A stretch of 36,913 nt of DNA from a virus. The notes under the pieces are model-generated. The model saw only the letters and a list, made by a program, of their open reading frames with translations. It was not told the origin of the DNA and searched no databases. Location of the stretch: IMG/VR virus record IMGVR_UViG_3300047163_000044, positions 1-36,913 of that record; one strand, 5' to 3'. Of the stretch, positions 1 to 36,913 are shown one piece after another. The first letter of the stretch is position 1; each line of letters starts with the position of its first letter. The position numbers and the translations under genes are program-made.

Positions 1-127
1 GACTTATGGTATTACCTACGTGTTTAACCCCGGCAGCGTGACGCTCGGCGGTATCGGCGCGGGCGCTAAAATCGGCCCGGCCGAGAGCCTGCTCACCGCC
101 GTGGGCTATCAGGCTTTCGGCTCAGCC
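1..127. repeat. Terminal direct repeat, left copy. It is identical to 36787-36913. Best read as the assembly overlap of a circular or circularly permuted genome with unique length 36,786 bp.
   Basis: gacttatggtattacctacgtgtttaacc...caggctttcggctcagcc occurs at 1-127 and again at 36787-36913. One reading frame runs through both copies. Confidence 0.95.
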
Positions 128-1372
128 ATTCGCTCGAATATAGAGAGCACGGCGTTCGGATACCATGCGGGCGGCAACGCGATTGACCCGGACACAAACA
201 ACCTCTTTGGCATCAATGCCTTGGGGAGTTGTACCTATGGCTGCCGCCACAACGTAGCTTTCGGTACGGACGCCATGCGTAACGCGCAGAACGCCTTCGG
301 CAATACCGCCATAGGCAGTAGCGCGCTTATCAACAATAACGGCAGCTCCAACGTTGCGATAGGCGACGGCAACGTGATGGCCGGAACTATTGGCATCCAG
401 ACTACCGGCAATTTCAATACGGCAGTGGGCGCGCAATCCATGTCCGCCGCCGGATATACGACAGGATCGAATAATACGATGCTGGGCGCTCTTTCGGCGG
501 CAGCGCTCACGACCGGCGGGAGCAATGTCGTTATCGGGATGCAAGCAGGCTTACACATGACGACCGATAATAGCAATGTCATTATCGGGAAGGGAGCGGG
601 CCTGGCGCAGGCGGGCGGCTCAAATAACGTGCTTATCGGTTTGGCCGCCGGCAGCACCCAGGTGGCGGTCAATAACAACGTGGCAATCGGCATAAACGCC
701 GGATCGAAGCTGACGGGCGGCAATAACACGTATATTGGCACTAGCGTGGGTTCCTCCGCAGGGACGAGCGGGGGATTTAATATTCTACTTGGTGTCGCCG
801 CCGGGGCGGACACGCCCGCCACAAATACGGCCAATTATTTCGGCGTGTTCGGCAACTCTTCTACTCCGTCTATCAGCATCGCGGGGACGAACACCCCCGC
901 GACCGCAACGACGACCATTCACGGTAGCACCTTTGTTCTCCCGGACATCGCTTCCTCCACGGCTGCGCAAACCGGCTCCCTGTGCTGGGCGGCAGGCGGT
1001 CTCACCTACGACCCCACGAATACGTGCCTCGTATCCTCGCGCAAGTTCAAGGACAATATCACCTCACTCTCCGATAGCTCCGGCATGCTTGAAATCATGA
1101 AGCTGCGTCCTGTTTCGTATACTTATAAAGATAAGAAACTTAATGGAAACGGGCAGAGTGTCGGCTTAATAGCCGAAGAGGTGAATGACGTGGATAAGCG
1201 CCTTGTCGGCTACGATGATAAGGGTGAGCCCCATAGCGTTAAATACGAAAACCTCACGGCAATCCTCATTAAGGGCCTGCAGGAACAACAGCATGAAATT
1301 GATGACTTGAAGAAGATAAAATACCAGCGCGACGGCCAGCGCTGTTATGTATTCTTTTGGTGTGGAAATTAA
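1..1372 (+). CDS. Tail fibre, C-terminal part. It continues 35765..36786 across the circular junction (about 797 aa in total). It carries adhesin-like N-x-[AV]-[IVLF]-G repeats and a C-terminal peptidase S74 intramolecular-chaperone domain.
   Basis: The frame is open from base 2 and in phase with 35765. Repeats include NVAFGTDAM, NTAIGSSAL, NVAIGDGNV, NTAVGAQSM, NVVIGMQAG, NVIIGKGAG, NVLIGLAAG, NVAIGINAG and NTYIGTSVG. The C-terminus SSRKFKDNITSL...MKLRPVSYTYK...GLIAEEV...VKYENLTAILIKGLQEQ resembles the auto-cleaving chaperone of endosialidases and tail fibres. Confidence 0.85.
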   Translation, partial: TYGITYVFNPGSVTLGGIGAGAKIGPAESLLTAVGYQAFGSAIRSNIESTAFGYHAGGNAIDPDTNNLFGINALGSCTYGCRHNVAFGTDAMRNAQNAFGNTAIGSSALINNNGSSNVAIGDGNVMAGTIGIQTTGNFNTAVGAQSMSAAGYTTGSNNTMLGALSAAALTTGGSNVVIGMQAGLHMTTDNSNVIIGKGAGLAQAGGSNNVLIGLAAGSTQVAVNNNVAIGINAGSKLTGGNNTYIGTSVGSSAGTSGGFNILLGVAAGADTPATNTANYFGVFGNSSTPSISIAGTNTPATATTTIHGSTFVLPDIASSTAAQTGSLCWAAGGLTYDPTNTCLVSSRKFKDNITSLSDSSGMLEIMKLRPVSYTYKDKKLNGNGQSVGLIAEEVNDVDKRLVGYDDKGEPHSVKYENLTAILIKGLQEQQHEIDDLKKIKYQRDGQRCYVFFWCGN

Positions 1373-1376
1373 TACC

Positions 1377-1634
1377 ATGACCGTCGCCAACGGCATTGAC
1401 CTACACAATCTCACCATCACCGGAAACTCTTGGTATGACGGTAAAGTCACCATTGCAGGCAGCGGCACTATTTCCACGGCAGGATTTACTGTGTCTGGCC
1501 TGCCAACTGGCGTTACGGGTGCTCGCGCTCACGTCACCAATGCCGTAGCCTGCACTTTTGGCTCTACGCCGGTCAATGGCTGCACTACATTTTGCCCTGT
1601 GATTTACAACGGATCGGCATGGATCGCCGGTTAA
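1377..1634 (+). CDS. Hypothetical small protein (85 aa) next to the fibre genes
   Basis: ATG at 1377 lies just after the fibre stop at 1370-1372. The longer track ORF from 1347 would overlap the fibre gene. The protein is Gly/Thr-rich and ends ...ARAHVTNAVACTFG...PVIYNGSAWIAG. Confidence 0.55.
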   Translation: MTVANGIDLHNLTITGNSWYDGKVTIAGSGTISTAGFTVSGLPTGVTGARAHVTNAVACTFGSTPVNGCTTFCPVIYNGSAWIAG

Positions 1635-1649
1635 CTTGAAAGGAAATTT

Positions 1650-1883
1650 ATGAAATACGTTTTACTTATCGCCGCTTTGCTTATCGCCTCCCCCGCTTTA
1701 GCCACTGAAAGCATCACGCTCAGTGGCGAGGAGTACGACGCGCTGTTGAACGCGCTCGTGATGAAAGACCCTCTCATGTCAGCGCTGATCATGAAGCAGC
1801 AGGAAGCGCAGAAAGCTGCTGCATCCAAAAAAGCAGCCATCACTAACGGACAATCTGTAACCGATCCGAAAGCAAAAAAATAA
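1650..1883 (+). CDS. Small secreted protein (77 aa) with a Sec-type signal peptide
   Basis: N-terminus MKYVLLIAALLIASPALA/TE. An SD-like aaaggaaa lies upstream. The mature part is helical and Lys/Ala-rich. Confidence 0.6.
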   Translation: MKYVLLIAALLIASPALATESITLSGEEYDALLNALVMKDPLMSALIMKQQEAQKAAASKKAAITNGQSVTDPKAKK

Positions 1884-1885
1884 AA

Positions 1886-2323
1886 ATGAATCTTTCCTGC
1901 GCATATGGTCAGTCGACATTCGGGCAAGGCGTGTATTCGGCGCTGTTCTTTGCCACGTCTTCGACGCAATTACCCCCGGCCTCGCGCACGTTTAACCCCT
2001 CCGATTGCGGTCCCGTCACTATTTATATTACTCCGCAAGAGACAATTGATTACGCTTTTGACTGGACCGAGCCCTATGACGATAGCGATGATCAGGCATC
2101 TCAATATCAGCTTGCAACGGGCGAGACGATTGCAGTATCTCTATGGGCTGCGGATGGAATCGAGGTAACGCCATCTTCGATCCAAAATGACAACACGCTC
2201 ACCACGGTATGGCTATCGGGCGGCGAGGCGGGCAACAACTATATTGTGACAAATCAAGTTACCACTTCGGCGGGGAGGATTTACACCGCTTCCTTTAATG
2301 TAGTGGTGGCGAATTTTAACTGA
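1886..2323 (+). CDS. Hypothetical protein (145 aa), late operon
   Basis: The ORF is tightly packed after the previous stop. The sequence looks beta-rich (...TTVWLSGGEAGNNYIVTNQVTTSAGRIYTASFNVVV). No function is assigned. Confidence 0.6.
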   Translation: MNLSCAYGQSTFGQGVYSALFFATSSTQLPPASRTFNPSDCGPVTIYITPQETIDYAFDWTEPYDDSDDQASQYQLATGETIAVSLWAADGIEVTPSSIQNDNTLTTVWLSGGEAGNNYIVTNQVTTSAGRIYTASFNVVVANFN

Positions 2324-2331
2324 AGGAACGA

Positions 2332-2619
2332 ATGATGACCGATTCACTCGGATTGGGCGATAGCGCGGAAGTGAAAATCGCCGTCATCCAGGAGCAAATA
2401 AAAGGAATCCGCGAACAGCAGAAGGTTCACGCCGAAACCACTGCGGCAAATTTTGTCAAGCAGGATGCCAATTTCTCGCTTATTTTTTCCGCTCTGAAAG
2501 AGATTAATATTTCCATGAGCCGGGGCAATGGAGTTTTTGTCGCATGCCTGGCATTTTCAGGCGCTATCGGCGCGGCAATAAGCTGGGCCGTTACTCTTTA
2601 CGCTGGCAAGCACTCATGA
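2332..2619 (+). CDS. Putative holin (95 aa, single C-terminal transmembrane segment)
   Basis: SD aaggaa precedes the ATG. The only hydrophobic stretch is GVFVACLAFSGAIGAAISWAVTLYAG at the C-terminus. The gene lies immediately upstream of the endolysin. Confidence 0.45.
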   Translation: MMTDSLGLGDSAEVKIAVIQEQIKGIREQQKVHAETTAANFVKQDANFSLIFSALKEINISMSRGNGVFVACLAFSGAIGAAISWAVTLYAGKHS

Positions 2620-2628
2620 GGGCGACGC

Positions 2629-3087
2629 ATGACCGACATATTTGACCAGCTTGTCATCCCAGAGGAAGGTCAGCGCCTCGCGGTATACGACGATGCGACA
2701 GGAAAACCGCTCAAGCCGGGTATGTATTGCACAGGCCACCCCACCATAGGCAGAGGTCGTGCGCTCGACACGCAAGGCATCTCGCAAGAGGAAATGCTCT
2801 ATCTTTACCAAAACGACAAGCAGAGGGTCCTGGCAGCCGTTCTGAACGCATTACCCTGGGCGACGCACCTTGCACCTCTTCGACTAGGCGTGCTTTGCGC
2901 AATGGCCTTTCAAATTGGTATTGCCGGTCTGCTCGAATTTCATCAGACCCTTGCGGCCATAAAAGACGGAAACTGGCAGGCTGCGCATGACGGCATGCTT
3001 GATAGCGTTTGGGCGAAGCAAACCCCCTTGCGTGCGCAACGAATGGCGAGTATAATTCTAACCAATACCGATCCAACCACAATTTAA
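2629..3087 (+). CDS. Endolysin, T4-type lysozyme (glycoside hydrolase family 24)
   Basis: The catalytic pattern EEGQRLAVYDDATG...HPTIGRG matches T4 E11/D20/T26. AMAFQIGIAGLLEFHQTLAAIKDGNWQAAHDGMLDSVWAKQTPLRAQRM parallels T4 [48 protein letters not shown]. Confidence 0.93.
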   Translation: MTDIFDQLVIPEEGQRLAVYDDATGKPLKPGMYCTGHPTIGRGRALDTQGISQEEMLYLYQNDKQRVLAAVLNALPWATHLAPLRLGVLCAMAFQIGIAGLLEFHQTLAAIKDGNWQAAHDGMLDSVWAKQTPLRAQRMASIILTNTDPTTI

Positions 3088-3099
3088 GGAGAATTACCC

Positions 3100-3462
3100 A
3101 TGACGAACGGCATTGTCACTTTTTTCGAGGGAAAATACGCTGAATTTATTAATTGGCTAGGCTCGGCAGAGGCTGCGGTCATTGCAGAAGGCAAAACCAT
3201 TATCGACGAGCTTGTGCCCGTTATTAAGCAAGACTTGCTTGCTGACGGCACTGCGGCGTTTACGGCCGTCACCACAGCGCTTGCTTCTGGTACTGGCATA
3301 GGAGCCCTTGTGACGGCGGCCGAGGCCCTTCTGCCGGTGCTGGCATCGCAGGGCATCACACTTAGCAAGGAAGCCGCGACCGTACTTGTGGCATTCCTTT
3401 CGACCAAGCTGGAAGCAACCTCGACCCCAGCCTCGATGCCTGCACCGGTTCCCGCCTCCTAA
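3100..3462 (+). CDS. Hypothetical protein (120 aa) inside the lysis cassette. It may be a membrane-associated lysis accessory protein.
   Basis: SD ggagaa is present. The stop forms a TAATG overlap with the next gene. There is an Ala/Thr-rich, moderately hydrophobic core (FTAVTTALASGTGIGALVTAAEALLPVL). Confidence 0.55.
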   Translation: MTNGIVTFFEGKYAEFINWLGSAEAAVIAEGKTIIDELVPVIKQDLLADGTAAFTAVTTALASGTGIGALVTAAEALLPVLASQGITLSKEAATVLVAFLSTKLEATSTPASMPAPVPAS

Positions 3463-3677
3463 TGTTTCAGGCATTTTTTAGCGCTCTGTTCCAAGCTTTT
3501 CTTGGTCTATTCGGCGAATCAGATCAGGAGAATCTTGGACGCCTGAAAGTTCAAAAGTCAGAAGATGACGCCCTGATAAAGGAAATGAAGGCAAAAAATG
3601 ACACGACTCAGGCTGTTAATGGTCTCAGCAACAGCGATGTTATTAACATCCTGTCAAACGAGTTCCCGCGCAAATGA
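3462..3677 (+). CDS. Putative i-spanin (Rz-like, 71 aa)
   Basis: It has an N-terminal hydrophobic anchor (MFQAFFSALFQAFLGLFG) followed by a charged helical region. It overlaps an out-of-frame lipoprotein ORF downstream of the endolysin, the classic spanin arrangement. Confidence 0.6.
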   Translation: MFQAFFSALFQAFLGLFGESDQENLGRLKVQKSEDDALIKEMKAKNDTTQAVNGLSNSDVINILSNEFPRK

Positions 3678-3789
3678 TTTCTGCGCTCTGTCAGAAGTAA
3701 TAACCGTTGTTCCGCAAGACCACTTGAGCACGGAAACGGCGCGGGAAATACTGGCGCATGACCGCCTTTATAAGAAAATCTGCGAATGA
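3598..3789 (+). CDS. Putative o-spanin (Rz1-like lipoprotein, 63 aa)
   Basis: The lipobox is LLTS-C (Cys19) after MTRLRLLMVSATAM. The ORF starts inside the i-spanin ORF in another frame and extends past it. There is a C-terminal Cys. Confidence 0.7.
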   Translation: MTRLRLLMVSATAMLLTSCQTSSRANDFCALSEVITVVPQDHLSTETAREILAHDRLYKKICE

Positions 3790-3798
3790 AACGTGTAG

Positions 3799-3820
3799 CC
3801 CCTTTATAAGGGATTTATAT
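3799..3820. terminator. Weak hairpin between the convergent late (+) and early (-) operons
   Basis: CCCTT-tat-AAGGG stem at 3800-3812 followed by atttatat. The stem is only 5 bp, so this is tentative. Confidence 0.25.
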
Positions 3821-3888
3821 ACATAGCTAACCCATCCCGTTGGTTATCTTTATCTTGTTTGCGTAAACTTTTGATAAATCATCAACTT

Positions 3889-4098
3889 TTATCCTGATTG
3901 CGCCCATTGCTGAACCGCAGCCTCGAAAGCAGCCTCATTTATCGGATCGGCCTGTTTTCCCTCCTTTTCATGCAAGACACCCTCCCATGCCTCGCGCTCG
4001 CAACGTGTCATAGCTTGCATTCCTCCTGTAAAATACTGAGTTCTTCGGGTGGAATCTGGTGCAAGTCTATTCTCCACCCATGAGCCATTATATTGCAT
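3889..4098 (-). CDS. Hypothetical small protein, last gene of the long leftward operon. The start is uncertain.
   Basis: The track ORF is 69 aa. An internal ATG at 4011 makes an ATGA overlap with the stop of the upstream gene (4008-4010), which would give a 40-aa product (MTRCEREAWEGV...). Confidence 0.4.
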   Translation of the reverse strand: MQYNGSWVENRLAPDSTRRTQYFTGGMQAMTRCEREAWEGVLHEKEGKQADPINEAAFEAAVQQWAQSG

Positions 4099-4244
4099 CT
4101 CACCGCAAGCAAATCGGATTTTGCGGAATTCAGCTTTTGGTTCTCATTTTCCATGTCTGTAATAAATAAAATCATAAAAATTAACATGAAAATGGCAATT
4201 AAAATACGAAGAATATAAGAAATACGTTTTTCAAAATCACTCAT
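4008..4244 (-). CDS. Small membrane protein (78 aa)
   Basis: A strong SD (aggagatggag) precedes the ATG at 4244. A hydrophobic segment ILRILIAIFMLIFMILFI is present. Confidence 0.6.
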   Translation of the reverse strand: MSDFEKRISYILRILIAIFMLIFMILFITDMENENQKLNSAKSDLLAVRCNIMAHGWRIDLHQIPPEELSILQEECKL

Positions 4245-4265
4245 GACTCCATCTCCTCAAGACGT

Positions 4266-4469
4266 TCACAGTGAGCGCGAAGCTTGCTGATATTGCGGCT
4301 GCGAAAGTCCGGCTTTTGCTTTTATCCACTCGATAGCATCTTCCAATTTTTCGACCACAGCAGGCTTATCGGGGAAATGCTCCGTAGCATAAATAACCCA
4401 ATATTCTTTGCCTCCCGGCTGGCCATTATTCCAACTCTGCGCCCCTGACAACCCGAAAATCGTTTTCAT
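4266..4469 (-). CDS. Hypothetical protein (67 aa)
   Basis: The ORF is in the operon orientation. It overlaps the upstream gene by 44 nt, and no clear SD is seen. Confidence 0.45.
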   Translation of the reverse strand: MKTIFGLSGAQSWNNGQPGGKEYWVIYATEHFPDKPAVVEKLEDAIEWIKAKAGLSQPQYQQASRSL

Positions 4470-4695
4470 AGACTATTTGCAGCATTTCCTTGTATATTAT
4501 GTCGCACGTATAAAGCATGTCGTTCCAGCCCTTGATCGCTTCCCACATAAGCGGGTTACTAAACCCTTCAATCTCACAATCATCACACGCAACCCAAAAC
4601 TCAATAATATCGCCCTTAGAAGTTTCGCGGTATCTAACAACCGGCGAAGCATTACAACATTTAAAGACCTCTTCCAAATCGCTCCCGGCCATCAC
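4426..4695 (-). CDS. Hypothetical protein (89 aa), possibly a Lar-like zinc-ribbon (restriction-alleviation family)
   Basis: FKCCNASPVV...WVACDDCEIEG....WEAIKGWN resembles the Lar-family pattern (a Cys pair, a second Cys pair, then ..AI.aWN). The first CxxC is degenerate, so the assignment is tentative. Confidence 0.45.
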   Translation of the reverse strand: MMAGSDLEEVFKCCNASPVVRYRETSKGDIIEFWVACDDCEIEGFSNPLMWEAIKGWNDMLYTCDIIYKEMLQIVYENDFRVVRGAELE

Positions 4696-4724
4696 CCAAC
4701 TCTACCATTAAATCGTTGTTACCC

Positions 4725-4880
4725 CTACGGACATTCCTTCCCTGCGAAGCCAGCCATTGCGCTGACTGAATTACAGGCGCCCGTGGTATTTCTCTGCGCA
4801 TACCACTGCGCTATCTGGTGGTCGCCAGGCGAACCCTGAAGGGTACAGCCTGTAAGAATTAACATGACAACAATCCTCAT
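4725..4880 (-). CDS. Small lipoprotein (51 aa), below the ORF-track cutoff
   Basis: Hand translation gives MRIVVMLILTG-C TLQGSPGDHQIAQWYAQRNTTGACNSVSAMAGFAGKECP. The lipobox is LTGC, and SD gagggaaga precedes the ATG at 4880. Confidence 0.5.
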   Translation of the reverse strand: MRIVVMLILTGCTLQGSPGDHQIAQWYAQRNTTGACNSVSAMAGFAGKECP

Positions 4881-4951
4881 TCTTCCCTCATCACCATTGT
4901 ATTAACGGCATCCATAAATGATTTGTTCATTACGGTTAAGTGTGATTTTCA

Positions 4952-5131
4952 TTACCTTCCGTCCTTTTTTAACTTCTCCATTTCCGCCGTAAGTTCACGT
5001 ATGCGAGCCATATCAGCCAGTGAATTATAAGGCTTTCCATTGCGGTGAATTTCATTTATTTTTCCCGCAATAATCTGTGATTGCCTCAATGTGGCTATGG
5101 GTTCTTTGTAATTGCGTATCTCTTCTGTCAT
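4952..5131 (-). CDS. Hypothetical small protein (59 aa), below the ORF-track cutoff
   Basis: Hand translation gives MTEEIRNYKEPIATLRQSQIIAGKINEIHRNGKPYNSLADMARIRELTAEMEKLKKDGR. SD ggagat lies 7 nt upstream of the ATG at 5131. Confidence 0.55.
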   Translation of the reverse strand: MTEEIRNYKEPIATLRQSQIIAGKINEIHRNGKPYNSLADMARIRELTAEMEKLKKDGR

Positions 5132-5697
5132 CGTTCAATCTCCATAAATAATACGGCAAGCCATGATAGAGTTTTGAAAAAGTCCAATCGGACAACCCCT
5201 TGACAGGGACGCTGGGAAGCGGTTAAACTCCCCAGCGTGGTCATAGCGGCATGGACGTGCCCCATGAACCTCAAGCAGTCTGTAGAAGCAGTCCTGCTTG
5301 GTTTAAGGATGATAGTCCAAAAACTATCAAATTTCATCCCTGAATGTATGTGCTTCTCCCGGCCTGATGTAAACGCCGAAGACATAACTGCATCGTAGCA
5401 TCTAGGGAACTTGCGCTCTGTGTTGGGGCGTTTCCGACCTGCGGTAAGCTTCACGGCAAATCCGCGCAACCAGTCCCCCACTTGAATGTGGGAAAATGCC
5501 AAGTGATTGCCGGTATGCCGGTGGCAGGGTGGGGTGGCTCCCATACGACAATAAGCAGGCTGGCTATGTGATGCTGAAGTGGGAGCGAGATACGACCGCA
5601 GACATGCCTTGAAGCCGATAGCGAGATCGGCAAGCGTCAAAAAGTACGCAGGCAGGCATACAGCGGAAAGCGGCCTATTCTCTAAATTATGTATCAC
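5128..5697 (-). CDS. Questionable ORF (189 aa, His/Cys/Arg/Ser-rich). It may instead be a non-coding, GC-rich structured segment.
   Basis: The GTG start overlaps the upstream stop (GTGA). Composition is atypical for this genome: about 11 His, 7 Cys, few Lys/Glu/Asp and many AGG/CGG/CGA codons. The segment is visibly more GC-rich than its neighbours. No family was recognised. Confidence 0.35.
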   Translation of the reverse strand: MIHNLENRPLSAVCLPAYFLTLADLAIGFKACLRSYLAPTSASHSQPAYCRMGATPPCHRHTGNHLAFSHIQVGDWLRGFAVKLTAGRKRPNTERKFPRCYDAVMSSAFTSGREKHIHSGMKFDSFWTIILKPSRTASTDCLRFMGHVHAAMTTLGSLTASQRPCQGVVRLDFFKTLSWLAVLFMEIER

Positions 5698-6128
5698 GCT
5701 GCCTCCCCCATAATATCGGATATGCGCTGCTTAAGCTGTTCATCGGTCACGCCGGGGAGTATTTTCCTGCAAATGAACTCCACCACCTTGTTATAGAATT
5801 GTTCAAATCGCGGCTCATCCATAGCCCCAAAAGAAATACTCAGGGGCTTTGGATAGGGATTGCCGTTTATGTCATAGCGTTCGACGTATAGCCCCACCCC
5901 TATCTTGATGACATCCAGCATGTCATCCATCGTCGCCCATCGCGTCTGATTATGATAGACTTCGCTCATAAGTAAAAAGAACAGATTATGAAAAGCAATC
6001 TTGCGCGGCCTTCTGAATGTGGCCGATACAATTTCCCCCTGTTTCATAGCGTCTATGGAATCCTGAGAAATAGGATCGCACGCCACAAGGGAATTGCCTT
6101 TTTTCATAATCCGCACTTCCGTTGCCAT
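5694..6128 (-). CDS. DUF1367-like phage protein (144 aa)
   Basis: FRRPRKIAFHNLFFLLMSEVY and LSISFGAMDEPRFEQFYNKVVEFI resemble, from memory, the conserved blocks of the lambdoid DUF1367 family (R.prn..fHrkfFal...; KSISFa.MdE.eFe.lY). Confidence 0.7.
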   Translation of the reverse strand: MATEVRIMKKGNSLVACDPISQDSIDAMKQGEIVSATFRRPRKIAFHNLFFLLMSEVYHNQTRWATMDDMLDVIKIGVGLYVERYDINGNPYPKPLSISFGAMDEPRFEQFYNKVVEFICRKILPGVTDEQLKQRISDIMGEAA

Positions 6129-6130
6129 TT

Positions 6131-7093
6131 TTAGCCCTTCGCAAACGGTATCTTGCTGATAGGCGCTTTCACAGAATCGGCATAAGCCTGCTGCGCTCCG
6201 ACGATATGCGGTGGTATTTCGGATTCGTCAGGCTCATCTGTAACGGTTTCGGAAAATCCTGGCCCGAAACTCGCAGCAACGTCATCTTTTGCCGTAAACT
6301 GCTTTTTCATGCGCCCATAGCGATTGCGTATTTCCTGCACTGCAAGTTCATCATGCTCATTACCCGTTGCCTTCATCGCGTCAATGATAGTTTGGTGCGT
6401 GAAAAGCCATTCGTCTAGCTCATCTAAGGTAGCCGCGCTTTCAAAGTCTTTGATGACAGTGGAAATAAAGGTATTGCGCAGGCTGGCATTTTTGAAATAG
6501 GATTTGACAAAAGGCATTTCCTCCACTTCATTTGCTTGTGCCATTTCATCGCTTGTATAAAGACCAGAAAGCTCTTGCGGAAATGCCTTGCGCAAAGCAA
6601 GGGATTCGGCGCATTTTGCAATCATTACATCGCCCATTTTCTGCCACATTGCGGTCAAATCGCCTTCTTTCTTACGCTGTGCATAGGCATCGAATCTGGC
6701 AACGCCCCAGCAGGGTTCTTTGAAGTCATGACGAACTACACCCACTTTAGAGGCAATGGGAGGAGCCTTTGAAAGCCATACGTCTTTCCATTCGCCATCT
6801 TCTCCGCACCAAAACGGGCCGACCTGTCCAGCATATTTTCCTGACCGCTCAGCAACCAATCGGAATCCGTCAATAGAGGTCTGCGTGGACATTACTTCGC
6901 GCTTAAGGTTACCGTCCCACCGTTTTACGGCGTAAATTTGCCGGGCAAATGGGTTAAGGCCGGTTGCCTTGCACTGCATCATGAAAAGCTTTAACTCATT
7001 GTCAGAAGCCCCCTTACAAATAGTATCTTTAATCAAAGCTACTTCCTCAGTAGAGAATGGCTTCGGTTCCATTGTTGCAACTGCGGTATTCAT
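6131..7093 (-). CDS. recT: RecT/Bet-family single-strand annealing recombinase (320 aa)
   Basis: [40 protein letters not shown] and [28 protein letters not shown] match the RecT (phage Bet, TIGR01913-like) signature. Confidence 0.9.
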
Positions 7094-7126
7094 ATAATTC
7101 CTTTCGTGGCTAAATCGACGTGTTGG

Positions 7127-7288
7127 TTATTCTGTTGCATTGCTTTCATCCTTCCGTCCAATCATACGAACGGCCTGCGCTGCGGCCTTCTCTCCTGCAT
7201 ATTCACTGGCAAAGTAGGTCAGTGTGCCTATGCAGATGAATGCGGCTATATAAAGGCGAGATACGCGGATTTCCTTGTTATTTATCAT
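7127..7288 (-). CDS. Small membrane protein (53 aa), below the ORF-track cutoff
   Basis: Hand translation gives MINNKEIRVSRLYIAAFICIGTLTYFASEYAGEKAAAQAVRMIGRKDESNATE. A strong SD gggagga lies upstream. The opposite-strand track ORF 7106..7324 is judged spurious. Confidence 0.5.
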   Translation of the reverse strand: MINNKEIRVSRLYIAAFICIGTLTYFASEYAGEKAAAQAVRMIGRKDESNATE

Positions 7289-7496
7289 GCAATCCTCCCA
7301 ATATTTTCGTTAGTGGATTCGTAGTTATCAAAGAAATTTTCTTATCAATATACTCCACAAATTCACTGGCTTCGTCTTTTATCAATGACGGCATTGTTGA
7401 TGGGTAGTTTGGCAATGCATTAGAAAACTCATGATGAACATAAGCCGCAATTGCATCTATTGCATTTTGGCGTAAGTCTTTGTTGTTATTAAGCAT
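7278..7496 (-). CDS. Hypothetical protein (72 aa), paralogue of 10521..10718
   Basis: The start is taken at ATG 7496 (ATGCTTAA overlap with the upstream stop). DLRQNAIDAIAAYVHHEF...MPSLIKDEASEFV aligns with DLRNAAVQAIAAYMQHRF...MTPFLKDQASALM of the other gene. Confidence 0.55.
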   Translation of the reverse strand: MLNNNKDLRQNAIDAIAAYVHHEFSNALPNYPSTMPSLIKDEASEFVEYIDKKISLITTNPLTKILGGLHDK

Positions 7497-7872
7497 CTTT
7501 TGCCTCCTTTTTTGCGTTATCGGGTACTTCTGGCCTTTCATATGTAATTTTCGTATCAGTATACTTTGCGAGAGCAACCGCAGCTAATTTCTGGTATTCG
7601 ACAACCGTCTCAAGGTGTGTCCACTCTTTCTGGCGGCTCTTCATGACGCTGCCTTCGGCTATTCTCGCCAGCGCCACCGCCAAACCAGATATGCTTAAAT
7701 TAAGGCGTGCAATCTCCGTCACAGCCCACGATATGCTCCACGCAAGCGATTTCGTTTCTGATTTCGTGGTTTCATTTTCGAAGGAATCCGCAAGCTCGTT
7801 CATCACAATGCAGGCTTTTTTAAGCGCCAGCAGACGGTATTTTGTTTCGAAATCTTCATTTTCTATGCTCAT
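7489..7872 (-). CDS. Hypothetical protein (127 aa)
   Basis: The ORF is in the operon orientation, and its ATG overlaps the stop of the upstream gene. It is helical and charged, with no family recognised. Confidence 0.6.
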   Translation of the reverse strand: MSIENEDFETKYRLLALKKACIVMNELADSFENETTKSETKSLAWSISWAVTEIARLNLSISGLAVALARIAEGSVMKSRQKEWTHLETVVEYQKLAAVALAKYTDTKITYERPEVPDNAKKEAKDA

Positions 7873-8057
7873 GCGCCTAACTCCATTTCCACAAAAAGCT
7901 TAAGTAGATTAAAATAAGCCCACCCGTCACTATGCATAAGATGTTGAATGCTCGGTCTAGGTATTTGTCTCTCATGGCGTAACTCCTTCAGGTTGTCGTT
8001 ATAGCGATATATGGGGATAGGGCGAGCGTGCTTGATTATTAGCTCGTGGTTATTCAT
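7869..8057 (-). CDS. Hypothetical protein (62 aa)
   Basis: The ORF is in the operon orientation, and its start overlaps the upstream gene (ATGAATAA). Confidence 0.5.
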   Translation of the reverse strand: MNNHELIIKHARPIPIYRYNDNLKELRHERQIPRPSIQHLMHSDGWAYFNLLKLFVEMELGA

Positions 8058-8187
8058 GATTTATCTCCGATGTGAGAATAGGGCCGCTGGTATACTTCCG
8101 GCACCGTGTTGCTTGCGCATCAAACCAATCCTCGAACGCCTTGCGGCAGGCGTCCAAATCAGGCGTAAGATTTGGTTTCGTGGTCAT
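8050..8187 (-). CDS. Hypothetical small protein (45 aa), below the ORF-track cutoff
   Basis: Hand translation gives MTTKPNLTPDLDACRKAFEDWFDAQATRCRKYTSGPILTSEINHE. It makes an ATGA overlap with the stop of 8184..8537. Confidence 0.45.
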   Translation of the reverse strand: MTTKPNLTPDLDACRKAFEDWFDAQATRCRKYTSGPILTSEINHE

Positions 8188-8537
8188 ACCGCACTCTTTC
8201 TTATTGCTTGTAATTCTTTTTCTAACTCACGAATTCGATCGTAACAATCACATACGGCTTGCAAAGCCTCCCTAAGCTTTTCGTTCTGCGCGGTGAGGCG
8301 GACACAATCTTCTACGTTAGCCTCAAGAAAGGTAAGCATCGTTTCATATTCCTGCGTTATCGCATGGTTTGCATGAGCCAGTACTTTAGACGTTATTTTA
8401 TTTGCCCGTGTTTCAACGCTTTCTGCTATCTCGTATGGAATACGGAGCGAATCATACACATCAGCGTATATATCTCGGCGTAGCTGGCTGTTTTGCTGCG
8501 CGTTATCCAATGTAGGATCGGAATGTGCTTTGCTCAT
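8184..8537 (-). CDS. Hypothetical coiled-coil protein (117 aa)
   Basis: The ORF is in the operon orientation with an ATGA overlap to the upstream gene. The C-terminal half is heptad-like and charged (NEKLREALQAVCDCYDRIRELEKELQAIRK). Confidence 0.6.
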   Translation of the reverse strand: MSKAHSDPTLDNAQQNSQLRRDIYADVYDSLRIPYEIAESVETRANKITSKVLAHANHAITQEYETMLTFLEANVEDCVRLTAQNEKLREALQAVCDCYDRIRELEKELQAIRKSAV

Positions 8538-8740
8538 AATTCTAAGGCCCTTTCCAGCTTATCCTCTAAAGTTTTTGTAGAAAAATCATCCCAACAATCC
8601 GGGCAGAATCCGTAATAATTTAAGTCACAGACGTCGTATTTTTCCTCACAGTCCACACACCGTTTGCAGGTACATAAGCTTCCGCCATTACCGCAGCAAT
8701 CGCAGGAGCTACCCATTTCCTCATGAGAGATATCAGTCAT
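8534..8740 (-). CDS. Cys-rich small protein (68 aa), probably zinc-binding
   Basis: SD gagga is present. There are 12 Cys residues in about 40 residues: CDCCGNGGSLCTCKRCVDCEEKYDVCDLNYYGFCPDC. Confidence 0.6.
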   Translation of the reverse strand: MTDISHEEMGSSCDCCGNGGSLCTCKRCVDCEEKYDVCDLNYYGFCPDCWDDFSTKTLEDKLERALEL

Positions 8741-8747
8741 AGTTCCT

Positions 8748-8924
8748 CTACTTTCTCTCTCTTATCGCCGCTTTACGCCATTCAAGCACGGCTTTTACCT
8801 TTCGCATTTCAGCGGCGGAAATTTCACCGGCAGCAAGCCGTATTTCGTCACTTGTTACGCCAAGCATTGCGCTGGCAGCTTTAAGGCCAGTCTTAAAGCC
8901 CTTATTGTAATCGATCCTGTTCAT
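8748..8924 (-). CDS. Hypothetical small protein (58 aa), below the ORF-track cutoff
   Basis: Hand translation gives MNRIDYNKGFKTGLKAASAMLGVTSDEIRLAAGEISAAEMRKVKAVLEWRKAAIRERK. It makes an ATGA overlap with the upstream stop. Confidence 0.5.
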   Translation of the reverse strand: MNRIDYNKGFKTGLKAASAMLGVTSDEIRLAAGEISAAEMRKVKAVLEWRKAAIRERK

Positions 8925-9085
8925 ACCGCATCTCCTCCAAACATTTCATCAAAGGGTTTGGCACCGGCAATTTTCCATAAGCGGGAAAACTCTCGCTCCA
9001 CACGTTGCATCTGTGTTTCATCAAGCTGTTTATAAAGCCTGTCTAGATTCGACTGGCGGGTGGGTAATTGTAGGATTTGAGCCAT
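8921..9085 (-). CDS. Hypothetical small protein (54 aa), below the ORF-track cutoff
   Basis: Checked codon by codon: MAQILQLPTRQSNLDRLYKQLDETQMQRVEREFSRLWKIAGAKPFDEMFGGDAV, stop TGA at 8921-8923. Confidence 0.5.
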   Translation of the reverse strand: MAQILQLPTRQSNLDRLYKQLDETQMQRVEREFSRLWKIAGAKPFDEMFGGDAV

Positions 9086-9086
9086 G

Positions 9087-9311
9087 TTATTTTTCCTCTG
9101 CTTTGTCTATGGCGATGTGAGCGGCGCGAATAGCCTCATCGTCTCCCCTGATTTTACGATTGCCGTCTGCGATGCACGATTTAAATCTCCAAAGAACCTC
9201 CTTCAAAGCTTCAAGCAAAAGTATCTCAGCCCCTCGCTCGTCGGAGATCTCAATTCCGATTGTCAACAGTGTGGCGGGGTTGCTCGGGACTCGTGTTTGT
9301 TTCTGTGGCAT
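9087..9311 (-). CDS. Hypothetical protein (74 aa)
   Basis: SD aaggaaaaaa precedes the ATG at 9311. It is the second gene of the leftward operon. Confidence 0.6.
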   Translation of the reverse strand: MPQKQTRVPSNPATLLTIGIEISDERGAEILLLEALKEVLWRFKSCIADGNRKIRGDDEAIRAAHIAIDKAEEK

Positions 9312-9321
9312 GATTTTTTCC

Positions 9322-9465
9322 TTATCCTAATGCTTCGAGTAATTCGTCATCGCTCATTTTATCAAACTCAGCTTCCTCTTCGGGAGTGAGTGGCGACACA
9401 ATTTGAATGAGGCGGCAATATTGTTCGCTCGTCATCTCATTCACTATTTGCTCAATTGTTTTCAT
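9322..9465 (-). CDS. First gene of the long leftward operon. Acidic small protein (47 aa), below the ORF-track cutoff.
   Basis: Checked codon by codon: MKTIEQIVNEMTSEQYCRLIQIVSPLTPEEEAEFDKMSDDELLEALG. SD ggagat lies upstream of the ATG at 9465. Confidence 0.5.
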   Translation of the reverse strand: MKTIEQIVNEMTSEQYCRLIQIVSPLTPEEEAEFDKMSDDELLEALG

Positions 9466-9499
9466 AATTTATCTCCATACCGACTGTTAACCTTCCCCC

Positions 9500-9527
9500 A
9501 TCTTAGCAATTATTTTGCTTATTGCAA
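9500..9527 (-). promoter_or_regulatory. Candidate leftward early promoter (-35 TTGCAA, 16-nt spacer, -10 TAAGAT)
   Basis: The reverse complement of 9500-9527 reads TTGCAAtaagcaaaataattgcTAAGAT. It lies about 35 nt upstream of the first leftward gene. Confidence 0.45.
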
Positions 9528-9543
9528 GCATTATTTTAGCTTG
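9505..9543. promoter_or_regulatory. Two operator-like inverted repeats in divergent control region 1
   Basis: AGCAAttattTTGCT (9505-9519) and CAAGCattattttaGCTTG (9525-9543). The two share the core GCA(A)TTATTTT(A)GCT and overlap both candidate promoters. Confidence 0.55.
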
Positions 9544-9569
9544 ATTGAATAAAAATATTTCGTTATTAT
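9541..9569 (+). promoter_or_regulatory. Candidate rightward promoter (-35 TTGATT, 17-nt spacer, -10 TATTAT)
   Basis: TTGATTgaataaaaatatttcgtTATTAT lies about 30 nt upstream of the ATG at 9600. Confidence 0.45.
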
Positions 9570-9599
9570 CTGGGGGTGTAACCATAAAAAGAGAGTAGA

Positions 9600-9845
9600 A
9601 TGCTTTTAAAAGATTTTAGAAAACACAACAGGTTAAGTCAAGTCGAGATGTGCTTCGAGCTTTCTGCTTTTATTAAAAAAACGCTAGGAATGGAAAAAAA
9701 GCTAGCGCAACGGACACTTGCCTATTGGGAGCTCGGCGTTATGCCGAGAAGATTCTGGCGCGATGTGATTGAAAAATACTCCGACGGCCAAGTCACCGCA
9801 GATGATTTCGCTCATACGCCCGCGCCAAAGCAGGCGGGGGCTTAG
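9600..9845 (+). CDS. Cro/YdaS-like helix-turn-helix regulator (81 aa)
   Basis: RLSQVEMCFELS...AQRTLAYWELGVMP...IEKYSDGQVTADDF fits the small Cro-like HTH pattern. It shares the C-terminal G/S-Q-V-x-A-x-DF motif with 12246..12428. Confidence 0.7.
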   Translation: MLLKDFRKHNRLSQVEMCFELSAFIKKTLGMEKKLAQRTLAYWELGVMPRRFWRDVIEKYSDGQVTADDFAHTPAPKQAGA

Positions 9846-10177
9846 TGGCAATCAAGCATAGCCAGCTTATACGTGACGCCATTGAATATTTGTCCTTAAA
9901 CGGCTATTTCGTCTGGGAAAATAAAACAGGCGGCACGCCCACCGACCGCGGCGGCTTTGTTACCTACGGCAAGCCTGGCAGTGCTGACATCATAGGGATC
10001 ATGAGCGACGGGTCGGGGCGGCACCTGGAAATGGAAGCGAAAATCCCGCCCGACACCCAAAGTAAAAAACAAAAAGTTCATCAGATGATGATCGAGCGCC
10101 ATGGCGGGGTATATATCGTTTTCAGGACTATTGAGGAACTGGCTGTTGCATTGCAGAGGCATAGGCGCTCGCCATAG
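9845..10177 (+). CDS. VRR-NUC domain nuclease (110 aa, PD-(D/E)XK fold)
   Basis: The GTG start overlaps the HTH stop (TAGTG). GKPGSADIIGIMSDGSGRHLEMEAKIPPDTQSKKQKVHQMMIERHGGVYIVFRTIEEL matches the VRR-NUC pattern G.pD...(x)n..E.K....S..Q......G. Confidence 0.8.
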   Translation: MAIKHSQLIRDAIEYLSLNGYFVWENKTGGTPTDRGGFVTYGKPGSADIIGIMSDGSGRHLEMEAKIPPDTQSKKQKVHQMMIERHGGVYIVFRTIEELAVALQRHRRSP

Positions 10178-10183
10178 CATATA

Positions 10184-10369
10184 CTATACCCTCTCCCGCT
10201 CCTCATAAAGTTTATATGCTTTCCGTCGCACCGCTTCGCTGCCCTGCGCGCCACATGTGGCATAGGCGTATATGGCACATAAGTGAAACTGATCGCGCCA
10301 GAATGGAGTGTCAAAATATTCCCTTAATCGATCCTCTTCAGAACGGAGGACTGGTTTTGTCGAATTCAT
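10184..10369 (-). CDS. Hypothetical protein (61 aa), last gene of the short leftward operon
   Basis: The start is taken at ATG 10369 (MNSTKPVL...), downstream of aaggaagga. The track ORF extends to 10414 but would overlap the upstream gene. Its stop lies only 6 nt from the convergent VRR-NUC stop. Confidence 0.5.
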   Translation of the reverse strand: MNSTKPVLRSEEDRLREYFDTPFWRDQFHLCAIYAYATCGAQGSEAVRRKAYKLYEERERV

Positions 10370-10386
10370 AGGCCGGACATCCTTCC

Positions 10387-10524
10387 TTAACAACATTGGG
10401 CGGCGGGACGGCATCGAATTTCTTGCAGCGCGGTAATACGGGCATCACGCATAATCTGCGGAACGTCCTTAGACTCGTCGCACTTTTGCTGGTAGTCGCT
10501 GAATGTGAGAATTTGTGCGCTCAT
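10387..10524 (-). CDS. Hypothetical small protein (45 aa), below the ORF-track cutoff
   Basis: Hand translation gives MSAQILTFSDYQQKCDESKDVPQIMRDARITALQEIRCRPAAQCC. It makes an ATGA overlap with the stop of 10521..10718. Confidence 0.45.
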   Translation of the reverse strand: MSAQILTFSDYQQKCDESKDVPQIMRDARITALQEIRCRPAAQCC

Positions 10525-10718
10525 ATGAGTCCTTTCTCTTTTCCTATATCAATGGTTGCAATAATCGCCCTATCACAACCATCCATTAAAGCAGAGGCTT
10601 GGTCTTTTAAAAACGGGGTCATGCCCTTCATAATTCCCGGCGCATCATCATAAAAGCGATGTTGCATGTACGCGGCTATCGCTTGCACCGCTGCATTGCG
10701 TAAATCTTCATGTGCCAT
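10521..10718 (-). CDS. Hypothetical protein (65 aa), paralogue of 7278..7496
   Basis: MAHEDLRNAAVQAIAAYMQHRF...MTPFLKDQASALM aligns with the 72-aa protein of the other leftward operon. It makes a TAATG overlap with the upstream gene. Confidence 0.6.
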   Translation of the reverse strand: MAHEDLRNAAVQAIAAYMQHRFYDDAPGIMKGMTPFLKDQASALMDGCDRAIIATIDIGKEKGLI

Positions 10719-10852
10719 TATTCATCCTCCCCATAGAGTTCATAGTGTTCGCGGGCGTCATCTTCCCGTTGTTGGTCACGGCGCTCACGCTTTTCCTCCG
10801 GCGTCACTTTCGACACGAAGGGCGTTATCGGGACTGTTTCGTGGTTGCTCAT
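10718..10852 (-). CDS. Highly charged, acidic small protein (44 aa), below the ORF-track cutoff
   Basis: Hand translation gives MSNHETVPITPFVSKVTPEEKRERRDQQREDDAREHYELYGEDE. It makes an ATGA overlap with the stop of the 317-aa repeat protein. Confidence 0.45.
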   Translation of the reverse strand: MSNHETVPITPFVSKVTPEEKRERRDQQREDDAREHYELYGEDE

Positions 10853-11802
10853 GCCGCCTCCTCAATAAGCTGAATGAGTTTGTCCGCCATTTTGATATAC
10901 GCCGCACTCTCCGCCGCACTCACCGCCGCACTCTCCGCACTCCACGCCGCACTCTCCGCCGCACTCCTCGCCGCCCTCGCCGCACTCCACGCCGCACTCC
11001 TCGCCGCACTCCACGCCGCACTCTCCGCCGCACTCGCCGCACTCCTCGCCGCACTCCTCGCCGCACTCTCCGCCGCACTCGCCGCCGCACTCCACGCCGC
11101 ACTCTCCGCCGCACTCCTCGCCGCCCTCGCCGCACTCCTCTCCGCCGCACTCACCGCCGCACTCCACGCCGCACTCCTCGCCGCACTCCACGCCGCACTC
11201 TCCGCCGCACTCGCCGCCGCCCTCGCCGCACTCCTCGCCGCACTCTCCGCCGCCCTCGCCGCCGCACTCCTCGCCGCATTCCACGCCGCACTCCACGCCG
11301 CACTCGCCGCACTCCTCGCCGCATCTAAATTTTTTTCATTTTTTGGCTCGCCTTTCGTAAGCGGGCAAATTGCTTCAGCGCATTGCTTTATGGCTTTGCG
11401 GCACCGGATGATTACCTCTTGCACTTCCGGGGAGTCTGAATCTTTCAAAATAAGATTCTCCGTCAGATTCCAGTAAATGAATTTGTACCCCACAAGGGAC
11501 AGATCGGAACCCGGTTTTATTGCCCTTAGGAAGCGCTCCGGCCACTTAACGGAGCCCTTTTTAGGGAGTCCCTCAAAGATAGTATCTTCAAGATGTGCCA
11601 GCATTTCAGGGATGCCGAATTGCGTCTCATATTCTTTGTGGTTGGAACCCTTAATAAGACAACCCACCGCGCAGCCCTTGCCATCACTCCAGTAGCCATA
11701 CCCTTGCAAAAGGTTGTCAGCTTTGCGGTGTTTCGCCATCTCATTAATGACGGCCTTTTTGATTTTTGGGTCGTTGTGGTAAGCGCGCAATGTATTCGTC
11801 AT
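10849..11802 (-). CDS. Protein of unknown function (317 aa). A globular N-terminal domain of about 160 aa is followed by about 140 aa of (S-A-A-X)n tetrapeptide repeats and a short C-terminal helix.
   Basis: SD ggagaa precedes the ATG at 11802. The non-repetitive N-terminus (..YHNDPKIKKAVINEMAKHRKADNLLQGYGYWSDGKGCAVGCLIKG..FGIPEMLAHLEDTIFEGLP..WPERFLRAI) fixes the strand and frame. The repeat reads SAAWSAARSAAESAA... with X = W/R/E/V/A/N, and the tail is YIKMADKLIQLIEEAA. Confidence 0.8.
   Translation of the reverse strand: MTNTLRAYHNDPKIKKAVINEMAKHRKADNLLQGYGYWSDGKGCAVGCLIKGSNHKEYETQFGIPEMLAHLEDTIFEGLPKKGSVKWPERFLRAIKPGSDLSLVGYKFIYWNLTENLILKDSDSPEVQEVIIRCRKAIKQCAEAICPLTKGEPKNEKNLDAARSAASAAWSAAWNAARSAAARAAESAARSAARAAASAAESAAWSAARSAAWSAAVSAAERSAARAARSAAESAAWSAAASAAESAARSAARSAASAAESAAWSAARSAAWSAARAARSAAESAAWSAESAAVSAAESAAYIKMADKLIQLIEEAA
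10901..11323. repeat. Tandem array with a 12-nt period (GCCGCACTCNNC on the + strand, with some 9-nt units), about 423 bp
   Basis: The core gccgcact recurs almost without change about 30 times. The region is open in five of six frames, which gives track ORFs 10666..11328, 10862..11296, 10874..11476 and 10920..11150 in addition to the real gene. Confidence 0.95.
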
Positions 11803-11828
11803 ATCAATTCTCCGTAGGGTTATTGGTG

Positions 11829-12116
11829 TTAATCCTTGATGACACCTTCGCCAGTGAAGGCAATGAGGCGAAAATCACCGAAATCAATCTCATAAATATC
11901 GCCGCGACGAAGACCCTTGCGAATCTGAAAATCAGCACGCCGAAAAAGCCTCAATCCATTGTGCGATTCTACTTCTTCGCCGCCGAAAATTCCGCGCGGC
12001 TCATGCATCTTAATGATGTCACTTTCTGAAAAAGGACAGTCGCATTCAATGTCACAGTTCCATGCTGCCGCGAGTTGCATAAATTTTTGTTCGGCGGTTT
12101 GTTGTGCGGTGTCCAT
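11829..12116 (-). CDS. Hypothetical protein (95 aa), first gene of the short leftward operon
   Basis: A strong SD aggagg lies 7 nt upstream of the ATG at 12116. No HTH or other motif was recognised. Confidence 0.7.
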   Translation of the reverse strand: MDTAQQTAEQKFMQLAAAWNCDIECDCPFSESDIIKMHEPRGIFGGEEVESHNGLRLFRRADFQIRKGLRRGDIYEIDFGDFRLIAFTGEGVIKD

Positions 12117-12147
12117 AAAATCGACCTCCTAGTTGTTTACTTCCCTC

Positions 12148-12175
12148 ATTATGCATAACGCAAACGCATTTGCAA
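12148..12175 (-). promoter_or_regulatory. Candidate leftward promoter (-35 TTGCAA, 16-nt spacer, -10 CATAAT)
   Basis: The reverse complement of 12148-12175 reads TTGCAAatgcgtttgcgttatgCATAAT. It lies about 20 nt upstream of the aggagg SD of 11829..12116. Confidence 0.45.
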
Positions 12176-12210
12176 ATAAAAAAATGATGCGAAATGCAAA
12201 ATAATTTTGC
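12168..12210. promoter_or_regulatory. Operator-like perfect palindromes in divergent control region 2
   Basis: ATTTGCAAAT (12168-12177, perfect 10-mer) and GCAAAATaATTTTGC (12196-12210, perfect 15-mer). A further TTGCAA lies at 12221-12226. The GCAA/TTGC half-sites match those of control region 1. Confidence 0.55.
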
Positions 12211-12237
12211 TTGCAGGATTTTGCAATATAATATAAT
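12211..12237 (+). promoter_or_regulatory. Candidate rightward promoter (TTGCAG, 15-nt spacer, TATAAT; overlapping TATAAT boxes at 12227 and 12232)
   Basis: ttgcaggattttgcaatataatataat ends 9 nt before the ATG at 12246, which leaves little or no leader. Confidence 0.4.
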
Positions 12238-12245
12238 AGTGAGAT

Positions 12246-12428
12246 ATGAAACTGAAAGAATATCTCGACAAACACGATTTGAGTTTAAGGCAATTCTCCG
12301 AAAAAACGGGGATTCCTTACCACACGCTTTATTGCTATTTGAATGGGGAGAGAATACCCCGCAAAAAGCAAATGGCATTGATAATTTGGCACACTAAAAG
12401 CCAAGTGAAGGCCGGAGACTTTTTTTAG
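12246..12428 (+). CDS. Cro-like helix-turn-helix regulator (60 aa)
   Basis: LSLRQFSEKTGIPYHTLYCYLNGERIP...SQVKAGDFF has the same architecture and C-terminal motif as 9600..9845. It is the first gene of the long rightward transcription unit. Confidence 0.7.
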   Translation: MKLKEYLDKHDLSLRQFSEKTGIPYHTLYCYLNGERIPRKKQMALIIWHTKSQVKAGDFF

Positions 12429-12447
12429 ACGACGGGGGAGAGCAAAC

Positions 12448-12630
12448 GTGCAGGGAGAGCCAGTAACATTATTAGACCTAGTCCCGTCGCGTCATCGTAC
12501 AAATGCGTTGCGCGTTATCAATCCGAAATGCTGGATATGCCTAGCTGATGCGACCCACTGGCTATATGGGGCTGTATGCGAGACGCACCGCGACCCTATG
12601 AAGGTTAAGGAGGCATTGCATAGCGCATGA
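12448..12630 (+). CDS. Hypothetical small protein (60 aa), possible zinc finger
   Basis: A GTG start is preceded by gggggagag. It contains CWIC...C..H. Confidence 0.5.
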   Translation: MQGEPVTLLDLVPSRHRTNALRVINPKCWICLADATHWLYGAVCETHRDPMKVKEALHSA

Positions 12631-12983
12631 CACTTAGAAAAGCATTGAAAGCGGCGGGATATAAGCCCCTCAGCGAAGGAGAGGAAGCGCTTGCGCGTCA
12701 TATGACGGAATATAACATACCATTTTCCCGTCAATTTAAAATCTGTGATGAACGCAACTGGACATCTGATTTTTACATCAACTGTGAACCGCTCCCGATT
12801 TTAATTGAAGTGGAGGGAGGAACTGCATTTGGCCTTTCCCGCCATTCCAAAGGTGACGGTTATGAGAATGATTGCAGGAAATACAATACGGCAATTTTGC
12901 TGGGTTTTAGATTGCTTCGTTTCACCACAAAACAAGTGAAGTCTGGTCATGCAATTGATATAATTCGGGGGGCGCTAACATGA
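12627..12983 (+). CDS. PD-(D/E)XK endonuclease-like protein (118 aa; DUF559/Vsr-like fold)
   Basis: WTSDFYI...PILIEVEGG...YENDCRKYNTAILLGFRLLRFTTKQV fits a D...E.E...K core followed by the G(w/f).(v/l)lRf tail of this fold. It makes an ATGA overlap with the upstream gene. Confidence 0.6.
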   Translation: MTLRKALKAAGYKPLSEGEEALARHMTEYNIPFSRQFKICDERNWTSDFYINCEPLPILIEVEGGTAFGLSRHSKGDGYENDCRKYNTAILLGFRLLRFTTKQVKSGHAIDIIRGALT

Positions 12984-13372
12984 AACAGCGCATAGACCAT
13001 TTGATGACCGACTTTGTGCATGCGCTTCCTAGCGTATTGACCGGTCACATGCCGTGTGTCGGGGCGCATTGCCGACGAATCAGGTTTGGTGCAGGAACAG
13101 GGATTAAGCCCTACTTTGCCATGTATCCCCTCACCCCCGATGAGCATGACGTTCAAGAAGCCATAGGAGGGGGCGAGTACGAATGCTTCCTGCGGTATTA
13201 TCGGTGCGGGCCGTGGAACAGGAATTACCGCACACCAACTTGCGCAAGCACCCATGATGCACGCATGGCGGTGAAAGGGTTTTTCGAAACCATGACGATA
13301 TGGACGCAGGAGCGATTTATTGAGGCTGGCGGCATTATACCAGAGCAATACCTGATACGGGATGCGGCATGA
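12980..13372 (+). CDS. Hypothetical protein (130 aa)
   Basis: The ORF has ATGA overlaps at both ends. It is Cys/His-containing, with no family recognised. Confidence 0.6.
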   Translation: MKQRIDHLMTDFVHALPSVLTGHMPCVGAHCRRIRFGAGTGIKPYFAMYPLTPDEHDVQEAIGGGEYECFLRYYRCGPWNRNYRTPTCASTHDARMAVKGFFETMTIWTQERFIEAGGIIPEQYLIRDAA

Positions 13373-13533
13373 AACCAAAAACCCAAGGCACAATGCATTG
13401 TCATGAACCGGCAACGCTGGAAAACCATCATCACCACATTTTATATCTGCTAGGAGCAATTAAGCGTTTAGAGCAGCGCCTTGCGAAAATAGAGGGCAGC
13501 ACCAAGATTCACCAAGAAGAGGGAGGGGTTTAA
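13369..13533 (+). CDS. Hypothetical small His-rich protein (54 aa), below the ORF-track cutoff
   Basis: Hand translation gives MKPKTQGTMHCHEPATLENHHHHILYLLGAIKRLEQRLAKIEGSTKIHQEEGGV. It makes an ATGA overlap upstream and a TAATG overlap downstream. Confidence 0.5.
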   Translation: MKPKTQGTMHCHEPATLENHHHHILYLLGAIKRLEQRLAKIEGSTKIHQEEGGV

Positions 13534-14123
13534 TGAGGGTTTTGGTGGCCTGCGAATTTTCAGGGGTTGTGCGTGATGCTTTTATATCCAGAGGTCATCA
13601 TGCCACATCATGTGATATTTTACCATCTGAACTCCCCGGCCCTCATTTAATTGGTGATGTTAGGGGTTATATTGAGAGGATTGCCTATTCTTTTGACATG
13701 ATGATTGCCTTCCCGCCATGCACCCACTTATGCGTGTCCGGTGCACGTTGGTTTAAAGATAAAAAACAGGAACAGAAAGAGGCTATAGCATTTGTTGAAA
13801 CGCTTTGGAATGCAAATATACCCCGTATTGCCATAGAGAACCCCATTGGAGTGCTTTCTACACGTTCCCGGTTAGGCAAGCCCACCCAGATAATTCAGCC
13901 GTGGCAGCATTCGCATTGCGAAACCAAGGCAACATGCTTGTGGCTTAAAAATCTACCGTCGATCTACCCGTCGAACAATGTAAGATCTGATATGCTGACG
14001 TTACCAAAAAACAAGATTAACCGCATTCATCACATGCCGCCAGGGCCTGACCGGGCAAAAGAGCGCTCGCGCACTTATTGGGGGATAGCGCAAGCTTTCG
14101 CGCAACAATGGGGAAACCTATGA
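13533..14123 (+). CDS. Minimal DNA (cytosine-5) methyltransferase-like protein (196 aa) with no obvious target-recognition domain
   Basis: VLVACEFSG is motif I-like, IAFPPCTHLCVSG is motif IV (PC)-like, and RIAIENP is motif VI (ENV)-like. The C-terminal block is RSRTYWGIAQAFAQQWG. At about 200 aa it is far shorter than canonical C5 methyltransferases. Confidence 0.65.
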   Translation: MRVLVACEFSGVVRDAFISRGHHATSCDILPSELPGPHLIGDVRGYIERIAYSFDMMIAFPPCTHLCVSGARWFKDKKQEQKEAIAFVETLWNANIPRIAIENPIGVLSTRSRLGKPTQIIQPWQHSHCETKATCLWLKNLPSIYPSNNVRSDMLTLPKNKINRIHHMPPGPDRAKERSRTYWGIAQAFAQQWGNL

Positions 14124-14362
14124 CAACAAAGAAAAGGGAACCGATGGTAATAACCTGGGGTCAGCGCATGCAAATCGCCAGCATGCTTAAATCTTATAAG
14201 GATATGCTTGATGCATTCCCGGATCAAGATGAACTACGCGAGGGACATACTAATCTTGAGCGCGTTGAATTGATAAATGCCGAATACTATAACGCTGAAT
14301 ATTTGCATGACATTTTAATAGGGAAAATCGATGCGCCGATACACCAAGAAAACATTAGGTGA
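14120..14362 (+). CDS. Hypothetical protein (80 aa)
   Basis: The start is taken at ATG 14120 (ATGA overlap with the methyltransferase-like gene stop) rather than the track start at 14078. Confidence 0.55.
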   Translation: MTTKKREPMVITWGQRMQIASMLKSYKDMLDAFPDQDELREGHTNLERVELINAEYYNAEYLHDILIGKIDAPIHQENIR

Positions 14363-14507
14363 GCCTAAATTTATTGCGGTGACAACTGGCGTTACTGCTA
14401 GTATTTCCCGCGCATTACTGCATAAATTTTCGGAAAAATGTAAGCAGGAGAAAAAGACGCAATCCTGTGTAATTCGTGAGCTTATAGAGAAATGGATAGA
14501 AGCATGA
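14331..14507 (+). CDS. Ribbon-helix-helix (Arc/CopG-like) DNA-binding protein (58 aa), below the ORF-track cutoff
   Basis: Hand translation gives MRRYTKKTLGEPKFIAVTTGVTASISRALLHKFSEKCKQEKKTQSCVIRELIEKWIEA, a beta-strand followed by two helices. It overlaps the previous ORF by 32 nt. Confidence 0.45.
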   Translation: MRRYTKKTLGEPKFIAVTTGVTASISRALLHKFSEKCKQEKKTQSCVIRELIEKWIEA

Positions 14508-14632
14508 TTGAACTTATAACCCTCCAATCCATAGCCCTAATAGCCATGTATACTGCAGGCTATTCCCATGGATGGTATTTGCACGCGCAACCGCGAGACA
14601 AGCGCGGAAGGTTTATAAAAAGTAACAAATAA
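14504..14632 (+). CDS. Possible small membrane peptide (42 aa)
   Basis: It makes an ATGA overlap with the RHH gene stop. The sequence is MIELITLQSIALIAMYTAGYSHGWYLHAQPRDKRGRFIKSNK. Confidence 0.3.
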   Translation: MIELITLQSIALIAMYTAGYSHGWYLHAQPRDKRGRFIKSNK

Positions 14633-14636
14633 ATTA

Positions 14637-14665
14637 TTGACTGCATTTTACAAGTTTCCTATAAA
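14637..14665 (+). promoter_or_regulatory. Near-consensus sigma70-type promoter (-35 TTGACT, 17-nt spacer, -10 TATAAA)
   Basis: TTGACTgcattttacaagtttccTATAAA lies in the 218-nt intergenic gap upstream of the replication genes. Confidence 0.5.
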
Positions 14666-14717
14666 AAAATTGTGGGGCTTGATGGGGCTTATAATCCCGT
14701 GACAAGCCCGCTCCCTT

Positions 14718-14787
14718 CTATCCTATCCCGGAACAGAATCAGGGCCGCCCCACTTAAAAACAACGGGATAGATGGCGTGGGGATAGG
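14718..14787. repeat. Inverted iteron-like GGATAG/CTATCC repeats (two copies per arm)
   Basis: The left arm is CTATCCTATCCCG (14718-14730). The right arm is CGGGATAGatggcgtgGGGATAGG (14764-14787). A GGGGCTT direct repeat at 14674-14690 precedes them. Confidence 0.6.
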
Positions 14788-14850
14788 TATTTAAATGTTA
14801 ACTGCCGAAACTCTCCGTAAACTCACATCTCGAAATATGACACTAAAAGA

Positions 14851-15471
14851 GTGGATGGCAACATGGGAGTGATTGCCACAGCATTAAAGCATCTAATCGC
14901 TGCTGGTGTGTCAGGTGATGCGCTTATTACTGCTATTGCCGATATTGAACTTTCACAAAAAGCGGTAAAATCAACGAATGCGGAGCGCCAGAAGCGTTAT
15001 CGTGAAAGAAAAGCGTTGCAAAATAACGTAACGTTGCGTAACGCCGTAACAAACATAACAGAAAATGCATCGCATATAGAGAACGCGCGCGCGCCAGATA
15101 GTCTGTTCCTTCCTTCGGAAGTAATATTAAGTAAGAAAGAAAGTAAGAAAGAAAGTAAGATTACAGCATCTCGCTTTTCGCTCGACGCCCTACCTAGCGA
15201 ATGGGAATCATTTTGCAGGGTGAAACGGCCTGACCTTGACCCTCAAAACACTTTTGACGCCTTCCGCGACTGGTGGACTGCTGCTCCTGGCGGCAAGGGC
15301 TTGAAAGCTGACTGGGCCGCCACTTGGCGAAACTGGGTAAGAAATCAAAAATATCACAACGGAAATCCATATGAATATCGAAAAATACCCGATAAACATC
15401 AACAAATACTGGACGCAGCAGCCGAAGCGCTCCGAGATCATCGCGCCGCTGCGGGGGAATACTCAGGCTGA
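14851..15471 (+). CDS. Putative replication organiser/initiator (206 aa). The function is tentative.
   Basis: It lies upstream of a loader-like gene. Repeat clusters and an AT-rich tandem repeat sit in the middle of the gene (15023-15161). The C-terminal block is FDAFRDWWTAAPGGKGLKADWAATWRNWVRN. The start (GTG 14851 or ATG 14863) is uncertain. Confidence 0.55.
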   Translation: MDGNMGVIATALKHLIAAGVSGDALITAIADIELSQKAVKSTNAERQKRYRERKALQNNVTLRNAVTNITENASHIENARAPDSLFLPSEVILSKKESKKESKITASRFSLDALPSEWESFCRVKRPDLDPQNTFDAFRDWWTAAPGGKGLKADWAATWRNWVRNQKYHNGNPYEYRKIPDKHQQILDAAAEALRDHRAAAGEYSG

Positions 15472-15805
15472 AAATGAAGTTGCTGCATACACCACGCAAT
15501 GCTACGAAACGCTGAGAGTTTATGGCAAAGAGCCTGGACAAATCAAAACCATAATCCGTACATTTTTGATGCTGCTTTCGGACTATCCACTCATTCGCGT
15601 CCGCGCTGCTTTTTTGGCATGGATGAAAACTCATAATGAAATGCCGGCGCCTGCCGATATAATTGGTATTATCGATGGCGCGGATGATGAATGGAAGTTT
15701 GTTTTTTCCTGCCTGGATCAGATAAAATCTGGTGGAAATGTGGCCGAAGTTGTTTGGCCTCGCATGGAAAAGGCTTTGGGTAAAAACTGGAGGGATTATG
15801 TCTGA
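15371..15805 (+). CDS. Possible replicative-helicase loader (G39P-like). The start is uncertain.
   Basis: LMLLSDYPLIRVRAAFLAWMKTHNEMPAPADIIGII resembles, from memory, the W...L.dy....v..Al.......fPP.paeI block of SPP1 G39P-type loaders. The ATG at 15371 would overlap the upstream gene by 101 nt. The alternative is TTG/ATG near 15566. Confidence 0.45.
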   Translation: MNIEKYPININKYWTQQPKRSEIIAPLRGNTQAENEVAAYTTQCYETLRVYGKEPGQIKTIIRTFLMLLSDYPLIRVRAAFLAWMKTHNEMPAPADIIGIIDGADDEWKFVFSCLDQIKSGGNVAEVVWPRMEKALGKNWRDYV

Positions 15806-16010
15806 AGAATTGCATTTCGGCCATCAGAAAAACCATCATATTTGCAGTTGCAGCAGGCATTATGGATGTGGCGAATGGACGCCTGAAAAACGGGCAGCGA
15901 TGAACAAGCGCATGGTGGAAAAGTTATGGAATTACGCCACTCCATTTCAAAAGGCTTTTGTGGCAGATTGGGAGCGCTGGCATGGGTCTATTACGCTTGA
16001 AGTAAAATAA
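15798..16010 (+). CDS. Hypothetical protein (70 aa), Cys/His-containing
   Basis: The start is taken at ATG 15798, after ggaggg, with an 8-nt overlap with the upstream stop. It contains HHICSCSRHYGC. Confidence 0.55.
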   Translation: MSEELHFGHQKNHHICSCSRHYGCGEWTPEKRAAMNKRMVEKLWNYATPFQKAFVADWERWHGSITLEVK

Positions 16011-16049
16011 TTATATGATATTGATTAAACATAATAAAAAGGGGATAAA

Positions 16050-16574
16050 ATGAACCGGCTTAACAGCGAAGGCCATGACGAAAGCCAATATTTGCCTCTT
16101 GGCACACCGCCAGTGAACGCCTTTCGAGCGCAGCACGGAACGGTAAAATGGGAGGGGACTAGCTGCAAAGCAATCTCATGGATGCCGGATAAACTTTATG
16201 ATTTAAAAATCATCGATAAGCATCACCTAGACACTGCATCCAGTTTTTTAACCGCAAAAATACACACGCAAAAAGTGCTTGGAATTGCCGATATCAGGGG
16301 GATACTGCATGATAAACCTGATGCTCTATCCGCTCCCCGTGGAGATGTATTTTTTGCCTTATTGAAGCAATTATGCAAACCAGAGCTTAATATGCTTTTA
16401 TGGGTCACATGCGATGACCGCAATCATGGGAATATCCCCCTCGCCTGCCAATTAATAGGAACGATAAAACACGCATTAGAAAACGCTCAAAAAATTATTG
16501 ACAATTTATACGGCATTTGCGAAACTACGAAATCGCCTGCGCCCGAAATGCGCCCAGAATTTAAAAACATATGA
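16050..16574 (+). CDS. Hypothetical protein (174 aa) immediately upstream of the terminase genes
   Basis: SD aaagggga is present. It makes an ATGA overlap with terS. No family was recognised. Confidence 0.65.
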   Translation: MNRLNSEGHDESQYLPLGTPPVNAFRAQHGTVKWEGTSCKAISWMPDKLYDLKIIDKHHLDTASSFLTAKIHTQKVLGIADIRGILHDKPDALSAPRGDVFFALLKQLCKPELNMLLWVTCDDRNHGNIPLACQLIGTIKHALENAQKIIDNLYGICETTKSPAPEMRPEFKNI

Positions 16575-16942
16575 CGGAATACTCCGAATCTTTGGCCAAT
16601 AAAATATGCCATAGAGTATCACAAGGCCGCACAATCAGGTCTATATGCGCTGAGTTAAATGTTTCACACACAGCGATTTACAAGTGGTTGGCAGAAGAGG
16701 ATAAAAAAGACTTCGCTGAACACTACACGAAGGCTAGAGACATACAAGCAGATGTATATGCTGATGATATTATAGATATAGCTGACCAAGCCACGGATGC
16801 GGGTCTTGCAAGAGTCAGAATAGACGTGAGAAAATGGCATGCAGGCAAAACAAAGCCAAAGAAATACGGGGACAAGCAATTGGGTGATGCTGATAATCCT
16901 ATGAATATTATAGGTAGTATAAAGTGGCAGGGCGACGTGTAG
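16571..16942 (+). CDS. terS: Terminase small subunit (123 aa)
   Basis: An N-terminal HTH (RTIRSICAELNVSHTAIYKWL) is followed by YTKARDIQADVYADDIIDIAD...RIDVRKWHAGKTKPKKYGDK, which is typical of small terminase subunits. It lies directly upstream of terL. Confidence 0.8.
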   Translation: MTEYSESLANKICHRVSQGRTIRSICAELNVSHTAIYKWLAEEDKKDFAEHYTKARDIQADVYADDIIDIADQATDAGLARVRIDVRKWHAGKTKPKKYGDKQLGDADNPMNIIGSIKWQGDV

Positions 16943-18216
16943 ACATAGTAATCCCTTATATTCCGCGCCCTCTACAGCGCCAGATACACAACAGCCTCAA
17001 ACGATTTAATATACTGGTATGCCACAGGCGGTTTGGCAAAACAGTTTGCGCGATTAATGAGATAATCAAGTCGGCATCGCGTTGCCCGCACGAAAACCCG
17101 CGCTTTGCTTATATTGCGCCGTTTTTTAATCAGGCCAAAACAGTTGCATGGGATTATGCCAAGTACTTCACCTCTGTTATTCCTGGGGTTAAGGTAAATG
17201 AGTCTGAGCTGAGGATTGACCTCCCAGGGGGGGCTCGCATATCGCTATATGGCGCGGATAATCCTGACAGGCTGCGTGGGATGTATCTGGACGGTGTTGT
17301 GCTTGACGAGTACGCCGATATGTCGCCGCGCCTGTGGTCTGCTGTTATAAGACCAGCGCTCTCTGATAGACAGGGATGGGCATTGTTTATAGGCACGCCT
17401 AAGGGGCGGAATCAGTTTTGGGAGATATACGACCAGGCCAGCCGCGATAATGACTGGTATGCGGCAATATTTAAAGCAAGCCAAACTGGTATACTATCGC
17501 CAGATGAGCTGAGTGGCGCTCGCAAGCATATGAGTGACGACCAATATGAGCAGGAGTTTGAGTGCTCATGGCAGGCCGCTTTAATCGGAGCTTATTACGG
17601 ACGCGAGATAAATACGCTTGAGACTAAGGGGCGCATAACGATGGTGCCTCATGAGCCATCGTTGCCGGTTTATACCGCCTGGGATTTGGGTGTTGATGAT
17701 GCGACTGCAATATGGTTTGCACAGACAGTTGGGCCCGAGGTGCGAGTCATTGATTACTATGAGAATTCCGGTTGCGGTTTGGAGCATTACGCCAAGCTGA
17801 TTAAATCCAAGCCTTATGTGTATAAAGAGCATTTTCTGCCTCATGATATTAAGGTGGTAGAGTATGGGACTGGACGCAGCAGGCTTGAGACTTTGCAAGG
17901 GTATGGCCTTACTGCTACAACCCTTCCCAATGAACGTATAGAGGACGGTATAAACGCTTCGAGGCTTTTGTTGCAAAAATGCTGGTTTGATTTGGATGCT
18001 ACCAAGCGTGGAGTGGAGTGTTTAAGGCAGTATCAACGCGAATTTGACGATAAGCTCAAGACCTTTAAAAACAGGCCTAGGCATGACTTTTCCAGCCATG
18101 CTGCGGATGCATTTAGGTATTTGGCTATGGGATTGCCAGCGGCTACAGCACCAGTGCAGACTTATAGAGACTCTCAGTTTTTTAGCTCAAGTCCGACATC
18201 ATGGATGGGTCGATGA
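16924..18216 (+). CDS. terL: Terminase large subunit (430 aa)
   Basis: CHRRFGKTV is Walker A-like and GVVLDEYADM is Walker B. The C-terminal nuclease region includes YTAWDLGVDDATAIWF, FLPHD and SSHAADAFRYLA. The GTG start overlaps terS by 19 nt. Confidence 0.93.
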   Translation: MAGRRVDIVIPYIPRPLQRQIHNSLKRFNILVCHRRFGKTVCAINEIIKSASRCPHENPRFAYIAPFFNQAKTVAWDYAKYFTSVIPGVKVNESELRIDLPGGARISLYGADNPDRLRGMYLDGVVLDEYADMSPRLWSAVIRPALSDRQGWALFIGTPKGRNQFWEIYDQASRDNDWYAAIFKASQTGILSPDELSGARKHMSDDQYEQEFECSWQAALIGAYYGREINTLETKGRITMVPHEPSLPVYTAWDLGVDDATAIWFAQTVGPEVRVIDYYENSGCGLEHYAKLIKSKPYVYKEHFLPHDIKVVEYGTGRSRLETLQGYGLTATTLPNERIEDGINASRLLLQKCWFDLDATKRGVECLRQYQREFDDKLKTFKNRPRHDFSSHAADAFRYLAMGLPAATAPVQTYRDSQFFSSSPTSWMGR

Positions 18217-18395
18217 AAATTTTGGAATATATTTTCCTGCCGCCTTTAAAGCCGGAAACGCATGAGAAAGTATACGTTAACGGACACCATATATATACAA
18301 AGTCGAATTGGACATATACCGATTGTAGATTTAATGATAAACATGTGATGCGGCGAAATTTCTGGCGCAAAGTAATGCGATTGGTGGGATTGTGA
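18213..18395 (+). CDS. Hypothetical protein (60 aa)
   Basis: The start is taken at ATG 18213 (ATGA overlap with the terL stop) rather than the track start at 18201. Confidence 0.5.
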   Translation: MKILEYIFLPPLKPETHEKVYVNGHHIYTKSNWTYTDCRFNDKHVMRRNFWRKVMRLVGL

Positions 18396-18586
18396 TTGAC
18401 CTTTTAAAGATATGCCAGGTAGAGACGCCTAGGAAATATGGCGCTCCTCAACGCGACTTCGATGCCTTAGGAAAGGCTATGTATAAGGCGTGGTTTGAGC
18501 ATGAGGGCAACCGCCATCACTTTACACAAGCGGAAATCCATGATCTGATTTTATGGATGCGCACCAAAATCAAGGATGAACTATAG
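18392..18586 (+). CDS. Hypothetical protein (64 aa)
   Basis: The GTG start makes a GTGA overlap with the previous stop. Confidence 0.5.
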   Translation: MIDLLKICQVETPRKYGAPQRDFDALGKAMYKAWFEHEGNRHHFTQAEIHDLILWMRTKIKDEL

Positions 18587-18612
18587 TTTATTGTTAATGC
18601 GATAGAGCTCGG

Positions 18613-18643
18613 TTGCAATAATGCAGAGCAGTATTGTTATAAT
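18613..18643 (+). promoter_or_regulatory. Candidate promoter upstream of the portal gene (-35 TTGCAA, 19-nt spacer, -10 TATAAT)
   Basis: TTGCAAtaatgcagagcagtattgtTATAAT has a perfect -10 box, but the spacer is long. Confidence 0.3.
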
Positions 18644-18652
18644 GATCATCGT

Positions 18653-18793
18653 TCACCCATTGCGGCTAAAGCTTTTCCTGCATTTATCGCAGCAGAATTT
18701 TGCGTCTTTTCGGGCATAAAACTCCTTTCCGCATGTTTTACATGTGATTAACTCGCCTTTTAAAGGCCTTTCGCAATGAGGGCATTGTTTCAT
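18653..18793 (-). CDS. Antisense-oriented zinc-ribbon protein (46 aa), below the ORF-track cutoff
   Basis: Checked codon by codon: MKQCPHCERPLKGELITCKTCGKEFYARKDAKFCCDKCRKSFSRNG. It has CxxC...CxxC plus the (F/Y)C(S/C)xxCR tail common in small phage zinc-ribbon proteins. The + strand is non-coding here. Confidence 0.5.
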   Translation of the reverse strand: MKQCPHCERPLKGELITCKTCGKEFYARKDAKFCCDKCRKSFSRNG

Positions 18794-18837
18794 ATGTCCG
18801 AATTTTACCGCAAAAATATCGGACAGGCAAGCAGTAT

Positions 18838-20859
18838 ATGGCTAAAAAAAGGCAATCAGATGATGACGATCTTAAAAAGATGCGTGAGCGATTTGGATTA
18901 TGCGCTGAGCGTGAAAGCACTAACCGTGATTTATGGGTTAAAAATGTCGATATGTCGTCTTCGACAGATCAGTGGCCGCAAGACGTGGTTAACTTTCGTG
19001 GTTCCGGCCGTCCTCGCCTGACTATCAATCGTCTCAACGGCACTTGCAAGCAGATTGAGGGTGACTACCGGCAGAATGAGCTAGCTATAAACGTATTGCC
19101 AGCGTCGTATGAGGCTAATGACGATACCGCCGAGATACTGGCTGGAATAGTTCGACACATCGAGCAGGCGTCAAATGCCAAGACGGTTTATCTGCATGGT
19201 ATTCGGTACGCTTCAAGAGGTGGATGGGGATGGGCCCGGGTATTGCCTGAATACGCCAACGAGGGAACGTTCGAGCAGGAACTTCGCATACGAGCCATCT
19301 ACAACACTTTGACGGTCTATTGCGATCCGAAAGCAGTCATGCCCACCCGGCAGGATGCGCGTTATATGTTTGTTTCGGAGATGGTAGATAAGGACGAGCA
19401 TCTCGCGGATTACCCCGATTCGGATTTGCGTTATACCGAGTCTTTGGAAGATTTTGATGATGCGTTTGAGAACTGGGTTGATAGCGAAGGCGACCGCATA
19501 AGGAGAGTGGAGTATTTCACCAAGGAATTTATTCCGGCAAAGTTTGTTCTGTTTGAAAATGGAGCAACCGTAGAGATTCAGGGCGATGATGAACTGGAAG
19601 CGCTTCAGCAGATTGGCTGGAAACCGAAACGGGAACGTATGGGCAAACGTACACAGATACGGTGGAGGAAATGCATCGCCAATGAGGTGTTAGACGAAAA
19701 AGTCTACAAGATGCCTTATATACCTCTTGTTCCGTTTTTGGGCGAAGAGATAAACGTAAAGGGCAAGATAACCCTCCACAGCGCTATTGCTTATGGCATT
19801 GACCCTCAGTTGATGCTTAATTACTGGAAGTCCACTGCGACTGAGTCTGTGTGTTTGATGCCGAAAGCGCCTTATGCTTTAACGCCAAAACAGATTCAAA
19901 ACCACGAGATGCAATGGAAGAATGTGAATGTGAATTCACAGCCTTTCATTATGTATAATCCCGACCCTCAGGCGAACAATGGCGCTCCTCCTCAGCGTCT
20001 ACCCATGCCCGAGCAGCCTATTGGCGAAATGTCAATGGGTGGTGGATCGGAGCGGGACATAGCTTACACCACGAATACCTTTGATGCTCAATTAGGCGCT
20101 CCCGGACAAGAGGTTTCGGGTGTGGCTTTGGGCGAGAGACAGCAGCAAGGCACAACGGGCAACTTCCTGTTTATCGATAACGGCAAGATTGCGATTGAGC
20201 ATATAGGTCGCATATTACTTAGCTTTATTCCGCTGATTTACGACACTGAGCGTGTGGTTAGAATTCTCAGCATGGAAGGCAAGACCGATACCGAAACTAT
20301 TAACAAGGAAATCTACAATCCCTTGCTCGGTACGACTGAAATCCTTAACGACATAACAGTCGGGGAATATCAAGTAGTAGTTGAGGCTGGCAAAGCATTT
20401 GCGACTCGTCGTCAGGAAGCAACAGACGGCATGCTGAAATGGGCGCATGAATTCCCTCAGCAAGCCCCACTAGTCGCGGATTTGGTTATTGAAAACATGG
20501 ACGTGCCGGGCGGAACGCAGATAGCCGAACGTATTCGCCGGAGTCTGCCGCCGCAGGTTATCAATGCCCCTGATAGTCCCGAAGGTCAGAAAGCCGCTGC
20601 GCAGGCGCAACAGCAACAGCAGCAGGCTCAAGCCATGCAACAGCAGATGATTCAGGGTAAATTGCAGGAAGAGCAGGGAAAGAACCAGGCCAGCATGATT
20701 AAATCGCAAGCCGATGTTATTAAGTCCCAAGCGGAAGTAACCAGAGCTAAGGCCGATGTGATGATGACGGCAATCGATATGCATAATAAGCAGGCGGAGC
20801 ATGAGGCAATGATTTTGGATAGAACGAGAATCAATCCCCAACAGACGAGTAACCCATGA
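18838..20859 (+). CDS. Portal protein, P22-like (673 aa)
   Basis: Size and position fit (after terL). The N-terminal block is QWPQDVVNFRGSGRPRLTINRLNGTCKQIEGDYRQNELAINVLP. There is a long C-terminal Gln-rich helix (AAAQAQQQQQQAQAMQQQMIQGKLQEEQGKNQ...), like the P22 portal barrel. Confidence 0.92.
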   Translation: MAKKRQSDDDDLKKMRERFGLCAERESTNRDLWVKNVDMSSSTDQWPQDVVNFRGSGRPRLTINRLNGTCKQIEGDYRQNELAINVLPASYEANDDTAEILAGIVRHIEQASNAKTVYLHGIRYASRGGWGWARVLPEYANEGTFEQELRIRAIYNTLTVYCDPKAVMPTRQDARYMFVSEMVDKDEHLADYPDSDLRYTESLEDFDDAFENWVDSEGDRIRRVEYFTKEFIPAKFVLFENGATVEIQGDDELEALQQIGWKPKRERMGKRTQIRWRKCIANEVLDEKVYKMPYIPLVPFLGEEINVKGKITLHSAIAYGIDPQLMLNYWKSTATESVCLMPKAPYALTPKQIQNHEMQWKNVNVNSQPFIMYNPDPQANNGAPPQRLPMPEQPIGEMSMGGGSERDIAYTTNTFDAQLGAPGQEVSGVALGERQQQGTTGNFLFIDNGKIAIEHIGRILLSFIPLIYDTERVVRILSMEGKTDTETINKEIYNPLLGTTEILNDITVGEYQVVVEAGKAFATRRQEATDGMLKWAHEFPQQAPLVADLVIENMDVPGGTQIAERIRRSLPPQVINAPDSPEGQKAAAQAQQQQQQAQAMQQQMIQGKLQEEQGKNQASMIKSQADVIKSQAEVTRAKADVMMTAIDMHNKQAEHEAMILDRTRINPQQTSNP

Positions 20860-21203
20860 GCGGAATAACGATAAAGAACTTTTCTGATTATGAGACAGTT
20901 CCCCTCACCTTGACGGCTAGTACCGCAGGAACTGTTGCCTTTAAACTGCCTGGGTCATGGGAATTGCCCGATGTTATGGTAACAAATAGCGGGTTGACGG
21001 TTGCATTTGTGAATTTCTGCAACAGCGGCAGGATCGTCAATGCGCAATCGCCAGCGACAACCGGAACTATAGGCGCAACACCGGTTTTGGCAGGTGAAAC
21101 TATGATTCTATCAAAGAACAAGGGCGCAACTTATAATGACACGTGCTGCGCAATCAGCACTGGTACGCCGACGTTGTATTTTACTTCGGGAGTCGGATCG
21201 TGA
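20856..21203 (+). CDS. Hypothetical beta-rich protein (115 aa) in the head module
   Basis: It makes an ATGA overlap with the portal stop. No family was recognised. Confidence 0.65.
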   Translation: MSGITIKNFSDYETVPLTLTASTAGTVAFKLPGSWELPDVMVTNSGLTVAFVNFCNSGRIVNAQSPATTGTIGATPVLAGETMILSKNKGATYNDTCCAISTGTPTLYFTSGVGS

Positions 21204-21457
21204 AGCAGGTTATCGGCAAGCGCGTGATGTGCATCTATCCTTGGAAAGCAAATGAAGAGCTTATATCGAAGGGTGGAATTATCATGCCTGATGAAACAAA
21301 AGATAAACCCAATAATCTTGAGGTTACTCTTTCTGGAATTGAAGGCATTAACGCCGGTGACCGCGTGGTATTCAACAAATACCACGGCACTACGATTACC
21401 ATCGATAATCAGGAGTATCTTTTTCTCAAAGAGGAAGAGATTCTAGGATTAATATGA
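21200..21457 (+). CDS. groES: GroES/Cpn10-family co-chaperonin homologue (85 aa)
   Basis: The GTG at 21200 (GTGA overlap, SD gggag) gives VKQVIGKRVMCIY..SKGGIIMPDETKDKPNNLEV...INAGDRVVFNKYHGTTITIDNQEYLFLKEEEILGLI. This aligns with E. coli GroES [68 protein letters not shown]. Confidence 0.85.
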   Translation: MKQVIGKRVMCIYPWKANEELISKGGIIMPDETKDKPNNLEVTLSGIEGINAGDRVVFNKYHGTTITIDNQEYLFLKEEEILGLI

Positions 21458-21579
21458 AGGCCTGTAATGATGAGAAATTCTTACGCCCTATTCGCAATTT
21501 TCTAAATTCTCAGCCAAAGGGTACTATTGCGTATTATAAAGATATCGAAGGAGATTTTTTCTTGAAGATGGCGTTCTAA
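21454..21579 (+). CDS. Possible small protein (41 aa)
   Basis: It makes an ATGA overlap with the groES-like stop. The sequence is MKACNDEKFLRPIRNFLNSQPKGTIAYYKDIEGDFFLKMAF. Confidence 0.35.
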   Translation: MKACNDEKFLRPIRNFLNSQPKGTIAYYKDIEGDFFLKMAF

Positions 21580-21624
21580 AACTGAGAGAAAGAAATTATT
21601 AACAAAATTGAAAAGGATAAGCAT

Positions 21625-21804
21625 ATGGCAACCGATTACGGCACTAAAATGAAGAGCGGCAAAGACGGCTCCGAAGTAGGTCAGGGTTTTGGTGAACCCC
21701 AGAAGCGTATGAAGGGCGCTCCCAAAGCCACTAACCATAGCGAACACAACGAGATGATGCATAAAATGATGCCCCCAGGCTATAAGGGCGATTGCGGCTA
21801 TTAA
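21625..21804 (+). CDS. Hypothetical small basic protein (59 aa), below the ORF-track cutoff
   Basis: The sequence is MATDYGTKMKSGKDGSEVGQGFGEPQKRMKGAPKATNHSEHNEMMHKMMPPGYKGDCGY. SD aaaagga is present, and the stop abuts the next ATG. It is preferred over the antisense track ORF 21502..21762. Confidence 0.45.
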   Translation: MATDYGTKMKSGKDGSEVGQGFGEPQKRMKGAPKATNHSEHNEMMHKMMPPGYKGDCGY

Positions 21805-21805
21805 T

Positions 21806-22147
21806 ATGGCGTCCTGGACTAGGAATGCCCCTAAGACAAGTGATTATAGAACGGATCAGGAATATTGTGACGCCATAAATGCTTTTGGCGAATTACACGG
21901 CATTCATATGATAGGTGGGCCACTTGTTGCTCCACCAAAGTTCGTCAAACCTAAAGTTTTATCTCCGTCAGAAATCTATCATTCCAGTCCTGAAATTATC
22001 CATTATTTCAAAGAAAACAGACTTAATCATTACAGTGGTGATTACCGTCCATTATGGAAAAAGCTTATTTACCCTGTAATGAGATTTTTATCCCACCGAT
22101 GGAACTACCTAACTCTATGCAAATTAAATAACCTTCACGGCCAATAA
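21806..22147 (+). CDS. Hypothetical protein (113 aa)
   Basis: The ORF is in the late-operon orientation and tightly packed. Confidence 0.6.
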   Translation: MASWTRNAPKTSDYRTDQEYCDAINAFGELHGIHMIGGPLVAPPKFVKPKVLSPSEIYHSSPEIIHYFKENRLNHYSGDYRPLWKKLIYPVMRFLSHRWNYLTLCKLNNLHGQ

Positions 22148-22149
22148 CT

Positions 22150-22326
22150 ATGACCCCAGAATTAGCTGCTAAGGAATTTTGGGCGATAAACGAGGCTTGT
22201 AAAAACAAAGAAGATCTAAAAGCTATTAGTTCGCGTGTAGTGCATCTAGGAAAAATACAAAGCAGATTTTCTCCTGAGCAATGGACAAAATATTCCATTG
22301 CCTTTTCCGCGCTAGCCGGCAGTTAG
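22150..22326 (+). CDS. Hypothetical small protein (58 aa), below the ORF-track cutoff
   Basis: The sequence is MTPELAAKEFWAINEACKNKEDLKAISSRVVHLGKIQSRFSPEQWTKYSIAFSALAGS. The ATG lies 2 nt after the previous stop. Confidence 0.45.
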   Translation: MTPELAAKEFWAINEACKNKEDLKAISSRVVHLGKIQSRFSPEQWTKYSIAFSALAGS

Positions 22327-22370
22327 CAACTTCGTAGGCAGTTTAAGCCCGTATAATCAAGGATAATACT

Positions 22371-23243
22371 ATGACCGACGACATTAGCGTAGGAGCAACT
22401 CCTATCGCGCAAACTTCTGTGCCTGAAAATAAAACTACTTCTGATTCCGTGCCGTCAACTCAAGAGCAAAAGCCGCAAAACACTTCGCCTGATGACTTTG
22501 ACGAAAGTATTATCCCTGAATCATCGCGGGATAATTTTCGCAAGTTTCGTGAGTCCCAGAAAGCTAAAGTCTCTGACTATGAGAAAAAGCTTAATGAGGA
22601 AACCCGCAAGCGGATGGAATACGAAAGCCGCTGGAATGATTACGAATCTCGCCAGCGAGCGGCGCAAAATCAGCCTGCCAATATAGGCCCAAAGCCGGAT
22701 TACAGAAATTATTCTTCGGTTGAGGAATACACAGAAGCGGTTGAGAAGTGGAAAGAGGCCGAGGCGATTAATAGGTACAAAACTACACAAGCTCAGGAAC
22801 AGCAGCAACAGAAGCAACGTCAAGAAGTAGCGCTTATCCAAAACAAGGCGCGTTCTGCTTCCGCTAAATACGCTGACTTCGCACAAGTCGTACAACCCAT
22901 ATCTGCAATTGCAGACCAAATACCGAGTCTCGTCCAGTTCATCAAGGAATTCGATAATGGAATGGACGTGCTTTATCATCTCGGCAAGAATCCTGCCACT
23001 TTGGAAGCGCTGTCAAAGTTACAGCCTTTCGCGGCCGGTCAGGAATTGCTTCGGATCCAGGCGGCTATGAGTGCGCCTACATCGAAAGCAATCACTAAAG
23101 CCCCAGAGCCTATGAGCCCGGTTAATTCCGGTGGTGACGGAAGCGTGAAATCTATCCTTGAACTCGTGAAAAAGGATGATGTTAGCGATTACGTTGCCAT
23201 GGAACACCGAAAGGAACTCAGAAAGCGTAAGGGTACTGAATAG
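22371..23243 (+). CDS. Scaffolding protein (290 aa)
   Basis: It lies between the portal and coat genes. It is highly charged, helical and Gln-rich (EQQQQKQRQEVALIQNKA), with no enzymatic motifs. Confidence 0.7.
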   Translation: MTDDISVGATPIAQTSVPENKTTSDSVPSTQEQKPQNTSPDDFDESIIPESSRDNFRKFRESQKAKVSDYEKKLNEETRKRMEYESRWNDYESRQRAAQNQPANIGPKPDYRNYSSVEEYTEAVEKWKEAEAINRYKTTQAQEQQQQKQRQEVALIQNKARSASAKYADFAQVVQPISAIADQIPSLVQFIKEFDNGMDVLYHLGKNPATLEALSKLQPFAAGQELLRIQAAMSAPTSKAITKAPEPMSPVNSGGDGSVKSILELVKKDDVSDYVAMEHRKELRKRKGTE

Positions 23244-23256
23244 AAGGATTTTTAAC

Positions 23257-24492
23257 ATGGCAACAGCAACTTATAACGTACAAGACCTTATAGCCGCGAA
23301 AGCATTGGCTATTATCAGCAACCAGCTCCCTCTGGTGCGTCATCTTAATCATGACTATGAAGACAAATTTTCCGAGGTCACGGATGATCATCGGATTGGC
23401 CAAACCATTCGCATTGGCAAGCCACCGCGCCGCAATTCGACTCTTAGCTCTGGTTGGGCAATTAATGTTCAGCCGGTTGTGGAAGAGGTCACCTCTTTGA
23501 CCATCAATACCACGGCGCAGGATAGCACGGCTTTTGCTGACGCCGATTTGGCTTTGCTCTTGGTAGACCCTGAAAAGAACGCCGATAACTGGGCGCGCAA
23601 GTATATCAAGCCGCGTGTTTCTAAAATGGCGAACGACATTGAAGCCAGTCTCTACGGAACGATGATTGCCGGCACCTATAATCTCGTGGGTACTGCCGGA
23701 AGCGTTCCACAATCTTCCCAGACCTGGTCAGACGCAGTGCAGAAGCTTGATGAGAACCTTGCGCCGCAGGATGAGCGTTGCGCTTTGCTTACCTCTGCTT
23801 CTGTAAGCGGCATGCGAGAAGCCTTGAAGGGAACGTATGTTAGGGAAATTTCAGAACCCGCTTTGATGAAGGGTTTTATTTCCGAATTATACGGAACCGA
23901 TAATTATCAGACGGAAATCGTGTCTAGCCATACCAACGGCACGTTTGGAACGGACAGCGTTGTCACCCAGAATAGCGGCTCACCGCAGACCGGTAGCAGC
24001 ATCGTCACGACCGGCTGGACTTCGACGCATGGTGTCGCTGTAGGCGATATATTCACCATTGCTGGCGTCTATGCGATTAACTACGTCACCAAAGCGCAGC
24101 TTTCCAACCTTCAGCAGTTTGTTGTGACTGCCGCAGGCACGAATAGCAGCGGTTCGCTGACTATCAGCATTTCGCCCGCCATCACGGTTTCCGGCCCTGA
24201 TCAGACGGTTTCTGCCGCTCCCGCGCTTAATTCCGCTTTGACCTTTATCGGTAGTTCCGCGACGGCTTACCGCCGCAATCTCATGTTCCACAAGGATGCT
24301 TGGACGGTGGCTTTCGCAGACCTGTATATCCCGAAGAACATTGAAATGGCTGCGCGTAAAGCTGCAAACGGTATCAAACTGCGTTATACGCGCCAGTGGG
24401 ATATTGTAAATTCCCAGTTGTATGACCGCATTGACGCGTATTTCGGCATTGCGCCGCTGTATCCGCAGTGGGCAACCCAGATTACCGAATAA
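23257..24492 (+). CDS. Major capsid protein, P22 coat (gp5) family (411 aa)
   Basis: The start is taken at ATG 23257, after aagga. Blocks IRIGKPPRR, KYIKPRVSKMANDIEASLYG, GDIFTIAGVYAINYVTKA and RRNLMFHKDAWTVAFADL...IKLRYTRQWDI resemble the P22-type coat family. It follows the scaffold gene. Confidence 0.9.
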   Translation: MATATYNVQDLIAAKALAIISNQLPLVRHLNHDYEDKFSEVTDDHRIGQTIRIGKPPRRNSTLSSGWAINVQPVVEEVTSLTINTTAQDSTAFADADLALLLVDPEKNADNWARKYIKPRVSKMANDIEASLYGTMIAGTYNLVGTAGSVPQSSQTWSDAVQKLDENLAPQDERCALLTSASVSGMREALKGTYVREISEPALMKGFISELYGTDNYQTEIVSSHTNGTFGTDSVVTQNSGSPQTGSSIVTTGWTSTHGVAVGDIFTIAGVYAINYVTKAQLSNLQQFVVTAAGTNSSGSLTISISPAITVSGPDQTVSAAPALNSALTFIGSSATAYRRNLMFHKDAWTVAFADLYIPKNIEMAARKAANGIKLRYTRQWDIVNSQLYDRIDAYFGIAPLYPQWATQITE

Positions 24493-24501
24493 GGAGGATT
24501 T

Positions 24502-24900
24502 ATGTCTAAAGTAATGCTTTTTAAGCGTGGACTGCATGCAAAAGACCTCGATATGCGTTATCTTGATGACGTCGAGCAAAAGAACCATTGCGAACGTTTC
24601 AAGGCGGCGGGTTATTATGAAAATCCTCCTATCGTGACGATGTATAATCCAAAGACGAGAGAACAACTGACCATTCATGCCGAAGATCAGTCTATTCTTG
24701 AATCACGCGGGTTTTTCCTGACTCCGACATGGGTCTATCATCCCGAGGAAGCCCAAAAAGGTAAAATTGTTTCCAAGGAGGAAGCGGATCAGCTTATTCA
24801 AAACGGCTGGTATGATAACCCCGGCAAATTCCCGGGTGGGCCGCTTGGCATTGCTAAAGCGAAATCCACTCTGGTTCTTCCGAAAGGAGCCGCAGCATGA
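24502..24900 (+). CDS. Hypothetical protein (132 aa) with three internal G-aromatic-aromatic-x-x-P repeats
   Basis: SD aaggagga is present. The repeats are ..ERFKAAGYYENP, ..SILESRGFFLTP and ..DQLIQNGWYDNP. Confidence 0.65.
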   Translation: MSKVMLFKRGLHAKDLDMRYLDDVEQKNHCERFKAAGYYENPPIVTMYNPKTREQLTIHAEDQSILESRGFFLTPTWVYHPEEAQKGKIVSKEEADQLIQNGWYDNPGKFPGGPLGIAKAKSTLVLPKGAAA

Positions 24901-25220
24901 CCCGTGGCATTCCTTTTGATCCAAGCAGGATCGCGCAGCTAACCCTTTCTCCTGTCCAGGTCGCAGCCAATACAACTGCGGAACAGACTTTTACGGTTAA
25001 TGGCCTGAAAACCGGAGATATTATTCTGGCTTTGAACAAACCTACAAATCAGGCGGGACTTGGTATAGTCAATTATCGGGTAAGCGCAGCGAACACACTG
25101 GCGGTTGCTTTTTCCAATAATACAGCAAGCCCTATAACCCCTACTGCATCTGAAAAGTATCTAGTCGCAGTCATGCGCCCGGATTCACTTGAAACGGATG
25201 GCAGTATACAATTCAGATAA
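24897..25220 (+). CDS. Hypothetical beta-rich head-module protein (107 aa)
   Basis: It makes an ATGA overlap with the upstream gene. No family was recognised. Confidence 0.65.
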   Translation: MTRGIPFDPSRIAQLTLSPVQVAANTTAEQTFTVNGLKTGDIILALNKPTNQAGLGIVNYRVSAANTLAVAFSNNTASPITPTASEKYLVAVMRPDSLETDGSIQFR

Positions 25221-25231
25221 GGAATTAAAAC

Positions 25232-25876
25232 ATGGCTAATATAGGTGCAGAAACCGGCGGCTCAAGCGCCCCGATTCAATTGAGTGACAATAATACGGCG
25301 GGTCATATATTCGGCCAGTCTATTGCTGATCTAATCTCTTTTTATGGAGCAACACCTCTTGCTCAACAGGCAAATACGGTTGATGCCATAACGCAGCTTG
25401 TAAATCTTGGATTGCTTGCTTCCGGATCGGCAATACAGGGTAATGCAACTCCTCCGGTGAGCATTACAACCGGGCAGACTCTTACGTCTGCTAATGCAGG
25501 TAAACTACTGGTTTTGAACAATGCCGCAGGTATGGCGTTGGTTCTTCCGGCTGCGACGGGTAGCGGGGTTACTTTTCAATTCGAAGTGGGCACTACCGTT
25601 ACAAGCGTTGGCATTACCATCACCACGGGTATAACGGGCGCAAGTTCGGATGCATATCAAGGTTATGCGCTCACCGAAGATGGTGGCACCATGACCGGTT
25701 GGGTTGCCACTCCCGGCGCTGGCGGTTCTGACGTTATTACCCTGAATGGCACCACTACCGGGGGTTTCGTGGGTGATTTCGTCGAGGTTCAGGATGCAGC
25801 TTCTGGCCGGTGGGCTATTAAACGCTTTGTTACCAAATCAACCGGCACGGCGGCTACGCCGTTTAGTCACACCTAA
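25232..25876 (+). CDS. Hypothetical virion protein (214 aa)
   Basis: SD aaggaa is present. It is Gly/Thr-rich. The N-terminus MANIGAETGGSSAPIQLSDNNTAG recurs in the following mini-ORF. Confidence 0.65.
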   Translation: MANIGAETGGSSAPIQLSDNNTAGHIFGQSIADLISFYGATPLAQQANTVDAITQLVNLGLLASGSAIQGNATPPVSITTGQTLTSANAGKLLVLNNAAGMALVLPAATGSGVTFQFEVGTTVTSVGITITTGITGASSDAYQGYALTEDGGTMTGWVATPGAGGSDVITLNGTTTGGFVGDFVEVQDAASGRWAIKRFVTKSTGTAATPFSHT

Positions 25877-25901
25877 TAACTTTATATAGGAATATCTTCA
25901 T

Positions 25902-26033
25902 ATGGCATTAGGCTCAGAAACAGGTGGTTACAATGTACCACAACAATTAAGCAACAATAATCCCCTAGGAACCAATTTAGATCAGAGTTCATCCGGAATT
26001 CTTCAGCAAATAGGAACTGGTACAACCTCTTAA
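25902..26033 (+). CDS. Possible 43-aa protein that duplicates the N-terminus of the preceding gene
   Basis: MALGSETGGYNVPQQLSNNNPLGTNLDQSSSGILQQIGTGTTS can be compared with MANIGAETGGSSAPIQLSDNNTAGHIFGQS of 25232..25876. Confidence 0.35.
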   Translation: MALGSETGGYNVPQQLSNNNPLGTNLDQSSSGILQQIGTGTTS

Positions 26034-26046
26034 ATATTATAGATTT

Positions 26047-26775
26047 ATGGCAACCGCTCAAGATATTATCAGCGGGGCGCTCAGGCAATGTTCAGGCGTC
26101 ACACCGGGTGAAGCCATTAATGGTGATGAGGCCGGGAATGCGCTAAGTATCTTAAACGATATGATAGGTTCCTGGTCTGGCGAAAGCTTCATGCCGCCTT
26201 TTAAGACTAAAACTACCTTCTCCCTTATACAGGGGCAGGAAAGCTATACGATAGGAACTAGCGGAAGTCCCAGTTTCAACCAAACACGGCCTGATGATAT
26301 ATCGGATGTTTATTTCACGGATACTACAAATCCTGCCAGTCCGATAGATTACGCAGGCGATGTCTGCATGTCTCAGGATCAATATAATAGCATTGCCTTA
26401 AAGAGCATCGCCGGTATTCCTCGCTGGCTTTACTACGATCCTCAATATCCCAATGGGGTGATGTATATTTATCAAACGGCAGGTAATCCTAATTTCACAA
26501 TGACCTGTGAACTTTTATTGCCCGTCGCACAGTTCACCGCTCTCACTTCTACCCTCTCGATGCCGCCACAATATAACCATGCCATGAAGATGCTTCTGGC
26601 CGACCTTTTGGCTTTTGAATATGGTTATGACCTCTCACAAAGGCAGCTAGAAGAGATAGAGCGTTGCCGCATGTGGGTAATGGCAAGGAACGCCAAGCGT
26701 GAAGCCGCAGTATTTGACCCATTATTTCGCCGCCGGGGTACTTATTGTATTTTAAGCGGTGGGCCAAGTTATTAA
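26047..26775 (+). CDS. Head-to-tail adaptor, P22 gp4-like N-terminus (242 aa)
   Basis: AQDIISGALRQCSGVTPGEAINGDEAGNALSILNDMIGSW parallels P22 gp4 [41 protein letters not shown]. It lies immediately upstream of the gp10-like gene. Confidence 0.7.
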   Translation: MATAQDIISGALRQCSGVTPGEAINGDEAGNALSILNDMIGSWSGESFMPPFKTKTTFSLIQGQESYTIGTSGSPSFNQTRPDDISDVYFTDTTNPASPIDYAGDVCMSQDQYNSIALKSIAGIPRWLYYDPQYPNGVMYIYQTAGNPNFTMTCELLLPVAQFTALTSTLSMPPQYNHAMKMLLADLLAFEYGYDLSQRQLEEIERCRMWVMARNAKREAAVFDPLFRRRGTYCILSGGPSY

Positions 26776-26786
26776 GGAAGGATTAT

Positions 26787-28292
26787 ATGCCTGCGATTCC
26801 TTTCTGTGGAGAGACCTATTCCGATAAGACACTTAACGCGAATGCGCAACGCGCTATAAACTGGTATCCTTTTGTTTCGCCTACGCCGCAGAATCCTAAA
26901 CGACAGATAATGTATCCGACGCCTAATTTTTATCAGGCAATCTCACAGTCTTTTACTCAATCCCGTGGCCTTATTAACGTCAATAATAATATATTTTTTG
27001 TTGCGGGAAATGGCTTTTATCAGTTCACCCCTAATAATCCTCAAGACCCGTTACTTACGCAAGGAAGTATAACAAAATTAGGGACGCTTAATACATCTTT
27101 CGGGATATGTTCGATTGTATGCAATACGGTGCAGATTGTTATTTCCGATTCAACTTACGGATATGTATATAATCTGACTTCCGGTGCATTTACGCAAATC
27201 TCTACTTCAGGTGGGTTTCCCGCTAATGGCGTGACGAATCTTACTTATCAGGATAGTTTTGTTATCGCCGCAGTGAATGACTCGCAAGAACTGATTATTT
27301 CAAATTCACTGGATGCCACTACATGGAATGCGCTTTCAGTAGATAAAATTTATTCTTACTCTGATAATATATCAGGGGTGTTTTCTGATGGCCTTCAACT
27401 TTATGTCATGGGGCCGAAGTTTACTGAAGTGCAGTATGACGCCGGAACTTATCCTTATCCCTTCTCACGAGTGCAGGGCGTTCTGATTAAAGCGGGGCTT
27501 GCTGCCGTCAATAGCCTTTGCCTTGTGGGTAACACGGTGGCTTTTCTGGCGTCTGATATTGCCGGGAAAGCATATGTTGCTTTTCTGAATGGATATAGCA
27601 CCGAGCCTATTTCAACCGCTCCCATTAATGAGAAATTGGAGCGGTATTCAACGGTCAGTGATGCGTTTGCTTATACTTACCGTGAAGGTGATAATCAGTT
27701 CTATGTGATTACTTTCCCTACGGCCCAGGCTACATGGGCATGTGATATCAAAACAAAGCAGTGGCATGAGCGCCAATATAACGGCGGCGCGGATTTGCCG
27801 TCGTTCTATATCACCTGGAACGGATTACATGTTGTCATGGATTCAACGGGCAATTTTTACTTAATGAGTCAGGACTATCCCCCGACAGGCGAAGTTTTTT
27901 TAAGCGTCACTATACCCAGTCCGCGCGTAAGAACTTGCCAGCATTTTATGAATGACGGCAAAACCTCTTTCATTGAAGAGCTTCATGCTGAAATGGAATG
28001 TGGATTACTGGACGCCCAGATACAGCAATACGGCATTGATATTGCGAATTATGGAAATAACGGGAATGATAACCCCCCTCAAGTCACGTTAGAAATTTCC
28101 CGTGATGGTGGTCATGTCTGGCATAATGTCGGCATGAGAAGCCTCGGTAAAATGGGACAATATCTAACCCGGGTCATCTGGCGCAAATTAGGAAGATTCC
28201 GTACCTATGCGACTTTCCGCGTGACGATTACCGATCCGTGCAGACCCTATCTTCTAGGGGCATGGGCGACGATTAAAGGTGGATTGAAATGA
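26787..28292 (+). CDS. P22 gp10-like tail hub / packaged-DNA stabilisation protein (501 aa)
   Basis: The start is taken at ATG 26787, after aaggaagga. The C-terminus GQYLTRVIWRKLGRFRTYATFRVTITDPCRPYLLGAWATI parallels P22 gp10 DKRVLWKRVGRIRRLIGFKLRVITKSPVTLSGCQIRL. Confidence 0.78.
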   Translation: MPAIPFCGETYSDKTLNANAQRAINWYPFVSPTPQNPKRQIMYPTPNFYQAISQSFTQSRGLINVNNNIFFVAGNGFYQFTPNNPQDPLLTQGSITKLGTLNTSFGICSIVCNTVQIVISDSTYGYVYNLTSGAFTQISTSGGFPANGVTNLTYQDSFVIAAVNDSQELIISNSLDATTWNALSVDKIYSYSDNISGVFSDGLQLYVMGPKFTEVQYDAGTYPYPFSRVQGVLIKAGLAAVNSLCLVGNTVAFLASDIAGKAYVAFLNGYSTEPISTAPINEKLERYSTVSDAFAYTYREGDNQFYVITFPTAQATWACDIKTKQWHERQYNGGADLPSFYITWNGLHVVMDSTGNFYLMSQDYPPTGEVFLSVTIPSPRVRTCQHFMNDGKTSFIEELHAEMECGLLDAQIQQYGIDIANYGNNGNDNPPQVTLEISRDGGHVWHNVGMRSLGKMGQYLTRVIWRKLGRFRTYATFRVTITDPCRPYLLGAWATIKGGLK

Positions 28293-28729
28293 GCAATATT
28301 CAACCCCTCAATCAAAATTTTAAACTGGTAGATCAAAACGGCTTTCCGACAGTTGAAGGGCTGAGATATTTCACCAATCTACTCCAAAGAGTAGGAGGAA
28401 TTACCGGCGGTACTTATACTCAGCTTCGGGTGGCTTCAGGCGGCTTTATCTGGGATTTAAATGCTTCCCCGGTTTCATATGTTACCTTGAACGCAACGGG
28501 AATTGTTCCCAGTATCATTAATCCGGTGGCGGGACTTCTCTATCCTTACCGATTACAGCTTATACAGGATGGAACCGGAAGCAGAACAGTCGCATGGCCT
28601 GCAACTGTGAAATGGGCTTCAGGGGCGGCCCCGACTCTATCAACCGGCGCAGGCGCATTGGATGAAATCTGGTTTTCCAGTGATGGAACGAATCTTTACG
28701 GCGTGACGGGGGCATTGAACTTACATTGA
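28289..28729 (+). CDS. Hypothetical virion/tail protein (146 aa), at the position of the P22 needle/plug gene
   Basis: It makes an ATGA overlap with the upstream gene. It is beta-rich (..LIQDGTGSRTVAWPATVKWASGAAPTLSTGAGALDEIWFSSDG), not coiled-coil like P22 gp26. Confidence 0.65.
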   Translation: MSNIQPLNQNFKLVDQNGFPTVEGLRYFTNLLQRVGGITGGTYTQLRVASGGFIWDLNASPVSYVTLNATGIVPSIINPVAGLLYPYRLQLIQDGTGSRTVAWPATVKWASGAAPTLSTGAGALDEIWFSSDGTNLYGVTGALNLH

Positions 28730-29133
28730 AACTATTTTTTGTTCTCCCAGGTCAAATTGATGATTGGGAATTGACCATAAGGCCATTGCTTAACCGCGCG
28801 GCTGATGATTCCGGTGAAAGATATACCGCCGAAGACATCCTGCATCGCGCCAAAGAAGGAGATATGCAGATTTGGGTTGTGATGGATGACCATATCCTGA
28901 AAGCCCTCTGTGTAACGGAAGTCACTCAATATCCCAAATGCAAGGAAATGTGCATTGTCATCATGACGGGATATGAGATGCATTTATGGACATTTTTACT
29001 AGAGCGGCTTGAAAACATCGCTCGGGAAAGTGGATGTAAGCGATTCAAGGGGTATGCGCGTCCGGGTTGGGAAAAGATTCTTAGGCCTTACGGCTATCAA
29101 AAAACACATGTTATCTTGGAAAAGGATTTGTAG
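28726..29133 (+). CDS. GNAT-like (acetyltransferase-fold) protein (135 aa). The function is tentative.
   Basis: WTFLLERLENIARESGCKRFKGYARPGWEKILRPYGYQKTHVILEKDL resembles the C-terminal half of GNAT domains. No clear Q/RxxGxG/A acetyl-CoA motif is seen. A TTG start overlaps the previous stop, and the alternative is an internal Met. Confidence 0.5.
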   Translation: MKLFFVLPGQIDDWELTIRPLLNRAADDSGERYTAEDILHRAKEGDMQIWVVMDDHILKALCVTEVTQYPKCKEMCIVIMTGYEMHLWTFLLERLENIARESGCKRFKGYARPGWEKILRPYGYQKTHVILEKDL

Positions 29134-29135
29134 TT

Positions 29136-30650
29136 ATGGACTTTCTGGAAGCGGGACGTGCAATAGTAGAAGCGCACCGCCGCCAGTATCATGGCGTTTA
29201 TTACATGAAGGGAGGATTTATAGGACAGGCTCTTAGTAATCCTATAGTTGATACAGTTTTGTCGGCTGTTGCTTCTCTTGCCGCTCCTGGAATCGGAACC
29301 GCATTAGGTGCAACCCTTGGAGCTGGTACCCTTGGAGCTATTGGAGGTGGCGTAGCCGCTGGCGGTCTTTCTGCAATAAATGGAAAGAGTATCGGCAGTG
29401 ATTTACTCAGTGCTGCCGGTGGCGCTTTAGGGGGGGCTGGACTCAATGGCGGATTGAGTGGCATTGGGGATGCGCTTACGAGCGCAGGCAATGGCATTGG
29501 TGGATTAGTTGGTGATTCTACGCTAGGGACTGATGTTGGAAGTGGTCTTAGCAATATTGGTTCAAGTATTGGTAATGGCGTATCCAATGTAGGAAGCTCA
29601 ATAAGTCAGGGTCTTGGTTTTTCCTCTGCTCCGGCAGGAAGTGGTCTTACTCCTGATTTTACCAGCGCCTTTACAGACGGAAGCGCATATGCTCCTTCCA
29701 CGGCAGCATCTTCAGCCCCAGGAACCATAGGGGCTGGATTTACTCCTTCAGCGGCAGCTGGAAGCGGTTTAGGTGGTGGTTCTTCGGGTGGCTTTGCCGC
29801 ACTTGACCCCTCTTCTTTGGGCGCTAATACCGGAAGTGGGTTTTTTAGCCCGACGCAAGCGTTAGATAATTCCGCAGCCGGAGGGGCATTAGGCGGCTCT
29901 GGTGATGTTGCAGCAGCGAATGGCGGCCTTTCGGTAGGCTCTGGCTTCAATGGAGTACCGAGCGCGGCGGATCAAATTACACAAGCAGGAAATCAAGCCA
30001 TAGGAGGCAGCGGAAATATGGGAATTCTCTCAAGTATATTTGGCAATTCAGGTGGTGCTGCATCTTCATCAGGCGGTGGTAATAGCAACCTGTTAAATGG
30101 CCTTCTGCGCACCGGATTAGGGCAGTTGTTTAATCAAAATCCCACCACTCCACTCGCGGGCGTCGGGCAGCAGGTTAGTCAGGCAGCGCAACAATATAAT
30201 CCCTATATCCAGACTGGAAGCGCAGCTCAAACTAAGCTAGGTAATCTTGAGGGTTTAAATGGCACATCAGCGCAACAGGGAGCGCAACAGAACTGGCAGA
30301 ATACCCCAGGTTACCAATTTCAGCTTCAGCAAGGCACCGGAGCATTACAGAACAGCGCGGCGGCGTCGGGTGGTCTATTAAATGGGAATACCGGCGAAGC
30401 ATTACAGCAGTATGGTCAGGGTTTAGCAAATACCACTTATCAGCAATACCTCAATAACTTGCAACAGCAGGCAGGAAATGGCGCGAATGCAATTACTCCT
30501 CAGGCAAATCTTATCGGACAGGGCGCAACACTGAGTGCAATGCCTTCTATGTATCAAAAGAACCAGAATAATACAGGAATAGGCGGAATCCTCTCTTCTC
30601 TTTTTCCTTCTCAGCAAAATGGCGGCGGTGGCCTCCTCTCTCTTCTTTAG
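29136..30650 (+). CDS. Gly/Ser/Ala-rich internal virion (ejection) protein (504 aa) with glycine-zipper segments
   Basis: It sits in the ejection-protein block. The low-complexity GxxxG runs include GIGTALGATLGAGTLGAIGGGVAAGGL. The C-terminal part is Gln/Asn-rich. Confidence 0.75.
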   Translation: MDFLEAGRAIVEAHRRQYHGVYYMKGGFIGQALSNPIVDTVLSAVASLAAPGIGTALGATLGAGTLGAIGGGVAAGGLSAINGKSIGSDLLSAAGGALGGAGLNGGLSGIGDALTSAGNGIGGLVGDSTLGTDVGSGLSNIGSSIGNGVSNVGSSISQGLGFSSAPAGSGLTPDFTSAFTDGSAYAPSTAASSAPGTIGAGFTPSAAAGSGLGGGSSGGFAALDPSSLGANTGSGFFSPTQALDNSAAGGALGGSGDVAAANGGLSVGSGFNGVPSAADQITQAGNQAIGGSGNMGILSSIFGNSGGAASSSGGGNSNLLNGLLRTGLGQLFNQNPTTPLAGVGQQVSQAAQQYNPYIQTGSAAQTKLGNLEGLNGTSAQQGAQQNWQNTPGYQFQLQQGTGALQNSAAASGGLLNGNTGEALQQYGQGLANTTYQQYLNNLQQQAGNGANAITPQANLIGQGATLSAMPSMYQKNQNNTGIGGILSSLFPSQQNGGGGLLSLL

Positions 30651-30657
30651 GTAAAAA

Positions 30658-31938
30658 ATGGGACTTCTCAGTTCAATCCTTGGTGGCGCAACTACTGCCG
30701 CGCAATTGCCAGGCGCTATTGGTGACGCTAATCAGGCCAATCAGCAGAATATCGCCAATCAGCAGGCCCTTGCTCAAACTGCAAATCAGCAAATAGACAC
30801 TCAGCAGAAACAACGTGGTTTTCAGCTTTCCATGTTAAATGGGGTAATGACGCTTCCCGAAGATAAACAGGCGGATGCATTGTCTAAAATCATTCCGATG
30901 TTTAACCGCAGCGGCCCTATAAGAGTGGAACCGGATACATTCACACCGGCGACCGCCAAGATGCTTCTCATGTCGAATGTGCCGACTGAGCAGGTTCCGC
31001 AATATCAGATGATTCAAAGTCAGGCAGCTTTCTTAAATGCAGTACGAAACAGGCTTGCAGGAAATAATGGGCAACTACAAAGTGGCGCTATACCCGACCA
31101 GGCTAGTGCTCCACAAAGCACAGTCACGCCTCAAAACGGCATTTTAAATGGCCCCGCCCCAATTCCACAAGGTGGAGGTCAGCCGATTGATCAAGGTACG
31201 CGTGATTTACTGGCGACTGTTATGCCCGATGTGGCAAATTCCCTGACGAATATTCAAAGGGCACAATATGAAAGTCCACAGGGACAACAGCAAATCGCCC
31301 AAGGAAAAAAACAAGGCGATAATCTTGCTGATGTTCAGAAAACATTCAATGTTGCCGAAAGTGCATTGCCACGCGCTTTAGAGAGATTTGAGCAAATTCG
31401 TAATGCCGCCCTAGATGCTAGTTACGGCACGGGCGTGAACAATAAAGGTGAGGGATGGGCACCGAATTTTGCCAAGTCATCTATTGGTCAGTTTTTTGAG
31501 CCGAACACAGCTACAGCGAATCAAACCATAGATCAGGCAACGAGCCAAGGCGTTTTAAGCGAATTAGGGCCGCAGATGCAAGGATTGAAAGGAAATAAAT
31601 TCCTAGAAGGAATTGCAGCCGGAGCAAGTGGATTAAATCATTCAGACCCGCCGCAAACTAAAGTTCATGCCGTCGATGGACTTGAGGCGCAATATATTTC
31701 CAATCTTAAGCAGCTTGCCGCGCAGCGACGAGCTTACGGTGATAACAGGGCTCCTACTGATGAGCAAATTGATGCGGAGGTGGCAAGGCTCAAAAGCCAG
31801 AAACAAAGCTCACCAGTTTCTGGCTCTCCTAAGGGAGGAACTCCCATGCCGCCACTAGGAGCCAGAAAAGCGGAAGATAATAACTGGTATCTCCCCGACC
31901 CTAATAGACCCGGAAAGTATTTGCAATGGCGTCCCTGA
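30658..31938 (+). CDS. Internal virion (ejection) protein (426 aa)
   Basis: Position supports the call. The N-terminus is Gln/Asn-rich (QANQQNIANQQALAQTANQQIDTQQKQ). No enzymatic motif was recognised. Confidence 0.7.
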   Translation: MGLLSSILGGATTAAQLPGAIGDANQANQQNIANQQALAQTANQQIDTQQKQRGFQLSMLNGVMTLPEDKQADALSKIIPMFNRSGPIRVEPDTFTPATAKMLLMSNVPTEQVPQYQMIQSQAAFLNAVRNRLAGNNGQLQSGAIPDQASAPQSTVTPQNGILNGPAPIPQGGGQPIDQGTRDLLATVMPDVANSLTNIQRAQYESPQGQQQIAQGKKQGDNLADVQKTFNVAESALPRALERFEQIRNAALDASYGTGVNNKGEGWAPNFAKSSIGQFFEPNTATANQTIDQATSQGVLSELGPQMQGLKGNKFLEGIAAGASGLNHSDPPQTKVHAVDGLEAQYISNLKQLAAQRRAYGDNRAPTDEQIDAEVARLKSQKQSSPVSGSPKGGTPMPPLGARKAEDNNWYLPDPNRPGKYLQWRP

Positions 31939-34463
31939 TTCCGGTTGACCACGACCCATTTGCTGGCTCTCCTACTCAAACCGGTTCATTAGTGCCTGTA
32001 GATCACGACCCGTTCCAACCCTATAATATTAACGATTACATTGGCGATGTTAAACAGTCTGTTTCGGGCGGGGCGCGGAGTTTGGCAGACTTATTCACTT
32101 CAAAGCCTTATAGCCCGCAAGCATTACTCAACGCTCCTTCGCAATATTCTGGAAATATTCAAAGCGATATCGTGCAGGGCAATTGGGGGAATCTTCCCAA
32201 GGATATTGCGGGCCGTGTAAATGAGGGAATTGGCAATTCATTTGCTGGTAAGTTATTGGGCGGTGTTGGTGGAATCGTTGGCGCTCCGCTCGTGCCGCCT
32301 ATCCAAGCTGGAATTAACAAGCTTGATGATTTGGGTGTTCCGAAGGAAATCTCTCAGCTTGCATTAAATGCATCACCCTTACTTGCAAAGGGGTTGGGCG
32401 GGGAAACTGTACCACCTGCAGAAGCTCCCGTGAGTAATGCTTATCAGCAAACGGCAAAGATTTTAACGAATAATGGTAACACACCTGAAGCAGTCATGAG
32501 TGCTGCTCAGCAAATAAAAAATGCTCCTGAAGGCACTATCCCGCAAACATTACCGGAAGTTATACAAGACCCGAATTTACTTGCACGGCAACGTGCATAC
32601 GGCGAACAGGCAAATGACGCTGGTAGCAGATTTCAGCAGTTCAATCAAGAACGGCTTGGAAATGCCCTACCCGCAGCAAAAGAAGATTTGGTTTCGCTGT
32701 CCGCTGGGGAAAATACACCATCTACCCTTACTGACTCTGGGACGCAAATACAGAATGTTGCCAAAGGTATAATTGACGACGCAATAAAACAACGCACGGA
32801 AGCCGTAAAGCCAATTTACGAAAGCATTAAAAATGAGCCGCTTGATAATGGCGCGATGATGCAGCTTCGCGCCAATCCGCTCATTGAAAATGAATATCAG
32901 AAAGTACTTGGCAACGATGCTCTCATGGAACGGCAAAATCAATTTAAGCCGCAAGTGCCGCCTGAATTAGCGAATCTCTCACCCGAAGCGCAACAGCAGG
33001 CAATGGCGCAATTGCCTACGCCTCCAAAGGTTGTAAAAACGGTTACAGGCGGCTTAGACCCTTCGAGCATTGGCGCATGGGATGCAGTGAAGAAGAATCT
33101 AGCCGCTCAAATAGACGCAATGCAAGCGCAGGGGCGTACACAGGAAAAGCTTTACGGTTTGTTAAACAGCGCCCGCAATCAGGTTCGTCAGACGCTTGGT
33201 GATACAAATGAAAAATATAATACGGCCAATGATGAATATGCTTCACAATCGCCTGAAATATCTGCCATGCAAAAAGGCCCGCTTGGTTCCTTAGCGCGCG
33301 CGCAAACTGGAGAGAATGCAGCTCGTGCATTTATGAATATGAGCCGTGAGCAACTTAAGCAAGTTGTGCCTAAATTAGAAGAGGTCAATCCCGATGCAAT
33401 AAAAGCCATATCATCGGCAGTATTGCAGGAAGTGACGGATAAAACATCTGGTGGCGGAATCGCTCCTTATTTAAAGGCGTTAAGCGGTAACGATATTATA
33501 AAAGATAGGATGAAAGTCATCTTGTCGCCGGAAGCATATGATGCACAGCAAGCATTGGTTGATACGCTTAAGAAGATACAGGCAGGACAGCCCCGCAATT
33601 CCGAAACGATGTCTAAGGCCCTTATCGAAGGACAGGCAAAGGAAGAGTCAAATCCATTGAGTATGCTAAGTAAAGCAAAAAATATTCCCACTTCCGCGAC
33701 TGGTTTAATAGGCAAAGGATTAGAATTAGCCCAAACCTATTTCTCATCTAAATATGCTCAGCAATACAAAGCTGATATGATTAAGCTTTTTATCGATCCA
33801 GACCTTGAGCAATTAGGAAGGGCTTTGCGTGGGGTTAATTCACCCATAGGCAGAACAACTACTGTTTTGCAATGGCTTGGAAACAAATCATTGAGGGCAA
33901 CTTATCCCGCTGCGATTGGAGCTTCTGAAGAACAGAGAACACAAAAACTTCAAGAGCATCCCATTATTACACAATTCAAAAACGAGCAGCCCTTCAATAC
34001 GTCCATGAAGGATGGTCTGATGAGCGCTTTCGCCAAGGCGGAAAGCAATAATAATCCCTCTGCAAGAAATCCCAATAGTTCCGCATCAGGTCTTATGCAG
34101 TTCACCGATGGCACCTGGAAACAAATGGTGAAACGCTACGGTGCGGAAACGGGGATTACTGTGCAGGACAGGAATGACCCGGCGGCGCAAACGACCATGG
34201 CGAGATTGTATGCGAAAGACAACATTGCCAAGATGCAGCCGTTCCTGAAGAGACTCCCTACTAAGGGGGAACTCTATCAGGCGCATGTGTTAGGGCCAGA
34301 CGGTGCCTTGCGCCTTATAAATGCAGCCAATGCCACACCAGACAAGCAAGCGATTATGCTTTTCCCTCGCGCAGTCACTTCTGCAAATCGCAATTTATTC
34401 TTTAACGGCAATCAACCGCGCAGCGTAGCGCAACTTTATCAAATTCTAAGCAGTAAGGTTTAA
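31926..34463 (+). CDS. Internal virion (ejection) protein with a C-terminal soluble lytic transglycosylase (SLT) domain (845 aa)
   Basis: AFAKAESNNNPSARNPNSSASGLMQFTDGTWKQMVKRYG...YQAHVLGP has the catalytic Glu-Ser and GLMQ motifs of SLT domains. Size and position are as for podoviral ejection proteins. Confidence 0.88.
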   Translation: MASLIPVDHDPFAGSPTQTGSLVPVDHDPFQPYNINDYIGDVKQSVSGGARSLADLFTSKPYSPQALLNAPSQYSGNIQSDIVQGNWGNLPKDIAGRVNEGIGNSFAGKLLGGVGGIVGAPLVPPIQAGINKLDDLGVPKEISQLALNASPLLAKGLGGETVPPAEAPVSNAYQQTAKILTNNGNTPEAVMSAAQQIKNAPEGTIPQTLPEVIQDPNLLARQRAYGEQANDAGSRFQQFNQERLGNALPAAKEDLVSLSAGENTPSTLTDSGTQIQNVAKGIIDDAIKQRTEAVKPIYESIKNEPLDNGAMMQLRANPLIENEYQKVLGNDALMERQNQFKPQVPPELANLSPEAQQQAMAQLPTPPKVVKTVTGGLDPSSIGAWDAVKKNLAAQIDAMQAQGRTQEKLYGLLNSARNQVRQTLGDTNEKYNTANDEYASQSPEISAMQKGPLGSLARAQTGENAARAFMNMSREQLKQVVPKLEEVNPDAIKAISSAVLQEVTDKTSGGGIAPYLKALSGNDIIKDRMKVILSPEAYDAQQALVDTLKKIQAGQPRNSETMSKALIEGQAKEESNPLSMLSKAKNIPTSATGLIGKGLELAQTYFSSKYAQQYKADMIKLFIDPDLEQLGRALRGVNSPIGRTTTVLQWLGNKSLRATYPAAIGASEEQRTQKLQEHPIITQFKNEQPFNTSMKDGLMSAFAKAESNNNPSARNPNSSASGLMQFTDGTWKQMVKRYGAETGITVQDRNDPAAQTTMARLYAKDNIAKMQPFLKRLPTKGELYQAHVLGPDGALRLINAANATPDKQAIMLFPRAVTSANRNLFFNGNQPRSVAQLYQILSSKV

Positions 34464-34464
34464 A

Positions 34465-35748
34465 ATGGCAGTTATAGCATCGCCACAATCTACTTATTTT
34501 ACAGGCGGCCAGGTGGCCGCTGGCGGGGCGCTTTATGTCTATAAAACCGGCACGACAACGCTGGTAACTTTATATTCTGACGGGGGTCTTACCATACCCA
34601 TAACCAACCCGATTACCCTTGATGTGAATGGTGAGGCATCTTTTTATGTCAGCACTGCGACAAATCTTAAATTAGTTTCGTATTCGGCGGTCGGTTCATT
34701 ACTGGAAACGCTAGATCCTGTTTATCCGATAAGTGCAACTTCATCATCATTATCGAATACAACGGCAATTGGTGGTTATCTTAATAAATTCCGCAATCCC
34801 GGCTTTGATGTAATGCAGCGTAATTCCACGGCTACTATAACCGCTGGAACGCCCGCCTATTCATTCGACGGATGGATAATTGGCTCGACGGGTGCTAATG
34901 TAATTTATTCCGCCGGGTCACCGGCTTCCACACCTAATTTTACGACTGAAAATTTTCTTAATATTACAGGCGCAACCAATGTAACGGACACATTTATAAA
35001 ACAACGCATTGAGTCATTGATAGCCGCTCCACTCGCAGGTCAGACCGTTACGGCTCAAATTACTATCTATAACACTTGTGGGACTCCGATTACTCCCACA
35101 ATAACAATTAAAGTTCCCAACTCGGCGGATAATTGGGGAAGCAGCACAACCGTTATTAACGGAGCAACTCTTCAAACCGCAGCTAATGCGGTCTGGACTA
35201 CTCTCTCTTATACTTTCATTTGTCCCGTAAGTGCTGTAAATGGATTAGAAGTCGCTTTTGATTTCGGCGCAGCGCTGAATGCAAATACCAAGAGCATATC
35301 ATTTACCGGCGCTGATATTCGGGTGACAACCAATTTAACCACGGGTCAAACAGCAAGCTTAAATATTCCACTTCCTGAATTGCGCAATATTCAAACGGAG
35401 TTGGCTTACTGTCAAAGATATCTACCTGTATTCAATTCCCAGAATACAGCAAACAACATTGCTATGGGGCAGTGCATAAGCTCAACTCAAGCTTTTGTTG
35501 TTTTCACCTTTAATGTTCCAACGCGCGCTTTAACAACAACACTCGCTATTTCAAGCCCGGCGCATGTTTCCTTATCTGCGGCAAACGGCACTTTGACGGG
35601 TTGTTCATCAGCCCTTTTTGATAACCCCTCACTCTATTCTGCAACCATCCAATTTACAGTAGCTTCTGGTTTAAGTGCCGGTAATGCTACAATTGCCACT
35701 TTTACCAATGCTTCCGGACAGATTATATTTGCCGGAGCAGAGCTTTAA
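34465..35748 (+). CDS. Tail fibre/spike protein (427 aa)
   Basis: The N-terminus YFTGGQVAAGGALYVYKTGTTTLVTLYSDGGLTIPITNPITLDVNGEASFYV is a recurrent phage-fibre N-terminal module, recognised from memory. The remainder is Thr/Ser/Asn-rich and beta-like. Confidence 0.72.
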   Translation: MAVIASPQSTYFTGGQVAAGGALYVYKTGTTTLVTLYSDGGLTIPITNPITLDVNGEASFYVSTATNLKLVSYSAVGSLLETLDPVYPISATSSSLSNTTAIGGYLNKFRNPGFDVMQRNSTATITAGTPAYSFDGWIIGSTGANVIYSAGSPASTPNFTTENFLNITGATNVTDTFIKQRIESLIAAPLAGQTVTAQITIYNTCGTPITPTITIKVPNSADNWGSSTTVINGATLQTAANAVWTTLSYTFICPVSAVNGLEVAFDFGAALNANTKSISFTGADIRVTTNLTTGQTASLNIPLPELRNIQTELAYCQRYLPVFNSQNTANNIAMGQCISSTQAFVVFTFNVPTRALTTTLAISSPAHVSLSAANGTLTGCSSALFDNPSLYSATIQFTVASGLSAGNATIATFTNASGQIIFAGAEL

Positions 35749-35764
35749 TCATCGGAGAATTACT

Positions 35765-36913
35765 ATGTTCAAATACCTTACGCCAATACTTGCTGTAATA
35801 TTACTGTCTACCCCTGCGCATGCCCTTTTAAAAGCTGTTTCTAATCAAGGTGGGGGGACATTAGGAAGCAGTTCAACTATAAACTCTCCTGCCGCCTCAG
35901 GTGACACCACATCCGGCTTTAACGCAACCGGCACTGGCGCGAGCGCTGTCATCAATACGGCGATAAATAATAATAACGTTTTGTCCGTGAATTCGGCGGG
36001 CGCGGCAACGAACCCCGCTACCCCGACCTACACTCTCACCACGGCGGCGGCGCAAGTGGCCGCTGGGTACACATTGCCTTTCACCAACGCGACTTCCGTC
36101 ACCATAGGCAACGGCGTTTCGGGCACCAATATACCTGCCAATACGGAGGTCATATTTGCCAGTCAAGGAACGGCGTCCGTTTCCCAGACCATCCCTGTTT
36201 CTGTCCCGGCGCTGGCCTTTGAAATGCCCGTACCCAATTCCACCGGCATTTATCCCGGCATGGTCATGCAGGACGCCAACGGCTCGCTGAACGGCGCGGC
36301 AGTAGTCGGTGGAGTTTATGGTGCTGCATCCGCTCCTTACACCCTTACGTCGCCTACAGGAACAAACGGTTCAATTATCATTACTGTGACAAGCGGCGGC
36401 ACCGGTTGCCCGCTCGGCAGCTTGCTGATTGACTCAACGACAGCCGCAGTCCCGTACGGCGATAGGGTTGCCGCCACCACTGCCACTACCCTGACTCTCG
36501 AAACGAACCTCTCCGCCAACATGCTCAGTACCGACACGGTGCAATGCTACCCGGATGTCAACTTCTCCGTCCAGTCGAACAACAGCGGCATGGCGGCATC
36601 GGATGTCGTGACGTTTTATCCCGCCGTATCATTAAGCGCCGCTACCACCGCCGCAGTTTCGTCTGGTGCCACTATCACCTTCAGCAATAATAATTCACAG
36701 CTAACCCCCGCCGCCGTAAATGCCGGAGGCCCGTTCAATGGTGGCTTTTCCGGTTTGCAGACGAACGGCAACACGGCGTTCCAGACGACTTATGGTATTA
36801 CCTACGTGTTTAACCCCGGCAGCGTGACGCTCGGCGGTATCGGCGCGGGCGCTAAAATCGGCCCGGCCGAGAGCCTGCTCACCGCCGTGGGCTATCAGGC
36901 TTTCGGCTCAGCC
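35765..36913 (+). CDS. Tail fibre, N-terminal part. The frame is open to the window end and continues at 1..1372 after removal of the 127-nt overlap.
   Basis: SD ggagaa lies 5 nt upstream of the ATG at 35765. I translated the whole stretch by hand and found no stop. The N-terminus MFKYLTPILAVILLSTPAHA is signal-peptide-like. It is absent from the ORF track because there is no in-window stop. Confidence 0.85.
   Translation, partial: MFKYLTPILAVILLSTPAHALLKAVSNQGGGTLGSSSTINSPAASGDTTSGFNATGTGASAVINTAINNNNVLSVNSAGAATNPATPTYTLTTAAAQVAAGYTLPFTNATSVTIGNGVSGTNIPANTEVIFASQGTASVSQTIPVSVPALAFEMPVPNSTGIYPGMVMQDANGSLNGAAVVGGVYGAASAPYTLTSPTGTNGSIIITVTSGGTGCPLGSLLIDSTTAAVPYGDRVAATTATTLTLETNLSANMLSTDTVQCYPDVNFSVQSNNSGMAASDVVTFYPAVSLSAATTAAVSSGATITFSNNNSQLTPAAVNAGGPFNGGFSGLQTNGNTAFQTTYGITYVFNPGSVTLGGIGAGAKIGPAESLLTAVGYQAFGSA
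36787..36913. repeat. Terminal direct repeat, right copy, identical to 1-127
   Basis: Same 127-nt string as the window start. It lies inside the open frame that starts at 35765. Confidence 0.95.

Follow-up and report, generated by a model that had tools for sequence, protein, structure and literature searches.

In a novel P22-like phage, a genuine gene of an early operon carries a homogenised Ser-Ala-Ala-X array and belongs to a very large, unnamed family

The window, that is, the whole stretch of 36,913 nucleotides analysed here, corresponds to positions 1 to 36,913 of the IMG/VR virus record IMGVR_UViG_3300047163_000044. It carries a leftward operon in which one gene encodes an N-domain, an alanine-rich tandem array and a cap helix. 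The features of the locus are the following.

12148..12175, minus strand: sigma-70-like promoter, TTGCAA, 16-nt spacer, CATAAT (by match to the consensus only, 9/12)
11829..12116, minus strand: first ORF of the operon, 95 aa, without family match
11810..11813, minus strand: ribosome-binding site GGAG, 7 nt upstream of the ATG at 11802 (direct reading)
10849..11802, minus strand: CDS of the repeat gene, complete, 317 aa plus stop (ORF list, sequence)
11347..11802, minus strand: all-alpha N-domain, aa 1-152 (alignments; AF2 pLDDT mostly above 90)
10900..11325, minus strand: in-frame tandem array of about 36 units AGT-GCG-GCG-NNG, aa 160-299 plus two flanking Ala
10852..10905, minus strand: C-terminal cap helix AAYIKMADKLIQLIEEAA, aa 300-317 (family alignments, AF2)
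10718..10852, minus strand: 44-aa ORF downstream of the repeat gene, overlapping its stop by 4 nt (ATGA)

The earlier note describes the ORF at 10849-11802 correctly, together with its translation, the motifs of the N-domain and the cap (YIKMADKLIQLIEEAA). The second place of the gene in a leftward operon is also borne out, since it follows the ORF at 11829-12116, has its own GGAG and a 4-nt overlap with the next ORF, and is preceded by a promoter-like site. The overlap of the ATG of the 44-aa ORF with the stop codon of the repeat gene suggests translational coupling within one operon. The promoter-like site overlaps a perfect palindrome, ATTTGCAAAT, at 12168-12177, and operator control of the operon is plausible, judging from the palindromes in the sequence. 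The translated frame is that of the SAAX peptide: it joins flanking modules that are both conserved, and in homologues other codons specify the same peptide. ORFs in other frames or on the other strand (RRTP, ECGV, ALSAAL) were rejected as by-products of the repeat. The repeat gene is a genuine early-operon gene in a novel P22-like phage. The portal protein shows at most 35% identity to those of known phages. Neither the locus nor 20 kb of structural genes matched any of 50,697 phage records by megablast. A role in host takeover or anti-defence, which had been proposed from the position of the gene, finds no support in the evidence gathered here.

At the DNA level, the array has a 12-nt period with 36.6 copies between 10900 and 11323 (81% matches, score 461; Tandem Repeats Finder), together with a 45-nt higher-order period. 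The two-unit pattern AGTGCGGCGNNGAGTGCGGCG, with at most two mismatches, occurs 29 times in the window, every time within 10900-11325, and was never found in 100 shuffles. Exact block duplications of 63 nt and 54 nt are present inside the array, and the copy number of about 36 is the number as assembled. Within aa 160-299, all 31 Ser codons are AGT and all 74 Ala codons are GCG, in agreement with what had first been noticed; likewise, Arg is always AGG (14/14) and Glu always GAG (9/9). The X codon is TGG, AGG, GAG, GTG or GCG, with a single AAT, and X is mainly R, E or W. Across 12 further window genes, AGT makes up 12% of Ser codons, GCG 25% of Ala codons and AGG 14% of Arg codons. The uniformity of the array therefore reflects common descent of the units rather than codon preference. 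With a GC content of 76%, the array stands above both the N-domain (47%) and the window as a whole (48%).

The units of the array differ in length. Twenty-two units have four residues, three have 3 (two SAA, one SAE) and one has 5. A replacement at the Ser position marks three runs of 7 residues (SAARAAR twice, SAARAAA once); in two double units, each 8 residues long, N or A stands there. Hence, the description of the array as a tetrapeptide repeat, (SAAX)n, suits the 22 four-residue units but not those of 3, 5, 7 and 8 residues. The claim that X is the only variable position has to be abandoned, since unit length (3, 4, 5 and 7 residues) varies too. In composition, the array is 53% Ala, lacks Thr and is W- and R-rich; its 14 R, 9 E and 1 D amount to 24 charged residues out of 140 (17%), for a net charge of +4.

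The architecture recurs widely: an all-alpha N-domain with the GKGCAVGC motif is followed by an Ala-rich array and then by a cap helix. A word search retrieved 831 homologues, with E-values down to 7e-77, and a profile search reached 3,946 protein clusters at 50% identity, the top 150 all being 140-302 aa long. Family genes were found in 441 IMG/VR viral contigs and at 37 genome loci from at least eight phyla, MAGs included. The window protein, which forms a singleton cluster without a name, is 48-74% identical to 75 members. In cultured Xanthomonas phages, N-domain identity drops to 25%, yet a SAAX array of 110-150 aa is retained. Members from cultured phages include gene K1pha_60 of Xanthomonas phage KPhi1 and protein WHB31219.1 of NEB7. 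Thus, the family is very large, unnamed and predominantly phage-borne. The similar hypothetical proteins that the earlier note mentioned do exist, as hundreds to thousands of homologues with the N-domain, an Ala-rich W/R/E/D/Y array and the cap. The inference of a recently expanded, homogenised 12-nt repeat stands as far as homogenisation and recent common descent are concerned, as the codon counts indicate; the array is not a recent expansion private to this gene, being family-wide even at 25% N-domain identity. The locus thereby gives access to an uncharacterised family whose clusters number in the thousands; its phages span at least eight bacterial phyla and include the cultured, genetically tractable Xanthomonas phages.

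Family alignments show that W38, G43, C44, C48, E59, W87 and P88 are invariant in the N-domain, as is the GKGCAVGC motif, and that H25, D29, K42, H55, Y58, E72, D73, E77 and D100 are nearly so. The window protein carries the whole signature, namely W38, GKGCAVGC (41-48), H55, E59, FGIP..LA.LED.IFEGLP and WP.RF. Such a C-x3-C motif together with conserved His, Asp and Glu may form a metal-binding or active site, if the pattern of conservation is a guide. In the cap, A301, M305 and L312 are nearly invariant across the family, and the cap signature A-Y-x-x-M-A-D-K-L-I-E-L-I is present in the window protein. Many members continue beyond the cap with unrelated tails. This disagrees with a ClpX-type C-terminal degron ('-EAA' end), which was considered and rejected.

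In contrast with its conserved flanks, the array varies greatly. Comparison of homologues shows a conserved arrangement of N-domain and array with a repeat number that differs between relatives. Between members, the length of the array varies from 0 to about 155 aa, the 140 aa of the window array being among the longest. It reaches at least 20 aa in 307 of 342 complete members and falls below 20 aa in the other 35. The existence of these nearly array-free members implies that the rod predicted for the array is dispensable for folding of the head, and perhaps for function. Several repeat types occur (SAAX, AAYAAD, AARDAAW, ADLAYR). Over the 342 complete members, the arrays are 49% Ala with a median Pro+Gly content of 1.6%. 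Their net charges lie between -16 and +6, with a median of -1; 159 arrays are negative and 112 positive. At least 5% of the residues are aromatic in 246 of the 307 arrays. For comparison, a survey of low-complexity regions found W, Y, F and R to be under-represented in those of prokaryotes and phages generally, the largest phage region having 115 aa (PMC6821194).

In each homologue, homogenisation has left essentially one Ser codon (AGT, AGC, TCG, TCA, TCC or TCT) and one or two Ala codons, particular to that gene. As a result, across homologues, the SAAX-type peptide is encoded from both Ser codon boxes and from all four Ala codons. The array of each gene has been built from one founder DNA unit, and these units are synonymous but differ between genes. 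It follows that slippage or recombination of the DNA renews the array, whereas the helical peptide pattern is maintained by selection. Translational throttling by AGG codons was rejected as an explanation, considering that AGG makes up 14% of Arg codons in other window genes and that the Ser and Ala founder codons of homologues differ. Genes with 100% identical N-domains have arrays of different lengths (69, 83, 97 and 100 aa in one set; 151 versus 40 or 47 aa; 56 versus 22 aa). Some length differences among near-identical metagenomic genes may result from assembly collapse. Paralogues on one contig have similar heads and unrelated arrays. On the other hand, Xanthomonas phage isolates from Serbia, Mexico and the USA carry identical arrays, so that turnover is not fast on short time scales. 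The regeneration of the same 4-residue helical repeat from differing synonymous units in each lineage, with homogenisation in each gene, is an unusual pattern. It offers a natural system for studying how selection on protein structure shapes tandem DNA repeats.

Searches in Pfam, NCBIfam and PADLOC gave nothing above chance for the window protein; a YicC-like_N match (E 0.022), seen in just two of 76 members, was set aside. No member of the family bears a name or was assigned to a Pfam, NCBIfam or PADLOC family. No family match to the defence components of PADLOC-DB appeared at E up to 1. A profile search of the PDB returned only low-complexity tails of eL24 (E 0.04 or worse), and Foldseek against the PDB gave best E-values of 2 for the full model and 0.5 for a short member, with TM-scores not above about 0.25. 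When the model of the short member was compared with BFVD, a 248-aa uncharacterised phage protein with the same head fold was found (E 5e-8, TM-score 0.73 normalised to the query), which is another uncharacterised member of the family. Weak to moderate matches to phrog_3416, phrog_8332 and phrog_18326 (E 1e-3 for the window protein, 1.9e-10 for a divergent member) cover the last head helices and the array; these PHROGs are unannotated and the N-domain of the window protein lies outside the matches. In the literature, nothing relevant was found on the peptide motifs and repeat-related topics.

The AF2 model of the window protein (pLDDT 83.5, pTM 0.71) shows a compact head, in which the cap joins the N-domain, and an antiparallel pair of helices, each about 75 residues long (156-229 and 237-316). 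The same head is predicted for a short natural member of the family (pLDDT 87). The very long Ala-rich helix envisaged in the earlier note is thus recovered in the prediction as two helices folded as a hairpin. The array would project from the head as an antiparallel hairpin of two helices, resembling an alanine zipper, with arms of about 75 residues (about 11 nm); this prediction applies to a monomer and is forced by the contact between cap and head. The cap helix is predicted to dock back on the N-domain (pLDDT about 96). Arm residues of the array have pLDDT values of about 65-88, and the turn near aa 230-236, where no turn-like sequence is seen, has 49. Bulky residues recur with a period of 3.9 in the window array and of 3.5-3.75 in 43 of 72 family arrays. 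Because the window period is 3.9 rather than 3.5-3.7, the W/R/E stripe winds round the helix instead of lining one clean face. The family may serve as a natural system for the folding of Ala-based helical hairpins of arbitrary length.

Several known systems bear some likeness to this organization. In alanine zippers and Alacoils, such as that of the OprI lipoprotein (PF11839), long helices pack via Ala and Ser at helical periodicity. Many family arrays share a 3.5-3.75 period, and PF11839-like matches, all weak, occur in 3 of 76 members (best E 0.0018), the window protein having no match to PF11839 Alanine_zipper at E up to 1. An Alacoil is an antiparallel helix pair with a small residue at a core position of heptad (3.5) period; AF2 predicts an antiparallel hairpin here, and the window period is 3.9. 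Unlike the OprI type, a fixed structural lipoprotein, the present array is a hypervariable tandem DNA repeat inside a globular phage protein. Type I antifreeze proteins include the winter flounder 'Maxi', an Ala-rich helical hairpin with an 11-residue repeat containing Thr. Like Maxi, the array is very rich in Ala (above 50%), with short repeats and a long helix folded back over more than 10 nm. An antifreeze protein was nevertheless rejected, in view of the 3.9 period, the lack of Thr and the absence of a PDB sequence or fold match; the protein studied here is encoded by a phage, cytoplasmic, and has a globular head and a period of about four residues with W, R and E. Designed Ala-based peptides with Glu/Lys or Glu/Arg salt bridges from i to i+4 resemble the array in setting charges four residues apart on an Ala backbone, a classic way to obtain a stable isolated helix. 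ER/K single alpha-helices, their natural counterpart, are rigid spacers of defined length in which charged residues make up well over half of the sequence. With just 17% charged residues, 53% Ala, prominent Trp and a predicted paired hairpin, the window array does not belong to this class.

In-frame repeats are also found in EBNA1 (Gly-Ala) and in the streptococcal alpha-C and M-like proteins, which are surface or immune-evasion proteins with known selective agents. Homogenisation within the gene, varying copy number and conserved flanking domains are common to these and to the present family. The differences are that an intracellular phage early protein is concerned here, that its 4-residue unit is among the shortest for structured repeats, and that one peptide unit has been rebuilt from differing codons in separate lineages. 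DksA, TraR and GreA/B combine a globular domain with a coiled-coil hairpin that enters the RNA polymerase secondary channel, and TraR-like early proteins occur in phages. The resemblance lies in the globular head, the long antiparallel hairpin and the C-terminal helix. Membership of this group was rejected, since no Pfam match was found in 76 members, C-x3-C is not a C4 zinc finger and no conserved acidic tip is present. In addition, a hairpin of 0 to about 75 residues per arm is incompatible with the fixed depth of the secondary channel. Finally, polymorphic-toxin immunity proteins with 'Imm5-like' Ala/Trp/Arg/Asp repeats, considered as candidate relatives, were discarded, as the window protein, 76 members and six divergent AARDAAW-type members gave no Pfam Imm match.

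Family genes keep company with other small early genes, in clusters that adjoin genes of replication and recombination. Across loci, the neighbours include Prim-Pol or primase, PIF1, SNF2 or DEAD helicases, and ERF, RecT or YqaJ. The neighbours found in the window are RecT and NinB. Clustering of 5,288 flanking ORFs from 115 loci did not reveal a conserved partner gene, the commonest flanking gene being a DNA methyltransferase found at only 9 of these loci.

Considering these properties, the reading tentatively preferred here, which may well be wrong, is that of an effector whose head is conserved and bears a helical rod, fast-evolving and adjustable in length, and which acts early in infection. 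The array would grow, shrink and re-homogenise by replication slippage or unequal recombination, involving 12-nt units, 9-nt units and multi-unit blocks, and selection at the protein level would filter for a helical Ala-based pattern with periodic aromatic (W/Y) and charged (R/E/D) side chains. The head, with its invariant C-x3-C and its conserved His, Asp and Glu, would be a target-binding or catalytic module acting early, amid DNA replication and recombination genes. The rod would be a length-adjustable, rapidly evolving projection, serving as spacer, steric element or multivalent interaction surface. The family would then be a natural system for the use of adjustable-length rods by phages in early infection and, if the head were an enzyme or a counter-defence factor, it would add largely to the known phage early functions. 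It is tempting to go one step further and to imagine a new class of phage early effectors whose specificity or reach evolves by repeat turnover instead of point mutation, with a possibly metal-dependent head and a rod stripe recognising a periodic target (ssDNA or RNA, a host filament, an oligomeric defence sensor). This extension is quite doubtful. If true, Ser-Ala-Ala-X would be the programmable scaffold with the shortest unit known, convergently rebuilt in many phage lineages.

There is a lesser but real chance that the array is a tolerated low-complexity insertion, a GC-rich, microsatellite-like slippage expansion in a permissive loop joining the last helix of the N-domain to the cap helix; the head would do everything and the array would be near-neutral. 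Lengths of 0 to 155 aa with 35 nearly array-free members out of 342, several unrelated repeat types, array positions without conservation, a net charge spanning -16 to +6 and an array GC content far above that of the flanks at almost every locus are what such an insertion would give. However, about 90% of complete members have an array, those from different phyla and those with a head identity of only 25% included, and the same peptide motif arises from both Ser codon boxes and all four Ala codons. Its composition is consistently helical (Pro+Gly 1.6%) and its periodicity helix-like. Furthermore, W and Y are enriched, although they are rare, costly, one mutation away from a stop codon and depleted in ordinary low-complexity regions (PMC6821194). 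It may be imagined, under the insertion model, that selection merely removes versions that misfold or aggregate.

A second alternative concerns structure and is compatible with any functional reading. The array might be one unbroken helix of about 140 residues (about 21 nm) in a domain-swapped dimer, the chains being antiparallel and the caps sitting on the partner heads, so as to form a dumbbell. The predicted turn, at pLDDT 49, has no Gly, Pro or turn motif and merely lies at the array midpoint. From peptide chemistry, Ala-based sequences with E/R pairs at i and i+4 are strong helix formers. Against the swap, members with short arrays (15-30 aa from head to cap) must fold back on themselves, and the prediction covers the monomer only. 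Judged from the weak turn and the cap-to-head constraint of the model, a continuous helix in a swapped dimer is as possible as the hairpin; on balance, the swapped dimer is unlikely.

The idea of a nucleic-acid-like surface, put forward in the earlier note, also gains no support from the present evidence, and a rod binding nucleic acids or polyanions appears improbable. In such a model, a Trp/Tyr and Arg stripe would stack on bases and contact phosphates, and the protein, assisting phage replication and recombination, would coat or bridge ssDNA or RNA. Genes for single-strand annealing proteins, primases and helicases do lie next to family genes, the window array is rich in W and R (net charge +4), and the rise per 4-residue unit would be about 6 Å, near the nucleotide spacing of extended ssDNA. 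But more family arrays are net negative than positive (159 versus 112), the AAYAAD type has no basic residues, profile searches with the window protein and 76 members detected no known nucleic-acid-binding domain, and the 115 loci have no conserved partner gene.

An assembly artefact, in which the array or its copy number would stem from short-read mis-assembly, is very improbable. It is true that 34 of 114 metagenomic loci stop inside the array, that the GenBank records of XapPhi1 and XapPhi2 do the same, and that identical heads with differing array lengths could reflect collapse. Still, arrays are found in hundreds of independent assemblies, among them complete chromosomes and one assembly with a record name pointing to ONT reads. 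They also occur in cultured phages whose genomes are finished, where isolates obtained independently have identical arrays, and in the window the frame stays intact through about 36 units as far as the conserved cap. The array itself can therefore be taken as real, about 36 copies being the assembled count.

Programmed hypervariation, either as the target of a diversity-generating retroelement or as a phase-variable contingency locus, is suggested by a variable X in an otherwise uniform repeat and by the differing repeat number of relatives but has next to no chance of being right: no second (template) copy of the unit exists anywhere in the window, no reverse transcriptase was found among the 20 window ORFs scanned against PHROGs, the variation at X is not adenine-specific (TGG, AGG, GAG, GTG, GCG), homologues of all lengths remain in frame through to the cap, and the Xanthomonas isolates from three countries have identical arrays. 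Since the units are of 12 or 9 nt, slippage never shifts the reading frame. On the practical side, the array breaks short-read assemblies, in about 30% of the metagenomic loci retrieved and in two GenBank phage genomes.

The repeat gene is real, lies in the early region and belongs to a huge unnamed family whose head and cap are conserved and whose array is of a helical type. Its minus-strand ORF (10849-11802, 317 aa) carries the N-domain motifs, the array of Ser-Ala-Ala-X units (SAAX, where X is mainly R, E or W) and the cap YIKMADKLIQLIEEAA, all as in the earlier reading. A GGAG is found 7 nt 5' of the ATG, and in the sequence ATGA the stop codon shares bases with the start codon of the following ORF. 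Long ORFs also arise from the repeat in alternative frames and on the opposite strand (RRTP..., ECGVECG..., ALSAALLAAL...). These were rejected as coding, because the N-domain is joined to the cap by the SAAX frame alone. Both parts are conserved across hundreds of homologues, which encode the same array peptide with different codons, by which the other frames would be wholly altered. Thus, the SAAX frame is the translated one.

Tandem Repeats Finder detects in the array a 12-nt period with 36.6 copies as assembled (10900-11323; 81% matches, score 461) and a second, higher-order period of 45 nt. A two-unit pattern occurs 29 times, always within 10900-11325, and never in 100 shuffles. The units mostly have 4 residues, some 3, 5 or 7, and the array holds exact block duplications of 63 nt and 54 nt. 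Between residues 160 and 299, Ser is always AGT (31/31), Ala GCG (74/74), Arg AGG (14/14) and Glu GAG (9/9), whereas in 12 other window genes these codons represent 12%, 25%, 14% and 43% of their own codon families. This uniformity argues for recent common descent of the units rather than for a codon preference, in agreement with the homogenised 12-nt repeat proposed earlier. The GC content is 76% in the array, 47% in the N-domain and 48% in the window. At 10900-11325, G is strongly enriched on the minus strand, which codes for the array (GC skew about 0.54). Such a G-rich non-template strand in a transcribed 425-bp tract may favour R-loop formation or replication slippage.

A word-index search with residues 1-174 gave 831 proteins of 125-302 aa, all unnamed and without Pfam domains. 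When 1.84 billion cluster representatives were searched with a profile, 3,946 clusters were obtained at E<=1e-3 and 1,051 at E<=1e-30; each of the best 150 of the 3,946 is 140-302 aa long. Relatives are carried by 441 IMG/VR contigs and by 37 loci in species-representative genomes, nearly all MAGs, from Alphaproteobacteria, Gammaproteobacteria, Planctomycetota, Acidobacteriota, Bacteroidota, Chloroflexota, Bdellovibrionota, Saccharibacteria, Actinomycetota and others. In nearly all of them, the N-domain is followed by a periodic Ala-rich array and then by the cap (A-Y-x-x-M-A-D-K-L-I-E-L-I). Hence, the architecture that the earlier note mentioned for bacterial hypothetical proteins is conserved, and repeat number differs between relatives. 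Across 342 non-redundant complete members, array length ranges from 0 to 155 aa (median 60.5) and is below 20 aa in 35 of them; six arrays reach 140 aa, which places the window array among the longest. Arrays are of the Ser-Ala-Ala-[W/R/E] type in 169 members, Ala/Tyr/Asp in 53, Ser-free Ala/Trp/Arg/Asp in 52 and otherwise Ala-rich, including (A-D-L-A-Y-R), in 33. A branch from cultured Xanthomonas phages, with just 25% N-domain identity, has kept a SAAX array, 110-150 aa long, in which X is E, Q, R, W or D; its gene lies between the primase and helicase genes. In one IMG/VR locus (L054, IMGVR_UViG_3300020050_007701), an unrelated second tandem repeat, (KAKRR)n, follows the cap; in locus L029, the array contains a masked N run, then an apparent frame change.

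In the head, K15, H25, D29, K42, C44, C48, H55, Y58, E59, E72, D73, E77, D100 and S102 are invariant or nearly so. For some 150 aa, this number of conserved polar residues is high; the C-x3-C motif, together with two His, suggests a putative metal site or active site. The earlier note knew of no assigned function, and indeed the N-domain matched no characterised family. Pfam (76 members and six divergent ones), NCBIfam, PADLOC and a PDB profile search gave no relative, and Foldseek against the PDB gave none for the models of the window protein and of P0055, a natural short member (175 aa) for which the same head is predicted (pLDDT 87). The matches obtained were a phage protein from BFVD, itself uncharacterised (E 5e-8), and unannotated PHROG families, the latter over the array.

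AlphaFold2, run on the window protein with a 76-sequence alignment, gave a model (pLDDT 83.5, pTM 0.71) with an all-alpha N-domain (pLDDT mostly >90) and a cap (pLDDT about 96). The long Ala-rich helix suspected earlier is predicted as two very long helices, 156-229 and 237-316 (arms pLDDT about 65-88, turn 49). Read most simply, this model would have the N-domain and the returning cap helix packed into a compact head, with a rod, a helical hairpin of two antiparallel arms about 11 nm long, projecting from it. Family arrays contain 49% Ala, 14% Ser and a median of 1.6% Pro+Gly, with at least 5% aromatic residues in 246 of 307; bulky residues recur with a period of 3.5-3.75 in 43 of 72 arrays and of 3.9 in the window array. 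Such a composition typifies an Ala-based helix with i-to-i+4 charged/aromatic contacts rather than a flexible linker.

The favoured reading, a tentative one, is that the head would be the effector and that the rod would evolve rapidly and serve as a spacer or an interaction surface whose length can be adjusted. Its main rival, in which the array is an insertion of low complexity that is tolerated, appears unlikely. In a survey of >1,500 prokaryotic and phage proteomes, phage LCRs average 33 aa with a maximum of 115 aa, and W, Y, F and R are strongly depleted in LCRs (PMC6821194). Since the predicted turn has no turn-like sequence, the array could also form a continuous helix in a domain-swapped dimer; this geometry, rather doubtful in our judgement, would fit any functional reading. 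A rod that binds nucleic acids is improbable. An anti-defence role, which the earlier note linked to the position of the gene, is neither favoured nor contradicted by these results.

The family arrays evolve in concert, with selection at the peptide level. Each array uses essentially one Ser codon (AGT, AGC, TCG, TCA, TCC or TCT, depending on the gene) and one or two Ala codons (GCG, GCC, GCT or GCA), the peptide being unchanged. No single synonymous change converts one Ser codon box into the other. The two boxes and the gene-specific codons show that arrays are founded and expanded anew, time and again, from single units. Array turnover outpaces head substitution but is slower than that of a contingency locus. 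N-domains that are 100% identical accompany arrays of 69, 83, 97 and 100 aa, of 151 versus 40 or 47 aa, and of 56 versus 22 aa. Yet identical 284-aa proteins occur in KPhi1 (Serbia), phiXaf18 (Mexico) and MYK3, and identical 327-aa proteins in NEB7, XapPhi3 and XapPhi4, from which XapPhi6 differs by one N-domain substitution, with its array unchanged. The occurrence of two or three paralogues in some elements suggests duplication, then array diversification. On JGI contig Ga0556625_000949 (locus L133), P0330, P0349 and P0360 have similar N-domains and completely different arrays, as have P0251 and P0287 on one 1,010,550-bp ENA contig; at the locus level, a pair (L023 and L028) is seen on record OY728594.2.

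The Ala-repeat array systematically breaks assemblies and leaves a gap in annotation, and part of the metagenomic length variation may reflect assembly collapse. Contigs end within the array in 34 of 114 loci (L006-L115), and so do the deposited 'complete' genomes of XapPhi1 (PP391659.1) and XapPhi2 (PP391660.1). That the very existence of the array is an assembly artefact is highly improbable. Programmed hypervariation can practically be set aside, as a pattern search for a DGR template found no second unit copy outside the array in the window and, the units being multiples of 3 nt, slippage never changes the frame. In XapPhi4 and XapPhi6, the family gene is present and unannotated.

The window is a P22-like podovirus without a close sequenced relative. 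It encodes a portal (phrog_156, 3e-126), a large terminase, a major head protein, ejection proteins and a transglycosylase-containing ejection or tail protein; the P22-like structural module spans 16924-35748. Against 50,697 deposited phages, megablast gave no match and the portal is at most 35% identical to that of any known phage. The lineage is unsampled. The repeat gene comes second in a block of leftward ORFs, which continues with many small ones to RecT (6131-7093) and NinB (5694-6128). A 129-bp gap (12117-12245) parts this block from a rightward HTH gene.

Features of the early regions of the window
9600-9845, plus strand: HTH-like protein, 81 aa
9845-10177, plus strand: 110-aa protein, weak phrog_824 match alone
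12175-12148, leftward: sigma-70-like site in the 12117-12245 gap, TTGCAA / 16 nt spacer / CATAAT
12168-12177: perfect palindrome ATTTGCAAAT, overlapping the leftward -35
12196-12210: near-palindrome GCAAAATAATTTTGC, within the divergent control region
Near 12219-12230: additional TTGCAA-like half-sites, divergent control region
12246-12428, plus strand (rightward): HTH gene, 60 aa (phrog_8, phrog_2967, phrog_925)
12627-12983, plus strand: phrog_503 protein, function unassigned (3e-28), rightward early region
13533-14123, plus strand: phage DNA methyltransferase (phrog_757, 2e-63), rightward early region

With a leftward sigma-70-like site overlapping a palindrome in the gap, the label 'early leftward operon' used in the earlier note is reasonable. 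Control of the leftward promoter through these candidate operator palindromes is plausible. No cI-like repressor was found between the two divergent promoters (12117-12245). The plus-strand pair at 9600-10177 breaks the otherwise leftward early block; it could be a cassette that was inserted, or a further regulatory unit.

Among 115 loci, no neighbour is conserved, the commonest being a DNA methyltransferase (9/115). The relatives' gene sits in small unannotated early-gene runs near Prim-Pol or primase and PIF1, SNF2 or DEAD helicases, with ERF, RecT or YqaJ, dUTPase and methyltransferases as further neighbours. In lytic (Kantovirinae) as in lambdoid-type phages, it thus acts like an independent accessory gene of the early region for DNA metabolism. 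Variable in-frame tandem repeats are already known, and so are Ala-rich coiled coils. The combination of an orphan head, a structured 4-residue repeat, its convergent re-creation by different codons and a pan-phylum phage distribution appears undescribed in the libraries and literature searched, as does the family itself. Because cultured Xanthomonas phages carry the gene, the family is a solid and tractable lead. A methyltransferase, the commonest though still a rare neighbour elsewhere, also lies in the rightward early region of the window (13533-14123). Another repeat protein, of the pentapeptide type (ADLSGANL-type), recurs in such early regions in five loci; it lies about 0.3 kb downstream of a family member in L072 and L073 (6852-7491 in L073).
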